Under the pieces are notes generated by a model that ran no database searches, was not told the origin of the DNA, and saw nothing but the letters and a program-made list of their open reading frames with translations. This document shows positions 1 through 64,000 of a stretch of DNA of 64,000 nucleotides, piece after piece. The stretch is from IMG/VR virus record IMGVR_UViG_3300009503_000030, positions 6,542-70,541 of that record. The stretch is one strand, 5' to 3'. The translations under genes were made by a program, and so were the position numbers. Position 1 is the first letter of the stretch, and each line of letters starts with the position of its first letter. Source of the stretch: a virus.

Positions 1-607
1 CCCAGTAGGCGATGCACTCCATCGCATCCTTGCTATCGAGGAACACGCGGGAGATGCGGTCGTGGAAGCGGAGGAGCGCCGCGATGTGAGAGCGCCACGT
101 GCCCACGTGCATAACCATTCCGCCACGAGCCATGAAGTTGCGGCCCCAACAACCTGGACTACGCGCGGCCCCAGAAATGGCCTGGTTCTGCGAGACGAAC
201 ACGGCCCATGCCCTCTCGACTGGACCGGCGTTCGGATCGGCGAGGAGTCGAAGCGCGCGCGTGAACTCTGCTTGCGAGTACGGCGTCCAGATGAGGCGAT
301 GGAGGAGGTCGCGGAAGAGCGTGGGGTCTTGAAGGACGCGGTACAGGTTGATGATGCGGTCATCCAGATCGTTCAGCACCTCGACGGGATACGGGTGCGG
401 CAGCCGCCAGAAGACGGAGGCGCCGCCAGCGAACGGTTCGCAATAGACCTGGGCCGGTGGTAGAAAGCGCATGATCCAGTGTGCCAAGAGTCCCTTCCCA
501 CCGTACCAGACGACTGGTGCATTCTTTCGCGCGACTGGCCCGAGAGACCGCAGGAGTTCCGTGTCGATCTCCTCGGCGATCTGCTCGATGTCGTGGGTCT
601 CTGTCAC
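1..607 (-). CDS. Dam-family (D12 class) DNA adenine methyltransferase, runs off window edge
   Basis: Manual translation from GTG at 607 gives WYGGKG, YCEPFAGGASVF, EVLNDLD and RISRVFLDSKDA. Absent from the ORF track because it has no stop in the window. Confidence 0.88.
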   Translation of the reverse strand, partial: MTETHDIEQIAEEIDTELLRSLGPVARKNAPVVWYGGKGLLAHWIMRFLPPAQVYCEPFAGGASVFWRLPHPYPVEVLNDLDDRIINLYRVLQDPTLFRDLLHRLIWTPYSQAEFTRALRLLADPNAGPVERAWAVFVSQNQAISGAARSPGCWGRNFMARGGMVMHVGTWRSHIAALLRFHDRISRVFLDSKDAMECIAYW

Positions 608-1377
608 AGGAGGTCTCCTCGTGGGAAGATGCGCCGTCTCGCGATGTCCGAGTACTCCGGTTCGATCTCGATCCCGATGAACCGCCGGCCTTCAAGGACC
701 GAGACGACGCCGCTGGTTCCCGAGCCGAGGAACAGGTCGAGGATGAGGTCCCCTGGGTTCGACGAGTACTCGACGAACTGCTGAAAGCAGGCCCACGGCT
801 TCTGCGTTGGGTGGCCGGTTTTCGAATGGTTCCCATGACGGATGGTCGCCGACACGATGAGATTCGGGACGATCCCTGCGTGTGGGCCGTTCCATGTCCG
901 GCCTTGGGGGTAGGCGTAGAGGCAGAGCTCGACGGCAGAAGACCATCCCGTCCCAGGCGGAATCGGGGGTGGGGTCGTCTTGTGCCAGGCGAGGAACCGT
1001 GTGGAGTATCCGGCGTCCTCGTACACCTGGGCGATGAGCGATATTTGCCGATGGGAGCACCACCAGTACGCGGAGCCGTGTGGCTTCAGGAGGCGCAGCG
1101 TCTCGCGGACAGCGGGCAGAACGAGATCATGGATCATGGACCGCCAATCGGTGTCCCCAGGGAAAAAGTCCAGCGTGCGGCGGTTTCCTTTTGGCCCCCA
1201 GACTACAGACCCTGGTTCGCTCACGGCATAGGGCGGGTCCGTGAGCACGAGGTCCACGCAGCGATCAGGCATCTCCCGCATGACCTGTAGGCAGTCGCCG
1301 GTGATGACAGTGGCACGGGCGGACCCATCGAGCACGGCGCGCCAATCAGCGGGCTCTTGGATCGCAGCCTCCATCAT
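604..1377 (-). CDS. N4/N6 DNA methyltransferase (beta class)
   Basis: GDCL, TDPPY, HPTQKP, DLFLGSGT, FIGIEIE motifs. Confidence 0.93.
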   Translation of the reverse strand: MMEAAIQEPADWRAVLDGSARATVITGDCLQVMREMPDRCVDLVLTDPPYAVSEPGSVVWGPKGNRRTLDFFPGDTDWRSMIHDLVLPAVRETLRLLKPHGSAYWWCSHRQISLIAQVYEDAGYSTRFLAWHKTTPPPIPPGTGWSSAVELCLYAYPQGRTWNGPHAGIVPNLIVSATIRHGNHSKTGHPTQKPWACFQQFVEYSSNPGDLILDLFLGSGTSGVVSVLEGRRFIGIEIEPEYSDIARRRIFPRGDLL

Positions 1378-2117
1378 GTCTCCACCGCAATCCAGTGTAG
1401 TGGGTTGAAGCAGCGTCCGGCCACGAGTACCGGCTTCTGCGCTTCTCCGAGGCAGATCATGACCTCATCACCAACGCAGTGCTCCACGGCGTCGCGGAGA
1501 TGGCGGGCCTTGCAGCGAATCGCGAATGGTTCGTCGGCGAGCCCCGGGTGTGGTTGAGCGCCGAACGCGACCGTGTACATGGCGCCCGTATCATCCACGA
1601 ACCAGATGTTGCAGGATGGCGGTCGGTACTCAAGCAAGAAGGAGCCCTTCGTGGACACGGTACATGCGCAGCGAGACGCCGCTACGAGTTGCTTCTTGGG
1701 GAGGATTACGCCGCGTCGGTACTCGTTTTCTGCTGGCAGTACGCGGCGGTACTCGATGTACGCGCGACTCTGAACCGGAATGCGGACGTGCGACTCGTCG
1801 GTTCCGATGTGCAGGGACCCATCGTCGAAACCGACTTCCACGGAACTGCGCGACAGCGCACGCAACCGCTGCGTGATGGACACGAGGTCGTTGCGGGTGA
1901 TCGTGAAACCGGCCTCCGGCTGTTGGCATTCGACCGACCAGGTGAGCGTCACGCGCGTCAGCCGACTGCCATCTGTCGCCACGGCGAACACCGTGGAACC
2001 AGGGCCAGGCTCCAGGTGGACAACATTGGCCCACTCCCTTTCGACATCCACGGGAGGGAAGAGAACGTGGCGCAGGCGTTCGAGCAGGTGATGTGCTTGA
2101 GCGTGGAACCAGGTCAC
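1374..2117 (-). CDS. DNA polymerase III beta-clamp-like protein (short, about 2 domains)
   Basis: VATDGSRL motif, YRRVLP, and C-terminal ARHLRDAV...EV...KPVLV resemble DnaN domains 2-3. Confidence 0.7.
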   Translation of the reverse strand: MTWFHAQAHHLLERLRHVLFPPVDVEREWANVVHLEPGPGSTVFAVATDGSRLTRVTLTWSVECQQPEAGFTITRNDLVSITQRLRALSRSSVEVGFDDGSLHIGTDESHVRIPVQSRAYIEYRRVLPAENEYRRGVILPKKQLVAASRCACTVSTKGSFLLEYRPPSCNIWFVDDTGAMYTVAFGAQPHPGLADEPFAIRCKARHLRDAVEHCVGDEVMICLGEAQKPVLVAGRCFNPLHWIAVET

Positions 2118-2641
2118 GGCTCACCTCCTGTCTCGCGATTTGGCATCCAATGTCCCCATTCATCCCGCCACTTGAGGCGGGTGCGCCCGTCCTTGAGATA
2201 GAAGGTGCAGGCGCAACGCCAGAGGGGCGGGTTGCTGCGGAATGGTTCTGCCCAGACGATGTGCGTCTTGTAGCGCGCGATCCGCTCCCCGCAGCGAGAG
2301 CAGACCGACGGGGGTCGTGGTGTGGGTGGCTTCTTGTGCGCGAGTCGCCACTCCTCACGGGCCTCCTTGTTCATGCGCACCTGCGCATCGAGCGCGGCGA
2401 AGTACTTGGGGCTCTGGCAGTAGATGCCCTGCAGCTCCGCCGGTAGCAGGCTGTCCACGGCGTACACCTGGTAGTGCGCCGGGGCCTGGTCTGTGGCATC
2501 GCGGACGAGAATCACGACGTACTCCCGTTGGCGGCCCGTTCCGCGGCAGTCGCGGCACTTGCCTCCGCGCGGCTTCTGCGGGTCCTTGCCCGTGCCGTTG
2601 CACTGGGGGCACGGATGGGGCTCATAACTCAACGGATTCAT
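2114..2641 (-). CDS. Zinc-finger protein (DnaJ-type CxxCxGxG repeats)
   Basis: CPQCNGTG and CRDCRGTG, plus CSRC and CAC; ATGA overlap with the upstream gene. Confidence 0.7.
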   Translation of the reverse strand: MNPLSYEPHPCPQCNGTGKDPQKPRGGKCRDCRGTGRQREYVVILVRDATDQAPAHYQVYAVDSLLPAELQGIYCQSPKYFAALDAQVRMNKEAREEWRLAHKKPPTPRPPSVCSRCGERIARYKTHIVWAEPFRSNPPLWRCACTFYLKDGRTRLKWRDEWGHWMPNRETGGEP

Positions 2642-3033
2642 GCGAGACCTCCTTCTGCCTCCGGCCACAAGGACAGCGCGTGTGCTTTCCCGATCAAGGT
2701 GCGCACCGACAACATCCACTCCCCAGGGTCCTCGTCGTAGGAGAGGAGGAACGATATCTCTCCCGAGTTCGGGTAGACCCACGCTTCCAGCGTGGACCTG
2801 ACGGCCACGACCCAGGGCGGCGCGCAGTGAATCTCGAACCGCGAGACCGGAACGCGCGGGACGATCTGCAACCCAACACCACAGCCGTCTCGGCGCGCGT
2901 AGCGCATGAGCGCCGCGTGGTTGTCCGCGTCGAGGCGCGCCCAGAAGTGCAGGTGCACAGCCACCCAATGGGGATGCGAATCATGGAACGTGATGTTTGC
3001 GCTGACCAGCCAGGCTTTGGGGAAGCGGATCAT
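2638..3033 (-). CDS. hypothetical protein
   Basis: Overlap-coupled ORF in the minus-strand operon. Confidence 0.65.
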   Translation of the reverse strand: MIRFPKAWLVSANITFHDSHPHWVAVHLHFWARLDADNHAALMRYARRDGCGVGLQIVPRVPVSRFEIHCAPPWVVAVRSTLEAWVYPNSGEISFLLSYDEDPGEWMLSVRTLIGKAHALSLWPEAEGGLA

Positions 3034-3749
3034 GACTCCTCCGACTCATGGACCCATAGGGTAATTGGCAACCGCAACCGTTTCCGCAGTCCATTGATGA
3101 CCATGTAGAAGCCGTCCCACGGGCGGTATTCGATGCCCAGGTCGGTCCGCAGGCATTCGCAGAACGCGGCCACCTCGTGTTCCTTCCGGTGGGCCTCTTC
3201 GCGGTCCGCGCGTGCCTGGGATACCATGTCGCGGACGTGGCGCGCGACGAACTCCGCGAGACGCCCACGGGCCTCCGCCTCCTCGACCATCTGCTGCCGC
3301 GTGCGGACCCCATCAAGGTCACGCGGTGGCCGTGAGTGCGCCGGAACCCGCCACATGAGGATGTAGGCCATCAGCCGCATCAGCCGTGCAGGGTCTGGCT
3401 CGTGCCAGGGTGCGGTCACCTTGCGACGGAGGCGCGGACCGGCCCAGATCAGGCCAGCGCCGTCCGGCACCTCGTCTGTGCGGATCAGACCGGCGGGGCA
3501 CACGAAGTAGAACTCGTGGCAGTAGGGCAGGTAGCGCCGCCACTTCCTGTCTCGCGTGAAATCGCTCCGCGAGACCTTGACCTCGTACCCGATGCACCGC
3601 CAATCGGTCCAGGACTTGCGCATCGCCCAGGCGTCCAGGCGCAAGGCATCGCCGGTGGAGGTCCAGGTGCCGCCGACCTTGCACTCAGGGACAAACAGGT
3701 CCACCCCGTGTCGGGCGGCAAGCAGTTCGATGATCGTAGAAGCGGTCAC
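3030..3749 (-). CDS. MmcB-like PD-(D/E)XK endonuclease
   Basis: FVPEC, RLDAWAM, GYEVKVSRSDF, KWRRY, FYFVCP. Confidence 0.82.
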   Translation of the reverse strand: MTASTIIELLAARHGVDLFVPECKVGGTWTSTGDALRLDAWAMRKSWTDWRCIGYEVKVSRSDFTRDRKWRRYLPYCHEFYFVCPAGLIRTDEVPDGAGLIWAGPRLRRKVTAPWHEPDPARLMRLMAYILMWRVPAHSRPPRDLDGVRTRQQMVEEAEARGRLAEFVARHVRDMVSQARADREEAHRKEHEVAAFCECLRTDLGIEYRPWDGFYMVINGLRKRLRLPITLWVHESEES

Positions 3750-4093
3750 GCCGCAGCCTCCGCGCGCAAGGTCAAGACGCCTACCCTGCCGAGGTGGTGC
3801 CAGACGGACAGCATCCCCGGAACAGGTCCATCTTCGTATTCGATTCGGATGGACATCCGCTCACTTTTGATATCCGCCCCAAACAGTTTCCATCGCGTTC
3901 TGTTGATGGTCAACGTAGGGCGGTCGCCAAACACCGCCCGCGCTTCCTGCCATTGATAGGTGTAGCGCATCAACTTCTCGCGCCACGGCACATCGAAGGT
4001 CAGAGCGACCTTCAACTGCCGTGCCTCCGGCTGTTTCTGCCGGAAACCGGCGGCGATCCCTACCAACCGCGCATCACTGATGGTGAGTGCCAT
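3746..4093 (-). CDS. hypothetical protein
   Basis: RBS AAAGGAGG; coupled to the next gene. Confidence 0.65.
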   Translation of the reverse strand: MALTISDARLVGIAAGFRQKQPEARQLKVALTFDVPWREKLMRYTYQWQEARAVFGDRPTLTINRTRWKLFGADIKSERMSIRIEYEDGPVPGMLSVWHHLGRVGVLTLRAEAAA

Positions 4094-4430
4094 GCTTGCC
4101 TCCTTTCAAGAGATTCCATGGCTGCCGTCCTTTCCGGCTGGTGAACTCCCGCCGATATTTTGGCAACGAGAAGCGGGGATACCACTCGCGGGATTGGTCG
4201 TCTGGTATCGGCGGCGCGTCCCACTCGTTGCCAGAGAGCCATTGTTTGAGCGGCAAGACGGACCACGCAGGGAAACACGCCCATGCGTCATCATCGATCT
4301 TGTCCCCGCGCGCGATCCATGCCAAGAGAACATCCTTGCATGCCTCGTACACCGCCCAACGTGGAGCCTCGGGATTCTTGATGATGGCCCACGCGCGCTT
4401 CTTGAGCCATTCACGCTCGGAATACGTCAT
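4074..4430 (-). CDS. hypothetical protein
   Basis: AAGGAGGT RBS before MTYSERE. Confidence 0.6.
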   Translation of the reverse strand: MTYSEREWLKKRAWAIIKNPEAPRWAVYEACKDVLLAWIARGDKIDDDAWACFPAWSVLPLKQWLSGNEWDAPPIPDDQSREWYPRFSLPKYRREFTSRKGRQPWNLLKGGKHGTHHQ

Positions 4431-4822
4431 CGTGACCTCCTTCTGGCCGCAATCGCTCTCGGATGCGACGGGCCGTACTGATAACAGACCTTCCATGCGC
4501 GCCCGCAGCGCGCCTCCATCCGGCGCTTCACGTGCAAGGCGAGCGCGACAGAGTGGAGGGGCCGCGTCCGCAGCGCATCACACGTCGTGTCCCAGACGGA
4601 GGGCCGGACCTGCCAGAGCCCGCAGGCGCCAGAAGGGGAGATGGCCGCGGGGTTCCATCTGGACTCCATCCAGGCAAGCCGTTCCATCGCGCGGACCTCA
4701 TGGGTGTCTCGCGCGTACAGGTAGAGCGCGGCCTGCGCAACCGCGCGATGGGCGTCTCCTTCCAACGGCAGCCGAGGTAGGAGCGCGATGGTCCAGAGAA
4801 GCGCGTGGGCGAGGGTCGTCAT
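4427..4822 (-). CDS. Lytic transglycosylase (SLT)-like protein
   Basis: Hydrophobic N-terminus; MESRWNPAAISPSGACGLWQV. Confidence 0.8.
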   Translation of the reverse strand: MTTLAHALLWTIALLPRLPLEGDAHRAVAQAALYLYARDTHEVRAMERLAWMESRWNPAAISPSGACGLWQVRPSVWDTTCDALRTRPLHSVALALHVKRRMEARCGRAWKVCYQYGPSHPRAIAARRRSR

Positions 4823-5115
4823 CGGTGCCTCCGTGTACGCGCGCGGAGCCGCGCAGCGCAACTGGACCTGCGGTCCTGCATCCGGCCAGGTCCAGGGGCG
4901 AAGAGGTCCTGGATCGGGACGCCAAGCGCGGAGGCAAGAGCGCACAGATGGTCCCCTCGTGGGACATGCTGTTCGTTCTCCCAGAGGCCGACGATGCTCG
5001 TGCTGAGCGAATGGCCGAGAAGGGCGCCGATGCTCTCTGCGAGACGTTGGCGCGTGAGTCCGCGGGCTTCGCGTGCCGCCGCGATCCGGAACCCGCAGAG
5101 GTGGTCTGTGGTCAT
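4819..5115 (-). CDS. XRE-family HTH regulator
   Basis: RIAAAREARGLTRQRLAE...WEN...P...LASALGV. Confidence 0.88.
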   Translation of the reverse strand: MTTDHLCGFRIAAAREARGLTRQRLAESIGALLGHSLSTSIVGLWENEQHVPRGDHLCALASALGVPIQDLFAPGPGRMQDRRSSCAARLRARTRRHR

Positions 5116-5134
5116 GGGTCACCTCCCGCCGGAC

Positions 5135-5163
5135 ATGGTACTCCGGCGCAATCCAGATGTCAA
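5135..5163 (-). promoter_or_regulatory. sigma70-type leftward promoter
   Basis: TTGACA-17 nt-TACCAT on the minus strand ahead of the HTH gene. Confidence 0.7.
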
Positions 5164-5184
5164 GAGCGCAAAGGCAGGTGCGGG

Positions 5185-5424
5185 AAACCGCGTGGTTGTG
5201 CGAGAATCTTGTGTCCCCAACTCGTAAGTCCGCGATATTACAAGGACAACCGTGGATGTGGAAGTGGAACACCGCGCAAACCGATAGTTCCAGAACACCG
5301 CGATATCATTGATAAAATGAATGGATGAAAAAAAATACTTGCAACGGGTATCCGGTCTTGGTAGCATGGCGATGGAAGGCGGAAGGACCGCCGGACCCCC
5401 ACGCGGCGGGGGTTGAAAGGAGGG
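5185..5424 (+). promoter_or_regulatory. Early promoter island 1 (34-bp conserved box, A-tract, TTGCAA-17-TAGCAT, two-hairpin leader, RBS)
   Basis: Elements shared with 15964-16204 and 25726-25987. Confidence 0.72.
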
Positions 5425-5428
5425 GACC

Positions 5429-5956
5429 GTGAAGATGTTCTGGATCAACCCGTTCCGGGCCAGCACAGGCCTGGATCGTCCCGATCCGCAGGGGTTCGTG
5501 CGGGTCGGGGAACCAGGGCGGGGTCGGCGCGAGGTCCTCGTCCCCACCAGCGGGGACGGGGACTTTGTGCGGGTCGGCCTCGATCCGGAAGGCCGGCCCG
5601 TCCTGTGCCGGACGCACGAGGATGACGGCGACCGGCGGTGTGTCGCCGTCATCTCCACAAACGGGGGGTACTCGCAGTACCCGAAACGACACTACCGGAT
5701 GCCGGACCCTGTGCCGGCGGGGGTCCGGATTCTGGCCTCCGGCGAGGGGGCCTGGGGCGATGCCGGCTACGGCGGGGACTACGAGGTGGTCCTCGCCATC
5801 GTCGAGCCAGGGGCCGAGTTCGTCTTGGCCCGTCGGTTCGGCGGGCCGGTGCTCGTGCGGTGGACCGGCGAGCGCTGGCTCCACCTGGATGAGGCCGCGG
5901 TCGAGGCCGAGAAGGCCGCGGCCTCCATGGAGAAGGGGGAAGTGCAATGGCTCTGA
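5429..5956 (+). CDS. hypothetical early protein
   Basis: Strong RBS; first gene after the island. Confidence 0.72.
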   Translation: MKMFWINPFRASTGLDRPDPQGFVRVGEPGRGRREVLVPTSGDGDFVRVGLDPEGRPVLCRTHEDDGDRRCVAVISTNGGYSQYPKRHYRMPDPVPAGVRILASGEGAWGDAGYGGDYEVVLAIVEPGAEFVLARRFGGPVLVRWTGERWLHLDEAAVEAEKAAASMEKGEVQWL

Positions 5957-6396
5957 CCTTGTATCGGACAAAGGGAAAGGGTCTCCCTGCTCTCTGGGAG
6001 GAGGGCGGGGGGTGGACGAATACCGGCGAGGCCCAGATCGTCTGCGGGCCTCACGGAGAGAAGAAACGGGCGCTGTATGGCGGTCACGGCTACTGCTGTG
6101 GCCGCCATGTCCTGTTCCTCGTGCATCCTGGCGATGTCGTCGTGCGGGCGCGTCATTGGCGGCGCTTCTTCACCATCGCGGTCTACAGACTCGGCTCCAT
6201 CGAGCCAACTGCGGACCAGCAAGGATACAAGGCTGAAACCGAGCTGATCGCGCGGTATCAGGAAGGAGAATGGGCGCCGGAGCTGCCGCCTGAGTTCGCA
6301 GACGCCGTCGAGGCGGCCAAATGGAAGGCAACGTCCTACCACTGTAGGCACGGCATCTACTTTGAGCCGCCTTTTCCGGAGCGAAAGGAGGGATGA
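5947..6396 (+). CDS. hypothetical protein
   Basis: Coupled ORF with RBS. Confidence 0.7.
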   Translation: MALTLYRTKGKGLPALWEEGGGWTNTGEAQIVCGPHGEKKRALYGGHGYCCGRHVLFLVHPGDVVVRARHWRRFFTIAVYRLGSIEPTADQQGYKAETELIARYQEGEWAPELPPEFADAVEAAKWKATSYHCRHGIYFEPPFPERKEG

Positions 6397-6800
6397 CGAT
6401 GACCACATACTACGCACGCACCATCGAGGATGAGGTCCTTGAGATTCAGGCGGACTCCGCCCAGGAGGCCGCCGAAGAGTACGTCCGCTCTGGCGAGTGG
6501 CCGGAGGCGGACGAAACACAGTGGGTGCCTGTCCGCGTCTGGCACGAGGACGCGGATGGGAACGAGATCGAGGATGGGGAGTTCAATATCCCAGTCCATC
6601 CACGCGCTCCGCGCTGCGTTGACGCGCGTGGTCACGAGTGGATCGAGGACGTGCGCCCGCAACTCCACGGGGGAGGGGTCTGGTATCGGTACAGGTGCGC
6701 CCGTTGTGGGTTGCACCGCGCCACCGACACGTACGCCCACGACCCCGCGACTGGGTGCGATGGGTGTGCGGTGACATACTTCTTCGAAATGGAGGGATGA
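6393..6800 (+). CDS. hypothetical Zn-binding protein, paralogue of 16212-16661
   Basis: EAAEEYVR.gEWP, C...HEW, C.RCG, DT.A.DP.TG shared with the paralogue. Confidence 0.75.
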   Translation: MTMTTYYARTIEDEVLEIQADSAQEAAEEYVRSGEWPEADETQWVPVRVWHEDADGNEIEDGEFNIPVHPRAPRCVDARGHEWIEDVRPQLHGGGVWYRYRCARCGLHRATDTYAHDPATGCDGCAVTYFFEMEG

Positions 6801-6801
6801 C

Positions 6802-7575
6802 ATGGACTTTCGCGAGGTTCTCGGACTTCCGCATGAAAAACGCATCCTTGAGGTAGCGGCCGTGACCCATCATTGGGTTCTTTTCTGCGGCCCTGGGCCA
6901 GGCCGCGACCTCGCACAGGCCGTCGCCGACATGGAGGGACTCCCGTTCGTGGCTGTGGACCCGCAGACGCCCGACCCTGTGGAGGCGATAGAGGATGCCC
7001 AAGAGGGGATCCTCTACCTTGATCAGATCGAGAGGTGCGCGTGGGAGACCCTAGAGGCCATCTTCGCGCAAGCGTCCAGCGTGATGGTGATCGGACGCGG
7101 GGATACGTGTCCCTGCGGCAAGTGGGGGGTGGAAGGCGCGCGCTGCCTCTGCGCGGTGGATGCGTTGCGCGAGCACTACCGCCGCGTGTATCGGATCGCG
7201 GAGTACTTCGACCTGGTGGCCCAACTACCAGCGCAAGGCTGGCGGGACCTGCAACAGCGCCCCGAGGATCAGGAGCCTGCGTCCGCTATCCGACGGCGGG
7301 TCGAGGCGGCGCGCGCGGTCGTCGTGGCCCATCAGCCGACGTGGCGCGAGGGCATCGCACACGATGTGTACGCGCTGTTGGAGGCTGCGACGAGGGTCTT
7401 GGGGCTTACCCTCGAACAGCGTGACCGCATCCTGCGCGTTGCCAGGTCGGTCGCGGCTTTGGAGGGCGATGGCACGCCCCGACCGTACCACGTTTCCGAG
7501 GCCCTACAGTACAGCCTCGGATTTTTCCGCCGGAGCCGTGGGTTCACGCTGCCATCGGCGGAGGTGCAGGCGTGA
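6802..7575 (+). CDS. Degenerate ComM/YifB (Mg-chelatase-like AAA+) homologue
   Basis: RILEVAA...VLFCGP, GILYLDQ, CPCG...C.C, FDL, RILRVARSVAALEG, HVSEALQY; Walker A GKT is missing. Confidence 0.8.
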   Translation: MDFREVLGLPHEKRILEVAAVTHHWVLFCGPGPGRDLAQAVADMEGLPFVAVDPQTPDPVEAIEDAQEGILYLDQIERCAWETLEAIFAQASSVMVIGRGDTCPCGKWGVEGARCLCAVDALREHYRRVYRIAEYFDLVAQLPAQGWRDLQQRPEDQEPASAIRRRVEAARAVVVAHQPTWREGIAHDVYALLEAATRVLGLTLEQRDRILRVARSVAALEGDGTPRPYHVSEALQYSLGFFRRSRGFTLPSAEVQA

Positions 7576-7820
7576 TCGCGGTGCTCGGATACCCAGGGGG
7601 CTCTTGGTTCGCGTGGCGCCGGTTCCGCGACCGGCGCGCCGCGCGACGGTGGCTCGACGACGGATATCGGGCCATCGTCGAACACACGTCTGGTTTGGCA
7701 CATCCCGCGTGCCGCATCCTCTCCGAGGCAGAGGCGCGCCGGTGGCGGTATTCCGATGGGTCCGGCGTCTTCGAGTGGGGAGACGCCGGTGGGAGGTTGC
7801 CATGCGAAAGAAAGACGTGA
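7572..7820 (+). CDS. hypothetical protein
   Basis: GGAGGTG RBS; GTGA overlap. Confidence 0.5.
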   Translation: MIAVLGYPGGSWFAWRRFRDRRAARRWLDDGYRAIVEHTSGLAHPACRILSEAEARRWRYSDGSGVFEWGDAGGRLPCERKT

Positions 7821-8332
7821 AGGTCGGCGGAGTGTACTACGCCGAGGTGTCGCGGCGCACGGCACGTGTCCAGATCGTGCGTGTATCGCCCTACGGGGGA
7901 TGGGACGCGCGGAACCTGGACACAGGCCGCATGGTCTACTTCCACACGGGACGGCGCATCCACCGTCCCGTCGAGGGGAGGTGCCAGATGTTGAAATACG
8001 TCGTTGAACGCGGCTCCGGCGGTGTCGGGGCCTACGTCGAGGACGGTGCGCGGCGGCTGCCGCTCGACCCGCGCCTAGACTTGGCAGACCACTCGCCGAC
8101 CGGATACGGGTACGGATACGGCGGGTCGGGTCCGGCGCAACTGGCGCTCGCGATCCTCGCGGACGCCCTGCGGCGGGCCTACGGTTCGCGTCGGCGGAGG
8201 GCCGCGGACAAGGCAGCCTTGGACCTGTACCTGTGGTTCAAATGGGACGTAATCGCGGTGCAGACCGCGCTGCGATGGGAGATCACGCACGAGGACGTGA
8301 TGCAGTGGGTGATCTCGCACAGTTGCGACTGA
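7802..8332 (+). CDS. DUF6166-like protein (possible second start at 7988)
   Basis: HSPTGYGYGYGGSGPAQLALAIL; RBS before both 7802 and 7988. Confidence 0.7.
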   Translation: MRKKDVKVGGVYYAEVSRRTARVQIVRVSPYGGWDARNLDTGRMVYFHTGRRIHRPVEGRCQMLKYVVERGSGGVGAYVEDGARRLPLDPRLDLADHSPTGYGYGYGGSGPAQLALAILADALRRAYGSRRRRAADKAALDLYLWFKWDVIAVQTALRWEITHEDVMQWVISHSCD

Positions 8333-8376
8333 CAAGGCGATCCGCGCCGCGAAGCGCGGACCAAAGGAGGATTGCG

Positions 8377-10233
8377 ATGGCAACCAGGAACTGCCGGTAC
8401 GGACTCTTGGCTCCCGTTGAGGGGCGGGACGAGGTGATGCGCCAACTGCGGGTCGCGCACGAGGTCTACAATACGCTCGTCCAGTACGAGCGGGAGCGGC
8501 GGAAGGCGGTGGCCGATGCGACCCGCGAGACCGACGCGGAGGTCGCGCGGCTGGAGGCGGAGGTCGAGGGGCTGCTGTCCCGACTGGCGGACCTGCGTGC
8601 TGCGATCCAGGCGGCACGGGCCGGCGGTGGGGACAACGCGCGTCTCGCGGAGGCCCAGGCGGAGGCGCGCGAGTGCCGGCGGCTGCTTGGAGAGGCGAAG
8701 GGCGCGCTCCGAGAAACCAAGCGGGTCGCGCGGCAGAACCCCGCGCTGCGGGAGCGACTCGAGGCCATCAAGGCCGAACACCATCGGCGTCAACTCGCGC
8801 TCTACCATGAGGTCGTAGAGGTGGGCAAACGGCTGTACTGGCCCTCGTGGAACGACACGAAGGCCGCCGTCGAGCAGGCGGCGAAGAAGACGAAGAACGG
8901 CGACCTGCGGTTCCGGCGGTGGACCGGCGAGGGGAGCCTGTACACCCAGGTCCAAGGGAAGCAACCGGTCTGCGAGACGGCGACCTCGCGCTGGGTCCGG
9001 ATCGACCCAGTGCCGCCCGAGGCGCATGATCCCGCGACGCCGCGCGGAGAGCGCCGGCGTCTGTGCCGGACCCGCTTCTATCTGCGCATCGGGAGCACGG
9101 GTCCACGGGAGGACCCTGTGTTCGCGGTGTTTCCGATGGTCTATCACAGGCCGCTGCCGGAGGGCGCCGTGATCTGCGGGGCGCGGATCGTCCGGCGCAA
9201 GAACGCGGACCGCGAGTACTGGCAGGCCGTGGTGACGGTGGACCTGCCGGATGAGGCCGCGCAGAAGAGCGGGCCGCGCGTCTGTGCGCTCGACATTGGA
9301 TGGCGGGACCGGAGGCCCGGGGGCTCCGACGAGCCGCCGCCGCTGCGAGTCGCGGCCTGGTACGACGGGGACCGGACGGGCGAGGTGCTCGTGGACCCGT
9401 CGGTCTTCGAGCGATGTGCGAAGGCGGACGCGATCCGGAGCACGCGGGACCGGATGCTCGATGACCTGCGGGCGTGGCTCTGCGAGGCGCGCAAGGACCT
9501 TCCCGAGCACTTGGCGGAGGCGCTCGCGGGCTGTGGTCTGTGGCGGGCCGCGGGGAAGTTCGCGCGGCTGCGCGGGCTTCTGAGTTCCGGCGATGTGCCG
9601 GCGGAAGTGCGAGACCGGTTCCTCGCGTGGTATCACCGCGACCGGCACCTTTGGCAATACGAGCACGGCATGAGGTTGAACGCGATCCGCGACCGCGACA
9701 ACGCCTATCGGATCGCGGCGAAGCGGTTCGCCCAGGAGTACGACGTGCTGATCGTCGAGGCGACGGGCACGCCGCAGAAGGAGCGGGACCCGAAGGCGCC
9801 GGCGGCGATGGACCTGCGGCCCTTGATCAAGGAGCCGGACCCCGAGGACGCGCCGCCGCGAGACCAGCAGCGCGAAAGGAAAGAGAACAAGGCGCACCAC
9901 CAGCGGTTCATCGCGGCGGCAGGGACGTTCAGGCGCTACCTGTTGGAAGCCGCGGCCAAGTACGGGACGCGCGTGGTGATGGTTCCGTGCGAGCAGACGA
10001 CGTTGGAGTGCTGGGTCTGCGGGGCGAAGTACGAGTTCGACCGGTGGCCGCTGATGCACGAGTGCGAGTCCTGCGGTACGACCTGGGACCAAGACCAGAA
10101 CGCCGCGCGGAACCTGTTTGCGAGGGGCGCTGTGGCGGCGAAAGGGCCAGGGCCGCTCGAAGTGCAAGGAAAACCGCGACTTCCGCGATGGCATAAGCGC
10201 CACAAAGCGTACCGCGAGGGCGGGGCGGGGTGA
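8377..10233 (+). CDS. cas12m: Type V CRISPR effector, Cas12m (V-M/V-U1)-like, 618 aa
   Basis: YGLLAP, QLRVAH, coiled-coil REC region, LYWPSWN, LRFRRWTGEG, HRPLP, RuvC ALDIGWR / LIVE / DQDQNAARN, Zn finger CWVC...CESC; directly upstream of the array. Confidence 0.88.
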   Translation: MATRNCRYGLLAPVEGRDEVMRQLRVAHEVYNTLVQYERERRKAVADATRETDAEVARLEAEVEGLLSRLADLRAAIQAARAGGGDNARLAEAQAEARECRRLLGEAKGALRETKRVARQNPALRERLEAIKAEHHRRQLALYHEVVEVGKRLYWPSWNDTKAAVEQAAKKTKNGDLRFRRWTGEGSLYTQVQGKQPVCETATSRWVRIDPVPPEAHDPATPRGERRRLCRTRFYLRIGSTGPREDPVFAVFPMVYHRPLPEGAVICGARIVRRKNADREYWQAVVTVDLPDEAAQKSGPRVCALDIGWRDRRPGGSDEPPPLRVAAWYDGDRTGEVLVDPSVFERCAKADAIRSTRDRMLDDLRAWLCEARKDLPEHLAEALAGCGLWRAAGKFARLRGLLSSGDVPAEVRDRFLAWYHRDRHLWQYEHGMRLNAIRDRDNAYRIAAKRFAQEYDVLIVEATGTPQKERDPKAPAAMDLRPLIKEPDPEDAPPRDQQRERKENKAHHQRFIAAAGTFRRYLLEAAAKYGTRVVMVPCEQTTLECWVCGAKYEFDRWPLMHECESCGTTWDQDQNAARNLFARGAVAAKGPGPLEVQGKPRLPRWHKRHKAYREGGAG

Positions 10234-10289
10234 ACCGCTCGAAAAGCGGGACGTAGGTCATTGAAAACATTATCTGTGCTGCGGGTGCT
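10234..10289 (+). promoter_or_regulatory. CRISPR leader with small hairpin and IHF-like site
   Basis: CCGCT-CGAAA-AGCGG hairpin; TAGGTCATTGAAA at 10254-10266 resembles the reverse IHF consensus. Confidence 0.45.
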
Positions 10290-11027
10290 GTGGAAAGGGT
10301 ATCTCTGGACCTTACAATCAGAGACAAAAAGCGCAAGTGAAACGCGCCCTCGACCGGCTGCGGGTGGAAAGGGTATCTCTGGACCTTACAATCAGAGACT
10401 CCGGCGACCGCCAGGATCGGGTACGGGTGCGGGCCGAGTGGAAAGGGTATCTCTGGACCTTACAATCAGAGACTCGAGTGCACCCGACGGCCCCGGACCC
10501 GGTACACCCGCGTGGAAAGGGTATCTCTGGACCTTACAATCAGAGACCTCGCGGTCGGACGGCTACACCCCTGGCTACACCCCGTGGAAAGGGTATCTCT
10601 GGACCTTACAATCAGAGACCCGGACTGGCTCTCCGACGCGCTCTGTGCGCTCGCGAGTGGAAAGGGTATCTCTGGACCTTACAATCAGAGACCGGCGCGA
10701 GCCGCACAACGGACACCCCGCCCCCCGTCGCAAGGGTATCTCGACACCTTCGAAGTCGAGACCGAGTGCCCCGGACCCCGTGCACGTGCGGCAAAGGTAT
10801 CTCGACACCTTGGGAGTCGAGACACGCACCGGCACCGGCGCCGCGTCCGGACGCGAGAGTGGCAAAGGTATCTCGGCACCTTTGAAGTCGAGACGGGGTA
10901 GGTCGCGCCGCACACGCCGCACCGCAGCCGCATGGAAAGGGCATCTCGACGCCTTTGAAGACGAGACATGGTGGCGGCGCATCCAGCCTAGGTTGAAAGG
11001 GCATCTCGACGCCTGTGAGGTCGAGAC
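10290..11027 (+). CRISPR. CRISPR array, 11 repeats of 36 bp and 10 spacers of 24-38 bp
   Basis: Six identical GTGGAAAGGGTATCTCTGGACCTTACAATCAGAGAC at 10290, 10364, 10438, 10512, 10584, 10657, then five variant repeats at 10727, 10788, 10859, 10932, 10992. Confidence 0.98.
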
Positions 11028-11063
11028 GAAGTCGAGACGAATCGGTCGTGCGCGACACGCGGA

Positions 11064-11678
11064 TCAGCGCCGTGGATCGGGCCGTAGCAACTCCGTGCCA
11101 TCCGGAAGGGTGATCGCAAGATTGCCATCTGCACGCTTGCGCCACTCCAACTCCTCGACCCGCGCCCGTACCTCTCCCTCCCCAGGGCCGACCACCAGAT
11201 AGACGCTGTCAACCGGACGACCACGGTGGTGCTGGACCAACAGCGTGCCTGGTGGGAGAGGCCCAGTGATCGTGACACGACGTGTTGATGCGTTGTACGC
11301 ATTGAAAGCGGGCATACGCTCATCGCCGAAGTAGGACCAGGAACTCGCTCCAGGCCGCCAGGCCATCCGATACCACTCAGGGCCGTTCCCCTTTGCATTC
11401 TGGTCTCGCACCGCCGCGCGAATCGAGTAGGTGTGCTCGTCTGGTGGTACGCGGCCTTCCCGCGCGTACTGCGTCGCGAGGGTCAATGGGTCGGGCTTCT
11501 GCGGTGCCGGTGCGGGCTCAGGGGGCGGCTCCTCTGGCTGGACAATCTCTTCGCGCATCGGGTGTGGGATGTCGTCGAGCCGCACCCAGTAGGTCCGCGC
11601 AACTCCATCGCGCCCGACGATCTTGACCGGTACGAGACCAGGGCCAGGCCCGGCGTGAAAGGCTTTCTGCGTGTCCAT
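11064..11678 (-). CDS. hypothetical protein with GLVPV..YWV motif, paralogue of 59606-60277
   Basis: AAGGAGGT RBS; LPPGTL and LPD.T shared with the paralogue. Confidence 0.72.
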   Translation of the reverse strand: MDTQKAFHAGPGPGLVPVKIVGRDGVARTYWVRLDDIPHPMREEIVQPEEPPPEPAPAPQKPDPLTLATQYAREGRVPPDEHTYSIRAAVRDQNAKGNGPEWYRMAWRPGASSWSYFGDERMPAFNAYNASTRRVTITGPLPPGTLLVQHHRGRPVDSVYLVVGPGEGEVRARVEELEWRKRADGNLAITLPDGTELLRPDPRR

Positions 11679-11738
11679 GGCCACCTCCTTCCCAACGTGC
11701 CGCCGTTGCGCAGAGGCAGCGGCACCCATCAGGATAAT

Positions 11739-13379
11739 CTATCGCATGTTCTCTGAGGATGAAAGCCCCAGCAGAAGTTCCTCCACCATGTCCTCGGCGC
11801 TTGCACCAGCGCCATCGAGCAGCCTGTCGGAGAGCTCCTGCTTCGCGATCAAGAGGCTTGCGAGACGCTGGTCAATGGTCCCGTCAATCACCAGGTGGTA
11901 GACGTTCACGGGGTCCGTCTGTCCAAGCCGGTGTATCCGGTCTTCGGCCTGCGTGATGTTTGCCGGAACCCAGTCAAGTTCCGCGAACACGGCGACTCGC
12001 GCGGCGGTCAACGTGAGCCCGACACCTGCCGCGGTAATCGAGCCGATGAAAACGCGGGTTCCGGCGGCTGTCTGAAAACGCTCAACGAGGCCGTCCCGCT
12101 CCTTCTGTGGGGTCTCCCCCGTCAAGACCACGGCCCCGTAGTCCCGTAGCCGTTCTGCCAAGATCGCAATCACGTCCTGATGATGCGCGAAGACCACGAC
12201 CTTCCGCTCGGAGTCGAGGATGTCCGCCACCCACTCCGCGACAACCGGCGCCTTCGCGAGGGCCGTGGTGTGGCGGACGCGGCTGATCTCGGTGAGCGCG
12301 ATACGACGGGCCTCCCGAAGGCGCGCGACCGCCTGGGCGTATGCGGTCGTGTCGTCAGGAGCCGCCTGGACCGCCTCCTGGGAAGGGCATCGCGACGCCT
12401 TGAAGAGCGAGACGTGCAGGGTTCGCAAGCAGAGCCCGTGCTTCTCCCAGAGCACCCGTTCGCAAGACAGGTCCACGGAGTCCGGTGGCGAGAGAATGAC
12501 GAGCGACCGGCGCTTCGGGGGGAGTTGCGACAGCACGTCCCTCTTCAGCCGGCGGATCATGATGGTCTCGCGGAGAATGGATGCGAGTTCCTCGATATTG
12601 GAGGCCCCGTCGGCCCTCCAGATCGAGCGCTGCACGCGGCCCTTCGTCCAGATGGTTTCGGTGTGCCCTGCGCAGTAGCGGACCTCGAACTGATGACGGG
12701 ACCGCCAGCGTCCTGGGTCCAGCGCTTGGAGCGTGGTGTAGAGCTCGGCTGGGCGATTGAGGACTGGGGTCCCCGTCAAGAAGATGCGCCGTGATGCGGC
12801 GTGGACGAGGCCGCGTTGTCCGGCGGACGCCGTGTACCAGCGCCCGTATGCGTTCTTGCGGTAGCGCGGCGGGACGCCGCAGATCGCGCGCGTCTGCTGG
12901 GCGTCGGGGTTCTTCAACCGGTGCGACTCGTCCACAATGAGCAGGTCCCAATGCTGCATGAGCATTGACAGTCGCATTGGATCGCGGACCTGCTCGTAGT
13001 TGGTGATGGCGAGGAGATTGCCGTCGGGCGGCACGGGGCCATCCACGATGACCACATCGAAGGGTCGCACGAGCCAACGGCGCGCCTCGTAGGCCCAGTT
13101 GGTCTTGAGCGTCGCGGGGCAGATTACGAGCACCCGTCGGATCGCGGGGTCCGCGTTGACCAGTCCAAGCGCCTGGATGGTCTTGCCCGTGCCCATCTCG
13201 TCGGCGATCAGAGCGTTTTGTCTCGCAAGACAGAAGGCGATGCCCTCCTCCTGGAAGGGGAGGTAGTGCAACCCGTCGGGAGCGGGGATTGGGGGTCGGG
13301 CGGTGGTGAACGCTGGTTGGGGGGAGAACTTGGGAGGTCCGCCCGACCCCGCGGTGGGTCCAGTGGGGTATCCCATCAT
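11739..13379 (-). CDS. SNF2-family (HARP/SMARCAL1-like) helicase
   Basis: DEMGTGKT, DESH, LTGTP, QAEDRIHRLGQ. Confidence 0.95.
   Translation of the reverse strand: MMGYPTGPTAGSGGPPKFSPQPAFTTARPPIPAPDGLHYLPFQEEGIAFCLARQNALIADEMGTGKTIQALGLVNADPAIRRVLVICPATLKTNWAYEARRWLVRPFDVVIVDGPVPPDGNLLAITNYEQVRDPMRLSMLMQHWDLLIVDESHRLKNPDAQQTRAICGVPPRYRKNAYGRWYTASAGQRGLVHAASRRIFLTGTPVLNRPAELYTTLQALDPGRWRSRHQFEVRYCAGHTETIWTKGRVQRSIWRADGASNIEELASILRETIMIRRLKRDVLSQLPPKRRSLVILSPPDSVDLSCERVLWEKHGLCLRTLHVSLFKASRCPSQEAVQAAPDDTTAYAQAVARLREARRIALTEISRVRHTTALAKAPVVAEWVADILDSERKVVVFAHHQDVIAILAERLRDYGAVVLTGETPQKERDGLVERFQTAAGTRVFIGSITAAGVGLTLTAARVAVFAELDWVPANITQAEDRIHRLGQTDPVNVYHLVIDGTIDQRLASLLIAKQELSDRLLDGAGASAEDMVEELLLGLSSSENMR
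12378..12413 (+). repeat. Solitary CRISPR repeat inside the helicase gene (antisense)
   Basis: CTGGGAAGGGCATCGCGACGCCTTGAAGAGCGAGAC. Confidence 0.8.
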
Positions 13380-13687
13380 CCTCCTTTTCGGCGCGTGATG
13401 CAAGCGCCGTCATCACGATGCGTTCCGACGAGTTCATCGAGGCACACGTCGAGGACATGCGCCAGCAGCACCATGTCGGTGGCCGATGGGACGGTGCGCT
13501 CCGTCTCCCAGTTGGCGATGGTATTGATCGAGACGCGCCGACCGGTGTATTCGGCGAAGGCCGCGGCCAGGTCCTTGCGGCGCCAAGAGCGGGCCTCGCG
13601 ATGGTGGCGGAGAAGCACGCCGCAGAAGGTCTCGACTTTGAAGGCGTCGCGATGCCCTTTCCATTTGGGCCTGTGCATCAGAGACAT
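13376..13687 (-). CDS. XRE-family HTH regulator
   Basis: LRHHREAR...DLA...TIANWE...P...LAHVLDVCLDELVG. Confidence 0.85.
   Translation of the reverse strand: MSLMHRPKWKGHRDAFKVETFCGVLLRHHREARSWRRKDLAAAFAEYTGRRVSINTIANWETERTVPSATDMVLLAHVLDVCLDELVGTHRDDGACITRRKGG
13629..13664 (-). repeat. Solitary CRISPR repeat in the 5' end of the HTH gene (sense)
   Basis: ATGGAAAGGGCATCGCGACGCCTTCAAAGTCGAGAC. Confidence 0.9.
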
Positions 13688-13923
13688 TCGTCGGCCTCCA
13701 ACAGTTCCAACGAGCGTAGCGCCGCGGCCCGTTGTGGCGCGAGTCGCGGGTCGTCCTCGTAGGGTGAGGGACGGTACGGCGGGTGTGGGACGACGGAGAG
13801 GACGGGGCGCAAGGCGTCGAGCACCCGACGCGCCGCCGCGATATCGCGGTCGGACGGTGGTCCAGACAGACGGTCGCCGTACCAGTTGAGGATCACGAGA
13901 TACTCTAGGGCGTCTTGAGTCAT
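13678..13923 (-). CDS. hypothetical protein
   Basis: Coupled to the terminase stop; GAGGTG RBS. Confidence 0.55.
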   Translation of the reverse strand: MTQDALEYLVILNWYGDRLSGPPSDRDIAAARRVLDALRPVLSVVPHPPYRPSPYEDDPRLAPQRAAALRSLELLEADECL

Positions 13924-15869
13924 CAGTACACCTCTGCGACTTCATCAAAATCGCTGAGCGCTGGCAACCCGATCTGCCGCGCCAGGTCCCAGGTGAGGCG
14001 CGTCGGGAACGGGTCTGTGGATTCATCACGAGTTTCAATGGGGCCGGCGGGGGTGAATGCCGTTCGGTTCTTCAAGAGGTTTCCCGCGAGCCAGAACAGG
14101 GACACGTAGAAGCGCGTGAGGCGGCCCTTGTTTGCGAGACGCCGTTTCCTCTGAATCCAGTCGGTGAACATCGGGTCTCGGATTCGGATGAGGTCCTGGG
14201 CGTAGGCGGTGGCTGCTTGATGGTCGGTCAGAGCGATCTCGTAGTTGTGGGTGACGAGTTTGTTGCCGTACTGCGATGGGTCTGTGATCTGCGACTCGTA
14301 GGCGACGTAAGCCTCTGGATTCGTGTGGGTCACGGGGTCGTAGAGGGTGACGTACACGATGTCGTCCCGCACGTAGACCGTGGACATGTTGGAGCGGCCC
14401 CAGATGGCGACCACGTAGGGTCCGGTGAAGGACTGCGTGTCGAGGGTGGCGGTGTCGGCCTCCAGGAGCGCTGGGCGGAGTTGGGTAGCAACGCGCCAGG
14501 CGATGAGCATGGCGCTCACGAGGTCGGGGAGGTGCTTCTCGCGGGTCGTGGCGATGAGCGCCTCGATGAGGTGGGAGAGACCGCTTGCGTCTCGCGCGAA
14601 GAAGAGCCGACCGGCGTTCATCTGGTGCGCCGCGATCTCGAGGTCCCCCCCGACGCGATACACGGAGGCGCCGGTGTGGATGGGGATCACGGCTGTACCT
14701 GGCAGGACATCGGAGAGGAAGGAGGCCACCATATCCTGGACGGCGTTGTTCTCGACGCCGATGACGAGCCTGGGGAAGCGCTCGGAGAGCGCCTTGAGGC
14801 GTCCGACGAGTCCGCCGGCGGTCCAGTGTCCGGAGGCGACGGACAGGACGAAGCAGCGGAGGTCGGAGATGCCGAGCACGCAGATCGCGGACTCGGTGGG
14901 GCCGTTGGGCGCCGCGAGGTCCACGCCGGCGATCACCATGTCCTCGCCAAGCGGGGTCCAGATGCGGGCGTTGTACGCCTGACCGCGAGACCTGGCGAGG
15001 GCGATGGACTCGTCGGTGAAGACGCGGGTATCCTCTTCTGGGGGGAGGGTCAGGAGGTACTGGCGCGCCCATTCTTGCGGCGTGGTCTTCGACTGGCGCT
15101 CGGCTACGCGCTCAGGGGTCCAGTGGGAGGGCCAGAGGGGCGTGCCGCTGTCATCCACAACAGGGAAGGTGCGGGCGACGTATCCGAGGTCGCGGACGAG
15201 GCGGTGCAGCACGTCATCCTTGTGCCACTTGACGCCGACGGCGATCACCCGCCCGACCTCGGAGAGGCGGGTGAGGTACGAGGCGTTGACGAACTCCCAG
15301 ATTTTGTCTCGCTGGTACGCGGTGGCGGTGTTCTGAGGGGACAGGATGTCGTCGAGAATGAGAAGGTCCACGCGCGCTCCAAGAATCTGGCCGTTGATGC
15401 CGATGGCCTGGTACGATGGGTCCTTTGAGACGATGGGCCGTGTAATCGTGAACACGCCGTCGGACCACGGGTGCGCGGGCCGCACGTTCGGGAAGACGCG
15501 GTGGTAGATTTTGTTCCTCTCGACGGTTTCCTTGATGAACCGCCCGAACTTGATGGCCTGGCGTTCGGTGGCCGAGACCACAACGATCCGGAGGTTCGGG
15601 TTGCGAGACAGGACCCATAGAGGGATGAGCTGGGAGCAGTGGACGCTCTTTCCATGCTCCGGTGCGGCCCAGATCACGCTGTATTTCTGCGTGGAGAGGA
15701 GGCGCAACCATTCGTATTGGAAGGGGGCCACCTCGAGCATCCGACCGCGCTCGTCGCGGAAGCAGGTGGACACCCAGATCGGGTAGGACCGGCGGGCGGC
15801 GGGCAGGATGCGCGATTCGAACACGTCTGGGGCGACGTGTGGGCGGAGTGGGGCCTTGAGGTGGTGCAT
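13923..15869 (-). CDS. terL: Terminase large subunit with C-terminal extension
   Basis: APEHGKS Walker A, GARVDLLILDD Walker B, WHKDD, AGVDLA nuclease motif, VENN. Confidence 0.92.
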   Translation of the reverse strand: MHHLKAPLRPHVAPDVFESRILPAARRSYPIWVSTCFRDERGRMLEVAPFQYEWLRLLSTQKYSVIWAAPEHGKSVHCSQLIPLWVLSRNPNLRIVVVSATERQAIKFGRFIKETVERNKIYHRVFPNVRPAHPWSDGVFTITRPIVSKDPSYQAIGINGQILGARVDLLILDDILSPQNTATAYQRDKIWEFVNASYLTRLSEVGRVIAVGVKWHKDDVLHRLVRDLGYVARTFPVVDDSGTPLWPSHWTPERVAERQSKTTPQEWARQYLLTLPPEEDTRVFTDESIALARSRGQAYNARIWTPLGEDMVIAGVDLAAPNGPTESAICVLGISDLRCFVLSVASGHWTAGGLVGRLKALSERFPRLVIGVENNAVQDMVASFLSDVLPGTAVIPIHTGASVYRVGGDLEIAAHQMNAGRLFFARDASGLSHLIEALIATTREKHLPDLVSAMLIAWRVATQLRPALLEADTATLDTQSFTGPYVVAIWGRSNMSTVYVRDDIVYVTLYDPVTHTNPEAYVAYESQITDPSQYGNKLVTHNYEIALTDHQAATAYAQDLIRIRDPMFTDWIQRKRRLANKGRLTRFYVSLFWLAGNLLKNRTAFTPAGPIETRDESTDPFPTRLTWDLARQIGLPALSDFDEVAEVY

Positions 15870-15963
15870 CGTACCCTCGCTCCCAATATCTTGACACTAC
15901 GGCGGGCGGTGGTCAAGTGGCGGAGACCGGCCACGGACGCGGGGATGCGCGGCGAGATGCGGA

Positions 15964-16204
15964 AAACCGCATGGTTGGGCCAGATGTGCGTGTCCCCAGG
16001 TTGAAAGATGTGTAATGACGCGGACTTACGGAACACGGCCAGTTGCGGGCGAAAAAATCCGATGGTTGAAAAACGCCCATGATATCGCGTGGTTAGAATA
16101 TCGCGAAAAAAAGTTCTTGCGTACCGCGCGACGGGTGCGAAAATGGGGGTGGAAGGCGGCGCTGCCGCCAGACCCCCGCATGGGGCGGGGGTTGAAAAGG
16201 AGGG
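15964..16204 (+). promoter_or_regulatory. Early promoter island 2
   Basis: 34-bp box, A-tract then TTGCGT...GAAAAT, two-hairpin leader, AAAAGGAGG. Confidence 0.7.
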
Positions 16205-16211
16205 AAGGAAG

Positions 16212-16661
16212 ATGCAGTTCTTCGTGAACGACGGATCGGCTGGCATTTATGTGGACGCGGCCAGTCCACGGGAGGCCGCCGAGGAGTACGTCAGGACCTC
16301 GGAGTGGCCGGAGTCGTCGGCCACCTCGTGGGTCCGCGTCAGGGTTTCGCATCGGGTCCCGTCCAGACGCGGTATCACGGAGATCGATGACGGGGTGTAC
16401 TTTGTCCCCATCGATCCGAAGGAGCCGCCATGCACCGAGGGGCCGCTGGACCCCCACGAGTGGGACCTGCGCTCGGAGGTCGGCCACGGGGCCGGCCTCA
16501 TCGTGACGGAGGTCTGCACGCGGTGCGGGGTCCGCCGCGTGACGGATACCTGGGCGACGGACCCTGAGACGGGGCGCCAAGGGCTGCGCTCCGTCCGGTA
16601 CGAGCCGGCGGACGATGCGTCCCTGGCATGGGTCAAACGAGGAGGTGATTCATGTTTCTGA
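16212..16661 (+). CDS. hypothetical Zn-binding protein, paralogue of 6393-6800
   Basis: EAAEEYVRTSEWP, CTRCG, DTWATDPETG. Confidence 0.75.
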   Translation: MQFFVNDGSAGIYVDAASPREAAEEYVRTSEWPESSATSWVRVRVSHRVPSRRGITEIDDGVYFVPIDPKEPPCTEGPLDPHEWDLRSEVGHGAGLIVTEVCTRCGVRRVTDTWATDPETGRQGLRSVRYEPADDASLAWVKRGGDSCF

Positions 16662-17002
16662 ACATCAGCAACCATCCCGTGCAGAAGTGGGACGCGGCCC
16701 AGCGGCAGGCCGCGGAGGGGATGGCGAGTCCGGTCGTGGACCTGCCGTTTCCGGCGGTCCCGCCCGAGGCGGACGAGGACCTCGTGGCGGCCCTGTGCGA
16801 GCAGGTGCTCGCGCAGGTGCCCGATGCGGCCACGCACGCGATGGTCCAGGGTGAGTTTACCCTGACCTTCGCGCTCGTCAAGGAACTCCAGGCGCGCGGC
16901 GTCGTGTGCGTGGCGGCGACGACCGCGCGGGACGTGGTGGAGGGACCGGACGGGACGAAGATGTCCCGATTCCGGTTCGTCCGGTTTCGGGAGTATCGGT
17001 AG
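16652..17002 (+). CDS. Csx20-like CRISPR-associated Rossmann protein (putative cOA ring nuclease)
   Basis: NISNHP..W...Q, DLPFP.VPP, VQGEF, ATT.R, F.FVRFREY match the remembered family pattern. Confidence 0.72.
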
Positions 17003-17137
17003 ATGCGGACCGTAATCGCGTTGGCCCTGTTCGCCGGCACCTTTGTGGCGCCGCGCTGGGTGGGGCCGCTGAATCTGCCTGTGACCCTGCTTTCTGCGGC
17101 GGTCATCTTGGCCGTCTGGCAGGCGAGCAGGGTGTAG
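17003..17137 (+). CDS. small membrane protein (44 aa)
   Basis: [12 protein letters not shown]...[12 protein letters not shown], two hydrophobic segments. Confidence 0.45.
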
Positions 17138-17229
17138 GGGGCGCGCCAGGGGCGGGTTGTCCCTCCTTTTCCCGCCAGCGCGACGCCCGCCTTGCCCTGG
17201 CCAGGGCGGGCACACAAAGGAGGTCTAAG

Positions 17230-17679
17230 GTGTCTGTCAACAAGGTGTTCCTGATCGGCCATCTCGGGGCGGACCCCGAGCTCGCCTACACGCAGGGCGG
17301 CGAGCCCGTGGCCCACTTCAACGTGGCGACGAACGAGGTCTGGGTGGACCGCGACGGCAAGCGCCAGGAGCGGGCCGAATGGCATCGCATCGTGGTCTGG
17401 GGCAAGATGGCGCTGAGTTGCAAGGAGTACCTCTGCAAGGGGCGCCAGGTCTTCGTCGAGGGCCGGCTGCGCACGCGGCAATGGGAGGATCGGCAGGGAC
17501 AGAGGCGGACAACGACCGAGGTCATTGCGCAGAACGTGCAGTTCATCGGGGGGGAGGCGCCGAGCGCGCGAGGCGCCGGGAAGCCACGCCCGACCGTGCC
17601 AGAACCGTCGTTTGTCGAACCGCCGACGACCGACACGATGGAGCCGGCGCCCATCGAGGATGACCAAGTGCCGTTCTAG
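17230..17679 (+). CDS. ssb: Single-stranded DNA-binding protein
   Basis: [38 protein letters not shown] tail. Confidence 0.97.
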
Positions 17680-17687
17680 GAGGTCCC

Positions 17688-18149
17688 GTGTTGCAAGATT
17701 TCTTCAATGCAATAGCACCGCTGATCGCACGGATGGTGCAAGAGGCGGGGATGCTCCCACCAGCGGCGTTCTTGCTGCGCGGGGACGATGTTGCGATCCT
17801 CCCTTTCGTGCCGTTTCGTAGCGACGCTGACAAGGACACGGCGGTCGAGGCCGTCCGCACGGTGGTGCGGCTGAGTCGGGCGCGGTGTGTCCTGTTTGTC
17901 GGCGAGGCATGGGTCGTGAACGTTGCGGGCGAGGTCGAGGACATCGGGAGCATCCAGCCATCCGAGGACCCGCGCCGGCAAGAGATCGTGTTCGTGATCG
18001 GCGAGTCGCCATCGGAGCGCTGTGACTGGGCGGCCCCGATCATCCGCGATGAGCAGGGGGTCCGGCTGGGCGAGTTCGCGGCGTTCCCTGGCGGCGGAGA
18101 GGGCCGGTTTGGCGGCTTTTTCCCGCCGCGTCAAACGGACATCAACTAG
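17688..18149 (+). CDS. hypothetical protein
   Basis: GGAGG RBS; EAW...PSEDP.R.E pattern. Confidence 0.7.
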   Translation: MLQDFFNAIAPLIARMVQEAGMLPPAAFLLRGDDVAILPFVPFRSDADKDTAVEAVRTVVRLSRARCVLFVGEAWVVNVAGEVEDIGSIQPSEDPRRQEIVFVIGESPSERCDWAAPIIRDEQGVRLGEFAAFPGGGEGRFGGFFPPRQTDIN

Positions 18150-18222
18150 GTCGGGGAGGCCGGGCTCGAACCGGCGACATCCTGCTCCCAAAGCAGGCGC
18201 GCTACCACTGCGCTACTCCCCG
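18149..18222 (-). tRNA. tRNA-Pro(UGG), genomic 3' end A-CC-T
   Basis: Acceptor CGGGGAG/CTCCCCG, D-arm GCGC, anticodon arm CCTGC-TT-TGG-GA-GCAGG, T-loop TTCGAGC. Confidence 0.95.
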
Positions 18223-18283
18223 TGCGACGCGCTTGCGCGCACCCACGAACCAGGCCATAATACCAGAGACGGCTGCGGAGGGC

Positions 18284-19690
18284 ATGGTGGTCGTCCGATT
18301 GGTCATCCGAGCGTCTCGCAACCTCACGAAGGCGTTCGTCCCGTCGCCCGATGTGCAGCCAGTCTGGCTCGTCCGGTCCGATGGGCGGGTCCAGCGCTAC
18401 TGGGTGAAGATGGACCGTCTTCAGGCATTGGAGCGCCACCCGATCCCAGTCGGCGTGAAGGGCTACGCGGCGCTGACGCTTCCGAAAGGCGATGCCGTGT
18501 TCGAGGGGGCGCGGAAGGTGGTGCGGACGCTCCGAGACGCCGGATACGAGTGTTGGATCACGGGCGGCGCCGTGCGCAACATGCTGATGGGCCGTCCGGT
18601 GCATGACTACGACATCGTGACCTCCGCGAGACCAGAAGAGGTGCAGAAGGTCTTTCCGAAGACCGTGCCTGTTGGTGCGAAGTTCGGGGTGATCGTTGTG
18701 CATCTACCAGGGCACGGCGACTACGAGGTGGCGACGTATCGAACGGAGTTCGGGTACGCCGATGGACGGCGGCCCGGGGAAGTGCGGTATGCGACCTCCC
18801 TGAAAGAGGACCACGACCGCCGCGACTTCACGATGAACTCGCTGGTCATGGACCCAGAGACGGGCCTCGTCCTGGATATGGCGGGGGGGCTAGAGGACAT
18901 ACGGCGCCACACGATCCGGACCATTGGGGACCCGCGACTCCGGTTCGCAGAGGACCATCTGCGTGCGATGCGCGCGATCCGGTTCGCGGCACAGTTCGGA
19001 TTCGAAATCGAGAAGAGGACGTGGGAGGCGGTGCGGGAGTACGCGCCGGCGCTGCGGCGGATATCGCGCGAGCGGATCAGAGACGAGGTGGGGAAAATCC
19101 TCGACTCGGCGCGGCCAGGACTGGGCTTGCAGTTGCTGGTGCAGTCCGGCGTTCTTGATGTCATCGCGCCGGAGGTTGCGCAGAACATCCAGGGGCGGGT
19201 CAAGGAGGTGGCGGACGCTCTGGATGCGCTGCGAGACGCGGGACCGCTTGCGCGATGGGCCGTGCTTGCATGGCACACAGCGGACCCGCGGCGGTTCATG
19301 CATGGGCTGAAACATGCGGGGGATGCTCGGGAGCGCGTTGGGGCCACGGTGGACACAGCGCACGCGATCCAACACCTGCCTGATCCGGACATGGCGGTCG
19401 AGAAGCGTGTCCTGAGGCGCGACGAGGCGCGTGATGCGCTGGCCGTGCTGCGGGCGCTCGGTCTCAGTCCGGAGGCCGTGAAACATGCAGAGGAGCGGTT
19501 GAGGCGCTGGACGCGGGAGTCCATGTTCCCGCCACGGCTGGTGACGGGGGATGATCTGATTGCCGCCGGCATGAAGCCTGGGCCGGCCATCGGCGAGGCT
19601 CTGCGGCGCGTAGAGGACGAGTGGCTGCGGGGGCACATCCGGACCCGCGCAGAGGCGATGCACATGCTTTTCGATTCGGAAGGTACTTGA
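18284..19690 (+). CDS. cca: Class II tRNA nucleotidyltransferase (CCA/A-adding) with N-terminal extension
   Basis: GGAVRN..DYD, EVATYRTE..Y.DGRRP loop, RRDFTMN, EDHLR, ISRERI.DE, TGDDL..G..PGP.IG. Confidence 0.92.
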   Translation: MVVVRLVIRASRNLTKAFVPSPDVQPVWLVRSDGRVQRYWVKMDRLQALERHPIPVGVKGYAALTLPKGDAVFEGARKVVRTLRDAGYECWITGGAVRNMLMGRPVHDYDIVTSARPEEVQKVFPKTVPVGAKFGVIVVHLPGHGDYEVATYRTEFGYADGRRPGEVRYATSLKEDHDRRDFTMNSLVMDPETGLVLDMAGGLEDIRRHTIRTIGDPRLRFAEDHLRAMRAIRFAAQFGFEIEKRTWEAVREYAPALRRISRERIRDEVGKILDSARPGLGLQLLVQSGVLDVIAPEVAQNIQGRVKEVADALDALRDAGPLARWAVLAWHTADPRRFMHGLKHAGDARERVGATVDTAHAIQHLPDPDMAVEKRVLRRDEARDALAVLRALGLSPEAVKHAEERLRRWTRESMFPPRLVTGDDLIAAGMKPGPAIGEALRRVEDEWLRGHIRTRAEAMHMLFDSEGT

Positions 19691-19715
19691 CAAGTCCGCG
19701 AGACATTGTGAGAAT
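19687..19715 (+). promoter_or_regulatory. sigma70-type promoter for the head operon
   Basis: TTGACA-17-GAGAAT with extended TG; overlaps the AAGTCCGCG motif. Confidence 0.6.
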
Positions 19716-19721
19716 GGTGGT

Positions 19722-20990
19722 ATGGACGGTGCGGCGCTACAGCACAGCACGTCGGAGAGCCTGATGCTCGTGCTTGAGTCGCGGCCAGACATCCGGCTCC
19801 CACAGACGAAAGTGCCCCTCGTGCCTATCGTCGGGATCGCCTCGACCGATGTGGTGGATATCGAGGGGGAGAAGATTCCGCAGGACGCGCTGGATTGGTC
19901 CTACTTCCTGCGGATGGGCCGGATCACCGACAACCACGGGCGGTCTGCGGGCGATGTCATCGGGTATCCGACGAAGGTGGAACCAATCACCCTTCCGAAC
20001 GGCGTGAAGGGCACGTGGATCGAGGGGTATCTGTATGGGGATGATCGGACGCTCCCGATCATCGAGCGGATGCGGGCATCGCAAGCCGTGGGTCGTCCAT
20101 ACGGCCTGTCCATCGAGGCGGGGAACGCGCAGTACGACGAGACGGAGACACCGAAGCGCCTGATCAAGGCGGACGTGATCAACGTGGCGTTGACGCCGTA
20201 CCCGATCAACCCAGCGACGTTCGCGGCGGTTATGCGGTCCGTCCTCAAAAAAAAGGGGCTTGACAAGAGTCTCGCATTTGGAGACCCTTCAAGTGTGAAG
20301 TTCGAGGGCGGGGCGGCGCTCGTGCCGCAGGACCTCGGAACAAGGTGGTTGCGTCACGGAGGTGTAGCGATGGGAAGCATCAATGAGGAAGCCGTCGGGA
20401 AGTTCCTCGCGGGGCTTTCGGAGGAGGAAAAGGCGTGCCTCCGGAAGGCGCTGACCGAAGAGGACACCGAGGGCGAGCCGAGCGGCCTGACGGTCGCAGA
20501 TGTGCTGAAGGAGGAGAAGGACGAGGCGGAGGGCCTGGAGAAGGGCGTCGCGGAGGTCGCCCACGGCGTGGACGCCGTGGAGATCGATGTGACCGAGTTC
20601 CTGAACAACCTGAACCAGGCGATCCAGCAGGGGTTCGGGGACCTCAAGGCGCTCCTGGAGCAGGTGTCGCGGGCCGTCGAGAAGTTCACGGCGGCGCCGC
20701 AGGCAGCCGCGATCCCCGAGGCCGTGCTCTCGGACATCAGCGAGATCAAGGGGATGCTCGCGAAGTTCGGGGCGGAGCCGGTGGTGAAGGGCGTCGCCCA
20801 CGGTCTGCCAGGGCAGCCCTCGGTCTCGCAGGGCAAGTCGCCGGCGGTGATCAAGGGCCTGCTCCTCGGGAAGGCGAACGACCCCAGCCTGGACATGAAG
20901 GTCCGGTACGGCGCGGCGCAGTTGGCGGCGAAGGTCGAGTGCGGGTACATGCCGACCGCAGTCGAGCTCGCCACCTATGGGATTTCGTGA
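19722..20990 (+). CDS. Prohead protease with nested scaffold (internal start 20370)
   Basis: GIAST..VDIEGE, DNH, GLSIE, NVALT..P.NP.T; acidic helical C-half with a GGAGGT RBS. Confidence 0.85.
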   Translation: MDGAALQHSTSESLMLVLESRPDIRLPQTKVPLVPIVGIASTDVVDIEGEKIPQDALDWSYFLRMGRITDNHGRSAGDVIGYPTKVEPITLPNGVKGTWIEGYLYGDDRTLPIIERMRASQAVGRPYGLSIEAGNAQYDETETPKRLIKADVINVALTPYPINPATFAAVMRSVLKKKGLDKSLAFGDPSSVKFEGGAALVPQDLGTRWLRHGGVAMGSINEEAVGKFLAGLSEEEKACLRKALTEEDTEGEPSGLTVADVLKEEKDEAEGLEKGVAEVAHGVDAVEIDVTEFLNNLNQAIQQGFGDLKALLEQVSRAVEKFTAAPQAAAIPEAVLSDISEIKGMLAKFGAEPVVKGVAHGLPGQPSVSQGKSPAVIKGLLLGKANDPSLDMKVRYGAAQLAAKVECGYMPTAVELATYGIS

Positions 20991-21001
20991 GGAGGTGAGC
21001 G

Positions 21002-22396
21002 ATGAACATCCAAGAAGGATTCGGGTCGATCAGCCCAAGCGAACTGATCGAGTTGCGCAAGGCGCTCGCCTTCAACACGCCGACGCCGGCGACTGGGGGC
21101 GAGGGGTACGGATGGCCGCTCGTCCCACAGGACATCGAGGCGGTCCTCGCGATGGCCACGATCCGCGCGAAGCAGATTCGCTTCTACCAAGCCATCCCGA
21201 AGCCCGATGAACTGCTCGGGAGTGCGGTGTACGAGTACACCCGCCAGCAGGAGATCGGCTACGACGTGGAGCCGTTCGTGACGGAGGGGGTGCTGCCCTT
21301 CGAGCACGTCTCGCAGTACAAGCGCGAGTTCACCCGCGCGAAGTACATGGCGACGCTCCGGCGGGTGACGGACGTGATGGCCTCGGTGAACACCATCGGG
21401 GGCGCCGACGCGGTGACGAGGGAGAGCGTCAACGGGACGATTCACCTGTTGGCCCAGGTCGAGCGTGGACTGTTCCACGCCGACGAGAGCCTCAATCCCG
21501 CGGCGTTCAACGGAGTGTTCGCGACGATCCGCAACCAGTTCGCCGAGAACATCGTGGACCTGCGGGGGGCCGAGATGAGCGTGGACACCTGTCTCGAGCT
21601 CACGGCCCAACTCGTGAACCCGCCGCGCTACGCCTTCCCCCAGGCGATGTGGCTGTCGCCGTCGGCGCTGGTCTCGCTCGGGAAGGAATCCACGAGCCAG
21701 CTCCTCTACTTCGCGGACCCGACGAACCCACAGCAGTATCGTCCGGCGGTGGGCGCGCTGCCTCGGGGGTTCATGGGGGCGCATGGGGAGATGGTGGTGT
21801 ACGAGCCGGACATCTTCCTGGAGCCGGAGTTCCCGCGGTCGGAAGCCTCCGTCGGGGACGCGCCCGAGCAGACGTTCAGCGTGACGCCTGCGGTGGTGGA
21901 CCCAGGCCCTGGCGAGACGTCGCAGTTCGCGGCGGGCGATGCGGGTGACTACATCTACGGAGTGGCGGCAGTCGGCCCAGGTGGGCGGTCGGCCATCGCG
22001 AAGACCGCGGCCCAGACCGTAGCCGCTGGCAAGAAGGTCACCCTGACCATCGCGAAGACTGGTGGGTCGGTCAATGACATCACCTACTACCAGGTCTTCC
22101 GCACGCGGAAGGGCGAGACGAAACTCTGGCTGATCGGGGGTATCGCGTACAACGGGGGCGTCGCGTCCGTCACCTTCAGTGATCTCAACGACGAGATTGC
22201 GGGGACGAGCAAGGCGCTGATCTTGGAGTACGACCCGACGGTCATCCAGTTCAAGCGCCTCCTGCCCCTGATCCGCATCCCGTTCGCGAAGATCGACCTG
22301 TCGGTGCGCTTCGCGGTGGCCCTGTTCGGGATGCCGGTCATCGAAACGCCGACGAAGATTCTCTGCATCAAGAACATCGCCTCGACGCAGAAGTGA
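21002..22396 (+). CDS. Major capsid protein (Twort/SPO1-like)
   Basis: Follows the protease; LRKAL, LVPQDIE, E..LF.AD, FNG, IVDLRG, Ig-like insertion. Confidence 0.88.
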   Translation: MNIQEGFGSISPSELIELRKALAFNTPTPATGGEGYGWPLVPQDIEAVLAMATIRAKQIRFYQAIPKPDELLGSAVYEYTRQQEIGYDVEPFVTEGVLPFEHVSQYKREFTRAKYMATLRRVTDVMASVNTIGGADAVTRESVNGTIHLLAQVERGLFHADESLNPAAFNGVFATIRNQFAENIVDLRGAEMSVDTCLELTAQLVNPPRYAFPQAMWLSPSALVSLGKESTSQLLYFADPTNPQQYRPAVGALPRGFMGAHGEMVVYEPDIFLEPEFPRSEASVGDAPEQTFSVTPAVVDPGPGETSQFAAGDAGDYIYGVAAVGPGGRSAIAKTAAQTVAAGKKVTLTIAKTGGSVNDITYYQVFRTRKGETKLWLIGGIAYNGGVASVTFSDLNDEIAGTSKALILEYDPTVIQFKRLLPLIRIPFAKIDLSVRFAVALFGMPVIETPTKILCIKNIASTQK

Positions 22397-22540
22397 TGAC
22401 GGATGGCCGGTGAGCGGCGCGACGGCCCCAGCGTATCGGTTGGGGTAGTCGCGAGCCGGTCCTAGTCCTACCGAGCAGGCGGTGGCGGTCATCGCGCAGC
22501 CCCGCGCGATTGCCACGCAGTTCAGGCGCCTGTCATGTGG

Positions 22541-22576
22541 GCGTTGAGGGTATCTCTGGACCTACGAAGCAGAGAC
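22541..22576 (+). repeat. Solitary CRISPR repeat downstream of the capsid gene
   Basis: GCGTTGAGGGTATCTCTGGACCTACGAAGCAGAGAC; TCTCTG/CAGAGA stem intact. Confidence 0.85.
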
Positions 22577-22614
22577 GCCGCGAGACACGGAGCCGACCCC
22601 GTTAGCCTGTCTCA

Positions 22615-23046
22615 TCAGGTAGCCGCAGAGCCACGGACGGCGCGGCGTTGGCGCGTCGTTGGAACGTGTTGGAATGCCTCTGCCGATTGAGCGGTGATCA
22701 TTGCAGTAATCAGTGGGGGCGGAAGTGACATGGAGTTCGCGAGGAGCTGTGAAAGGTATTTTCCGAGGGCCGCCGCGGTGTAGTGGCGGCGTCCCGTGGC
22801 TGTTGCTGCGTCTTCTGCTTTCTGCGACAGCTCCTGGTTGCGCTGCTTGATGACACGGTACGCATCGCGCAACCATCCTGGCACGCTCTCTAGATGGGCG
22901 CGTACCCAGCGGGTGCGCTGGGTGGGCGTGGGGGGGTCGTTGCGAGGATCGGTGTATGCTTCGACTTCCGCTATCGTTGCAAGTTCCTTCGTGGCACCTC
23001 CTGCTGTGGACATTCTATCGCGAATCACATCCACGTCAAGACTCAA
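22615..23046 (-). CDS. hypothetical protein
   Basis: Last ORF of the neck operon; start uncertain. Confidence 0.5.
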   Translation of the reverse strand: MSLDVDVIRDRMSTAGGATKELATIAEVEAYTDPRNDPPTPTQRTRWVRAHLESVPGWLRDAYRVIKQRNQELSQKAEDAATATGRRHYTAAALGKYLSQLLANSMSLPPPLITAMITAQSAEAFQHVPTTRQRRAVRGSAAT

Positions 23047-23671
23047 CCGTCACCTTGCCGCGTACACCTGGCCGCACCTCTTCGATATCGAGCCCGACGA
23101 GGGCCGGCGGGTGCAAGACGGCGGCGTCCCATGTGGCAACCGCCGCGATCACGCCGGAGAACGTCCAGGATTGCGCGCGTGCCCACAGGTCTTCTGGGAG
23201 ATACTGGGGCATTGGCATCAGATCGCGGGAGCCGGTGTACACCAGGCCCGCGATCCCAGAGGAGAGAAACGCATCGCGTCCAGCGAGGACCGCACCCATC
23301 GCAAGCGCATGGAGGACGCGGATCAGGGTGGCATTCCGTCCGACAGACCAGATGTCCACCGTCTGCGAGACGAGGATACAGTGCTCCTCGTCTGGGTGGT
23401 CCATCGGGGCGCCGATGAGGCCAATCGGCTGGACTTCTGGGCGCTCGGCATTCAGAAACACGGCCCAGATGGGGTAGGCGCCCAACTCGCGCGGGTATCC
23501 AAGGACGATCTGTGGGTTCTGTGTGCGTAGGAGGTCGCGGACCTTCACGCGAGTCGCCGCATCCAGGTCCGGCAGCAGCCGTTCCCACGCGGCATCGTCC
23601 GTCTGCAAGATGGCCCAGGTGGCACGCAGAAGGTTGTGGACGAGGACATCCGAACCGAAGGAGAAGGACAT
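23036..23671 (-). CDS. putative tail-terminator/neck protein
   Basis: Position in neck operon; GYPRE...P pattern. Confidence 0.55.
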   Translation of the reverse strand: MSFSFGSDVLVHNLLRATWAILQTDDAAWERLLPDLDAATRVKVRDLLRTQNPQIVLGYPRELGAYPIWAVFLNAERPEVQPIGLIGAPMDHPDEEHCILVSQTVDIWSVGRNATLIRVLHALAMGAVLAGRDAFLSSGIAGLVYTGSRDLMPMPQYLPEDLWARAQSWTFSGVIAAVATWDAAVLHPPALVGLDIEEVRPGVRGKVTVES

Positions 23672-23674
23672 CGG

Positions 23675-23953
23675 TCACCTCAGCAGTTGCCTGAACACCT
23701 CTTTTGGCCGGAGCGTCCGGCCCCAGACGGCCTTGTACCGGTCGCGGTCTCCGTGATGGACGAGTAGTGCGGTGAGCGGTCCGATGATGCGGATGTCTGG
23801 GCCGCGCAGCCGTTGGAAGCCCCAACGAAAGGCGCCAGCGGATTGGTACTCCAAGGCGTACTGCGCCTCGCGGATCAGGTGATTCATCACGGTGCGCGCC
23901 GCGAGACGCGGCAGTTCTGCAAGGAGGTTCGTGTAGTAGTCGTTGACCGTCAC
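23675..23953 (-). CDS. putative neck/tail-completion protein
   Basis: GTGA overlap and position in operon. Confidence 0.45.
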   Translation of the reverse strand: MTVNDYYTNLLAELPRLAARTVMNHLIREAQYALEYQSAGAFRWGFQRLRGPDIRIIGPLTALLVHHGDRDRYKAVWGRTLRPKEVFRQLLR

Positions 23954-24747
23954 GTCAGCAACTCCATCGCGAGGTGCTCCAGGCGGCACATCACCTGCAC
24001 GGGGGTGATGACCTGGTAATCCTCTGGGCTCTTCTTCTGCCCGCGCGTCTGGCGGACGGTGTGGGGATACGAGATCACGCGGAACGCTGGACGGCAGATG
24101 TAGTAGATGGAGAAGCGCTCCCCTGGGCGAGGGGCGGTGCCGGCGGCATCGCCGATGGACCAGTCAATGCGCCCGCTTGCGTCAATCGTGAAGTCGGTTC
24201 CGCGTTTCAACTCTGGGCCAGCGACACCATTCGCTTCACGTCTCGCGAACAGGACGCTCTGCTTGATGGTGCCTGTTGCGGTGGTCACGTCGATCTCGGT
24301 GATCGCGTAGCGCAGGCGCTGGACCGGACCCGCGGTGCGTGTGGTGGTCTCCGACATCCGCATGGTGGCGTCGATCAGTGTCATGCGGTCTCCGTAGGCA
24401 GGGGCGTGCTCAGGGCGCATGGACATGAGCACGGTCCCGACTTCAAAGGGACCCATGCGGTCGTAGTAGAGGACGTCGCGGTGGAAACCGACGACGACCG
24501 CTCGGACCTCCTGGATAAGGGGTCCGAACTCCCATCCAGTTCCGCCGCAGATGGGGCACGAGATGGCGGCGGCCTGGGAGCCAGTCGCGCCGCCACATGG
24601 GCAGCGGATCGCGACCTCCCACAGGACCCGCTGGCCGTGGGTTCCGAGGAGGCGGTTGAACAGCCGCAGGTCGAGGTCCACGCGCGGTTGGAGTTTTGGG
24701 GGCCAGGGGAGTGGAAGGAATCCTGTGTCTTGGGAGGGATGCGGCAT
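23950..24747 (-). CDS. Head completion/neck protein
   Basis: VLWE.AI.CPC...C..CGGTGW, DR.T, SIYY pattern seen in Twort-like neck genes. Confidence 0.7.
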   Translation of the reverse strand: MPHPSQDTGFLPLPWPPKLQPRVDLDLRLFNRLLGTHGQRVLWEVAIRCPCGGATGSQAAAISCPICGGTGWEFGPLIQEVRAVVVGFHRDVLYYDRMGPFEVGTVLMSMRPEHAPAYGDRMTLIDATMRMSETTTRTAGPVQRLRYAITEIDVTTATGTIKQSVLFARREANGVAGPELKRGTDFTIDASGRIDWSIGDAAGTAPRPGERFSIYYICRPAFRVISYPHTVRQTRGQKKSPEDYQVITPVQVMCRLEHLAMELLT

Positions 24748-25535
24748 CAGGCGACCTCGACGCCGATGGCTCCGCCCTGATACTTCGCTTTCAGGGCAGG
24801 CGCCAACACCTTGATATCCTTCCAATACTGGATGATGCGCGCGCCGTAGCCGGCGTTCGTCGCGGACGACGTGGTCCCGATGGACTGAGACAGGCCGTCC
24901 AGCGAGACGGAGAGATTCGCGATACCGGCCCCGACGATGAGATCGCCGGCGACGTTGAGCATCATCATGGACTGGACCATCCCCGCGAGGTGCGTCAGGT
25001 CGCCTGGGAGGTCCTCGATGCTGTAGCCGGCCTTGTACCGGAAGCGGATGAAGTCAGGGAGGTACGGGCCGTACTGCGAGACGAAGTATCCCATCCACGC
25101 GAACCCGACGAGGGCCATCTGATCAATCTTGCCGGTGACCGGCACGATGCGCACGTGGCCGGAGAGCGGGTCGCGGACGTTGATCCATTCGCGCGGCACG
25201 TCGTACAACTTCATGGTGCCGTAGTACAAGGAGGCGGACATCACCTCGACGACGGGGCGCTCGGGCAACTTCACGTGAATCCAGCGGTTCCATTCAAAGG
25301 CGCGGTAGTCCTCTTTGTGCTCGAACTCCTGGACGGGGCAGCGGACGCCGATCTCGGTATGGAGGAAGGCGAGTGCGTAGTCTCGCGCGACCTCGTACAT
25401 GGTGCCTGGGAAGGTGGTGAAGGTATCGTCGGTGTCCGAGACGCCGAACAGGTAGGAGGCGTCGAGCCATTCCTTTGTGAATCGCGCGGACTTCGGGAGC
25501 GGTGGGGCCGGCGGGGGTGCTCCAGGGTCGGCCAT
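24747..25535 (-). CDS. Head-tail connector/adaptor
   Basis: YLFGV, RPV, Y.AG, GDLIVGAGIA..S.S.DG.S.SI.TT.SA...GYGARI. Confidence 0.75.
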   Translation of the reverse strand: MADPGAPPPAPPLPKSARFTKEWLDASYLFGVSDTDDTFTTFPGTMYEVARDYALAFLHTEIGVRCPVQEFEHKEDYRAFEWNRWIHVKLPERPVVEVMSASLYYGTMKLYDVPREWINVRDPLSGHVRIVPVTGKIDQMALVGFAWMGYFVSQYGPYLPDFIRFRYKAGYSIEDLPGDLTHLAGMVQSMMMLNVAGDLIVGAGIANLSVSLDGLSQSIGTTSSATNAGYGARIIQYWKDIKVLAPALKAKYQGGAIGVEVA

Positions 25536-25725
25536 CGCTTGACCTCCGTGTCGGCGAGGGGTCACGAGCCCCTTCTGGGGTTAGTGTACCACGCGAGTCG
25601 CGCACGTTCCACTGGGGGCGCGCGCGGTGGCCCTGGTCTGGCGGTGTAGTCGGGTCTGCGGTGCACGATGCGGCACGCCGCGTGCCGCGCTGGTGTCGCG
25701 GCGCCAGAGGCGGCGGGCGGTTCGC

Positions 25726-25987
25726 AAGTCCGCGTAATGACGCGCGATGTGCAAATACCCGCATGGTTGCGCGAGATGAGCGTGTCCCTGGCGCGCAACT
25801 GCGCGATATCACGGCACAATGTGACATCGTGGGACGGCGGCCCCGTGAGTCCGCGACTTCGCGAAACGCCTATGATATCGCGGACTTGTGAAATCGTGGA
25901 AACAAACCTTTGTGACCGGCGGTAGGATGGGGGCAGAGGCGCGGACGAAGCGCCATCCCGCCGATGGGCGGCGGGTGAAAAGGAGGG
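25726..25987 (+). promoter_or_regulatory. Early promoter island 3
   Basis: 34-bp box at 25756-25789, AAGTCCGCG motifs, TAGGAT, two-hairpin leader, AAAAGGAGG. Confidence 0.65.
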
Positions 25988-26109
25988 AACCAGCCATGAT
26001 AGGTTGGGAGGTGGGTGGTCTCCGCTGTGCGTAGGGGTCGGCGGAGGGTCCGCTACACGGCGACCGGCGAGGTCACGGGGGTCGAAGAACCCCCACATGG
26101 GAGGTACGT

Positions 26110-27321
26110 ATGACCATCAACGGGAAGGACGGGGGGCTTCCGGCGCGCCCGAAGACGGCGCCGGAGAAGGCTGTGGTACAGGCCGCGCCGCAGGCGGCAC
26201 AGGCTCCGCAGGCGGCGGTGGCTGTGGCCGGAGGGGAGGCACGGTCCATCGTGCGGGCCGCCAAGCGCGATCAGCGGGTCGCGTATGAGCGGGTCCTGGC
26301 GGACGCGCGGCGGGCCGGAAAGGCGTACTACTGGGCCTGGACGGTCAAGACGCGGGACGGCGGGCGGCAGTTGGTCAAGGGGCCGTCCGTCTGGTGTACG
26401 CTGGCCTGCGCGCGGCTATGGGGCGCGCTCGACGTGCAGACGGCGGTCGAGAGCGAGGACCTCGAAACCTGGACGATCCGGGCAACGGCGCTCGACCTCG
26501 AGTCGGGGTTCTCCACCTCAACCCTGTTCCGACAGCGGAAGCGGGTCGGGGGGTTGGAGGCGCTGGGTGAGGGCCGCGCGCTCGACGCGGCGTTTCAGAT
26601 CGGGCAGTCGAAGGCGCTCAGGAACGCGCTCGCGCGCGTGCTTCCGCGGTGGCTGCTCGACGAGGCGGTGGCCGCGGCGTGGGAAGGCGAGCGGAACCGC
26701 GCGGCTGGGGGCTCCGAGGAGGCGGTCGTGGCGCCAGGGACTCTGGCGAATCCACGCGCGCGCCAGGCGGTGCTCGCGGCGCTCGCCGCACACGGTGTGA
26801 CGCCGCAGCAGGTGGAGGCGCGCGTCGGGCACAGCCTCGATACGCTGACCGTGGACGAGGTCGCGGACCTCGGGGCGATTGCGACGGCCCTTGACGAGGG
26901 CCAGACGAGCGTGTTCAACGAGTTCGGGGGGGAGACCGCGGCGCGGCCCGATGTCGCGGAGGCGCTCGCGCGCGAACACGCGGCGCGGGAGGCGGAGGTC
27001 GTGACCGCACCGCCGGCGGCGGCTCCGGCGCCGCAACCAGAACGTCCGGCGCCGGCGCAGCGCGCGAAGGCGCCGAAGGCCGGTCCGACGGCGCCTACGC
27101 AGAAGGCGGAGAGTGCTCCGGCGGCGGCTCCGGCTCCGGCGGCGGGGGCAGCGAACGAAGCGCCGCGCCCGAACCCGATGCGCCAGAGGGCGCTGAACCT
27201 GGCGCGTGCCCTGGGGATCGCGGAGACCACCGTGGAGCAGGTCGCGCGGGGGCTGGGCCTTGACCTGGACAACCTGGACGCGGCGGGCTTCGCGAAGTTG
27301 GCCGATACCTTGTCGCGGTGA
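26110..27321 (+). CDS. Putative ssDNA-annealing/recombination protein with Pro/Ala linker
   Basis: GPSV...AR.WG.L and SKALRNA...LP; adjacent to an exonuclease. Confidence 0.55.
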   Translation: MTINGKDGGLPARPKTAPEKAVVQAAPQAAQAPQAAVAVAGGEARSIVRAAKRDQRVAYERVLADARRAGKAYYWAWTVKTRDGGRQLVKGPSVWCTLACARLWGALDVQTAVESEDLETWTIRATALDLESGFSTSTLFRQRKRVGGLEALGEGRALDAAFQIGQSKALRNALARVLPRWLLDEAVAAAWEGERNRAAGGSEEAVVAPGTLANPRARQAVLAALAAHGVTPQQVEARVGHSLDTLTVDEVADLGAIATALDEGQTSVFNEFGGETAARPDVAEALAREHAAREAEVVTAPPAAAPAPQPERPAPAQRAKAPKAGPTAPTQKAESAPAAAPAPAAGAANEAPRPNPMRQRALNLARALGIAETTVEQVARGLGLDLDNLDAAGFAKLADTLSR

Positions 27322-27335
27322 TGTGGAGGTGCGCC

Positions 27336-28118
27336 ATGGATACGGTTGACGAACTCTCTGTGAGTCCGAGCACCATCGAGGCAATCGGGCGGTGTGCGTA
27401 CAAATGGCGCTGGCTCAAGGACCATCGCTACCCGCCGTCGTTGCAGTTCGCGGCGGGTCGCGCCGTGCATCAGGCCGCAGAGACCTACTTTGCGGCGTTT
27501 ACGGGCGGCGTGCGTCTGCCGCCGAAGGCCGTCGAGGCGGTCGCCATCGAAGCGTACCACACGATCCACAAGACCGAGGGCGTCTGGCTCCCGCCATCCA
27601 AGCGGGACAAGGAGAGCGAGGAGATCGCGGCGAAGGAGGCCGATGTGCGGGCCTACACGGCGAGTTTCCTCGCGTGGGTCGAGGGCCTTGAGGAGGCGCC
27701 GCGGCTTGTGGAGGGCACGGTGGCCGCGACCGTGGCGCCAGGTGTCGTTCTGCGGGGGAGGCTCGACATGGTCTATCGTGGCGCCATCCTGGACCTCAAG
27801 ACGGGGGCGCGCGCGTGGACGCAGACCGACGCTGACCAGTCGATCCAGATGTCTGCGTATGCCTGCCTAGCGCGGGCGAACGGGCTGGTGACCGATGATG
27901 AGGTGCGCATCGAGATCGTACACCTCGGGGCGAAGGGGCCGAAGGTGGTCGAGACGCGCCGGACCGTGGCGGACGATGTGCGGGTCCGCTACCGCGCGGT
28001 GGCCGTCGCCGATCAGATTCGGGCCGGGGTCTATCCGCCGGCGACTGACGGGTGGTGGCATTCGCCGGAGTGGTGTGAGGCCTGGTACGATTGCCCGTAT
28101 GGCGGGGGGATGCCATGA
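27336..28118 (+). CDS. RecB/Cas4-like PD-(D/E)XK exonuclease
   Basis: SPS...C...W, G..VH, GRLD, ILDLKTG, Q...Y, C-terminal C..WYDC. Confidence 0.85.
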   Translation: MDTVDELSVSPSTIEAIGRCAYKWRWLKDHRYPPSLQFAAGRAVHQAAETYFAAFTGGVRLPPKAVEAVAIEAYHTIHKTEGVWLPPSKRDKESEEIAAKEADVRAYTASFLAWVEGLEEAPRLVEGTVAATVAPGVVLRGRLDMVYRGAILDLKTGARAWTQTDADQSIQMSAYACLARANGLVTDDEVRIEIVHLGAKGPKVVETRRTVADDVRVRYRAVAVADQIRAGVYPPATDGWWHSPEWCEAWYDCPYGGGMP

Positions 28119-28933
28119 CCGTTGGATTCGAGGTCGAGGCGTTCGGTCTGGGGTACGAGGAAGTCTTGCGCGCGCAAGAGGCAGACGGGATATTCGATGT
28201 TTCGTACTGGCAGCCGGACCGGAGTACGGGGCCGCGCGTGAAGAAGTCCTTCGAACTCAACTCGCGACCGGTGCGCAGCCTGTCCGAGGCGCGCGAGCGT
28301 CTGCGGCTGATCCATGCGTGCCTTGTGCGGCACGGCGCGCGTTTCACGGACACCTGTGGGTTCCATGTGCATGTCGGGAATCTCTACGACACGCCAGAAC
28401 CAGAAGCGCCGCGTGATATGAGCGACTACCCACGGTGGCATACGGCACTACAGTTCTGGCGGATGAACGTCGCGCAGATCGCACGGGAGGGCCGCGAGTT
28501 GCTTGTCGCGGCGGCGATCATAGATTGGATGCTCTGCAACACGCAGACACGCTTTCTTGAGGCGGCATATGGGCCGGATTGGGAGAAGGACCGGCGCTGG
28601 CTGAAACGGGCTCAGTTCGCGCGACCGGACACCTGGGCGTATCTGCGGGCGGTGATCGAGAGGCGTACCGTGTACAACGACCGGTATCACGCGCTGAACT
28701 TCGTGGATAGCCATGCGGCGGCGGAGTTCCGGCTGTTTCCGGCGGTCGAGGATGTGGAGGCGATGGAACGGTGGCTCACGATGGCCGTCGAGTGGGTCGA
28801 ACGGGTCCTCTTGGACAAGAAAGTCCAGAGGCTTGGAAAGTGGATTGGGGCAAGGATGCGCGATCCGCAGGCCGATGTGCGACCGCATCCGAGCGTGCGG
28901 CACTACGCGCGCTTGATGACGGAGGTGTGGTGA
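28115..28933 (+). CDS. Putative amidoligase (COOH-NH2 ligase)
   Basis: GFEVE, ELNS, TCGFHVHV, RYHALN, EFR. Confidence 0.8.
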   Translation: MTVGFEVEAFGLGYEEVLRAQEADGIFDVSYWQPDRSTGPRVKKSFELNSRPVRSLSEARERLRLIHACLVRHGARFTDTCGFHVHVGNLYDTPEPEAPRDMSDYPRWHTALQFWRMNVAQIAREGRELLVAAAIIDWMLCNTQTRFLEAAYGPDWEKDRRWLKRAQFARPDTWAYLRAVIERRTVYNDRYHALNFVDSHAAAEFRLFPAVEDVEAMERWLTMAVEWVERVLLDKKVQRLGKWIGARMRDPQADVRPHPSVRHYARLMTEVW

Positions 28934-30543
28934 TGCGAGTGCATGGAAGGTGGCGAGGGCAGCAGGTTGATGACACGCTCACGGGGCATCACGTCCTGAC
29001 TGGGCCGAACGGGGCAGGCAAGACGACCCGCCTGGACATGATGGCGCTCGCGTTGCACGGAACGCGCGCCGACGGCACGTCGTTGGACCGTGCGACGTGC
29101 GCAGCGGCGCCAGGGGCCTGGGAGGTCCTCGGCATCGAGTGGGCGCGGCGCGTGACGGTGGACGCGCGCGGAGTGCATCGGAGCGGGTCCGGTGGTCCGA
29201 AGGTCCTGCTCGTGGGTGGGCCGGATGTGACGGCGCTCCGAGGGCCGTTCCTGCGCACGCTGGGCGCGGCGTTGACTGGCCGTGGCACGGAGTCCCGTGA
29301 CCTTCTCGCGGAGATCGCCGCGCGGGTCAACGAGTCGCGGGAGGCGGTGACCCAGGTGCTCGGGCCGTGTGATCCGGAGGCCGATCAGACCGAGTGGCTC
29401 ACGCAGATCGAGGCGCGTCTGTCGGGCCAGATCGAGGCGCTACGCAGGATGCGGCGGGGCCTGGCTGGGTCATCGGATGGGCCGTCTGTCGCGGAGCTCA
29501 AGGCGGAGGTCGAGCGTCTGGAGGCGGCATATCGCGCGCTCCCAGAGATCAAGGACTACGAGGTCGCGATAGCCATGGCGCATGGGGCCGTGGACAGCGC
29601 GCAGCGCGCGCTCGCCCGCGCTGGGGGTGTCTCCCCTCCTGATGCTCCGCGACCGGAGACCGTGCCAGACCTGTCGGAGCTCGCGAACCAGTTGCACGAG
29701 GCGCAACGGGAGGCCGCGGTCTTGGAGTCGCGGCTCAAGGGATACGCGGGGGTCCGCCAGCTGATCGAGGCGGGCCGGTGCCCGAAGTGCCGCCAGAAGG
29801 TGGACGCGGGGCTCTTTGCGGATACGCTGCGGGAGGCCGAGGAGGTCGAGGCGGAGTATCTGGCGGCGCGCGCAACGGCGGAGGCGTTGCAGCGGCTGTA
29901 CCACCAGCAGCGGCAGGTCGCGGAGTTGGCCGCGGAGTGGCGGCGCTACGACGAGGCACAGGCGCGACTACGGGGGTATGAGGAGGCATACCGTCGGGCG
30001 CAGGTGGCTTACGAGGCCGTCTTGGGGGAGGCCGCGCAACACGAGGAAGAGACCGCCGATCTGCGCGAGCAGAAGGCACGGCTCGAGGCCGCGTTGACCG
30101 AAGCGCGACAGCGGTTGCAGGGGGCCGTAGAGCGCGAGGAACGGCGGAAACAGCACAAGGCTGTGGACGCCGAGTGCAAGCGGATGGAGGCTCTGGCAGA
30201 GGCGGTGCGGGCGTTGGCACCAGGGGCCGCGGATGACGCGGGCGTGCGGGCGGTCTGCCAGGCGTTGTCCGAGTGTGGGATCGGGACGGTGCAGGTAGAC
30301 CAAGGGCGGCTCGTGATCGTGCGGGATGGCAGCGTGATCGAGCCAAGCCTGCTATCGTCGGGCGAATCCCGTGTCTGGGCGCTGAACGCGGCGATCCTGG
30401 TGGCACGCGCCAGGCCGTCGGAAGCCTACATGCTGATTGCGGACAATCTCGAGGTGATGGACGCGGCGGCGCGAGGGCGGTGGGATGCCGCGGTGCACCG
30501 GCGTCCGGACAACCTGACGATTCTGGCCGCGGAGACCACGTGA
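28933..30543 (+). CDS. Rad50/SbcC-like ABC ATPase
   Basis: GPNGAGKT, coiled coil with CPKC zinc hook, LSSGE, IADNLE. Confidence 0.85.
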   Translation: MRVHGRWRGQQVDDTLTGHHVLTGPNGAGKTTRLDMMALALHGTRADGTSLDRATCAAAPGAWEVLGIEWARRVTVDARGVHRSGSGGPKVLLVGGPDVTALRGPFLRTLGAALTGRGTESRDLLAEIAARVNESREAVTQVLGPCDPEADQTEWLTQIEARLSGQIEALRRMRRGLAGSSDGPSVAELKAEVERLEAAYRALPEIKDYEVAIAMAHGAVDSAQRALARAGGVSPPDAPRPETVPDLSELANQLHEAQREAAVLESRLKGYAGVRQLIEAGRCPKCRQKVDAGLFADTLREAEEVEAEYLAARATAEALQRLYHQQRQVAELAAEWRRYDEAQARLRGYEEAYRRAQVAYEAVLGEAAQHEEETADLREQKARLEAALTEARQRLQGAVEREERRKQHKAVDAECKRMEALAEAVRALAPGAADDAGVRAVCQALSECGIGTVQVDQGRLVIVRDGSVIEPSLLSSGESRVWALNAAILVARARPSEAYMLIADNLEVMDAAARGRWDAAVHRRPDNLTILAAETT

Positions 30544-30929
30544 TGGGACCGTTTGCGAAGGCGGTGTACGCAGACGATCCGTATCAGGCGGACTGTCCGT
30601 TCTGCGGCGCCTACACGGATATCGAGGGACACCTAGACTGCCCTGTCGGCCCGTGGGTACGGCTACCTGCGGGTCTGGAGATTGACGCCTTGCGGGAGCG
30701 GCCTGCGGCGCTCCTCTGTCTCGCAATCCGGATGCGAAGCCTGGCGCTCCGCGCGAAGATCGCGGGGCGTTGGTTGTGGACCGATGCGGCGATCAAGCAG
30801 GAGTTCGTAGGTCTGCCAGGAGGCCCCGCGGTGCTTGCGTGGTACGATCAGCATGGGCCGTGGACGCTCGAAGACCTCGTACCAGTGCCTCTAGACGAAC
30901 ATCCCACGGATGCGGACGCCAGCGGGTGA
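30543..30929 (+). CDS. hypothetical protein
   Basis: TGATG coupling; CPFCG. Confidence 0.55.
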   Translation: MGPFAKAVYADDPYQADCPFCGAYTDIEGHLDCPVGPWVRLPAGLEIDALRERPAALLCLAIRMRSLALRAKIAGRWLWTDAAIKQEFVGLPGGPAVLAWYDQHGPWTLEDLVPVPLDEHPTDADASG

Positions 30930-32474
30930 TGCGGGCGTTGGCAGCGTGAACGGCGCGATGCACGTCCAGTCGGGGCTTGTCTGTCCGGCGGCGCGCGGTG
31001 CCAATACTCCCCCGAGATCATCCATGTCCGGCGGGACCCCTGCGGACCGAGGCCGCAGGACGAAGGTCCCGATGTGGATTGGGGGCGTGATCAGAACGAG
31101 GAAGCCTGGACGCCGCGCGGTGTAGCGCGATGCGCTGGTCCCAAGAGCGATGGTTGGAAGTGCGCCGCCATCCGTATCGAGGGTTCCCAGAGCGCCCTCG
31201 ATGCGTGCCTGCGAGACCAGCGGAACGTTGTTGGCAAGGGCCGCTCCACGAATCATCAGAAAGCCGATGGACAGGGTGATCGCGAAGGCCCCGATCTCCC
31301 AATCCAGGTTCTCCTGACCGGCGGCGAACGGAGAGGGGAGGGTGGGGTATCCGGCGAGTCGCCGAAGACGGATGACGAGACCATCCTCGGTGAGCGCGGA
31401 ACCCTCGATAATCGCGCGGGTATTCACGTCTGTGAGAACGCGGTCCGTGATCCCGACTTCGCGCCCAACCAGGCACGCTACGTGCCAGGTGTACAGCAGG
31501 TACTGCGGGAGCCGGTCTGTGGGGATGACAAGGGTCCCGTCATCCGAGAGCCGCGCTCCATGTCCACGGATGCTGAGGCTTGCGAAGATGGCGCGGCAGA
31601 TGGCGCGGACCGCGCCCCACTCCCCTTGTGGACGGGAGAGGAGTGCGACGGCCAGGTCCTGGATGTCTGCGAGACCCATCCACGTGTACGGCTCGATGGC
31701 CTCCAGTTCAGTTGCCAGGAGGTACGCCGCAAGATCGCGGCGGGGGGCGGCGGCAGGGGACATGGACTCGATGGCCGCGGTGCGATAGCACTCCGTCGCG
31801 CCTGGCATGGCACGCACCAGGGTGCCTGGTGGGTAGGAGGTTGTGGCGGATCGGATGACGCGGAAGGTGGTGTCCGATGCGCTCTCGTATTGCATGATCT
31901 CGTCGCCGATCCGAATGGTCCCAGCAGGGCGAAACCCGTAGGTGGATACGACGTGGAGCGTGGTGTCGGGGCCATCGCACTGCGTGACGAGCGCGGTGTA
32001 CGCGGTGCCAGCGATTTCGCGGGCTGCCGAGGCGAACGCCTCGATCAGCGATTCGAGGAGGCCGCGTGGAGGGAGGGGTGCTGGGTCGAACAAGGGGATG
32101 AAGCAGAGGACCGTGGTGCCGTCGGTTGCGAACGGGCGATTGCCGATGTCTCGCAGGCCCTCTGGGGCCGTGAACATGTAGAAGAGGCCGGAGGTCAGGG
32201 GCGCGGAGAGTTCCAAGAAGACATCGGATGTACCTGCGGTGAACGCCACGTTGACCACCGTCGGGTTTGGGTCTCCGGCCCCGAACGGGGTGAGCACCCA
32301 TCCGTCCACTGGCACCACGGAGAGGGGCTGGGAGGCGGTAAGTCGCACCAGCCGTGTGGCAAGGCACGTAGCGGACGCCCAGCGCGCCGGTGGAACTGCC
32401 GGCTCGAAGAGCCAGCGGCTCGCAGACGGGGCGCCGAAGTAGCGGCCGATTCCTGGTGCAAGGAAAGCATCCAT
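30891..32474 (-). CDS. putative baseplate/tail protein
   Basis: End of tail operon; V.ST.GF...GTI.IG.E...Y domain. Confidence 0.6.
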   Translation of the reverse strand: MDAFLAPGIGRYFGAPSASRWLFEPAVPPARWASATCLATRLVRLTASQPLSVVPVDGWVLTPFGAGDPNPTVVNVAFTAGTSDVFLELSAPLTSGLFYMFTAPEGLRDIGNRPFATDGTTVLCFIPLFDPAPLPPRGLLESLIEAFASAAREIAGTAYTALVTQCDGPDTTLHVVSTYGFRPAGTIRIGDEIMQYESASDTTFRVIRSATTSYPPGTLVRAMPGATECYRTAAIESMSPAAAPRRDLAAYLLATELEAIEPYTWMGLADIQDLAVALLSRPQGEWGAVRAICRAIFASLSIRGHGARLSDDGTLVIPTDRLPQYLLYTWHVACLVGREVGITDRVLTDVNTRAIIEGSALTEDGLVIRLRRLAGYPTLPSPFAAGQENLDWEIGAFAITLSIGFLMIRGAALANNVPLVSQARIEGALGTLDTDGGALPTIALGTSASRYTARRPGFLVLITPPIHIGTFVLRPRSAGVPPDMDDLGGVLAPRAAGQTSPDWTCIAPFTLPTPASPAGVRIRGMFV

Positions 32475-32475
32475 A

Positions 32476-33399
32476 TCATGGCTTTGACGGGACGAGGAGT
32501 CCCGAGACTACCATCCACTTGCCATCGGCGGTCTTGAGGCCGGTCGAGAGGTTGTAATCGCACTTGTACACCTCGACAAGCCGGCCCTTGACGCGCTGGG
32601 CGGCTGCATTGTACACGCGATACTCCTCGCCGTAGATGCCGCCGCCATCGTCCGTCAGGAACCAGTTGGTCTGCTCGTAGGTGCCGACGGCAGGCAAACC
32701 GCACATCTTGTTGAGCGTTGCGTTATCCGATGCGAGACACCCACCGTTCGCGTTGCCGGCGTTGTAGTACGCCCAGTTGTTGCTGGTGGACGAGGCGGAT
32801 GGCGCCCCGACGAGAACCACTGTCGGGCGGGCGACGGCGCTGTTCGCGGGGTGGATGGTGCCAGCGTACACGCCGGAGTCCCACGTGCCATCCTTCAAGT
32901 TGTCGCCGATCCAGATGAAGGCGACGTCGAGGACCGCGCCTGTCGTTGCGGAGAGTCGCTCGACGACCGCCATCTCCATGTTGAACGGTCCCATGTTGGC
33001 TGCCGCCGCGCGATCCACCTTGACCGGTCCGCCGAAGAGGTCGTAGAGGCGGAGGCCCGTGAACTTCCCTTGCGCGGAGCTCCAGGACCCGTCCCACGAG
33101 AAATCCACGTAGAGCCCGTTGTAGGAGCCGGTCATCCCCGGCGTGAGGTTTCCGGCTGTGGAGCGGCCTCCGATGAACAGTTGCCAGCGAGACCCGCCTA
33201 CCGTGTACGCGGATTGCAGGACGAGGTAGGCGCCGTCCCCGACGTTGGCCTCGGAATCCCATGACCCTCCGGCGGCTGATGAGTCCACGATGGTGATGTG
33301 CGCAGGATTCAACCCGAGGATGAAGTTGCGGATGTGGTAGAGCGCGCGCTGTGAGTTGATCGCCGTGGTCTGTACGCGGCCCGACGCTTGGATTGCCAT
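32476..33399 (-). CDS. putative virion/receptor-binding protein
   Basis: G/S/T/N-rich beta-type composition in the tail operon; GGAGG RBS. Confidence 0.6.
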   Translation of the reverse strand: MAIQASGRVQTTAINSQRALYHIRNFILGLNPAHITIVDSSAAGGSWDSEANVGDGAYLVLQSAYTVGGSRWQLFIGGRSTAGNLTPGMTGSYNGLYVDFSWDGSWSSAQGKFTGLRLYDLFGGPVKVDRAAAANMGPFNMEMAVVERLSATTGAVLDVAFIWIGDNLKDGTWDSGVYAGTIHPANSAVARPTVVLVGAPSASSTSNNWAYYNAGNANGGCLASDNATLNKMCGLPAVGTYEQTNWFLTDDGGGIYGEEYRVYNAAAQRVKGRLVEVYKCDYNLSTGLKTADGKWMVVSGLLVPSKP

Positions 33400-33408
33400 C
33401 TAAGCCTC

Positions 33409-33492
33409 CTACTCCTCCAGGTGACCAGGCGCGACGAGTCCGGCGGGTCCGCCGAAGTAGTCGCCAATACCTGTTGCGAGATCAGCCGTCAT
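33409..33492 (-). CDS. 27-aa peptide MTADLATGIGDYFGGPAGLVAPGHLEE
   Basis: ATGA-coupled, fills the gap; resembles the N-terminus of 30891-32474. Confidence 0.5.
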   Translation of the reverse strand: MTADLATGIGDYFGGPAGLVAPGHLEE

Positions 33493-33950
33493 TTCCACGA
33501 CCTCGTTCCGTATCGTAGCAGATCATCTGGCGCCCGTGGACCGGTCGTGTAGGGTGGAGTCGGGAACAGTGCCCGCAGGTCATCCGCCTGTATGGAGCCT
33601 GCCGGCGGCAGCACGCGGAACACGGGGCTTTCGAGCACCAGCCCCGCATCAGCACCATCCAAGAAGACGCGGAGTCCGTAGGCGGCCATTGGGATGAGCG
33701 GCGGCAGATATCCTATGACGAGTCGCAGGTCCTCTGGCGCCTCGCTTGGAAGTCCGAGCCCATAGATCGGCAGGTCGAGATCGGAGAGGTAGCCGCGACA
33801 ATACGCCACCGGTTCCCATGTGCCCGCGTCTGCCAGGCGCTCGACGCGGATGCGGACGGACTTGGCGGTGAGCACGGAATCCGAGAGGACGCCGAACTGG
33901 GTTCCGCCAAGCGCATCTACGGTCTCGCGCCCGAGGTACTCGAAGGTCAT
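33489..33950 (-). CDS. hypothetical tail-operon protein
   Basis: Coupled ORF. Confidence 0.6.
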   Translation of the reverse strand: MTFEYLGRETVDALGGTQFGVLSDSVLTAKSVRIRVERLADAGTWEPVAYCRGYLSDLDLPIYGLGLPSEAPEDLRLVIGYLPPLIPMAAYGLRVFLDGADAGLVLESPVFRVLPPAGSIQADDLRALFPTPPYTTGPRAPDDLLRYGTRSWK

Positions 33951-35074
33951 GTCGCGCTCCCGAACGCCAGGAAGTCAACGGTCCATGCTCCGCCGAGCGA
34001 CGGGATCAGTGCCCAGGCGGTGCCGTTCCAATAGTACACCCCGACCGATACCACTGTTGCGGACTGGCGCCAGAGTCGTAGGTAGATAGGCCCATCAGGA
34101 TGTGGGTCGCTGTTGTTCTGCGCAACGAGTTGTGCGCTGAACCAGCGGGCGTCGGTGGTCAGCGTGATCTGCCACCACGAGTCATCCGTCTTGGTGACCG
34201 CATCGATCCCCATGCCCTCGGTGTAGTAGGGAGGGGTTTGCGTGAGGCGGCAGGCTGCTTTCAGGGACCGTGCGGCAACATCCTCTGCGAGGGACGCCAG
34301 GCTGGTTTGCGGTGCGATGAGCCAGTTGGCCGTGCCCGATGGCGCCAAGCCTGGTGCGGAGCCATCAATGATGCGCGCGATCTGGGAGACGAGTCCCCAT
34401 AGGACCTGCGAGACCGAAGACGGGTAGCGTGCGGGCGGAGTGTCCTGCTCCTCGTAGAACGGGGGGAGGACGGAGAAGAGCTCGTAGGTGCCGGCGGGTT
34501 GACCGTCGGTCCACAGGAGCCACCGGTATCCGGCGGCTTCGAGCGCCACGATTGCATCAGCCCACCATCCGCCGATGGGCACCACGTTTACGACGGTTGC
34601 CAGCAGACCCGTCAGGCGATTGCGAGTCGCGATGGAGGTCTGCGTGAAGACGCCGGTATCCGGATCGCCAATCATCCGGCTGGCGGTGGCCGTGTCCGCC
34701 CACTGCGGCTTGAGGAGGACCAGTCGGTTCTGGCCCGACACCCAGCCGTTTCCGATCACAAGGGTCCCCGTCCAGTCCTCGACCTGTCCTGGGGTTCCGT
34801 CGGACGCGAACGCGAAGCGCCAGGTGCCGGAGAGGGTGACATCTCCGGTCACGGTGTTGACGGAGACGGTGCCAGGTTGCAGGACGCATCCACGGGCGAA
34901 GGTGAGCGGGAGCCATGCGGCGGCAGGTATGGTGCCGATCTGGCGGCCCTTGCGGATCGCATCGAGTAGCGCCTGGATGTACCGGCTCCCAGCGGCGGAG
35001 CACAGGGATTCCATCGCCGCGACATCCACCTTCTCCAGGCGTTCCCAGTCGTTGAAGAGCACGGTCTCGCGCAT
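33947..35074 (-). CDS. putative tail fibre/baseplate protein
   Basis: N-terminal similarity to 35078-36259 (MRE..F.....D, R...DP.TG, LPP.Y). Confidence 0.6.
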   Translation of the reverse strand: MRETVLFNDWERLEKVDVAAMESLCSAAGSRYIQALLDAIRKGRQIGTIPAAAWLPLTFARGCVLQPGTVSVNTVTGDVTLSGTWRFAFASDGTPGQVEDWTGTLVIGNGWVSGQNRLVLLKPQWADTATASRMIGDPDTGVFTQTSIATRNRLTGLLATVVNVVPIGGWWADAIVALEAAGYRWLLWTDGQPAGTYELFSVLPPFYEEQDTPPARYPSSVSQVLWGLVSQIARIIDGSAPGLAPSGTANWLIAPQTSLASLAEDVAARSLKAACRLTQTPPYYTEGMGIDAVTKTDDSWWQITLTTDARWFSAQLVAQNNSDPHPDGPIYLRLWRQSATVVSVGVYYWNGTAWALIPSLGGAWTVDFLAFGSAT

Positions 35075-35077
35075 GGA

Positions 35078-36259
35078 CTACTCCTTCGGAGCGAAGCCGA
35101 TGATCGTCAGGCTTGCGGTCAATGTGGCGGAGCTGCCTGTCGTGGATGAGACGGATGCGGCAAGCGTCGTACTGGTATCGCTGGCCCGCAGAATCGTGAC
35201 CTCTGTGTATCCTTCCGATGGCAGGCCGTGTGCGTAAAGCACGGGATTGCCGCCGCCGGTTGGTGAGAGCGCGTAGTCCCAGTCCCCAGCATTCCCCCCC
35301 CAGTAGAAGGTGGCGATCAGCAGATACGATCTCCCAGCAGGTAGCGTGAACTCTGAGACGAAGGCATTCGTCCCGATGCCCTGGAGGTCAAAACCACCAT
35401 CGTAGGAGAAGGGGAAGGTGCCGTTGCCGGAAAGCGCTGTCGCGCCAAGCGTCTTGAACCGACCCCAGCGCGGCGCGATCTTCGCGGTGATCGCGGCAAC
35501 CGATGCCTCCAGGGCGCTGATACGCGAGTCCAGCGAGACGATGGAACCTGCTGGGGGATACCTCCACCACTCCTCGCCTCGTGTGGCACCAAGAGAGAGG
35601 GCCAGTGCATTGACGGCAAGGGCGAGGGACGGCGCCGCGTCGCCATCGGCGTTGTATGGTGGTAGAGCAGAGATCACGTCGATCCCCGCGTCTCCCAGGT
35701 AGAATGCCTTCTGCCAGCCGTCTTCGATGAGCCCGCGCCAGTCGCCGGTCGTGACCTGCAAGGCGCGTTTCTGCATGACCTGGACCTGTGCGGAATATCG
35801 GGTCCCTGTCCCAGGGTCCAGAAAGACGCGGGTCTGCGTATCGCCGGACGGCGCATACGAGGGGGCCAGACGCACGAGTACGTAGGTGGGGTCTGCAAGG
35901 GAACGCGAGGTGATGGTCACGTCATCTGCGAGACGGACGATGGTGCCATCGTGCGTCGTATCGGCGGGGTTGGACAGCGCAAACACCCAACCCGCCTTGA
36001 GCCAGAGGGTGCCGGTTCCGGAGCCTGGGTCCCGTGTCCAGAGGATGTCGTTCTTGCCAATCGGGTCTGGGCGGTCGAGGACCGCGCCAAGAGGAAAATC
36101 AAGTCCTCCGAACGCTGGGTAGGATGTGTGTCCGCGGAACGTCGAGCGGAACATCGCGCGGGCGAGGAGCGAACCGTACCTCTGGCACGCATCCTGATCT
36201 GCGATCAGGTCCTCGACGGCCACGATCATGTACGGTTCGAATCGGGTTCCTTCTCTCAT
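35078..36259 (-). CDS. putative tail fibre protein
   Basis: Follows baseplate J; coiled stretch RISALEA and beta-rich C-terminus. Confidence 0.6.
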   Translation of the reverse strand: MREGTRFEPYMIVAVEDLIADQDACQRYGSLLARAMFRSTFRGHTSYPAFGGLDFPLGAVLDRPDPIGKNDILWTRDPGSGTGTLWLKAGWVFALSNPADTTHDGTIVRLADDVTITSRSLADPTYVLVRLAPSYAPSGDTQTRVFLDPGTGTRYSAQVQVMQKRALQVTTGDWRGLIEDGWQKAFYLGDAGIDVISALPPYNADGDAAPSLALAVNALALSLGATRGEEWWRYPPAGSIVSLDSRISALEASVAAITAKIAPRWGRFKTLGATALSGNGTFPFSYDGGFDLQGIGTNAFVSEFTLPAGRSYLLIATFYWGGNAGDWDYALSPTGGGNPVLYAHGLPSEGYTEVTILRASDTSTTLAASVSSTTGSSATLTASLTIIGFAPKE

Positions 36260-37602
36260 CGGACGAACTCCAGCGAGACGTTGTTCTCGTCGGTCCGGAT
36301 GATCTCGTGCGGGGCGGCGATGACCGGTGCCTCCGCGCCGTTCAGCAGGACCGTGCAGTCCACGGTGGCCGGTTCGGCGCGGACGGTGGCAACGATGGAA
36401 GACGGGTAGAGCGCCACGCCCATCGGCGTGCCATTGACCGTCTGTGCGATCCGACGCACAAGGCGGCTTTCAAGGCGCGCGTCGCTGCTCCCCGTGACGC
36501 GGACCAAGGCGCTGATCGCAACGGTGATGCGGGTGGCGGGACGAACCGCGATGACCGAGCCGGCAGGAACCACGCCCAGGTCCGTGGTGACGCCGTCAAT
36601 CGCATCCTGGACCGCCGCAACCAGGCCCGTGTAGTACTCGTATGGCACAGGAACAGTGACCCGCCAGTATTGCGGCGGCGGGTCCGCGAGTCGCAGGACC
36701 CCCCACGGATGCACGAGGTAGCAGGGGATGACCTGTGTCTCTGGTACGCTCCCTGGACTTGTGGCAAGGAGATAGGTGATCGCGCTCTGCGGAGTGATCG
36801 CGCGGTGCGGCAGTTGCAACTCGCGCTCGTTGCCAAGCGCCGACTCCACGAGCACCTGCAAGGCTTCGACGGACGCGCGCTGGTCCAGGAGCCCCGCGGC
36901 GTCCGACACATAGAGGATGGCCGCCTGGTCATCATAGACCGCGTAGGCGACGCGCTGGCCCTCGTACTCGGTCGAGTAGGCGACAGCCTTGAGACCGGTT
37001 GGTGTCGCGGAGCGGAACCCAGAGCGCCAGGCGCGGATACGGGCACGGACCTGTTCGGCGGTCTCCGCAACGTCCCCACCGAGAGCGTCGGCGGTCTGAA
37101 CGAAGCCCGTGACCCCCGCCGGCGGCGCAACAACCTTCCAGGTGCCGGCCTGCGAGACAGCCAGGTTCCCGTCGGGTCCGAGGATGGTGCAGCGGAAGGG
37201 CACATCCGAGGACTCCGTGTCTGTGGGTGCGAAGTAGGCAGAGGCCAGCGTCTCGTAGATCATGCCGCCCTCCGCCTGGACCTTCTGCCCAGCCTCGACT
37301 ATGAGCGCCTCACCTGGGATATCCCGCAGGAAGTGTCCCTGGCCGACTGCGGCGACCGGACCCTTGCGGCCAGTTCCCGTGTACTCCCGTGCGAGGACCG
37401 ACAGCCCCTCGATGTCCGCTGTCTCGACGAGGCGCGCATCGCGCAATGCCCAGACCTGGCGTTCAAGGGCCGCGAGTTCGTGGCCGATGGCAAGCGCCAG
37501 TTGGTCCAGTACTCCCCCAGGCCGGACCCCGACTGGCGGATTCGGTTGGGAGAGAAGCATCCTGTTGAGGATGAGGCCGGCGATGTCGCGGTAGTCTCGC
37601 AT
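36256..37602 (-). CDS. Baseplate J-like wedge protein
   Basis: PGGVL, C...G..GN, GG...ET....R.R. Confidence 0.85.
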   Translation of the reverse strand: MRDYRDIAGLILNRMLLSQPNPPVGVRPGGVLDQLALAIGHELAALERQVWALRDARLVETADIEGLSVLAREYTGTGRKGPVAAVGQGHFLRDIPGEALIVEAGQKVQAEGGMIYETLASAYFAPTDTESSDVPFRCTILGPDGNLAVSQAGTWKVVAPPAGVTGFVQTADALGGDVAETAEQVRARIRAWRSGFRSATPTGLKAVAYSTEYEGQRVAYAVYDDQAAILYVSDAAGLLDQRASVEALQVLVESALGNERELQLPHRAITPQSAITYLLATSPGSVPETQVIPCYLVHPWGVLRLADPPPQYWRVTVPVPYEYYTGLVAAVQDAIDGVTTDLGVVPAGSVIAVRPATRITVAISALVRVTGSSDARLESRLVRRIAQTVNGTPMGVALYPSSIVATVRAEPATVDCTVLLNGAEAPVIAAPHEIIRTDENNVSLEFVR

Positions 37603-37611
37603 TTCGGTGCC

Positions 37612-39243
37612 CTACACGCCCCAAGATACTCTCAGGGCCTCCCCATGCGAATCTACGCCGATATCGAGGACGAGTCCATTGCCACCATCCGACAGGGCCA
37701 GTGAGCGGATGGCGGTGACGCGGTCGTCTGCGAGCACGGTTTCGCGTGCGGAGATCGCGAGGTCCGCGGCGCGATCAGCGGTCAGCGCGCTCCCTGGTTG
37801 CACGGACAGACCAAGCCGTGGGTAGAACGGGTTGGTGCCACGTTGGGTGGAAAGCCGCACGAGCAACGACTGGAGCAGTGCATCGCGCCCGTCAACCAAC
37901 GCCAGGTCACCCGCCGCATCGAGGACAAGGTCGCCATCCGCGAGACGGAGGTCGCGTCCGTAGTCGCGGTTCTCAGGCGCCCTTTCTCCTTCCTCTGGGG
38001 ACGGCGCTGTGATCACCTCCTCGGTCTGCCTCCCACGCTTTGGGATCACAAGGGTCATCCCTGGGATGAGCCCGTAGGTGCGGAGCGCTTCGTTCGCATC
38101 GAGGATGTCTGTCTCCCCGTCCGTGGACCCGTAGTACCTCAGGCTGATGTGCGCAAGGCTCTCGCCGGAAGCAACGCGGTGGATTTCGTATGGGCGGACC
38201 GTGCGGATCGCGGCATCCCACATTGTGCCTGCCATATTCGGGGCCACGTCAAGAAGGTTCAGAACGTCTACAAAGGCAAGCCTCTGTGGGTCTGTGGCCG
38301 ACAGTGGGCGTGGGATGGACTCTGGCGACCGCGGACCGTAGTGCAGGTCCGCGAAACCGAACGCGGAGCGCCACAGTCGGATGAGGCTGTAGGCGATGGA
38401 AACGGACTGCGTCTGAATCTGGTAGACCGTGTCGAGGACGCGCTGGACCGTGCGTGCTGGGGCGTAGAGGAGCCCGATTCCCGTCTGCACGAGGTGCGCG
38501 ATGTCCTGAACGGCACCCTGGATCGTGTAGATGGCCATCGTCGCGCGGTCCACGACGGCCTGGACCTTCCGCAGGGCTTCCTGAGCCTTTGCGATGGCAT
38601 CACGCGCTGTATTGAGCGCATCTTGGGCGCGCTCATACCAGGCCCGCTCGCGCGCTTGCCTCTGCGGTGTGGTCTCTTGCGGGGTTTGGAGGTCGAACGC
38701 AACGACCCCGACAACCTGCAATGTGATCTGGTAGGAGATTCCCATCCGATTCGCGTTCTGGCGCGGCGTGATCCACGTCTGGGGGACGACCTCCCACGCG
38801 AGCCCCTCGGTGATCCCATAGAGGCGTAGGCGTTGCCCTGTTTTAGCCGCGTCCTGAAGCATCGTGAACACGTCTCGCAGATACTGGACGGTCGGATGCT
38901 CGATGACCCCGTTGCCGGAGGTGCCCTGCGTCACGAGGTTCGCGTATCCGACCTCCCCGACGATCTGCACCTGCCCAATCCGGTAGCCGGCGGATTCGAC
39001 GACGATCTGGGCCATTGTCGGGGTCACGGCGACCGCGGCCTGGAGTTGCCACTGGACGCCCGTGACCCAAGGGAGCACGGTGAACGCACGGACCGCCGTG
39101 GTGTCTGGCGCCATCAACGGCTGGTATCCTTGAAGGGATTTGCTTCCCGTGCGCATGGCGCGGGGAAAGGCATAACCCCCCTGTGTTGCCAGCACGTAGT
39201 GGATCGGGATCAGGTCTGTGGGTTGCGGATCGCTCATGGCCAT
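37612..39243 (-). CDS. Tail-tube-initiator / LysM / gp25-like baseplate fusion protein
   Basis: LysM HRVASGESLAHIS...YG; C-terminal GDLALVDG...QSL..RL.T.RG...D.RV. Confidence 0.75.
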   Translation of the reverse strand: MAMSDPQPTDLIPIHYVLATQGGYAFPRAMRTGSKSLQGYQPLMAPDTTAVRAFTVLPWVTGVQWQLQAAVAVTPTMAQIVVESAGYRIGQVQIVGEVGYANLVTQGTSGNGVIEHPTVQYLRDVFTMLQDAAKTGQRLRLYGITEGLAWEVVPQTWITPRQNANRMGISYQITLQVVGVVAFDLQTPQETTPQRQARERAWYERAQDALNTARDAIAKAQEALRKVQAVVDRATMAIYTIQGAVQDIAHLVQTGIGLLYAPARTVQRVLDTVYQIQTQSVSIAYSLIRLWRSAFGFADLHYGPRSPESIPRPLSATDPQRLAFVDVLNLLDVAPNMAGTMWDAAIRTVRPYEIHRVASGESLAHISLRYYGSTDGETDILDANEALRTYGLIPGMTLVIPKRGRQTEEVITAPSPEEGERAPENRDYGRDLRLADGDLVLDAAGDLALVDGRDALLQSLLVRLSTQRGTNPFYPRLGLSVQPGSALTADRAADLAISARETVLADDRVTAIRSLALSDGGNGLVLDIGVDSHGEALRVSWGV

Positions 39244-39425
39244 TTACACGGCCCGCCCCCCGTTCCTGGCGGCGCGATGGGCGGGTTCTGGTCAAGGGCC
39301 TTGAGGATCGCGGCGATCAGCGTGCGTATCCCATCGGCCCCCCCAACGTTGATGTCTTTCGCTTTCAACTCGTTGACCACCTGCGAGACGACCTGCTCGG
39401 TCTTCGATGCGAGCGCCACGGCCAC
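39234..39425 (-). CDS. small hypothetical protein
   Basis: GGAGGT RBS, follows the spike gene. Confidence 0.45.
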   Translation of the reverse strand: MAVALASKTEQVVSQVVNELKAKDINVGGADGIRTLIAAILKALDQNPPIAPPGTGGGPCKWP

Positions 39426-39428
39426 CTC

Positions 39429-40463
39429 CTACTTGGCGCGTACACGGTCCTGGGTGGCACGATGCGTGCCGCCCGTGTACCAGCATGTTGCGTCCTCGGT
39501 CAGCACCTTCTTGCCGCCCTCTGCACCAAGGTCCACACGGTCGCATTGTACCACGACCTGCCCGTTCTCGATGGTGACCACGGTCTCCCCGACGATGATC
39601 TTGAGGGCGCCTTGTACCCGTACAACGCCCTGCGAGTCGCGCGCATCTATCAGGACACCGGACCGGTCCACGCGGACCCGCACGCCCTGAACCTCCAAGT
39701 AGTGCGTGTCCGGCTCCTGAGGTGCGGCACGCTCCGTGCCGCCCTCGGTATCGGTGCTTGCGCTGTCCTCGCGCTCGTATCCGTCCACGGGCGCCGTCGT
39801 CTCTGGCGGCGGTGGAAGGGTCGCTCCATACCCGTCCTTGACGCCTTGTGACCAGGCCCGCCCATACACGGTCAACGTCTGTGTCGTCCCATCCCAGCGC
39901 TGATCTTGGGCGAGGGAGCAGAGGTCCTCGAGGTCCCGTTCCGATGGTTCGGGTTCTCCCGCGAAACGCCGCGATACGCCGTCGGAGTAGCCAGACGTGT
40001 AGAAGGCCGTGTAGAGGTCGCGGTCAGCGTCCGCTGGCGGCTCCGGAACCTGTTCTGGGACGGCATCGAGCGGCAAGGTCGGGGGCACGGATGTGACCTG
40101 GGGCACGCTCTCCTCTGGCTCCGGAATCGTGTCTCGCGGGGCCATTGGATGGCGCAACACCTGGACGATGACATACTGCGCCGTGCGCTGGACTTCGGCA
40201 ACGAGGACAAAGGCCCCGGACGCTCGGTACACGTCGGGATTCTCCCCCCGCTCCAGCGCCGCCATGATCGCCTTCCTCTCCGACTCCTGGCACTGAGCCA
40301 GGGCCATGAACCCCGACTGCCACGGGCCACCCCCACCGATATCGGGGACCAGAACCTTCCGGAGTATCTGGCGGTCAAGGGTCAGAACATCGGCGACTCG
40401 CCCAGAGTAGTCGGAGGCGGGGGCACGGTAGATGCGAAGCACGACACCAAGAACGAGGTTCAT
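39429..40463 (-). CDS. Baseplate spike (gpV/Gp138-like)
   Basis: OB-type N-terminus, beta-repeat C-terminus ending C..TG..H. Confidence 0.65.
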   Translation of the reverse strand: MNLVLGVVLRIYRAPASDYSGRVADVLTLDRQILRKVLVPDIGGGGPWQSGFMALAQCQESERKAIMAALERGENPDVYRASGAFVLVAEVQRTAQYVIVQVLRHPMAPRDTIPEPEESVPQVTSVPPTLPLDAVPEQVPEPPADADRDLYTAFYTSGYSDGVSRRFAGEPEPSERDLEDLCSLAQDQRWDGTTQTLTVYGRAWSQGVKDGYGATLPPPPETTAPVDGYEREDSASTDTEGGTERAAPQEPDTHYLEVQGVRVRVDRSGVLIDARDSQGVVRVQGALKIIVGETVVTIENGQVVVQCDRVDLGAEGGKKVLTEDATCWYTGGTHRATQDRVRAK

Positions 40464-42529
40464 GTCTGCCCCCACGACTGCTTGAGCATCTTCGCGAACT
40501 CTTCCCACCAGTGCCCGCGCGTCTCGAACGTCGTCTTCGGGAGGCACGGGTCCCAGCGGTCATCGGCCAGTTGGTTGTGGGCGTAGACGCCTGGCACCTG
40601 GAGGATCGGGAAGCCCGCGAGACCCGCAAACTTTCGCCACTGCTGCGTCGGGATTCCGTTGCGGTAATATGGGATCACCATGCGAATTCCTTCAACATCG
40701 TTCATCTCCGTGGCCGGCTGCGTGATCAGGTAGTTGATCAGCACGATCAGGGCTTCGCGTTGCACCGCCGTGAACTCCACGCCTGGGCCATCCGCCTCCG
40801 CTGGGCCACCGACGAGATCGATCCCGATGCTGCGGGGGTTGTAATGCCCCGCATGATGCGCCACGTAGTACACGGGGTCGAGCAGTTGATAGATGGCCCC
40901 GTCAAGACCAACGATGAAATGCGTGGATACGTTGCGTCCGATCAGCGCATCGAGAGTGGTGTCTGCGCTGGCCGCCGCGGAATGATGCACGACGATTCCT
41001 TGAAGCGGATGTGTAATCGTCGTGGTGCGCGCGTGGAATCCCGTGAACCCAGGCACCGCATCACGATTCAGTTCGTAGATCACCGCGAATGGCGCCGGAT
41101 ACCGCGTGCCGGCGAGCACGATTCCGTTCACCGGCTTCCATCGCACACTGGTAGGCTGCGTGGTCACAACGACCTTCGGTACGCTTGGTACGGGGAGGGC
41201 TGCATCAGGGCTCCCGTGCTGGTACTCGATGCGCGTCTCGCTGATCACCTTGCCATCAGGCAGGACGGAGAACGCCTGGCGGACGGAGGTCGCGTACACG
41301 AGCATCGCGTCCGTTCTCATGAAGGTGTACCGCTCGCGCCCCTTGCGGTATTCGGAGGTGTCCTGCGCGCGGAACTGCACGGGCCGCGACAACCGGACCC
41401 TGTACCAGTTCCCAGGCTGGACCGGCTGGGCCGCTTTCAGTGTCACCGCCCCGCTGGGCCGCTCAGCGTCGTACCAATGGGCCTCCCGCGACTCCAACAT
41501 TCGACGGAGCGCCGCCGCGAACAGGTCCGCGATCCCCGCCTTCGTCCCTGCGCTCGCAAACAGCGGGTCCTGGTTCTGGCGCATGTGGAACCCGTACCGG
41601 TTCAAGAGCGGCGTCTCGACGACAGGCATCAAGGACCCCATCCCAAGCGTGGTCATCAGGTTGCTCGAATAGATGAAGGATGCAAGGCCGGCTGGCGCCC
41701 AGGCCGTTGGGCGGTCTACTGCCGGACGCGCGATCTGCATCGCGCGGATGACATCCAATGGGAGCTCCGTGACCTCGCGCGGGCGCCGACGGACCAGTGG
41801 ATGCGCGCGGAAGACGGGTGCCGGACGCTCCCCATCGTAATCCCAGAAGAACTCGTGAAGGTCTGGGGAGATCACGCGAGACAAGAGCTCGGAGAGCGTG
41901 AAGCCTGGACCGGCAATGTTGCCGGCGTCGTAGGACAGGCCGCGTACTGGCGCGATGCGTCCAAAGGACATCAGCGCGAGTAGGGGTGTCTGATCAACGG
42001 GATACAGACCCTCCAAGAGTTCTTGAAGGATACCACGGACGAACCCCGACAGATCACCATCGCGGACCGTCTGCACGAAGCGCTGCGGTAGGCCCTCCTG
42101 CCATTCGACGTATGGGAGTATCCCTGGATGACGCCCATCCACCATCCCCGTCGGGAGGTAGAACGTGGTCTCGTCAAGGACCTCCCCATATCCGCGCGCA
42201 TCGAGTCGGTAGGTCCAGGTGATCGCCCCGTTCTGTAGTGCTTGGTCCGCACGGGTCACCTGGGTGACGAATCCCAAGAAGGTGACGAGGCGCTGATCGC
42301 CGCGACTCGCGGTGAACCGCACGCAGTCCATCGGGCGCACGGACTCCATCTGCGTGATACCATCGGCGTCCTGCGGATCGAAGCGGAGTTCGCAGGAGAA
42401 CGACGACCGGTATCCGACGGCGACATCCGCGCGGACGATCTGCCCCACGAAGGAACGGACGCTGCTCGGTGGCTCCGCGCCATTACCGATGCGCAGGGCA
42501 AGGATAGGCTGCTGTGGGTATTCGGCCAT
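40460..42529 (-). CDS. Baseplate hub protein fused to an N-acetylmuramoyl-L-alanine amidase
   Basis: Hub-type N-terminus (HEFF.D, RYG); C-terminal VVHHSA, STHFIV, HAG..N..SIGI, H...R.DP. Confidence 0.78.
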   Translation of the reverse strand: MAEYPQQPILALRIGNGAEPPSSVRSFVGQIVRADVAVGYRSSFSCELRFDPQDADGITQMESVRPMDCVRFTASRGDQRLVTFLGFVTQVTRADQALQNGAITWTYRLDARGYGEVLDETTFYLPTGMVDGRHPGILPYVEWQEGLPQRFVQTVRDGDLSGFVRGILQELLEGLYPVDQTPLLALMSFGRIAPVRGLSYDAGNIAGPGFTLSELLSRVISPDLHEFFWDYDGERPAPVFRAHPLVRRRPREVTELPLDVIRAMQIARPAVDRPTAWAPAGLASFIYSSNLMTTLGMGSLMPVVETPLLNRYGFHMRQNQDPLFASAGTKAGIADLFAAALRRMLESREAHWYDAERPSGAVTLKAAQPVQPGNWYRVRLSRPVQFRAQDTSEYRKGRERYTFMRTDAMLVYATSVRQAFSVLPDGKVISETRIEYQHGSPDAALPVPSVPKVVVTTQPTSVRWKPVNGIVLAGTRYPAPFAVIYELNRDAVPGFTGFHARTTTITHPLQGIVVHHSAAASADTTLDALIGRNVSTHFIVGLDGAIYQLLDPVYYVAHHAGHYNPRSIGIDLVGGPAEADGPGVEFTAVQREALIVLINYLITQPATEMNDVEGIRMVIPYYRNGIPTQQWRKFAGLAGFPILQVPGVYAHNQLADDRWDPCLPKTTFETRGHWWEEFAKMLKQSWGQT

Positions 42530-42530
42530 G

Positions 42531-44387
42531 TCATTCCGTCCTCGGGCGTATAGTGCCCTCCCGCACGCTCTCAAGGCGTCTTGCGAGACGGGCCAGCTCC
42601 CCAAAGCCAGCCCGCACATCGTCCGCCGCGAACTCCCGCATGATCGCGATCACCATGGCCATCGTAGCGCTCAACTGCTCCGTGTAGGTACGCACCTGGT
42701 CCCAGGCAACGGCGGTCTGCTGCATGGATTCCACCAGTGCCCGACGCTCCATTGCCGCTGGTGCGGCTTCTGGGAGCACGCGCGCAACGAGACTCGTGAA
42801 TGCTTCTTGTAGCGCTACACCGACATCCCGTGGTTCTGTGGGTGGTGGGGCCACGCGCTCTGGCACCTCTGGTGCCGCCGCCCAGCGCCGTCCAAGCGAT
42901 GGGGCCACCTGCAAGGCCCCGGCGTAGAAGAATGGAGCGAGAGGCCCTACCCTCCGCCCCGCGCGACGGATGATCTCGTTGACCGCCCGTGGGTCCTCTG
43001 CGAGCGCGGCCATCTGCTCAAGGTTCCCGCCTGCCTCTGTCGCCAGTTCGCCCATGAGCATCGCCTGAATCGTATCCTGGGGCATGACCATGCCCGTCAC
43101 GCGCTGTAGAAGGCCCATTTGTGCCTGCTGGATCGCGCCTGGCAGGCCCATCGCCGCCCGCCCCTGGATTCCGCCTGCCGCCGCCTGTTGCAGGACGTTC
43201 GTCACGAAGTACGGCGAGACACTCATCCCCATCTGGGCCGCACGCTCCGTGATCCGCACCTGCTCCTGGAGCATCCGGGGCATTTCGCTCGATGCGAGTC
43301 CCGCCGCGGTCCCCGCGCGCACGGCCTCTTGCAAGATCAGGGTCGGAGCGCTGCGCAGGTCCAGCCCCGTCGTTTCGTATCCGTACCCTGGCCGGAAACC
43401 GCGCGTGAAGGCCCCAAGTTCTCCGGCATTGATTCCCCAGACCCGCTCAAAATACCCAAGCGCCTGGACTGGCACCGGCAATCCACCTTGCGCCGCGGCC
43501 TGGGCCTGTCGTTGCAACACGTCCTGGTAGGTCAAGTAGAATGGTGCGCCGCCACCAATGATCTCAGGCTCGGTCCCAGGGAGGTTGTAGCGATACCCAC
43601 CGCGCGCCGCGACAAGCATCGGCTCGACGGTCCCGTATCGGGCCGTGATCGCCTGTTCGTAGCGCTCGACCGCCGACCGGCGCACTTGCGCCTCTTCTTC
43701 GGCGAGCGCGCTGAACCGCTGCGTCAGGAGATTCGTGACGACCGATGTTATGATGCTGGCCGCCGCAAGCGCTCCGGCGACCGGCAGGGCGCCTGATGCC
43801 GCCGCGACGCCGGCGCCGGTCATCAGCCCAGCGGACGCCACGCCTCCGGCCCCAGCGCCCATCTGAATGTATGCCTGGCGCTCCACGAGTCGGGCCTGGA
43901 TCAGTCCGATGGTGAGCCCCGCGGGGGTCCCAGCCATGAGCCCGCCGGCCTCGACGGGGATGGCGGCGAACATCCCGCGCCCCCAGGCCTCCGCTGTCTG
44001 CTCGATCAGCCGGTTGATCACGTAGCCCGCGGCGTAGGCTACACCTTGATCCAGCCGCCGAACGCCAACCCCCCCCAAGAAGCGTTCGAGCGCAGAGCGC
44101 TGCCTCTCAGGTGCCGTGGCTCCCTCCGCTACGCCCGTGGGTTCCGTGGGCGTCGTCAGAGTGGGGGTCGGGGCCGGCGTCGGCGCCGGCGCAGGGGGCG
44201 GCGTGACGGTCGGCGCTGTCGTCGGCGCCGGTGTCGGCGCCGGTGTCGGCGCCGGCGTCGGTGGTTGCACTGGCGTGACGTTGATCCGATTGATGCGCGT
44301 CTCGATGTCTCGCAGAAGGTCGAGGATTCGCTGAAGATTCCGTGGGTCGGCCTCGACGGCGACCGTTGTCTGAAAGTCAGCGGGCAT
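42531..44387 (-). CDS. Tape-measure-like protein
   Basis: Ala/Gly-rich helical protein between the chaperone and hub genes; PTPA repeat; GGGAGG RBS. Confidence 0.65.
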   Translation of the reverse strand: MPADFQTTVAVEADPRNLQRILDLLRDIETRINRINVTPVQPPTPAPTPAPTPAPTTAPTVTPPPAPAPTPAPTPTLTTPTEPTGVAEGATAPERQRSALERFLGGVGVRRLDQGVAYAAGYVINRLIEQTAEAWGRGMFAAIPVEAGGLMAGTPAGLTIGLIQARLVERQAYIQMGAGAGGVASAGLMTGAGVAAASGALPVAGALAAASIITSVVTNLLTQRFSALAEEEAQVRRSAVERYEQAITARYGTVEPMLVAARGGYRYNLPGTEPEIIGGGAPFYLTYQDVLQRQAQAAAQGGLPVPVQALGYFERVWGINAGELGAFTRGFRPGYGYETTGLDLRSAPTLILQEAVRAGTAAGLASSEMPRMLQEQVRITERAAQMGMSVSPYFVTNVLQQAAAGGIQGRAAMGLPGAIQQAQMGLLQRVTGMVMPQDTIQAMLMGELATEAGGNLEQMAALAEDPRAVNEIIRRAGRRVGPLAPFFYAGALQVAPSLGRRWAAAPEVPERVAPPPTEPRDVGVALQEAFTSLVARVLPEAAPAAMERRALVESMQQTAVAWDQVRTYTEQLSATMAMVIAIMREFAADDVRAGFGELARLARRLESVREGTIRPRTE

Positions 44388-45028
44388 CCGGCCCTCCCGT
44401 ATCGCGCCTTTCAAGGTGTCGCGATACCCTTTCCACCAGACCATACCTTTCGCGGAACTCCCGCTCAAGTCGGGCGATCTCGGGGTCCGTGATCGCCTCC
44501 AACGGGGGCACGATCTCCTCCGCCGGCGGAGGCTCCGATGCGTATCGTTCCGCGAGCCTGTAGAGCATCAGGAGGCCGATGGGGACCCGTGGCGCCTGGT
44601 CAACGGGGATTCTGCACGGGCTGAACCACCACGATCTGGCGACTCTCTTCGCCGCCTTGTCTATACCGGCGAAAAAAGTCGGCTTCGAACCGCGCCACCT
44701 CCTCCGATACCGCGACGAAGATTTCGGGTCCGAGCTGGTCAAGCGGACGCTTGAACCAGTCTGGCGACTCCTCCACGAGCACTGCGCATCGGGCCATCGC
44801 CAGGAGCAGCGTCTGGATGTCTGCGGGCAACGATTGCCACGCGGCCCCCCGCGCCAGTCCAGAGAGGGCCACCGCCAGTTGCCGCACGTCTTCTGCTGTC
44901 GGTAGCCGCGCGACGAACGTCCCTTCGAGGTCCTCTCCCTTCGGAGACCGGTAGCGGACGGCGAACCGATGCTTTCCATCTGGGATGGCCTCCGCGGTCT
45001 CGCGAACGATGTCCTGGATGGAGGGCAT
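44377..45028 (-). CDS. Tail assembly chaperone (44600-45028) with probable frameshifted extension to 44377
   Basis: Lies between tube and tape measure; slippery TTTTTTC at 44677-44671 with an overlapping +1 ORF. Confidence 0.65.
44401..44436 (-). repeat. Solitary CRISPR repeat 13 nt before the tape-measure start
   Basis: GTGGAAAGGGTATCGCGACACCTTGAAAGGCGCGAT; compensatory GTATCGCG/CGCGATAC stem. Confidence 0.88.
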
Positions 45029-45036
45029 TGGTCACC

Positions 45037-45468
45037 TCACTGTTCCCACCGATGCCGGATGCGGGTGGCCTGGATCGCGACGTTCTGCATGACGAAGGAC
45101 CGCGCCTGCACCTGCATCGTGTAGTTGACAAGCACCGCGTCCTCGATCACAAAGATCGGTTTGTCATCGTGCGGATTCGCCGCATAGACCGCGATCTGGA
45201 ACGGAGGGAAGTTCACGAACTCCGCTGGATGTTCCCCGTCCATCGGGGGGAGAATCTCCTTGAGATCGTCCTCCAGGAGGCGGACGAAGCCGACGCGGCC
45301 ATCAATGATATAGCCCACCTTCAGCAAGGCGGCAGGCTCAGGCCGCCCGATCACCTCGACAGGCAGCACGCGAGACTGGATGGTGCCTTGAAAGTCGGTC
45401 CCCCAACCGACCTTCTTGCCAGCCACGTGAATCTCCACGCGCGCACCATGCAGGACTGTCTCTGGCAT
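45037..45468 (-). CDS. Tail tube protein
   Basis: 143 aa directly after the sheath; HGA.V.I...G..VG, V..IG. Confidence 0.78.
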   Translation of the reverse strand: MPETVLHGARVEIHVAGKKVGWGTDFQGTIQSRVLPVEVIGRPEPAALLKVGYIIDGRVGFVRLLEDDLKEILPPMDGEHPAEFVNFPPFQIAVYAANPHDDKPIFVIEDAVLVNYTMQVQARSFVMQNVAIQATRIRHRWEQ

Positions 45469-45479
45469 GGTTCACCTCC

Positions 45480-47843
45480 TCACGCAGCCATGCGTACGAC
45501 GTGCAGGGTTGTCGTGATCCAGTAGAGGGTTTCCAAGACGGCCACCTTGTACCCGACGTTCATCGCGTTTCCCAGGTCCTCGACCTCGATGGACCTTGGG
45601 TCGAACGCCTTGATCTCGTTGTCCCGCACCTGGCGGGCGAGCTCTTCGCGGACCCGCAGCCGGACCTGCGACGGCAGGATACCCGTCACCTGCTTCCCGA
45701 TGAATGCCTCAAGCGCGCGGCGCATGGACTCGTTCGACCGGTTCACCGACTCGTTCGCGGTGACCGATGAGAACACGGGGTTGTTGTCCACGGCATACGT
45801 GGTCACATCGCGAGACCACCGGAAGCCCGTCGGGCGCTTCTCGATCACGAAGATGCCGGTGGCGATCAGGTCTTCGAGATCGTCCACAACCGCCCACCTG
45901 TCGGCCCCTGAGAGGCTGGCACCGTCCCGCGCATCCACGATGGACACGTAGCGCCAGGTGACACCCTCCCCAGGCGCGCGCCCCGCATCGCACGCCGCCG
46001 CCAGGAGCGCCGTGTAATAGGGGGGCAGTTCCAAGACCTCCCCGTTCTCGTCGAACACGCTGATCGCCTGAGCGAGGAGCGCCACGTTCCGCGAGTTGAG
46101 GAGGGCGCGGCGCTCGGCCAGTTCCCCCCGCGTCGGGACCGACCCGAAACCGAGGTAGGCGTTGCGCGCCACGCCGCCATAGGCCCCGCTCATATAGTCC
46201 ACGTGATCGCGAGTCGCCGCGTGGACTGCCGCCGACCCAGTCAGAGGAACCACGTGCTGAATCTCGAGGTCTGGTGCTTTCAGCAAGTCGAGTGCCGCCG
46301 TCCAGTCGGAGGCCGCCGCAGGGATATTGTCGCTGCCCCCCAGCAGGTACTGGGCCACGGCCATCGGCGCGGGCAGGTCCTTCGCTCCATCCGCGCGCGT
46401 CGCCGTGATATACGTGGAAAGGGCGTTGTTCACGCCGTCCACGAGCGCCTTCAGATTGGCGGTCAGCCCGATCCCATCCGACGAAATCTGCACGGTCTCG
46501 GTCCCCAGGCTTCCGGTCTTGACGATGCTCGTGACCGAGGCCCACGCGATGCTCCCTGCCCCATAGAGCGAGCCTGCCTTGATCGTCACGGTCTCGCTGG
46601 CGGCCTCGTTCGTATCGCGGGCCGTCCCGCTGATCGCGAACGATACGTCGTTCCCAAGAGCCCCAGAAAGCAGGAACGCAAGGCGTCCGGCCCACGCGAA
46701 GGGTGCGGCAACCGGCCCATTGGCCCCCCAGCCCGCCTCGCCCACCGACATCCGCGTGCGGAGCTCCCGTCCAGACACGTGCGGCCAGCTGTCCGGATCG
46801 TAGACCCCCTCCTGGTCCAGGTCGGATACCGGCGCCGTCGAGGTTCCAAGGAGAAGGGCATGATACGAGTCGCCCGCCCCTGTGTAGCGCCCGACGAGGT
46901 GTTGCAGTTCGCTCGTCGTCGTATCCGCCAGGTGCGAGAGGGCCGAAATCCGCAGTTGGGTCGCCGTGGCCCCGAAGTTCCCACTGATCGTGATCGCATC
47001 CACATGTGACCACTGCTTTGTCGTGACCCCGCGCGTGCTGGCACCAGAGATCGTGACGGTCTCCGTATCGGCCTTGCCCGTCTCGCGGTTGACCCCCTGG
47101 ACCTGGATGGACACGGTGTTCCCAGCCCCAGGTGGAGCCAGCGTCCCTGCGTTGTCCGTCGTCTCGAAGACGATGGCCGAGGTGAAGGCTACGCCCGATG
47201 GGAGCCACGCCTTCGACGGCCCTGTGGGTTTGGGGGTGCGTAGCCGCCACTCGATGGCGAACATCGCGCCGTCCAGCGCCACCTGGCAAGACTCGTACAC
47301 GTCATCCTCAGGGATGTCTCCGTCGTATCCAAGACGGACCTTCTGCTGGTTGTACCCAAGGTTGTCCACGGCGGCGCTTTCCGACCGGTAGGCGACGGTG
47401 ACCTTCCGGCCCGCGCCGGCATACCGCGAGGATGCGAGCACCTGGACCTTGATCTCGTTCCCGAAGGCGCCGGCGTCCGCCGCCTTCAGGATGATGCTGT
47501 CCTGATCGCCATCATCCTGCACGGTGAGCGCGGCGTAATCGGCCTTGTTGACACGGACCAGGATCAGGCGGTTGGCACCATTCGGTATCCGTGGGTCCGA
47601 GGACGGGCGAAAGGCCAGTTGACCGATGATCGCCGCGTCCCGCGCCGTGAGAAGACGCCGCAGCGCAGATGCAGAGCGCACGATGATCGGGGTCTGTGGC
47701 GGCCCGCCCCGCACGAACTCCCCAAGCACCGCAATCGTCCCTGTGATGGCCGGACCGAGCCCCGCAAGCGCCTCGGCATCCACCAATGGGAAGACGCCTG
47801 GGCGGAACGTTGTCTGTCCTTGCACGCGAATGGAATCAGGCAT
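45480..47843 (-). CDS. Contractile tail sheath protein
   Basis: RPGV, G....GG.P, GA.GN.I.V, L.GG.D, W..AL..L, VTTY, FIG. Confidence 0.9.
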   Translation of the reverse strand: MPDSIRVQGQTTFRPGVFPLVDAEALAGLGPAITGTIAVLGEFVRGGPPQTPIIVRSASALRRLLTARDAAIIGQLAFRPSSDPRIPNGANRLILVRVNKADYAALTVQDDGDQDSIILKAADAGAFGNEIKVQVLASSRYAGAGRKVTVAYRSESAAVDNLGYNQQKVRLGYDGDIPEDDVYESCQVALDGAMFAIEWRLRTPKPTGPSKAWLPSGVAFTSAIVFETTDNAGTLAPPGAGNTVSIQVQGVNRETGKADTETVTISGASTRGVTTKQWSHVDAITISGNFGATATQLRISALSHLADTTTSELQHLVGRYTGAGDSYHALLLGTSTAPVSDLDQEGVYDPDSWPHVSGRELRTRMSVGEAGWGANGPVAAPFAWAGRLAFLLSGALGNDVSFAISGTARDTNEAASETVTIKAGSLYGAGSIAWASVTSIVKTGSLGTETVQISSDGIGLTANLKALVDGVNNALSTYITATRADGAKDLPAPMAVAQYLLGGSDNIPAAASDWTAALDLLKAPDLEIQHVVPLTGSAAVHAATRDHVDYMSGAYGGVARNAYLGFGSVPTRGELAERRALLNSRNVALLAQAISVFDENGEVLELPPYYTALLAAACDAGRAPGEGVTWRYVSIVDARDGASLSGADRWAVVDDLEDLIATGIFVIEKRPTGFRWSRDVTTYAVDNNPVFSSVTANESVNRSNESMRRALEAFIGKQVTGILPSQVRLRVREELARQVRDNEIKAFDPRSIEVEDLGNAMNVGYKVAVLETLYWITTTLHVVRMAA

Positions 47844-49347
47844 GTCCACCCTCCTCCGCTTCTTCGGTTATCCTACCTGGACCGGCGGCAGTGCGCAATG
47901 GGGCACCAGCGCCGTGTTCCAGACCACCAGCGAGACCACCCAGACCACCCAGACCACCGAGGCCCTGTGGTTGCCCGCCACCAAACAGGCTCGCCGCGTC
48001 AATGAACCCCATTCCAACGCCCAGCTGGATGATCTGGAGCAGGGATGGGTTGGCCGGCAGTTTCCCAAGCCCGCTTGGCAATGGCTGCAACCCGTGCTCC
48101 GCGCGTATCTCGTCCACCGTCATGTAGGCTCGGACCCGCTTGTCGTCAAAATCAGCGCGGTCCCGCTCCGCGAAATCCGCAAGCCCCTGAAACCGAATCA
48201 CGAAGTCAGGATTCAACTGGTTGACGATGTAATGGTTGAGCCACGATTCAAGGTCTCGCAGCAGTGGCCGCAGGCCCTTGTCCCGCCCGATCTGCACCCG
48301 CGTCTCAGGGCTCGATTGAAACACAGCACCCCGCTGGCCCTCCGCCCCAAACTGAAACCCGATCTCCGCAGGATCAATCAGATAGATGCCGCACAAAACC
48401 TTCATCAACCAGTTCATCCACTCGCGGTACTCCATGTCGGAGTTGGCGCGCCCGAGGGAGAGCCACTGGATGTTCGACTTCTCGGTCTTCGGATTCAGAA
48501 TCGGGATACGATGGGCGCTCCCAACGCCCGTGGCGACCGCCTGGAGTTCGCGGCGGAACGCCTGTAGTTGCTCCGGCAGCATCCCGCCTGGCACCACGAG
48601 GATACCCTTCGTGTTCATGCCCTGCCGGAAGTAGTTGGCGTTGTACTGGTAGCCCCAGAGGAACGCCGTCAAGATGTCCACGACCTCGATCAGCTCAGGG
48701 TAGCCGTATCCCATAGACTGGAGGTCGGTACGAGGACGCCGGATTCCGAAGAGCATCTCCTCCGGCGCGAACTCCGCAACGATCTCGTACTCCTCAAGCA
48801 CCTGCACGTAGCCGGATGCATCCTCGTTGATTCGGATGGTTGCCGCATCCACAGGAAGGACACACAACGGTTTGCCGAGTCTGGTGTGGACAATCTGCGC
48901 GCACGCCTGATCGTAGCGCAGAGAGTCTCGCATGAGCGCCCGACAGAGGTACTCGAACGACAGCCTCTGTCGGTAGACGCGGTGCTCCTTGTGCTTGTCG
49001 GCCCATGACCATTCGCCACAGGTCAGCAGCCACCCCTGAATCCGCTCCGCCTCCTTCTCGTCTGCGCGTGTTGGGGACTTCCCATCGCGCCGCACGACCT
49101 TGAAGCCGGTTTCGCGGGGATCGCGGGGTATCCGCGCGAACTCCGCGATCTGGGCGATCCGCGTTTGCAAGATGACGGCGATGATGTGCTTGCGGGACAG
49201 GTCGCGCAACAACGAGTACGAGACGAGGTTCGCGAAGTGCGGGGGCTCGCGCCACTGGGACGCCTGATACCGCGCGTACCACGGATCGTCGAGTGCAGCG
49301 AGTATCACCTCACCAGGGTCGAACGTCTCGCGGTCGCGGGAGGCCAC
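47836..49347 (-). CDS. Portal protein
   Basis: RDSL.YDQ, PVDAATIR, YGYPE, YF.QG...KGIL, DME..., IDP.EIG, TVDE.R. Confidence 0.92.
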   Translation of the reverse strand: MASRDRETFDPGEVILAALDDPWYARYQASQWREPPHFANLVSYSLLRDLSRKHIIAVILQTRIAQIAEFARIPRDPRETGFKVVRRDGKSPTRADEKEAERIQGWLLTCGEWSWADKHKEHRVYRQRLSFEYLCRALMRDSLRYDQACAQIVHTRLGKPLCVLPVDAATIRINEDASGYVQVLEEYEIVAEFAPEEMLFGIRRPRTDLQSMGYGYPELIEVVDILTAFLWGYQYNANYFRQGMNTKGILVVPGGMLPEQLQAFRRELQAVATGVGSAHRIPILNPKTEKSNIQWLSLGRANSDMEYREWMNWLMKVLCGIYLIDPAEIGFQFGAEGQRGAVFQSSPETRVQIGRDKGLRPLLRDLESWLNHYIVNQLNPDFVIRFQGLADFAERDRADFDDKRVRAYMTVDEIRAEHGLQPLPSGLGKLPANPSLLQIIQLGVGMGFIDAASLFGGGQPQGLGGLGGLGGLAGGLEHGAGAPLRTAAGPGRITEEAEEGGHA

Positions 49348-49350
49348 ACG

Positions 49351-51600
49351 TCACTCTCCCTTCTCGTCCTCGGCGTCCAGTTCCTCGGCGAGTTCCGCGT
49401 AGAGGGTCTCGATGTCCTTCGCATCCGGCAGGAGGTCTGGGTACTCCGAGTAGTCGAAGAACTCTGGGACATCCGCCTCGTCCCATTCCATCTGCGCGAG
49501 GTCCATGTTGATCCCCGTATTCACGACCTGCCACGGCGTGAGCGCCTTCACGATCTCGACCTCCGCACTCACATGACGAAGCGCCAGTTGCCACGCCTCC
49601 GCTGGGATGCGCTGCATGGCATTGTTCGGATTCAGCCCACGCTCCGCGAAGCGCTTCTTGAGCTCGTCGCGGATCGCACGCATGGAGACGCGGGTCCGCC
49701 CCCCAACACCAGGGGCCGGACGCGCGAGGTCAAGCACCGTCCGGTAGAGCATCTTCGAGTACCCGACGATCCGGACATCGTTCAGCCGGACCCGCGTTTC
49801 CGCTGGGGCCAGCCGTTGTGCCAGGTCGAGAAGCCGCTTGTGGGTGCGCGCCACATCCGCGCGGCGGTCCTCCAACGGGGGCTCGAACTGGTCTCGCGCG
49901 CTCAGCGCGTCCATGATGCTCTGAGCCAGTTGCTGCGTCTGGACATCGCCGACATTCCCGATGGGCAGTCGGAAGTTGAGGTCGTTGTCGTACTTCCCGC
50001 GGCCCTTTGCGAGCACGAAAACCGTGCCGCTATCGTCCGATTCGACGGTGACATCCGCCCACGACAGGGCCGTCGCGCCGTAGATGTTCCCTTTCGCCGT
50101 GTGCTCGGGGTCGCCGACATCGAACCCCTCCCCGATCAGCCACAACCGGAACGCGGAGTCCACGTCGCGTGGCCCGCCCATCGCCAGCGAGTCGCGCAGG
50201 TGTTTGAAAAGCCTGTCCCCCTCGACCCATTCGCCCCAAACACGGGTGGTCACGGCGAACGAACGCTGTTCGCCGATCTTCCGGTTCTCCGGTGTGCGCC
50301 CGTACATCGGCGTCGTCCGCAGCGGGCGCTCCCACGTCCATCGGGCGCTCCACGCGCCAGGCCCATGCTGGGCCATGGTCTCCGGCGGCCTCACGAACAT
50401 CCCGATGGCCGTCTGCTTCTTGCCGCTTGGCGAGTGGTCGAGACCCGTGGGATACAGGCTGAGGATGAACGCCTGCCCGAGGTTGTTCAGGCCAATGACA
50501 TCAGCCAGATGCCCCAGTTTTTCGCTTTCCTGCGGATCGTGCTCCTCCGGTGTGCCGCCAGGAGTCACCATGTACCCCACGCCGTATTCGGGGTGTTCTC
50601 CCTTGATGACGGCGCACATCTGCACGCGGCCCGTCAGGTCTCGCTGTGGGAACGTACCCTTCAGGAAGGTGTCGTGCGAGATGCCCAGATCGCGCATGGC
50701 CCGCGCGATCTGTTTCTTGCCAAGCCGCTTGTCCTGGACCTTCCCAACGGTTGGTTCCTGACGCTTGTACTCCTGCTTGACGACCGTCTGGCGCTCTGCA
50801 ACCGGCTCCGCCCGCCCGAAGAACGGCTGGAGCGTGCCGTGTACGGAGTCCACCAAGTAGATACTGGTCTTCTGCGGTGCGTAGTCCTCGTAGCGCGGTA
50901 TCCGTCCAGTCGCCGTGGCAGCCTGCTGGAACTCCGGCCACGCATCGGTGAACGCCTGCGAGACCATGTCCTGGGTGATCTGCTCCGGAGCCGTCACATT
51001 GAGCCTGCGGCGAATCACGCCGCCGTATTCCTTCTGTCCGCGCCGCCCGTAGCCCGTGATGTACCCTCCACGCGGTCCCTGCTCGATCATCGGTTTCGGG
51101 ATCACCACGTAGTAGCCACCATCGGCGCCACGCTCGATGCCGACTGCCTGAGGACCGAGGCGTCGGATGCTTCCCCCAAGACCCAAGTTCTTGGGCCACG
51201 GGCTCCCGCCGCCAACCGGAGCCTTCTCGATGACCGGCACATTGAACGCCTTGAGGACCCAGCGCCCGCGCTCCATGACCGCGACGGCCTTTGCGACCTT
51301 CTCTCCGGCCAGTTTCCGCAGGGTTTCCCCGACCTCGGCCCCAGCCTTTTCCGCCGCATCGAGAATCCTGCGGGCGACGGTCCTGCGCTCGTCCGGAGGG
51401 TACTTCTTGTAGTTTTCTGGCTTGCAGAAGTACCCGATGGCCGCACGGATGAACTCGTAGGTCTCGCGTTCATTCTTCCCGTGGATCGGATACTTGCAGT
51501 TGCGCGGGTCCGCGTAGTGCTCGGGCTTCGTGGCCCCGCGCTCCGCGTACTCCTTCGGAGGGCTCTTGTGCCCGCCCTCATGCTCCTTCGGGAGTGGCAT
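49351..51600 (-). CDS. Large putative head-associated protein
   Basis: N-terminal YADP...KYPI...RAA..YF domain, repeated KA motifs; adjacent to the portal gene. Confidence 0.6.
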   Translation of the reverse strand: MPLPKEHEGGHKSPPKEYAERGATKPEHYADPRNCKYPIHGKNERETYEFIRAAIGYFCKPENYKKYPPDERRTVARRILDAAEKAGAEVGETLRKLAGEKVAKAVAVMERGRWVLKAFNVPVIEKAPVGGGSPWPKNLGLGGSIRRLGPQAVGIERGADGGYYVVIPKPMIEQGPRGGYITGYGRRGQKEYGGVIRRRLNVTAPEQITQDMVSQAFTDAWPEFQQAATATGRIPRYEDYAPQKTSIYLVDSVHGTLQPFFGRAEPVAERQTVVKQEYKRQEPTVGKVQDKRLGKKQIARAMRDLGISHDTFLKGTFPQRDLTGRVQMCAVIKGEHPEYGVGYMVTPGGTPEEHDPQESEKLGHLADVIGLNNLGQAFILSLYPTGLDHSPSGKKQTAIGMFVRPPETMAQHGPGAWSARWTWERPLRTTPMYGRTPENRKIGEQRSFAVTTRVWGEWVEGDRLFKHLRDSLAMGGPRDVDSAFRLWLIGEGFDVGDPEHTAKGNIYGATALSWADVTVESDDSGTVFVLAKGRGKYDNDLNFRLPIGNVGDVQTQQLAQSIMDALSARDQFEPPLEDRRADVARTHKRLLDLAQRLAPAETRVRLNDVRIVGYSKMLYRTVLDLARPAPGVGGRTRVSMRAIRDELKKRFAERGLNPNNAMQRIPAEAWQLALRHVSAEVEIVKALTPWQVVNTGINMDLAQMEWDEADVPEFFDYSEYPDLLPDAKDIETLYAELAEELDAEDEKGE

Positions 51601-51603
51601 GGC

Positions 51604-52428
51604 TCACCTCCACCAGACGGTGATCGTCAGAAACAGTCGGCCAATCACGGTCCCAGGGTCACCCGACGCCTTCGCGTAGACCTGCGATCCGCCGAGTCCC
51701 TCCTCAGCAGGGAACGGCGTCTTGACGAATGCGTGGTCCGACGCGACGAGGATCGCGATCTCGGAGCCCATGTTCCCCAGCGTCAGGACGCTGTTCACGG
51801 CATCCCAGCCGGGCGCCAGTTCGACCGGCCCCTGAGCGGAGGCATCCGCCGCAGAGAAGATTTCGTCTGCGTTCGTGCCGCCCCCGATACTGATCGTGGA
51901 GCCCGCCGGTCCTGGGGTCTCGATTGCGAGGAGCGCATCATGGATGATGGCGCCTGATGGCAGCACCCCGATCTGCACCGGCGTCGTGGGCACCGTGACC
52001 GTGAAAGCGATGTTGTAGAGTTGGAGTCTCGCGTTCAGTGCGGTGTCAAGATAGGCCTTGCCGTAGTACGCATCGTCGTGATTGTGGAGGGGCTTCGCCG
52101 CCAGCCGGATGAAGCGCCCCGTCTCTGGCGCCGAGTTGTGGGCGACGATGTAATCCTCGTCGGCCACCGCCGTGGAGTCGGCATCCCAGACATACACACG
52201 CGGGGCTTCCCCGGCGCTGCCCGCGACGACATACACCTGCTCGTCCGCCAGTTTGGAGAAGGTCAGGGACTTCAAGGCAGACAGGCTGTTGACCTTCGCT
52301 CCGATCCGTGTGGCGATCTCGGTGATGCTCGTACCCTCAGAGGCGAGGGCAGATTCAAGTGCCTGCAACTTGTCGAGGAGGCCCGCCCGAATCAATCGGA
52401 ACGGGTTGCGGGTCTTGTACAGGTCCAT
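51604..52428 (-). CDS. putative virion structural protein
   Basis: AAGGAGGT RBS; H.HD..YY; beta-rich C-terminus. Confidence 0.6.
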   Translation of the reverse strand: MDLYKTRNPFRLIRAGLLDKLQALESALASEGTSITEIATRIGAKVNSLSALKSLTFSKLADEQVYVVAGSAGEAPRVYVWDADSTAVADEDYIVAHNSAPETGRFIRLAAKPLHNHDDAYYGKAYLDTALNARLQLYNIAFTVTVPTTPVQIGVLPSGAIIHDALLAIETPGPAGSTISIGGGTNADEIFSAADASAQGPVELAPGWDAVNSVLTLGNMGSEIAILVASDHAFVKTPFPAEEGLGGSQVYAKASGDPGTVIGRLFLTITVWWR

Positions 52429-52433
52429 GACGC

Positions 52434-52469
52434 ACCTCCTTGTCAAAGGTGTCAAAACACCCTTTCCAC
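52434..52469 (-). repeat. Degenerate solitary CRISPR repeat overlapping the MTase stop and the next RBS
   Basis: GTGGAAAGGGTGTTTTGACACCTTTGACAAGGAGGT; 24 of the first 27 nt match the repeat consensus and the 3' arm is replaced by the RBS. Confidence 0.65.
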
Positions 52470-53390
52470 ATCGCAATCTTCTGCGGATGCACGCTCCATG
52501 TCAAGCCCCTCTTTGAGCGCGTGCCAGCCGCTCTGAAACAGGTGCTCCAGGTGCCGCCGGTTGTTCGGATGAAAGAGCCAGAACCTTGCGAGACGCCGTT
52601 CGGCGAGTGTTTCAGAAAGGGAGTAGTTCGCGTACACGGCCTCGACCTTGCGCGCGGCGCTGCCCATCTTGCGCATCCTCACGCGCGTCCGACGCTCGAA
52701 TCCCAGGGCGTCCAGATACGGATGCTGGTAGTGCGAGAGCAGAACCCGCGCCTTCGCCTCCCGCATCCACTGCACCAGGTCGTGAAAATCGTCTTCGGTC
52801 CAGGTACTGCCGTACTGGTTCGTGCTCTCGTAGTACGGCGGGTCCAGATAGAAGAAGTATCCTTCGCGGTCGTAGTCGCGCGCGACGGCGCGCCAGTCGC
52901 GGCACATCAGCACCGCGCGCCTCAGTTTCGCGGAGATCAGTGCGGCGGTGCGGTACGAGAAGGGTACGGCGGTCCCGCGCGACGCGCGATGCCCGAGGAT
53001 ACCGAAGTAGGCGCACGAGTATCCCGCAAGGACGGCGTAGGCCGCCTCCACCGATGGTCTGTCGTGATGGCGGAGGCTCCCAAGTATCCGTCGCACCACA
53101 TGTTCATCCTCATCGGAGTTGGACTGCTCGCGGAGTCGCCGCGCCAGGTCACGCGCCAGGTCTGGGGCGGCCATGACCCGCCAAACGTTCACCACCATTG
53201 GTGACACGTCGTTCAAGATCAGGTTCTTCGGGTCAACGTTCCTCACGTTGAGGTACACCGTCAGCATCCCCCCGAACGGCTCGACGTAGAACCGATGGTC
53301 TGGGAACCACCGATAAATCCAGGGGATGAGGGCGTATTTGCCGCCAGGGTATTTCACAAGGACCAGCGCGTCTCGCAGTTGCGCGTCCAT
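52452..53390 (-). CDS. Dam-family (D12 class) DNA adenine methyltransferase
   Basis: KYPGGK, YVEPFGG, ILND, FYLDPPY. Confidence 0.92.
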   Translation of the reverse strand: MDAQLRDALVLVKYPGGKYALIPWIYRWFPDHRFYVEPFGGMLTVYLNVRNVDPKNLILNDVSPMVVNVWRVMAAPDLARDLARRLREQSNSDEDEHVVRRILGSLRHHDRPSVEAAYAVLAGYSCAYFGILGHRASRGTAVPFSYRTAALISAKLRRAVLMCRDWRAVARDYDREGYFFYLDPPYYESTNQYGSTWTEDDFHDLVQWMREAKARVLLSHYQHPYLDALGFERRTRVRMRKMGSAARKVEAVYANYSLSETLAERRLARFWLFHPNNRRHLEHLFQSGWHALKEGLDMERASAEDCDVERVF

Positions 53391-53437
53391 CGTGCTGATG
53401 GTATCATGATCTTGGGTTTTGACAAGGTGGCACAACG

Positions 53438-54220
53438 ATGGAGGTCGTCGAGATCAAGGTTGCGGACATCCGGCTGCCTGATTGGAATCCACGATACATG
53501 CCTGAGACCGAGAAAGCGGCCCTCCGACGGTCCATCGAGGAATACGGGTTCGTCGAGCCTGTCGTGGTCAACCGCCCGACGATGGAAGTCCTCGGTGGGA
53601 ATCAGCGGGTGATGGTTGCGCGGGAGATGGGGCTTGATGTCGTCCCTGCCGTGATCGTGGAACTGGACGTGGCGCGCGCGAAGGCGCTGAACGTTGCGCT
53701 GAACCGGATTCACGGCGACTGGGATATGGCCCGCCTCCAGGCACTCCTCGCCGAGATCGCGGATGACTCCACGCTTCTCGAAACCACCGGCTTCCGCGAG
53801 GATGAACTTGAGGAACTTCTCGGCGAGATCGCGGCTGATGAAGAGGATGCAGCGGAAGCGGCGGACCTCGGAACGACACTCCCGATGATTTCCAATCGCG
53901 AGACCGACGATGCGACCGACACTTCGGACGATCCGTTCGTGTCCTTCCGATTCGGCGCGTACAAGGACCAGGTCCCACGTATCACCTACGAGCGGTTCTC
54001 TGCGTCGTACGCCGCATGGCGCATGGGCGCAGAAGCCCCTGTCATGGGGCATTTCCTTGAACACCTCATGGAAAGTCTTTCGCGCACACCTGAAAACCAA
54101 GACGGAGGCGATCATGGTGACGGTAGCGGCGATCCAGAGGTATCTGGATCAGAGGCGACAGGTAAGGGGGCACGTGCCTCCCGCGCTCGACGCGGAGCTC
54201 GCGCCCCTCGTTCCGAATGA
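53438..54220 (+). CDS. ParB-like domain protein
   Basis: WNPR, L..SI.EYGFVEP, GGNQR, LNVALNRI.G.WD. Confidence 0.85.
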   Translation: MEVVEIKVADIRLPDWNPRYMPETEKAALRRSIEEYGFVEPVVVNRPTMEVLGGNQRVMVAREMGLDVVPAVIVELDVARAKALNVALNRIHGDWDMARLQALLAEIADDSTLLETTGFREDELEELLGEIAADEEDAAEAADLGTTLPMISNRETDDATDTSDDPFVSFRFGAYKDQVPRITYERFSASYAAWRMGAEAPVMGHFLEHLMESLSRTPENQDGGDHGDGSGDPEVSGSEATGKGARASRARRGARAPRSE

Positions 54221-54779
54221 TGCGGTGATCCTGTTTGACGATGGACGCCAGGCCCTTGCGAAGGACGCGCGGGGGCGGATTCTGGTGGCGCCCGTGGTCA
54301 CGGAGGTTCCGCGGCGTCTGGCGGAGGCATTACGTGCAGTCGCCACAGGCGTGCAGGCCCCCAACTACCTTCTGCGGTTCATCTGGCCACCGCACCAGAT
54401 GGTGGTGGCGGAGGGCCTCGCGGTTCTCTCGACCGGTCCGCTGCGGACGCTTGTCTGGCCGCGGGTGGTCAAGGCGCTTGAGGAGGCCGAAGCCCCCACG
54501 GAGCCCACAGCCACTGCCCCAGCAGAGGCGCCAGACGCAGAGGACACTCCGAACGCGGCGGTAGCGGGGCTGGCTGCGAACGGCGGGATGGCTGCCCTGA
54601 GCGTGCGGGAGGCCGCCGATGCGCTTGGTATCACGTACCAGCGACTCGCGCGGCTCCTTGAGACACAGGTGCCCACCATCTACTGGTTCCGCGACAAGGA
54701 CAACCGGCGATGGGTGCGCAGACAGGCTATCCCTGTTCTGCAAGGTCTGCTAGAATCGGAGGCGGGAACGGAGGTCTGA
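54114..54779 (+). CDS. protein with C-terminal HTH
   Basis: LSVREAADALGITYQRL; GGAGG RBS. Confidence 0.6.
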   Translation: MVTVAAIQRYLDQRRQVRGHVPPALDAELAPLVPNDAVILFDDGRQALAKDARGRILVAPVVTEVPRRLAEALRAVATGVQAPNYLLRFIWPPHQMVVAEGLAVLSTGPLRTLVWPRVVKALEEAEAPTEPTATAPAEAPDAEDTPNAAVAGLAANGGMAALSVREAADALGITYQRLARLLETQVPTIYWFRDKDNRRWVRRQAIPVLQGLLESEAGTEV

Positions 54780-54780
54780 A

Positions 54781-55062
54781 ATGGCCGCCCGCACGAAGAC
54801 CGTCGCCTTCGTTCTTGACACGCAAATCCGCGCGCTTTCCAAACTGCGCGACATGGTGCTCGCGGCTGGGGAGGTGGACCCTGAGACCGCGAAGACCATC
54901 GCCGCGTTGTCTCGCGGCATCCTTGTCGCCGTAGAGACCCAGATGGAGGTCGAGCGGTTCGATGGTGTCGAGCACGCGGATGTCGAGTTCTCCCAAGATG
55001 AACTGGGGCGGCTACTGGCGCTTGTCGGGGAGCAGGAGAGCGCGGAGGAACCGGTCGCATGA
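54781..55062 (+). CDS. hypothetical protein (possible small terminase)
   Basis: Helical 93-aa ORF with RBS; function is a guess. Confidence 0.5.
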   Translation: MAARTKTVAFVLDTQIRALSKLRDMVLAAGEVDPETAKTIAALSRGILVAVETQMEVERFDGVEHADVEFSQDELGRLLALVGEQESAEEPVA

Positions 55063-55469
55063 GCAGTGGAACGCTGACCCAGCATTTCGCGATCCACGAG
55101 TTTCAGTGCGCCCACGGGCTCATTGGGAATATCGAGGCGGCGCGCGTCGTCTGCGCGCAGTTGGAAGCCCTCCGCGCGGAGGTGGGGAAACCCATCGTTA
55201 TCATCTCCGGATACCGGTGCCCTGAGTGCAACAGGGCGGCCCAGGGGGCCACGCACTCCCAGCATCTCTTGTCTCGCGCCGCGGACATCGTGATCGAGGG
55301 ACTGGCGCCTGATGCGGTGGCCGCGATCATCGCCAAGTTGATCAACGATGGCCGGATGCAACAGGGTGGGATCGGCATCTACTACGCGGAGCGCGGCACC
55401 CGTCGGCGCCCGTTTACCCATTACGATATTCGTGGGTATCCGGCTCGTTGGAGCGTACCACGGAGGTGA
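55059..55469 (+). CDS. Peptidase M15A endolysin
   Basis: HF...EF.C, SGYRC...N, SQH...AADI, GIGIY, H.DIRG...RW. Confidence 0.9.
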   Translation: MSSGTLTQHFAIHEFQCAHGLIGNIEAARVVCAQLEALRAEVGKPIVIISGYRCPECNRAAQGATHSQHLLSRAADIVIEGLAPDAVAAIIAKLINDGRMQQGGIGIYYAERGTRRRPFTHYDIRGYPARWSVPRR

Positions 55470-55472
55470 AAG

Positions 55473-55844
55473 ATGGCGGCGACCGACGATGGAATCCTCT
55501 TGGGGCGGATCGAGGATATCTGCCGGCGCCTCGAGACGGTGGATAACCGGCTCGATGCCATGAGGCGGGAGTTCGCGGACTTCCGGGCCACGATCAGCGC
55601 GTGGCGCGGCGAGACCGAGCAGCGCCTGGAGCAAGGCACAAAGACCTTCGCGGCGCAAGGACGGAGGCTCGACCGCCTCGAGGCTGTCGCGGACGCGGCG
55701 AAGGTCGGTTGCGCAGCCGAGAAGCGGATTGCGGACTCGGCGCGCGAACGGCGAGACCTGATGCGAACGGTTGCCACGATCCTGACGGCGGCGGCGGCGT
55801 TCACCTCGCTGGCGGTCACGCTCTGGTATCAGGTGATCCGATGA
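55473..55844 (+). CDS. Coiled-coil protein with C-terminal TM helix (holin-like)
   Basis: Follows the endolysin; hydrophobic C-terminus. Confidence 0.6.
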   Translation: MAATDDGILLGRIEDICRRLETVDNRLDAMRREFADFRATISAWRGETEQRLEQGTKTFAAQGRRLDRLEAVADAAKVGCAAEKRIADSARERRDLMRTVATILTAAAAFTSLAVTLWYQVIR

Positions 55845-56134
55845 GACACGTCGAGCGGGAGCCGCGATTGCGGATCGTCCTGCACAAGGACGAGCATGAC
55901 GGCGAGACATTCTACACGATCTCGCTGACCGCTCGTGGCTTCACGGGTGTCATACCGGATACATGGATCGAGCCACGGCAGAAGTTCGCAACTACTGACG
56001 CCGCACGGGTTTTCGCGGTCAACAGGCTTGCGGACCTGCGGCGCGATGTGGAGAATCTGATCGAGCGGGCCAGGAAGGCACTGGACGTGCTCGACAAGGC
56101 CCGCCAGGAGGTGCTCGATGGGAAGGACGTTTGA
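55841..56134 (+). CDS. hypothetical protein
   Basis: ATGA-coupled. Confidence 0.55.
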   Translation: MRHVEREPRLRIVLHKDEHDGETFYTISLTARGFTGVIPDTWIEPRQKFATTDAARVFAVNRLADLRRDVENLIERARKALDVLDKARQEVLDGKDV

Positions 56135-56591
56135 ACGGGCGGGTGCGTGGAACACGGTGCGCGGCCTCGAGTGGGCGGCGCTCGTCGTGGCGGCGCTGCT
56201 CGGGGTCGGAGAGGCGATCCTGGGACACGGGGCCGGACTCGTTCCTCCGGCGGTGATCGCGGCAGTAGCCGTCGCGGTCAAGGCGCTGCGCGCGGTGCTC
56301 GCGGTGACCGCCGACGTGCGGTCCTCGACGGTGTCCCCGGCGTCCTGGGCTGTCGCCGTGGTCCTCGCGCTCGTCGGGAGTCTCGCGGGCGAGGTGGCTG
56401 GACAGAAGCAGGAGGTGGTCCATGAAATCACCGTCATCGTGGGTCCGGATGTTGCTGGCGGTGCCGTTCGTGATGCTCTTGACGCCGCTGGTGATCCTGG
56501 TCCAGTGGATCATCTGGGCGGCGGGGACCCTGTAGAAAGATATCTCGACACCTTGGAAGGCGAGACATGCTCCGGCGGGTCCGGAGATTGA
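56118..56591 (+). CDS. Membrane protein (about 3 TM, holin candidate)
   Basis: Three hydrophobic segments; GGAGGT RBS. Confidence 0.6.
   Translation: MGRTFERAGAWNTVRGLEWAALVVAALLGVGEAILGHGAGLVPPAVIAAVAVAVKALRAVLAVTADVRSSTVSPASWAVAVVLALVGSLAGEVAGQKQEVVHEITVIVGPDVAGGAVRDALDAAGDPGPVDHLGGGDPVERYLDTLEGETCSGGSGD
56531..56566 (+). repeat. Solitary CRISPR repeat (variant type)
   Basis: TGTAGAAAGATATCTCGACACCTTGGAAGGCGAGAC. Confidence 0.8.
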
Positions 56592-56639
56592 CATTGGCGG
56601 GGGCCAATGGCGCGAGACACGGGGTGGCAACCGTGACCG

Positions 56640-56675
56640 CGCATGAGGGTATCTCTGGACCTTCAGACCAGAGAC
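56640..56675 (+). repeat. Solitary CRISPR repeat (major type) 23 nt before the lipoprotein start
   Basis: CGCATGAGGGTATCTCTGGACCTTCAGACCAGAGAC; TCTCTGG/CCAGAGA stem. Confidence 0.87.
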
Positions 56676-56698
56676 GATGCCGCCAGAGGAGGTACCAG

Positions 56699-56923
56699 AT
56701 GAGGCTGTTGATCGTGCTCGTGCTTTCGTGCGTCTTCTTGGCGTGCGGCACCATCACGCCGGCGATCAAGGAGGCCACGGACGTGATAGCCTGCCGGTAC
56801 GCGGCCTACGTCTCGCGAGACGAGGCGCTCAAGCCGGACGAGCAGGCGCTGCGGCGGGAAATGGCCGAGAACCTGCGGCATCAGGTCGGGCTGACCGGCG
56901 CCTGTCCCGACTACGGGAGGTGA
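56699..56923 (+). CDS. Small lipoprotein (spanin-like candidate)
   Basis: MRLLIVLVLSCVFLAC lipobox. Confidence 0.7.
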   Translation: MRLLIVLVLSCVFLACGTITPAIKEATDVIACRYAAYVSRDEALKPDEQALRREMAENLRHQVGLTGACPDYGR

Positions 56924-56926
56924 GCC

Positions 56927-57301
56927 ATGCCATTGGCCGTCCTGGACAAGGACGCGCTGAACGCCCTGCTCGTCGAGGCGCTCGGTGCTGCCCCTGAGGA
57001 CCCCGAGGTCATTCTTGGTGACACGCTGCGGCTCGTTGCGGTAGAGGACGTTCCGCGCATCCTGGAGATTTGGACGCGAGTCGCGCGGTACACGGCGGAA
57101 TGGCTCGCGCTCCTCGCTACCTCTGAGGACCAGTTGGCGATTTCCATCGCGCGCGGGAACGTGGTCACGGCGGTCGTCGTGATGCACCAGCGGACCGAGG
57201 AGGCCCTGCGCAAGCGCGGGGTTGAGGCGGCGCGGCGCGCGGCGATCTCGTTCGTCTCGGCGGCTGTCCGGTTCATCGCGCGCGCGGTGCTTGGGGCCTG
57301 A
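56927..57301 (+). CDS. hypothetical protein
   Basis: GGAGGT RBS. Confidence 0.65.
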   Translation: MPLAVLDKDALNALLVEALGAAPEDPEVILGDTLRLVAVEDVPRILEIWTRVARYTAEWLALLATSEDQLAISIARGNVVTAVVVMHQRTEEALRKRGVEAARRAAISFVSAAVRFIARAVLGA

Positions 57302-57702
57302 TGACGGAGGAGAAGATGCGGTACATCTTGAAGGGCACGTCAGGACGGTACAAAGCAGAGGCCGTTGTGGACCTGCCGTCGGTTGCTGTCTCGAAGAAGA
57401 TGCTGACGAAGCGTCTGCGAGACATACTGAAGGATGTCCCAGACGATGCGATCCAGGCCACGCAGGCGGAGACCGCCATGTTGACGCGGGGCCTCATCTA
57501 CGGCAACCTCGCGCGCCTCTACAGCCACGACGGCGACTCCTTGTTGGAGATCACGGACCATCTCCAAGAACAACCGTCGGAGATCAGGGTGCCTCGTCAC
57601 GGTTTCCTGCTCTACCTTGAGTATGGGGCGCATCCATACGCCGTCTTCTACTTCCACCCTGATGCGTTCGGATATGGCGCTGGGTTGGTCGAGGGAGAGT
57701 GA
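57301..57702 (+). CDS. hypothetical protein
   Basis: TGATG coupling. Confidence 0.6.
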   Translation: MTEEKMRYILKGTSGRYKAEAVVDLPSVAVSKKMLTKRLRDILKDVPDDAIQATQAETAMLTRGLIYGNLARLYSHDGDSLLEITDHLQEQPSEIRVPRHGFLLYLEYGAHPYAVFYFHPDAFGYGAGLVEGE

Positions 57703-59153
57703 ATGTCTCCATGGGGCGATCCGAACAGATCAGGATGCTACCCACGGAGCCACGCATTGTCCGTGACCCGCGATCCGGACGTGTGTTCATGCGTCTCTAC
57801 CACGTCGCGCCACCGCAGGCGGCGGCACTGGCTCCTCGTGCAAAGGTCGTTGTGGACCCACGGACAGGCCGGCTGACTGTCCAGCGGATTCCGTCAACAA
57901 CAGAACCGCCGCGTCCGGCACCAGCACCAGCGCCGGCACCAGCTCCGAAGCCTGCGCCGAAGCCTGCGCCGAAGCCTGCACCGAAGCCACAGCCTGAGCC
58001 ACGGCCAGCGCCAAAGCCTGCACCAGAACCTGCACCAGAACCAGAACCAGAACCGCGCCCTGAACCACAGCCCACGCCGCAGCCACCAGCAGAACCCACA
58101 ACAGGACCACGGGAGGTCCTGCGAGAAATCGCAGAAAAAGCAGTGTCCGTCATGGAGGCGATGGCCCAGACCGACGAGCGCGGACCAGGACGACATCACG
58201 ATATGCAGGAACGGCGAGAACGCCTGAGGCGTGTAGCGCAGGGACTAGAAATGCGCGGCAAACACGTCGAAGCGCAGACCACTCGTGATGTGGTTGCGGC
58301 CATGGGTATCGTCCTCCCAATGGAGGAGATGCCGAGTTTTCTGCGAGACGCAGAGGCGAAATTGCGCGCTGTTCTGACCCGCCTGAACGACCCCGATGAT
58401 GAGGCCACGCGACGCTTCCACACGGAAACAGCGGACCGGATTCGGATGCTGGCGGACGAATACGAAACAATCGTGCGGGAGTACCACGATACCGAGCGGA
58501 TGCTCTCCGCCATCCGCTGGACGAACCAGGTAGAGGTGTCCGTGAGATACAGCCATTTGCACGGTCTCGCTGCGGATATCCGTCGTGGGAGGCTACCCGC
58601 ACTCTGTGGTCTCATTGAAACTGCCTACAGACAGAAGTACCTCCTGACAATAACTTTGGCATCAGGGTTCGGTTCCGCGGACGGCTGTTATGTGGATGGC
58701 TTTTTCTCTGGGGCAGGCACGACGCCCAGTCCAGGCGAATACAATGTATTAGCAAACTCCCATTCCGTCCTCTGGCACGAACTCGGCCACGCATTGGAAG
58801 CGGCCCTCCCAGATAGGATGCTTGAGTACGTCTTGCGATGGAGGGGTAATCGTGGTGCCATGGCAAACTCTGATCTCGGGTCCTATTATGTTGGGGATTT
58901 CGCGAGTACCTACGTCGGAAAGGCTTACAAGGCGAGAGCAACATTTCCCTATGATGCTGATACACCCGAGAAGCGGAGTAGGGAACGTTCCGCGACCGAG
59001 GTCATATCCACCGCCCTCGAATGGGCCTTCGGCGAGAGGACCTGGGATGGTCTCGCAAACACCCAGATTCGCCTGGCACTCGCCGCAGTGCGCTACGCGG
59101 CGAGCCAAGTCATGACCGACGAAGAAGCCGCCGCCTACCAGGAATCTCGATGA
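57699..59153 (+). CDS. Zincin-like metallopeptidase with Pro-rich linker
   Basis: PAP/PKP/PEP repeat at about 57905-58100; HELGHALE and distal EVIS..LE. Confidence 0.75.
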   Translation: MNVSMGRSEQIRMLPTEPRIVRDPRSGRVFMRLYHVAPPQAAALAPRAKVVVDPRTGRLTVQRIPSTTEPPRPAPAPAPAPAPKPAPKPAPKPAPKPQPEPRPAPKPAPEPAPEPEPEPRPEPQPTPQPPAEPTTGPREVLREIAEKAVSVMEAMAQTDERGPGRHHDMQERRERLRRVAQGLEMRGKHVEAQTTRDVVAAMGIVLPMEEMPSFLRDAEAKLRAVLTRLNDPDDEATRRFHTETADRIRMLADEYETIVREYHDTERMLSAIRWTNQVEVSVRYSHLHGLAADIRRGRLPALCGLIETAYRQKYLLTITLASGFGSADGCYVDGFFSGAGTTPSPGEYNVLANSHSVLWHELGHALEAALPDRMLEYVLRWRGNRGAMANSDLGSYYVGDFASTYVGKAYKARATFPYDADTPEKRSRERSATEVISTALEWAFGERTWDGLANTQIRLALAAVRYAASQVMTDEEAAAYQESR

Positions 59154-59273
59154 CTGTCACAATCGTTCCCAAGCATGGCGTACCGTCAAAGCACCTTGTA
59201 AACGGTGCCTGAAAGCCCCATAATCCAGATGCAGACCGTCCACGCCAAAAGGCGTGGACTACAAGGAGGTGTC

Positions 59274-59576
59274 ATGGCTGAAAAACCCTACGCGCAAGCC
59301 GTCGTGGTCCTCGACGGGCAGGTGATCGCGGAGTTCACCTGGCCCACCATCAGCTCCGAACCAACGGTCACTGGACCGCTTGGACCGGTTCTCCGCAAGA
59401 TGGTGGACCAGCAGGCCGCCCTCTCCTACGCCCCCTTCGGGCACCGCACAATCGCAGGACTCACCGACCTCTTCTATCCCGTGATCCGCGACTCCAAGTT
59501 CGCGCGCCCACCAGAACTCCAATGGGTCATCCAACCATCGCCCCCTGAGGATTACGACCCCAACATGATCTACTGA
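59274..59576 (+). CDS. hypothetical protein
   Basis: AAGGAGGT RBS. Confidence 0.65.
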   Translation: MAEKPYAQAVVVLDGQVIAEFTWPTISSEPTVTGPLGPVLRKMVDQQAALSYAPFGHRTIAGLTDLFYPVIRDSKFARPPELQWVIQPSPPEDYDPNMIY

Positions 59577-59605
59577 GGCGCACGAGGAGCTGGCCGACTA
59601 CCTCT

Positions 59606-60277
59606 CTACGACGGGCTCTCCCCCCTGAGACCCCGTGGATTCCGCCGTGCCGCCTCCGCGGCGGCCCTCTGCACCACCTCCGGCTTTGGATACGGCAGCG
59701 TGACAAGCGTCCTGTCGGGCAGCGCCACATCCAGCCCATCCCCAGGGTCCGCAAAATCCACCCCCACGACCCGCGCCATCCCGCCAGCGTCTCGCGGTGG
59801 AACCATCATCTGGACCTTCTTCACCTTCCCATCAGACCCAAGGTCCGCGATCAACGTGCCTGGCGGCAACGCCGTCAGCGTGCCGTGATACCCCCTCCCA
59901 GCCAGCCTCTGCGGCTCCCGCCAGTTCAACCGCCCAGGGTAGAACACGACCCGCAGCGACCCGTCCTCTGCCTCCGCATGGACCGTGTAGGTGTCCCCGT
60001 CTAACGGCAGCCGCTTCCTACCCGTGAAGTAGTCACACGCCGCCCGCTCCTCCCGCGTCAACCGTGGTATCTCCGCGCGACTCGCGTACCCGACACCAGG
60101 CGCCCCAGCACGCACCCACACCCGCTTCTGGTACGGCGCCCCACGCGACGGATGCACCGTCTGAATCACTGGCACCAACCCAGGACGCCCAGCAATCACG
60201 CCACTGTCTCGACTTTCAAGGCGCCGAGATGTCCCTTTCATCCGGAGCGCGGACACGAAGTACAATGGCCTGCTCAT
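59606..60277 (-). CDS. hypothetical protein with GLVPV..WV motif, paralogue of 11064-11678
   Basis: GGAGGTG RBS; LPPGTL, LPD.T. Confidence 0.65.
   Translation of the reverse strand: MSRPLYFVSALRMKGTSRRLESRDSGVIAGRPGLVPVIQTVHPSRGAPYQKRVWVRAGAPGVGYASRAEIPRLTREERAACDYFTGRKRLPLDGDTYTVHAEAEDGSLRVVFYPGRLNWREPQRLAGRGYHGTLTALPPGTLIADLGSDGKVKKVQMMVPPRDAGGMARVVGVDFADPGDGLDVALPDRTLVTLPYPKPEVVQRAAAEAARRNPRGLRGESPS
60206..60241 (-). repeat. Solitary CRISPR repeat as codons 13-24 of the gene (sense)
   Basis: ATGAAAGGGACATCTCGGCGCCTTGAAAGTCGAGAC. Confidence 0.87.
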
Positions 60278-60292
60278 CAGCAGCACCTCCAC

Positions 60293-60321
60293 TTGACACG
60301 ATACCCCATCCCGAATACCCT
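60293..60321 (+). promoter_or_regulatory. sigma70-type promoter
   Basis: TTGACA-17-TACCCT. Confidence 0.6.
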
Positions 60322-60348
60322 CGTCAACGGACTCGGTGGGAGACCCCC

Positions 60349-60729
60349 ATGACCCAAAACTCCCGTCTCGCAGAACTTGCCAGCGCCATCTACGAAGCCA
60401 CGCGCCTCGAAGCCTCATGGTCACAACGCCCCATCGTCCCGCCGCCCTGGTCCGAGCGCGAACCCGACTTCCAACGGCAGTTCATTTCGATCATCGGCCA
60501 GTATCTCACGGCCCAACGCCTCCCAACCCCAGAAGAAGCCCACCAGTCGTGGGTCGAAGCGTACACCGCAATGGGATGGAAATACGGTCCAACCCGTGAC
60601 CCAGTAGCCAAGACCCACCCCGACATGCTCCCGTTCGCCGAACTCCCCAAAGACGAGCGAGACAAGGACGCCATCTTCCTCGCCTTCGTCTGGCTCGCCC
60701 GCCAGGTCCTCGCCTCCGTACTCCGCTGA
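60349..60729 (+). CDS. RyR-domain protein
   Basis: H.SW......GWKYGP.RD...KTHP..LPF.ELP..E..KD. Confidence 0.85.
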   Translation: MTQNSRLAELASAIYEATRLEASWSQRPIVPPPWSEREPDFQRQFISIIGQYLTAQRLPTPEEAHQSWVEAYTAMGWKYGPTRDPVAKTHPDMLPFAELPKDERDKDAIFLAFVWLARQVLASVLR

Positions 60730-60936
60730 TGTCAGAAAGTCCGCACCCTGCGCGTCCTCGCATCGGACCGGTAGGAGCGCCGGCCCGCCCCCGTTATCCC
60801 CCCGACAACCCCCAACCCAGGGCGCCACACGGCGCCCCCCGCCTATCGCGCACCGCGACCTGTCAGAAACCACGCGCCCCACACGTCCATCATGTGGAGA
60901 GGCCGGAATGGGCCGGCCCCCACAGGGAGGCGCACC

Positions 60937-61275
60937 GTGAAACTCGCCCACGTGGGGTTCCACCCGTTGAAGGAGAAAAGCAAAGCGGCTCTCGCCGCCA
61001 TCGGGATCACCGAGGTCATTGAGGTCAAGATGCCGGACCTCCCGACCTTCCACATGAGCAGTGAACAACTGGCGGACGCCGTCGCCGCCTTCGCGGCGAC
61101 CCTCCCGCCAGCGGACTGTGCCCTCATCGAGGGGGACTGCCTCATCGCGTTCCCCTTGATGCAGTGGCTCTATCTGAAAGGCATCACCATCGTCTGCCCC
61201 GTTCATACGGGGGACGAGGACGGCGGTGAAACCACGTTCGTCGCCCTTCCCTCTTGGCATGAGGTGACAACATGA
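60937..61275 (+). CDS. Divergent Csx20/Csx15-like Rossmann protein
   Basis: FHPL....AAL..IGI.EVI...ALIEGD...L..KGI.IV.P. Confidence 0.5.
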   Translation: MKLAHVGFHPLKEKSKAALAAIGITEVIEVKMPDLPTFHMSSEQLADAVAAFAATLPPADCALIEGDCLIAFPLMQWLYLKGITIVCPVHTGDEDGGETTFVALPSWHEVTT

Positions 61276-61985
61276 TGCTCGTCTTCATCGGGCCTGGACA
61301 CGTCAACCCGCTCACGAAGGCGGCCCTCGCCGCCGAACTCGACATCCACGAGATCGTCGAGTTGTCCCCGTCCACAGACATCACCGACCTGTCCCTGTTC
61401 TTGGCCGCCATCCCCAAGGCCGACTACGCTCTCGTGGACTGGCCGTCGCCCCTTGAACTCACGCTGATCATCGCCCTCCAACAGAAGGGCGTGAAGGTTC
61501 TCTGGTACAAGACCATCGGCCCAGGCAATCCGTACATCCAGGGCGTCAACATCAAGAACCCGTGCAGCGGCTTCTACGTCCTGCCCGACCTCATACAACT
61601 CACGGCGGATGGCACCGCCAACGGGCACGGCGCCGCGACCGCCTGCATCGTCTCCGACGGGAAGGTCCAGACCAAGACGAAGGCGGCGCTGGCCGCCGAA
61701 CTCGGGGCCGCGAAGGTCATCGTCATCCAGCCCCCGCAGATCGATCCGCATGACATCGCGGGTCCGACGGTCGCCTTCGTCCAATCCCTCCCGAAGACGG
61801 ATTACGTCTTCTTCGATTGGCACTCGCCCGCCGCGTTCCTCGCGGCTACCCTGCTCCAAGCCGCCGGCGTCAAGATCGTCCATCCGAAAATCTTTGGACA
61901 TGGTGACGACCCCCACGTGGGAAACGCCTACTGGGGCTTCATCACCCTTCCCAATGTCAACGGCATTCAAAAGGAGGTCCCATGA
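61272..61985 (+). CDS. Two-repeat protein related to 60937-61275
   Basis: Internal duplication TKAALAAEL...PK.DY..DW.SP...LQ..GVK. Confidence 0.65.
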   Translation: MMLVFIGPGHVNPLTKAALAAELDIHEIVELSPSTDITDLSLFLAAIPKADYALVDWPSPLELTLIIALQQKGVKVLWYKTIGPGNPYIQGVNIKNPCSGFYVLPDLIQLTADGTANGHGAATACIVSDGKVQTKTKAALAAELGAAKVIVIQPPQIDPHDIAGPTVAFVQSLPKTDYVFFDWHSPAAFLAATLLQAAGVKIVHPKIFGHGDDPHVGNAYWGFITLPNVNGIQKEVP

Positions 61986-62569
61986 ATACCTGCACCTTCA
62001 CCATTCCAAAGCCCCCGACCGCCCGCATCATGCGGTCCATCAAGGACCCCTGGCTCCGCCAGGAAGTCCGCAGGTACGCCGGAGACCCCTGGACCCGCCT
62101 GATCGGCGCCGGCGTCGCCCTCCGCTACTACTCCCCGCCACGCTCCCTCCACCGGCGCATCCTCGCCGGCTACAAGCCCGCGATCCATCGCGCCGTCGAG
62201 GCATGGGTCGCCGGCCTCAGCCCCGAGGAACTCCGCACCATCCACGACCTGTTTCACGCAATGGTCTTCGCCCTCCGCCTCGACCTCGCCGACCTCGAGG
62301 CCCAGTTCACCGTCGAACCTGAATGGCAGGCCCAATGGCTCTACGCCTGCCAGACCCGCGACGACCTCGAGGCCCTCCGCGAACTCCTCGCGACAGACGG
62401 GTCCTACGACTACGACTCCGACCTCCGCGACCTTGACGCCGACGCCTGGGCCTTCGCCCTCACCGTACCCCCCTTCTCCGACGATCTCCGGCTTTCCGCC
62501 GCCTCCACCTTCGACCCAAACGCCTGGTGGACCTTCCCACTCCGAGACCATGGCACCACCCTTCCGTGA
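61982..62569 (+). CDS. hypothetical protein
   Basis: AAAGGAGG RBS. Confidence 0.65.
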   Translation: MNTCTFTIPKPPTARIMRSIKDPWLRQEVRRYAGDPWTRLIGAGVALRYYSPPRSLHRRILAGYKPAIHRAVEAWVAGLSPEELRTIHDLFHAMVFALRLDLADLEAQFTVEPEWQAQWLYACQTRDDLEALRELLATDGSYDYDSDLRDLDADAWAFALTVPPFSDDLRLSAASTFDPNAWWTFPLRDHGTTLP

Positions 62570-62629
62570 TCTGTCATGGAACCACACCGTCAAACGTATC
62601 TGTTGATGGAAGGTTGAAAAGGAGCCCGT

Positions 62630-63286
62630 ATGGACGACAACATCCGCGACCTGATCCGACGCTTCTACGAACTGAAGCAGAAACACCATCTCGCACCCGT
62701 CACCCAACCGACCACGCAACCCGCCCAACCGACCGCCCCCGAACACCTCCTCTCCGACCTGCGGCGGTCCCTCGCCCCCTCCGTCACCGAGATCATCGAG
62801 GACTACATCCACCACTGGGCGGAGGACATCCCCCTGCCCCCCGACGAACACGGCAACCCCCGCGTGATTCCTGGCCGCCGATGGAACGGCCTCCGCCACC
62901 CGCGCTACTGGTACTGCTCGTGCGACGCCGACAACCTCTTCTGGCGCTGCGGCGCGGACGAAAGCACCCTCGACTCCTGCCGCCTCGTCTCCAACGCCCG
63001 CAATCCAGACGACGGCGAGGACGACGACGGCCTCGACCCCAACGACCCCCAAGCCCTCGACCGACGCGCCGCCAAACTCCTGCGCGGCGCCGGCCCGTCC
63101 GTCCGAACCGTCCTCGCCCACGAACTCCGGCGCCTCGGATACAACGGCCTCCGCAACCCGTCGCCCCGCTGGCAGGGCTGCTCCTGTACCCTTGACGCCC
63201 TCATGCCCTGCCTCGTCGGCGGCGGCGCCCCCTACGCCGTCCACTGCGTCGCCGCCATTGACGCCCACCGTCCCTCCGACGCCTAA
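62630..63286 (+). CDS. hypothetical Cys-rich protein
   Basis: Duplicated (W/Y)NGLR.P...C.C.D motif. Confidence 0.62.
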   Translation: MDDNIRDLIRRFYELKQKHHLAPVTQPTTQPAQPTAPEHLLSDLRRSLAPSVTEIIEDYIHHWAEDIPLPPDEHGNPRVIPGRRWNGLRHPRYWYCSCDADNLFWRCGADESTLDSCRLVSNARNPDDGEDDDGLDPNDPQALDRRAAKLLRGAGPSVRTVLAHELRRLGYNGLRNPSPRWQGCSCTLDALMPCLVGGGAPYAVHCVAAIDAHRPSDA

Positions 63287-63306
63287 CCCTCCATCGAACA
63301 TCCCCC

Positions 63307-63335
63307 TTGACTCGCCCCCATACCCTCGCTATCGT
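63307..63335 (+). promoter_or_regulatory. sigma70-type promoter
   Basis: TTGACT-17-TATCGT. Confidence 0.6.
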
Positions 63336-63516
63336 CTCCACAACGGGTCGGGTGCCGGCTTGGCCAGCCGCCAACCTGATCCAGGGAGCAGAGGCTCCCT
63401 CGTGGCAGGTAGGCCCCCCACCGAGGCGCAAGCCTCGACCCCCACAGCCTGCCACCTGGGCGCCAAAGGCCCGGCCCGCCACTCTCATGTGGGGGTCTGC
63501 GGCCATGCCGCGCCTC

Positions 63517-63550
63517 GTGGAAAGGGCATCTCGACCTTCGCGGTCGAGAC
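63517..63550 (+). repeat. Solitary CRISPR repeat (34 bp) directly before the RBS of the replication gene
   Basis: GTGGAAAGGGCATCTCGACCTTCGCGGTCGAGAC then GAAGAAAGGAGAAAGCC-ATG. Confidence 0.9.
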
Positions 63551-63567
63551 GAAGAAAGGAGAAAGCC

Positions 63568-64000
63568 ATGATCACACCCGATTTCCGTGTCTCCGCCGAC
63601 TTCGTCACCCACTGGAAGACCACCGCGCTCCGCAACGCCTGCGGCGATGCCGGCGTCTTCTCCCTCCTCTGCCTCTGGTCCTACGCCACATGCAACCGAC
63701 CAGATGGTTGTCTCGCTGGTCTCTCCGATGACGACATCGAGCACATCGCCCGATGGTCAGGGCCACGCGGTCTCCTCGTCAACACGCTCATCCAACTCCG
63801 CTTCCTCGACCGAGACCCAAACAACACACTCATCATCCACGAGTGGTCCGAGCGCCAACCATTCATTCAGAAACTATACGCCGCGCGCGCAAGAGGCACT
63901 GTATGCAAATCCGAACATCGCCGCGGTATGCACCGAACGCTAAAATATACCGCCCCCCCTGGGACTCCGCCCCCCACACCCCCCACCTCTTCTACCCCCC
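63568..64000 (+). CDS. Phage replication initiator/replisome-organiser-like protein, runs off window edge
   Basis: Manual translation: F.TH.KT..L, LL.LWSYA, PDG, IE.IA.W.G, L....FLD, IHEW.E.Q; open to the end of the window. Confidence 0.7.
   Translation, partial: MITPDFRVSADFVTHWKTTALRNACGDAGVFSLLCLWSYATCNRPDGCLAGLSDDDIEHIARWSGPRGLLVNTLIQLRFLDRDPNNTLIIHEWSERQPFIQKLYAARARGTVCKSEHRRGMHRTLKYTAPPGTPPPTPPTSSTP

What the first reader, a model, noticed from the sequence alone, without database searches (positions are those of the whole stretch)
44385..44436. Solo repeat immediately ahead of the tape-measure RBS, with compensatory stem changes
Seen: the repeat ends 13 nt before ATG 44387 (ACGGGAGGGCCGG-ATG). 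Its stem has changed on both arms, from TCTCG/CGAGA to TCGCG/CGCGA, giving GTATCGCG/CGCGATAC. It is also read as VERVSRHLERRD at the end of the chaperone extension frame. Inference: paired changes imply selection on RNA structure, at a site suited to tuning a low-copy tail protein.
Basis: partly seen in the sequence, partly recalled or inferred. Interest (0 to 1): 0.72.

Follow-up and report, generated by a model that had tools for sequence, protein, structure and literature searches.

The report
Solo Cas12m repeat before tape-measure gene
A hot-spring phage that carries its own DNA-binding CRISPR protein (Cas12m) has one extra copy of that protein's RNA handle just ahead of the start signal of its tail tape-measure gene; the copy is real and well folded, but nothing yet shows that it controls the gene.

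Summary
Window 44401-44436 (- strand) is a true solitary copy of the phage's own type V-M (Cas12m) CRISPR repeat: a model built only from the array repeats scores it 37.2 bits, E about 4e-9. It ends 13 nt before ATG 44387, and GGGAGGG lies in between. It is read as VERVSRHLERRD in the +1 extension frame of the tail chaperone. Its stem pair 15-33 is G-C where 12 of 15 copies have U-A.

The inference is only partly supported. It rests on one paired change. Both changes are synonymous third-codon AT>GC changes. Two other solos carry the same 5' change without compensation. The only tail-module relative found (L002, sheath 52% identical) lacks the element, which shows up as a roughly 45-nt in-frame indel. 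The last base is U, whereas C(-1) is kept in 18 of 20 copies here and in 51 of 52 repeats of six other viral Cas12m arrays.

No RNA data exist. My best reading (0.4) is a cis-acting Cas12m handle on the late tail mRNA that places the tape-measure RBS and AUG in guide position.

This scan noted solo Cas12m repeats at RBSs before in another genome, a 176-kb phage (note e1-5942987). I saw the same in a third phage, G002.

The parts
44401..44436 (-). Solitary 36-nt copy of the phage's Cas12m CRISPR repeat (GTGGAAAGGGTATCGCGACACCTTGAAAGGCGCGAT)
   Evidence: Array-only model R2: 37.2 bits, E about 4e-9. It keeps 15 of the 18 positions that are invariant in the array repeats.
44399..44427 (-). Extended hairpin GTATCGCG / CGCGATAC: 8 contiguous pairs, 3 of them beyond the canonical helix
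   Evidence: unique exact match.: -13.6 kcal/mol at 37 C, the most stable of 15 copies, and second most stable at 65 C.
44392..44398 (-). Shine-Dalgarno GGGAGGG of the tape-measure gene, 5 nt before the ATG, at guide positions +3 to +9
   Evidence: Sequence.
42531..44387 (-). Putative tape-measure protein gene (618 aa), ATG at 44387
   Evidence: It follows sheath, tube and chaperone. It is 31% identical over 637 aa to the syntenic L002 gene, starting at this ATG. Atlas nearest named clusters are PF10145 tape-measure at score 0.90, which is a lead only. There is no Pfam or PHROG hit.
44600..45028 (-). Tail assembly chaperone ORF1 (142 aa)
   Evidence: Position between tube and tape measure. It is 48% identical to the L002 counterpart. 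Atlas leads point to tail-assembly-chaperone families at 0.88-0.90.
44377..44677 (-). Extension frame of the chaperone (+1, equivalent to -2), entered at the T6 run TTTTTTC (44677-44671). The repeat supplies its last codons.
   Evidence: GC3 is 0.83-0.86 in this frame. The same GCC/GAC TTT TTT CGC site and the same +1 frame are present in L002. The extension proteins are 40% identical from the FF onward.
8233..10233 (+). Cognate effector gene, a Cas12m family member
   Evidence: PDB 23vw Cas12m E = 1.7e-56 and Cas12m2 8hhl E = 2.6e-20. Pfam Cas12f1-like TNB domain.
10290..11027 (+). CRISPR array: 11 repeats, 6 identical and 5 variant

Best explanation
The element is a solitary, sense-strand copy of the phage's own type V-M CRISPR repeat. 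Relative to the nearest tail-module relative it is an in-frame indel of about 45 nt at the very end of the tail-chaperone frameshift extension. As a result, the polycistronic late tail mRNA carries a Cas12m crRNA scaffold whose guide positions are the Shine-Dalgarno sequence and AUG of the tape-measure gene.

Most likely mechanism: the phage's Cas12m binds this scaffold in cis. It may also cut just 5' of it, as Cas12m2 does with pre-crRNA. By holding the next 17 nt or so, it would occlude the ribosome-binding site and separate the tape-measure message from the abundant sheath/tube/chaperone message, lowering or timing tape-measure synthesis.

Shown: homology, fold, position, strand, the indel, and conservation of the scaffold-reading residues in the effector. 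Inferred: binding, cutting and any effect on translation.
For: - Repeat homology is independent of the copy itself.
- Both helices of the Cas12m2-type scaffold are present, and the family shows covariation: 90.2% of cells are paired against 83.7 +/- 1.3 in shuffles (0 of 500 reach it) and at most 45.4% when partners are slid. The architecture is taken from PMC10442227, section 7.
- A/T is kept at conserved third-codon positions (A6, A12, A18, T24), although the frame just upstream has GC3 of 0.83-0.86.
- The copy is sense to the tail operon, and no promoter-like site lies in 43900-45600, so it is transcribed inside the late mRNA.
- Its 'guide' has no other target in the 70.5-kb genome; the best other matches have 4 or more mismatches in 20. 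Any action is therefore in cis.
- Family pattern: 3 of 9 solos lie within 30 nt upstream of an SD plus start, against a 5.7% baseline, P = 0.012. A fourth, 63517, visibly does so as well.
- An orthologous solo is kept in the mosaic relative G001.
- An unrelated Cas12m phage, G002, also has dispersed repeat copies, some directly before SD/ATG.
- The copy is identical in a second hot-spring run, X2.
Against: - The base at -1 is U, not C. C(-1) is kept in 18 of 20 copies here and in 51 of 52 repeats of six other viral Cas12m arrays. It is read base-specifically in Cas12m2 by His269/Arg270, and that motif is conserved here.
- The three extra pairs and an inner CCU/AGG pairing would have to open for the pseudoknot fold to form.
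- The element is absent from the only tail-module relative.
- G003, a 210-kb Cas12m phage, shows no dispersed copies, so solos are not a general property of Cas12m phages.
- No paper among those I searched reports Cas12m acting on mRNA.
- No RNA run holds this phage, so transcription ends and processing are unknown.
Confidence: 0.4

Rival explanations
1. Cas12m-independent RNA hairpin. The repeat-derived stem-loop has been kept and strengthened as an ordinary intercistronic structure. It would protect the upstream sheath/tube/chaperone message from 3' exonucleases, or insulate the strong tape-measure SD from upstream pairing.
For: - It is the most stable hairpin of 15 copies at 37 C.
- Every change at an array-invariant position either keeps or lengthens the stem: G15-C33, and U36 pairing with A12.
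- Loss of C(-1) is harmless under this reading.
- The SD stays unpaired in the predicted fold.
Against: - The single-stranded GGAAAGGG and loop CCUU motifs, which a plain hairpin does not need, are kept unchanged.
- The fold z-score of the 66-nt region is only -0.97.
- L002 manages without any hairpin.
- The idea of intercistronic stabiliser hairpins (REP-like) is recalled, not tested here.
Confidence: 0.25
2. Neutral footprint. The repeat arrived by illegitimate or homologous recombination with the array or another solo, and it is tolerated because it only adds about 15 residues to the C-terminus of a minor frameshift product. The 'compensatory' pair is then GC3 drift plus chance.
For: - T15G and A33C are synonymous AT>GC third-position changes. 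The same T15G is uncompensated in two solos.
- The element is absent in L002.
- Solos are gained and lost between relatives: at the site matching 63517, G001 homology stops exactly at the repeat's 5' edge and G001 has no repeat there.
- C(-1) is lost.
Against: - Of the A/T third positions that could drift, the two that pair changed together. By my hand estimate this has a chance of about 0.05.
- C36T goes against GC bias yet adds a pair.
- Solos as a family are enriched just upstream of starts, and one is orthologously conserved in G001.
Confidence: 0.2
3. Trans-acting small RNA. The solo is processed into a crRNA-like RNA that acts as a decoy for a host or rival Cas12m (Racr-like), or as a guide against a host or rival-phage target (crlRNA/Cracr-like).
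For: - Solitary repeat units in viruses are known to act as RNA anti-CRISPRs (PMC10651486, passages read).
- Viral crlRNAs are reported to reprogram Cas proteins (bioRxiv 10.1101/2024.10.29.618823, abstract read).
Against: - No promoter-like site lies upstream, and the copy sits in a coding frame. By contrast, that paper reports SRUs as often just downstream of a promoter and limits its search to intergenic regions.
- The phage owns the cognate cas12m.
- No bacterial or archaeal species genome shows an array of this repeat: 8 single, chance-level hits.
- There is no partial target in the phage itself or in the relatives fetched by then, L002-L007.
Confidence: 0.08

Closest known systems
Type V-M CRISPR repeat / Cas12m2 crRNA scaffold (PMC10442227; sections and passages read)
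   Same: - A 36-nt repeat-derived scaffold.
- A helix that closes at A(-2), coaxial with a second short helix (here AAGG:CCUU).
- A conserved unpaired A before the helix.
- A cognate Cas12m gene with the HR motif next to an array.
   Different: - It is solitary and lies inside a structural operon and a coding frame.
- U replaces C(-1).
- The helix is lengthened by three pairs.
- What follows is the mRNA's own RBS and AUG, not a spacer.
Viral solitary repeat units acting as RNA anti-CRISPRs (Racr; PMC10651486, passages read)
   Same: A single CRISPR-repeat copy in a viral genome that keeps the repeat's sequence and fold.
   Different: - In that paper SRUs are described as often just downstream of a promoter and not linked to cas genes; its search was limited to intergenic regions, and most SRUs match the host's system.
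- This copy is intragenic, lacks a nearby promoter-like site and is cognate to the phage's own Cas12m.
crRNA-like regulatory RNAs (crlRNA; viral Cracr, bioRxiv 10.1101/2024.10.29.618823, abstract read; Shmakov et al. 2023, listing only)
   Same: A repeat-like element outside the array used for regulation rather than immunity.
   Different: Those elements act in trans on DNA promoters through partial guide matches. Here no trans target exists in the genome, and the proposed action is in cis on RNA.
Phage-encoded Cas12m of myxophage MV-1 (bioRxiv 10.64898/2026.09.14.751636, passages read)
   Same: A phage with cas12m plus an adjacent array and no adaptation genes reported.
   Different: That paper does not mention solitary repeats (0 occurrences of 'solitary').
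Tail assembly chaperone frameshift pair (lambda gpG/gpGT type; recalled, no paper read)
   Same: Two overlapping frames between the tube and tape-measure genes, a conserved slippery run, and an extension that ends on the tape-measure start.
   Different: The shift needed is +1 (or -2) at TTTTTTC, not the usual -1. The last 15 or so codons come from a CRISPR repeat.

Membership tests
Type V-M (Cas12m) CRISPR repeat | Sequence homology to the repeats of an array next to a cas12m gene | tested here: met
   Array-only model R2 gives 37.2 bits, E about 4e-9. The effector is Cas12m.
Type V-M (Cas12m) CRISPR repeat | Scaffold fold: a 7-bp helix closing at A(-2) plus a second helix to the loop | tested here: met
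   6 of 7 pairs and 4 of 4 pairs are present in this copy. Family-wide pairing is 90.2%, with covariation at 4 pairs.
Type V-M (Cas12m) CRISPR repeat | C at position -1, read by the conserved His-Arg motif | tested here: not met
   The base is U here. C is present in 18 of 20 window copies and 51 of 52 repeats in six other viral arrays. The HR motif is conserved.
Type V-M (Cas12m) CRISPR repeat | Member of a repeat-spacer array | tested here: not met
   It is solitary; the nearest other copy is 8 kb away.
Type V-M (Cas12m) CRISPR repeat | Bound and processed by Cas12m | not testable with these tools
   No RNA holder was listed, and there is no RNA-protein docking tool.
Viral solitary repeat unit / Racr | Single repeat-like copy in a viral genome, away from arrays | tested here: met
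Viral solitary repeat unit / Racr | Intergenic, with its own promoter just upstream | tested here: not met
   It lies in the chaperone extension frame. There are 0 promoter-like sites in 43900-45600.
Viral solitary repeat unit / Racr | Mimics the host's CRISPR repeat; no cognate cas gene in the virus | tested here: not met
   The phage encodes the cognate cas12m. No host array was found in the species genomes, only 8 single hits; this half is inconclusive.
crlRNA / Cracr | Spacer-like part partly complementary to a promoter target with a PAM | tested here: not met
   The best non-self matches of the 20-nt guide have 4-5 mismatches scattered along it. The host genome is unknown.
Tail chaperone programmed frameshift | Overlapping frames between tube and tape measure, with a conserved slippery site | tested here: met
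   TTTTTTCGC and the +1 frame are conserved in L002. The extension is 40% identical.

The most novel reading that the evidence does not exclude
Cas12m in this phage doubles as a sequence-specific mRNA-binding regulator. CRISPR scaffolds written into the phage's own operons, some of them in frame inside genes, would act as RNA operators. One protein made by the phage could then cut and/or mask the ribosome-binding sites of several genes. The tape-measure copy would be a deliberately weakened, U(-1), extra-stable variant that sets a lower occupancy.
Probability: 0.25. Interest if true: 0.85.

Novelty: new variant of a known kind. Interest (0 to 1): 0.45.

Why it matters
Solitary CRISPR repeats in viruses are so far known as decoys or trans-acting guides aimed at host systems. 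A repeat that is cognate to the phage's own non-cutting Cas12m, and that places a structural gene's RBS and AUG in guide position, would be a different use. In that case a CRISPR effector would work as a post-transcriptional regulator of viral genes. It would also show that CRISPR repeats can be carried in frame inside protein-coding sequence. This single copy cannot establish that, but it is a clean and easily tested case: one hairpin, one RBS and one effector.

Tried and rejected
- **Close relatives of the junction.** The chaperone protein has no homologue besides itself among 128 candidates. IMG/VR scans with the chaperone and the sheath confirmed none. Alignment-based scans gave one tail-module relative, the same IMG/VR contig as L002 and L008, plus distant ones. 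The metagenome scan gave only relatives at 25-32% identity. blastn against phage records found no match.
- **A second sheath relative.** A sheath at 51% identity (P0003) sits on a 58.8-kb Logan contig that I could not fetch.
- **Sequencing runs.** No RNA holder was listed. Run X3 (microbial mat, fragments about 95% identical) has no contig over 44390-44470. This is a hole in a low-depth assembly, not evidence.
- **Exact-pattern scans for the repeat.** There were 0 stretches in IMG/VR. In the species genomes there were 8 single hits in unrelated taxa, at about the level I expected by chance.
- **Trans targets.** Neither the solo 'guides' nor the array spacers have targets in the phage, in L002-L007 or in G001.
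- **Rfam.** Only sub-threshold chance matches appeared.
- **Intrinsic terminator reading.** No T-run follows the hairpin and the scan does not list it.
- **A repeat before the tape-measure gene in G002.** PF10145 found no tape-measure gene there, so this was not pursued.
- **The 52434 copy.** I treat it as doubtful: 15.8 bits with the array-only model, and L002 has a loosely similar T-rich stretch at the same place.
- **Supplementary files.** The supplements of the papers were not opened. The Racr paper's SRU tables might list this record.
Full report
**What the window is.** The window is bases 6542-70541 of a complete 70,541-bp virus record with direct terminal repeats. It has 65% G+C, and its holders are hot-spring metagenome runs. 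On the + strand, 8233-10233 encodes a Cas12m family protein: PDB 23vw 'Cas12m' E = 1.7e-56, Cas12m2 8hhl E = 2.6e-20, plus a Pfam Cas12f1-like TNB domain. Directly downstream lies a CRISPR array of 11 repeats at 10290-11027, six identical and five variant.

On the - strand the late module runs in this order:
- portal, 47836-49347;
- tail sheath, 45480-47849;
- a 143-aa gene, 45037-45468;
- a 142-aa chaperone-like ORF, 44600-45028;
- a 618-aa gene starting at ATG 44387.

These assignments rest, with Atlas leads for tape measure and tail chaperone.

**The observation.**
- the 36-nt copy at 44401-44436 (-);
- the 13 nt ACGGGAGGGCCGG before ATG 44387;
- the perfect inverted repeat GTATCGCG/CGCGATAC at 44399-44427;
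- the reading ...GLVERVSRHLERRDTGGPDAR* in the frame that stops at 44379-44377.

To avoid circularity I built a covariance model from the six distinct array repeats alone and searched the whole window with filters off. The copy scores 37.2 bits, E about 4e-9 (rough calibration). Seven other solos score 20.5-40.6 bits, a doubtful one at 52437 scores 15.8, and the other listed matches score 14.2 or less. A model built from all copies finds 20 copies at 34.9 bits or more. The next best hit in the window is 15.6 bits, and the best in relative L002 is 14.3 bits.

**The frame it sits in.** The 142-aa ORF stops at 44600. A second frame, +1 relative to it, has GC3 of 0.83-0.86 from about 44650 to 44440. 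It is reached at GAC TTT TTT CGC (T-run 44677-44672).

L002 is an IMG/VR contig whose sheath is 52% identical. It is syntenic from window 54220 to about 37600. It has the same TTT TTT CGC run, the same +1 frame and the same overlap of the extension stop with the tape-measure ATG. The two extension proteins are 40% identical from the FF onward. So 'chaperone extension frame' is right, with the detail that the shift is +1 (or -2), not -1.

**Is the hairpin conserved?** It is not conserved in the one relative that can be compared. In L002 the extension ends ...REEAGLLDA*. In the window it ends ...RERYGLVERVSRHLERRDTGGPDAR*. At the DNA level, the 48 nt of repeat plus ACGGGAGGGCCG stand where L002 has TTA. 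That is a net in-frame difference of about 45 nt, which also brings a much stronger SD. Which state is ancestral cannot be told from two genomes. A second hot-spring run (X2) is identical over 44204-45100.

**How strong is the 'compensatory' argument?** On 15 distinct copies, the two helices I wrote down from the Cas12m2 description (PMC10442227, section 7) hold in 90.2% of cells. Shuffles give 83.7 +/- 1.3 (0 of 500 reach the observed value) and slid partners give at most 45.4%. Four pairs change on both sides. The family fold is therefore real, as expected for a CRISPR repeat.

For this copy the evidence is a single pair. Pair 15-33 is G-C here, U-A in 12 copies, and unpaired G/A in two copies, solos 12378 and 13629.

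In the extension frame the three departures from array-invariant positions are all synonymous third positions: TCT>TCG, CGA>CGC and GAC>GAT. This cuts both ways:
- AT>GC drift in a GC3-rich genome can produce the first two changes without any RNA selection.
- Yet of the eight A/T third positions available, three changed and two of them are partners. By my hand estimate that has a chance of about 0.05. A simpler estimate, three random hits in the 14 stem positions, gives about 0.08-0.1.
- C36>T goes against the GC bias and adds an A12-U36 pair, which is followed by two more pairs.

The predicted hairpin is the most stable of the 15 copies at 37 C (-13.6 kcal/mol) and the second most stable at 65 C. 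I read this as suggestive of selection for the stem, not as proof.

**The weak point for a Cas12m role.** In Cas12m2, C(-1) is read base-specifically by His269 and Arg270. The HR motif aligns to HR in this phage's protein and in 23vw, and it is invariant in 16 homologues.

C(-1) is kept in 18 of the 20 copies in the window. The exceptions are this copy and the doubtful 52434. Among 18 further viral Cas12m loci, my k-mer criterion found arrays in 11. I examined the 6 of those that gave a full-length consensus, and 51 of their 52 listed repeats end in AC.

This copy ends in AU. Read two bases further on, the stem does end ...GAUAC, so an A(-2)C(-1) end exists in a shifted register. Whether the protein could use that register is unknown.

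**Context in the family.**
- The 'guide' of this copy has no second target in the genome. No promoter-like site lies between the sheath gene and the tape-measure gene. Any action would therefore be in cis on the late mRNA.
- Three of nine solos lie within 30 nt upstream of an SD plus start of a GC3-rich ORF, against a baseline of 5.7% of positions (P = 0.012). Solo 63517 has AAGGAG and an ATG 17 nt downstream but failed the script's filter, so the count is conservative.
- G001 is an IMG/VR contig of 41.8 kb whose Cas12m is 93% identical. It is a mosaic relative without a detected sheath gene. It keeps one solo at the place of window 56531, between a small ORF and a lipoprotein gene. At the place of 63517 its homology stops exactly at the repeat's 5' edge and it has no repeat. 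Solos can therefore be conserved, and they also mark gain/loss or recombination points.
- G002 is a complete 152,857-bp phage with a Cas12m only about 30% identical and an unrelated repeat. It has 54 matches spread over the genome, including isolated copies followed by GAGGAG...ATG or directly by ATG.
- G003 (210 kb) has only its array.
- A note of this scan reports the same in a 176-kb Cas12m phage (e1-5942987; not checked by me).

**Literature.**
- Cas12m binds DNA and silences it without cutting (abstracts of PMC11013384 and PMC10442227 in the listing).
- Viral solitary repeats are described as promoter-driven anti-CRISPR RNAs; that paper's search was limited to intergenic regions (PMC10651486, passages).
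- Viral crlRNAs reprogram host Cas proteins (bioRxiv 10.1101/2024.10.29.618823, abstract).
- A phage Cas12m was reported in 2026 without any mention of solitary repeats (bioRxiv 10.64898/2026.09.14.751636, passages).
- My searches found no report of a CRISPR repeat used in cis on a phage's own mRNA. Subscription journals are not covered.

**Verdict.** The object is real and unusual: a CRISPR scaffold written in frame into the end of a tail-chaperone extension, right against the tape-measure RBS. The evidence does not carry the specific inference that paired changes prove selection at a site that tunes a low-copy protein. My ranking is:
- a cis-acting Cas12m handle, 0.4;
- a Cas12m-independent hairpin, 0.25;
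- a neutral footprint, 0.2;
- a trans-acting decoy or guide, 0.08.

Noticed in passing
window 44671-44692 (- strand); L002 11177-11185: The chaperone frameshift site is GAC TTT TTT CGC and leads into the +1 (or -2) frame, not the -1 frame. The T6C run and the frame are conserved in L002. In the window a small hairpin (CGGTTCGAAGCCG) precedes the T-run, and the scan lists it as terminator-like.
   Followed up: partly
window 9761-9780 (- strand, inside cas12m) versus the 20 nt after solo 13629: The 'guide' that follows solo 13629 matches the antisense strand of the cas12m gene in its first 14 nt (16 of 20 overall, 5' flank CCGCTC). By my own estimate, a 14-nt seed match among nine guides in 141 kb is expected well under 0.05 times. 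It could be a crlRNA-like autoregulatory target.
   Followed up: no
G001 (L037-L039), IMG/VR contig of 41,841 bp: A different phage backbone (no sheath gene found) carries a 93% identical Cas12m and the same repeat family. The array is split across the two contig ends, which suggests a circularly closed assembly broken in the array. It shares only about 7 kb of DNA with this phage.
   Followed up: partly
window 63341-63550 versus G001 2303-2500: Homology at 88% runs through the structured leader and stops exactly at the 5' edge of solo 63517. G001 has no repeat there and has a different downstream gene. The repeat therefore sits on a mosaic junction.
   Followed up: partly
window 56531-56675 versus G001 14046-14240: Between a small ORF and a lipoprotein gene (lipobox LACG) this phage has two solos. 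G001 has one, orthologous to the first. The flanks are 82-91% identical.
   Followed up: partly
G002 (via L027), 152,857-bp complete IMG/VR phage: An unrelated Cas12m phage has several arrays (about 37 kb, 39 kb, 59 kb and 106 kb) and isolated repeat copies. Some of these are followed at once by GAGGAG...ATG or by ATG.
   Followed up: partly
window 52434-52469 (- strand): A degenerate repeat-like stretch whose 3' half is the SD AAGGAGGT of the next gene. It scores only 15.8 bits with the array-only model, and L002 has a loosely similar T-rich stretch at the same place. It is a doubtful family member.
   Followed up: partly
window 44152-44276: A 12-nt tandem repeat (GCCGGCGCCGAC-like) lies near the 5' end of the tape-measure gene. 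It attracts many unrelated metagenome contigs when reads are laid.
   Followed up: no
window 10474-10511 and 10763-10787: Array spacers 3 and 7 resemble each other (shared CGAGTGC...CCCGGACCC). They may be two versions of one target. No protospacer was found in any sequence held.
   Followed up: no

What the first reader, a model, noticed from the sequence alone, without database searches (positions are those of the whole stretch)
63517..63570. Solo repeat whose spacer position is the RBS and start codon of the replication initiator
Seen: the repeat has a perfect TCTCGACC/GGTCGAGA stem and is followed directly by GAAGAAAGGAGAAAGCCATG, so the 20 nt in guide position are the Shine-Dalgarno plus ATG. 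Inference: loading this RNA into Cas12m would sequester the initiation site and cut off the leader, acting as a translational switch on replication.
Basis: partly seen in the sequence, partly recalled or inferred. Interest (0 to 1): 0.85.

Follow-up and report, generated by a model that had tools for sequence, protein, structure and literature searches.

The report
Lone Cas12m repeat before replication gene
A hot-spring phage that carries its own DNA-binding CRISPR protein (Cas12m) has one extra copy of that protein's RNA handle directly in front of the ribosome-binding site of its replication-initiator gene, which suggests, without proof, that the phage uses a CRISPR protein on its own messenger RNA.

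Summary
Window 63517-63550 (+) is a real solitary copy of the CRISPR repeat of the phage's own type V-M system (cas12m 8377-10233, array 10290-11027). A model built from array repeats only finds it at 39 bits, E about 1e-9. It keeps the handle's stem, the AAGG/CCTT pseudoknot partners and the GAGAC end. The next 20 nt are AAGGAG plus the ATG of a 620-aa replication-initiator gene (PHROG hits; dnaB follows).

It probably lies inside a transcript. A promoter-like site sits at 63307-63335, followed by a 174-nt structured leader that is 88% identical in one related phage. That relative has leader, RBS and initiator gene with no repeat, so the repeat is a lineage-specific addition.

It is one of 10 solitary copies in this 70.5-kb circular genome. 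Five end 5-23 nt before a start codon.

Best reading (about 0.4): Cas12m binds and processes the mRNA here and occludes or destroys the initiation region. This is untested and I found no RNA data. Rivals are a guide against repeat-less rival phages, a decoy, and a recombination scar.

No paper I found describes this. Earlier AI notes of this scan report similar arrangements in other Cas12m phages; I did not check them.

The parts
63307..63335 (+). Promoter-like site TTGACT-17-TATCGT upstream of leader, repeat and initiator gene
   Evidence: 9 of 12 matches; 1 site found against 0.2 expected in shuffles. The block conserved with G001 begins 6 nt after it.
63341..63514 (+). 174-nt structured 5' leader, conserved in relative G001 ahead of a different replication-initiator gene
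   Evidence: 88% identity while the flanks do not align; 45 of 45 proposed pairs are formed in both sequences, with 3 compensatory pairs in helix 98-106/148-156; z -3.3. No Rfam family.
63517..63550 (+). Solitary type V-M (Cas12m) CRISPR repeat, variant 'B' type, 34 nt
   Evidence: 39.2 bits, E 1.2e-9 with the array-only model. The nearest other copy is 3.3 kb away.
63551..63570 (+). 20 nt in guide position: Shine-Dalgarno AAGGAG (63556-61) and ATG (63568-70)
   Evidence: No second match in the phage at up to 4 mismatches in 18 nt, and none in G001 at up to 3.
63568..64000 (+). 5' part of the 620-aa replication-initiator gene; it runs over the circular junction to C1:1469
   Evidence: library protein P0002 is 620 aa and differs from the junction-spanning ORF at 3 residues.
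8377..10233 (+). cas12m, the cognate effector
   Evidence: PDB 23vw_A 'Cas12m' E 1.7e-56 over residues 54-631 of the 666-aa frame; Cas12m2 8hhl E 2.6e-20.
10290..11027 (+). CRISPR array: 6 identical type-A repeats, then 5 diverged type-B repeats
12378..12413 (+). Solitary repeat, antisense inside the SNF2 helicase gene
   Evidence: E 3.9e-4.
13629..13664 (-). Solitary repeat forming codons 9-20 of an XRE-type HTH regulator (ATG 13687)
   Evidence: HTH_31 E 9.4e-8. E 4.6e-10.
22541..22576 (+). Solitary type-A repeat about 145 nt after ORF 21002-22396
   Evidence: E 3.6e-7.
44399..44436 (-). Solitary repeat ending 11-13 nt before ATG 44387 of a 618-aa tail-module ORF
   Evidence: E 4.7e-9.
52434..52469 (-). 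Degenerate solitary repeat whose 3' end is the SD of the gene starting at ATG 52428
   Evidence: E 0.0099.
56531..56566 (+). Solitary type-B repeat after a small membrane-protein ORF in the lysis region
   Evidence: E 9.2e-9.
56640..56675 (+). Solitary type-A repeat ending 23 nt before ATG 56699 of a small ORF with a lipoprotein-like signal
   Evidence: E 9.5e-7.
60206..60241 (-). Solitary repeat, possibly codons 13-24 of ORF 59606-60277. That ORF has no family hit and did not pass my GC3 filter.
   Evidence: E 5e-9.

Best explanation
The element is a genuine solitary copy of the crRNA handle of the phage's own Cas12m. It is embedded in the 5' untranslated region of the replication-initiator mRNA, between a conserved 174-nt structured leader and the Shine-Dalgarno sequence.

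Shown:
- It is homologous to the array repeats.
- It keeps the stem, the pseudoknot partners and the GAGAC end.
- A cognate, intact cas12m is in the same genome.
- A promoter-like site and a conserved leader lie upstream.
- SD+AUG occupy nt 6-20 of the guide position.
- The same repeat-then-RBS geometry occurs at four other genes of this phage.

Inferred: when Cas12m is present it binds this handle on the mRNA and cuts at or just 5' of it, as it does with pre-crRNA. That releases the leader. Cas12m then keeps the first ~17-20 nt (SD and AUG) in its guide channel, so 30S subunits cannot load, or the mRNA is trimmed like a crRNA 3' end. Initiator synthesis would therefore fall as Cas12m accumulates. 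This makes it a cis-acting protein-operator switch, like a coat-protein/replicase operator, built from a CRISPR repeat.
For: - Identity as a repeat: array-only model R2 gives 39.2 bits, E 1.2e-9. In the 15-sequence alignment, 90.2% of cells are paired, 4 of 11 pairs change on both sides, and 0 of 500 shuffles reach the covariation score.
- Effector: Cas12m at E 1.7e-56 to PDB 23vw.
- Transcript context: the only promoter-like site in 62500-64000 is at 63307-63335. The conserved block starts 6 nt after it and ends 2 nt before the repeat. The leader has 45 of 45 pairs kept and 3 compensatory.
- Geometry recurs: 10 solitary copies at E <= 0.01, 9 of 10 sense to the local gene. Five end 5, 13, 16, 17 and 23 nt before a start codon.
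- Enrichment: with an automatic list of 62 genes that missed the initiator gene, 4 of 10 end 1-30 nt before a called start, against a random mean of 0.13, reached in 0 of 20000 permutations.
- One further copy removes the start codon of an HTH regulator if cut.
- Published enzymology: Cas12m processes pre-crRNA at or upstream of the repeat, uses a 36-nt scaffold and a 17-bp guide, and binds without cutting DNA (PMC10442227 sections 7 and 12; PMC11013384 passages).
- The SD is largely unpaired in the local fold, so the default state would be ON.
Against: - There is no experimental or transcript evidence: no RNA run holds the phage.
- The one relative with the same leader and an analogous initiator gene has no repeat there, so the repeat is dispensable for initiator expression and recent.
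- This copy has a loop 2 nt shorter than every other copy, so binding by Cas12m is not assured.
- Targets include early and late genes alike, so there is no simple temporal logic.
- One copy is antisense (12378) and one lies in a 3' region (22541); a translational switch explains neither.
- Elements that avoid coding sequence in a compact genome will often end up near starts, so part of the enrichment may be trivial.
- A more distant Cas12m phage (KX853510) shows no solitary copies at up to 3 mismatches in 27 nt; 17 of 17 matches are in its array.
Confidence: 0.4

Rival explanations
1. Guide against rival phages. The solitary repeat turns the first ~20 nt of the initiator gene's initiation region into a crRNA. 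On the phage's own DNA the PAM position is occupied by the repeat end (GAC), so self is spared. A co-infecting relative that has the same initiation region without the repeat, and with a PAM, would be bound by Cas12m and its initiator gene silenced.
For: - Cas12m silences by DNA binding, and V-M systems are linked to competition between mobile elements (PMC11013384 passages; PMC11656645 passages).
- DNA targeting works on either strand, so this reading also explains the antisense copy at 12378.
- A worked example exists in the relative. G001's solitary repeat sits inside a small ORF, and its guide matches our phage's uninterrupted allele at 56515 with a 14-nt PAM-proximal exact match and a C/T-rich flank TCATC.
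- Removing the repeat would leave CTC in front of this guide.
Against: - No sequence with this initiation region but without the repeat was found: viral contigs exact scan gave 0 hits, and G001 has no match at up to 3 mismatches.
- The PAM of this Cas12m is unknown.
- The 5' flanks of the 10 copies share no PAM-like motif; only 2 of 10 are CTC.
- Initiation regions are poorly conserved targets, and this reading does not predict the tight spacing to the SD.
Confidence: 0.2
2. Decoy or titrator (Racr-like). The solitary repeats soak up Cas12m, either the host's or the phage's own late in infection, into complexes with useless guides. Their position near gene starts only reflects where non-coding DNA and transcription are available.
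For: - Solitary repeat units in viruses inhibit cognate Cas proteins as RNA anti-CRISPRs (PMC10651486, passages read).
- Ten transcribed copies would outnumber the 10 array spacers.
- A related type-B array exists on a separate metagenome contig (L013), so hosts or rivals with like repeats may exist.
Against: - Racr-type units are described as not associated with cas genes, whereas here the cognate effector is in the same genome.
- A decoy need not abut SD sequences. In the 281-nt gap before the initiator gene, the repeat sits at the extreme 3' end.
- The host and its CRISPR content are unknown.
Confidence: 0.15
3. Recombination scar or module boundary. Dispersed 36-nt repeats promote exchange of gene modules, and this copy is a by-product of the swap that joined the conserved leader to a different initiator gene. 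It has no RNA function.
For: - Homology with G001 ends 2 nt before the repeat, and the genes downstream are unrelated in their N-terminal domains.
- The genomes are mosaic.
- Repeat positions differ by about 60 nt in the shared lysis block, which indicates turnover.
Against: - Diverged copies keep base pairing through compensatory changes, and 9 of 10 are in sense orientation. That argues for selection at the RNA level.
- A scar would not be expected to keep the 5' GGAAAGGG, the CCTT and the GAGAC motifs.
Confidence: 0.1
4. The repeat is coding. Translation starts at an in-frame ATG 21 or 27 codons upstream, and the repeat is read as part of an extended initiator protein.
For: - The frame is open from 63307 and contains two upstream ATGs.
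- Two other copies appear to lie inside N-terminal coding sequence.
Against: - 137 of the 150 best homologues start within 5 residues of ATG 63568.
- A strong SD sits 6 nt before that ATG.
- In G001 the homologous upstream ATG is followed by a stop after 8 codons.
Confidence: 0.03

Closest known systems
Type V-M CRISPR repeat / Cas12m crRNA handle (Cas12m2, GoCas12m, MsCas12m; PMC10442227, PMC11013384)
   Same: It is a ~36-nt unit with a 6-8-bp stem closed next to a terminal C, 5' purines that pair with the loop (pseudoknot) and an ...GAGAC end. A cognate cas12m lies in the same genome. The known enzymes process at or upstream of the repeat and hold a 17-20-nt guide.
   Different: It is not in an array. 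The 'spacer' is the phage's own ribosome-binding site and start codon. The loop is 2 nt shorter than in the array repeats.
Viral solitary repeat units and RNA anti-CRISPRs (Racr; PMC10651486)
   Same: It is a single CRISPR repeat in a virus genome, transcribed, intergenic and structurally intact.
   Different: Racr-type units mimic the host's repeats in viruses without cas genes. Here the effector is the phage's own, there are 10 copies, and half abut translation initiation regions.
crRNA-like regulators (CreR, crlRNA, mini-arrays, tracr-L; PMC10120712, passages read; abstracts only of 10.1101/2023.03.10.532045 and 10.1101/2024.10.29.618823)
   Same: A repeat-derived RNA is used for regulation rather than immunity.
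   Different: Those act in trans on promoter DNA through partial guide matches. This guide has no second match in the genome. The proposed action here is in cis on the RNA.
Phage protein-operator translational control (MS2 coat protein on the replicase operator hairpin; T4 RegA and RegB).
   Same: A phage protein binds or cuts at the initiation region of an mRNA, the replicase or replication gene among them, to shut off translation.
   Different: There is no sequence or protein relationship. The effector here would be a CRISPR protein and the operator a CRISPR repeat.
Engineered Cas6f-based translational repression (MORTISE; PMC13478208, abstract and outline seen)
   Same: A CRISPR RNA-binding protein is used for translational repression aimed at translation initiation regions; the paper's outline names ribosome occlusion as the mechanism.
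   Different: That system is synthetic and uses a class 1 RNase. Its design details were not read.

Membership tests
Type V-M (Cas12m) CRISPR repeat | Sequence and structure match to the repeats of a cas12m-adjacent array | tested here: met
   The array-only covariance model R2 gives 39.2 bits, E 1.2e-9. See also the alignment.
Type V-M (Cas12m) CRISPR repeat | Stem next to a terminal unpaired C, plus pairing of the 5' region with the loop (pseudoknot), as in the Cas12m2 scaffold | tested here: met
   Stem T-A...A-T with GAGAC end; AAGG and CCTT are both present. Across 15 copies, 90.2% of cells are paired and 4 pairs covary. The structure was compared with the text of PMC10442227 section 7, not with coordinates.
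Type V-M (Cas12m) CRISPR repeat | Cognate effector present | tested here: met
   Cas12m at 8377-10233, E 1.7e-56 to PDB 23vw_A.
Type V-M (Cas12m) CRISPR repeat | Bound and processed by Cas12m | not testable with these tools
   Needs EMSA or a cleavage assay. There is no RNA data.
Solitary repeat unit (SRU), as defined by SRUFinder | No other full or partial repeat within 100 bp; intergenic | tested here: met
   The nearest other model hit is 60206-60241, 3.3 kb away. The unit lies between stop 63286 and ATG 63568.
RNA anti-CRISPR (Racr) | Virus lacks the cas genes and mimics the host's repeat | tested here: not met
   The phage encodes its own cas12m and array. The host is unknown.
RNA anti-CRISPR (Racr) | Inhibits interference by the cognate Cas protein | not testable with these tools
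   Needs an interference assay.
crRNA-like regulator (CreR, crlRNA, mini-array) | Guide partially complementary to a promoter or other DNA target elsewhere, usually with a second degenerate repeat | tested here: not met
   The only match of the 18-nt guide at up to 4 mismatches is itself. There is no second repeat nearby.
Intrinsic terminator | GC-rich hairpin followed by a T run | tested here: not met
   The hairpin is followed by GAAGAAAGG. No + strand terminator-like site was found in 62500-64000.

The most novel reading that the evidence does not exclude
Cas12m in this phage lineage has been taken over as a post-transcriptional regulator. Its crRNA handle serves as a portable cis-operator written onto at least 7 of the phage's own mRNAs (replication initiator, HTH regulator, tail, lysis and other genes). 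A CRISPR effector would thus set translation of phage genes. Each loaded complex would at the same time carry a guide against relatives that lack the insertion.
Probability: 0.3. Interest if true: 0.9.

Novelty: new variant of a known kind. Interest (0 to 1): 0.68.

Why it matters
If Cas12m acts on this site, it would be a natural case of a class 2 CRISPR effector controlling translation of the carrier's own gene through a repeat used as an RNA operator. I found no description of this in the Cas12m, SRU/Racr or crlRNA papers retrieved.

It would explain why phages keep a cleavage-free, adaptation-less Cas12m. It would give a compact protein/34-nt-operator pair for synthetic translational control. 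It would also link replication control to CRISPR.

The site is well suited to testing:
- The default state is predicted ON.
- The operator is short.
- A natural repeat-less version of the same leader exists in a relative.

Tried and rejected
Relatives of the initiator gene:
- The search for related loci in viral contigs found none.
- blastn against 50,697 phage records found none.
- An exact scan for the initiation region in viral contigs gave 0 hits.

Repeat pattern scans:
- Viral contigs gave 4 hits, all weak (18.7-25.1 bits) and judged chance; I read only L002, which looks coding.
- Metagenome contigs gave 2 hits: one related short array (L013) and one chance hit.

Leader pattern scans:
- Viral contigs returned only G001.
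- Genome contigs gave 4 hits that share only the 21-mer.
- Rfam gave nothing at gathering score. At E <= 10 there was only an implausible snoRNA hit.

Expression: no RNA holder is listed. Contigs of two hot-spring DNA runs laid on 44001-64000 are near-identical (2 other letters; X2 record 16 covers 60835-63975 with 0 differences), so there is no natural variation to use.

Second DNA target of the guide: none in the genome or in G001.

Array spacers against G001 and against the phage itself: only short matches.

Generality: phage KX853510 (Cas12m 32% identical) has 17 of 17 repeat matches inside its array. More diverged solitary copies were not sought there.

A promoter I read by eye before the copy at L001:4907 (TTGCGA-17-TATCCT) is below the scan tool's threshold; 0 sites were found.

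My GC3-based gene caller found only 62 genes (74% coding) and missed the initiator gene, so an enrichment test restricted to intergenic DNA was not attempted.

Supplementary files of the papers were not opened. The SRU lists of PMC10651486 and PMC10120712 could contain V-M or phage cases that I could not see.

Full report
**What the window is.**
- The assembly is a single 70,541-bp contig, 65% G+C, with a 39-bp terminal direct overlap. I therefore treat it as a circular or circularly assembled genome of about 70.5 kb; the window is C1:6542-70541.
- It is a tailed phage. A tail-sheath gene (phrog_279, E 2e-41) lies at 45480-47849 on the minus strand.
- Near-identical DNA occurs in two hot-spring metagenome runs.
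- It carries a type V-M CRISPR system. The ORF at 8377-10233 matches solved Cas12m structures (23vw_A E 1.7e-56; Cas12m2 8hhl E 2.6e-20).
- The array follows at 10290-11027, with six identical 'type A' repeats and then five diverged 'type B' repeats.

**The observation.**
- 63517-63550 reads as a 34-nt unit: a 5' GGAAAGGG, an 8-bp stem TCTCGACC/GGTCGAGA with loop TTCGC, and a terminal C. The sequence GAAGAAAGGAGAAAGCCATG follows directly.
- The 34-mer is unique, with 0 expected in shuffles.
- I built a covariance model from the array repeats alone, so the solitary copy was not in the training set. It scores the copy at 39.2 bits, E about 1.2e-9.
- In an alignment of 15 distinct copies, the main stem and an AAGG:CCTT pairing of the 5' part with the loop are formed in 90.2% of cells. 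Four of 11 pairs change on both sides, and 0 of 500 column shuffles reach the covariation score. Slid controls pair at 30-45%.
- This matches the published Cas12m2 scaffold: 36 nt, a stem plus pseudoknot, a last C unpaired and read by the protein, and a 17-bp effective guide (PMC10442227, section 7 read).
- The copy at 63517 belongs to type B and is the only one with a loop two bases shorter. Its two inner pairs use the CC that pairs with AAGG in the other copies.

**The gene behind it.**
- From ATG 63568 the frame runs over the contig junction for 620 codons.
- A library protein of 620 aa differs from it at 3 residues in the Pro-rich linker.
- Residues 10-97 hit phrog_9474 'replication initiation protein' (E 3.3e-11). 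The C-terminal half hits phrog_5810 and phrog_345 (E 4.7e-5, 1.8e-4). There is no Pfam hit.
- The next, overlapping gene is a DnaB-type helicase (DnaB_C E 1.9e-55). 'Replication initiator' is a fair name.
- The N-terminal domain family is large, with 4041 representatives at E <= 1e-3. 137 of the 150 best begin within five residues of our ATG, which supports 63568 as the start. Two in-frame ATGs further upstream exist.

**Is the repeat in the transcript?**
- The only sigma-70-like site on the + strand of 62500-64000 is TTGACT-17-TATCGT at 63307-63335.
- A relative, G001, helps here. It is IMG/VR contig 3300010938_000648: 41.8 kb, estimated 59% complete, with a Cas12m 92% identical.
- G001 shares with our phage only cas12m plus the array, a lysis block, a few other genes and one 174-nt non-coding block, 63341-63514, at 88% identity.
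- The shared block begins 6 nt after the -10 hexamer and ends 2 nt before the repeat.
- The block folds well (z -3.3 for 63341-63600). In a structure I proposed, all 45 pairs are formed in both phages. Three of the nine pairs of helix 98-106/148-156 are changed on both sides, and that helix crosses helix 62-70/107-115 as a pseudoknot. With two sequences this is suggestive rather than conclusive: 53 of 500 shuffles reach it, while slid controls pair at under 47%.
- In G001 the block is followed directly by an SD and the ATG of a 401-aa gene that hits DnaD-like loader and replication-initiation PHROGs (10469, 5810, 345). Its N-terminal domain is unrelated to ours. No repeat stands between them.
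- So the leader is a conserved 5' UTR of replication-initiator genes. The solitary repeat is an extra module, present only in our lineage, inserted exactly between leader and SD.

**It is one of a set.**
- Outside the array, the array-only model finds 10 copies at E <= 0.01: nine in the window and one at C1:4907-4941, outside the window. Three further hits at E 0.03-0.84 were not counted.
- Nine of 10 are sense to the local gene.
- Five end 5, 13, 16, 17 and 23 nt before a start codon, so the SD falls in, or at the edge of, the guide position.
- One forms codons 9-20 of an HTH_31/HTH_3 regulator. One may form codons 13-24 of an ORF without family support.
- One is antisense in an SNF2 helicase gene. 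One follows ORF 21002-22396. One precedes the second lysis-region copy.
- With a crude, automatic list of 62 genes that missed the initiator gene, 4 of 10 copies end 1-30 nt before a called start. The random mean is 0.13, and 0 of 20000 permutations reach 4.
- Caveat: elements excluded from coding DNA are bound to lie near starts in a compact genome. Even so, in the 281-nt gap before the initiator gene the repeat sits at the extreme 3' end.

**Mechanism.**
- Published Cas12m enzymes cut pre-crRNA at or upstream of the repeat, need no tracrRNA, remain on the handle plus guide, and bind DNA next to T/C-rich PAMs without cutting (PMC11013384 passages; PMC10442227 sections 7 and 12).
- Applied to this mRNA, Cas12m would detach the 174-nt leader and hold nt 1-20 in its guide channel, that is the SD at nt 6-11 and the AUG at nt 18-20. 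Ribosome loading would be blocked, or the message trimmed like a crRNA.
- For the copies inside N-terminal codons, the cut would remove the start codon. That gives the same sign of effect.
- The phage's own DNA is not a target, because the PAM position is the repeat end GAC. The guide has no other match in the genome.
- I rate this cis-operator reading at about 0.4.

**Rivals.**
- The main rival is that the same RNA serves as a guide against relatives that lack the insertion. G001's own solitary repeat, which lies in frame inside a small membrane-protein ORF, has a guide that matches our uninterrupted allele with a 14-nt seed next to TCATC. For the initiator site itself no such target sequence was found, and the PAM is unknown.
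- The decoy and recombination-scar readings are weaker, for the reasons given under the rivals.
- The readings are not exclusive.

**Comparison with what is known.**
- Solitary repeat units in viruses and their anti-CRISPR role are known (PMC10651486). So are repeat-like regulators acting on promoter DNA (PMC10120712).
- A preprint reports a phage Cas12m as the first of its kind. The passages I retrieved from it do not mention solitary repeats (10.64898/2026.09.14.751636; 0 occurrences of 'solo repeat' or 'solitary').
- My searches found no paper describing a Cas12m repeat in the carrier's own mRNA leaders.
- Earlier AI notes of this scan list the other copies in this genome, which I re-derived. 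They also report similar 'repeat before gene start' patterns in other Cas12m phages, which I did not test. They are leads, not support.
- A more distant Cas12m phage that I did test (KX853510) shows none at the stringency used.

**Verdict.** Its identity as a cognate solitary Cas12m repeat in the initiator mRNA leader is secure. The translational-switch mechanism is anatomically apt, recurrent in the genome and directly testable, but it is unproven and not conserved in the one relative available.

Noticed in passing
window 63341-63514 and L012:1501-1674 (G001:C1:2303-2476): A 174-nt structured, pseudoknotted 5' leader is conserved at 88% ahead of two non-homologous replication-initiator genes. 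It has 3 compensatory pairs and no Rfam family. It is a candidate new cis-regulatory RNA of phage replication genes. A short upstream ORF starts in its conserved 3' end (GCCATGCC).
   Followed up: partly
window 13611-13628 (-) against 9763-9780 (-): The guide after the solitary repeat at 13664 has a 14-nt PAM-proximal exact match (18 nt with 3 mismatches) inside the cas12m ORF, flanked by CGCTC. This could be autoregulation of cas12m. My rough estimate of the chance rate over 21 guides is about 0.01.
   Followed up: no
A by-eye promoter just upstream is below the scan tool's threshold.
   Followed up: partly
L010:1501-1536 (G001:C1:14152-14187, -) against window 56460-56566: In the shared lysis block, the relative's solitary repeat replaces a hydrophobic segment in frame inside a small membrane-protein ORF. 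Ours lies about 60 nt further on, over the stop codon. This implies independent gain or movement of the unit.
   Followed up: partly
window 10400-10437 (spacer 2) against C1:90-109: The PAM-distal 20 nt of array spacer 2 match the Pro-rich linker region of the phage's own initiator gene with 1 mismatch (E 4e-4 against the genome). Spacers 3 and 7 look similar by eye. The array may hold spacers from initiator genes of relatives, or the match may reflect low complexity.
   Followed up: no
window 10290-11027; G001:C1:41792-41827 and 11-191: Both phages have arrays that begin with type-A repeats and continue with type-B repeats. Two of the type-B spacers are short (24-25 nt).
   Followed up: no
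window 11020-11041: The last array repeat is followed by a tandem copy of its own end (GTCGAGACGAA twice). Like the solitary copy at 63517, it is followed by GAAG.
   Followed up: no
window 18149-18222 (-): tRNA-Pro (TGG), the only tRNA in the window.
   Followed up: no
window 52452-53435 (-): A D12-class N6-adenine DNA methyltransferase (E 5.2e-19). Its last 18 nt overlap the degenerate solitary repeat at 52434-52469.
   Followed up: no
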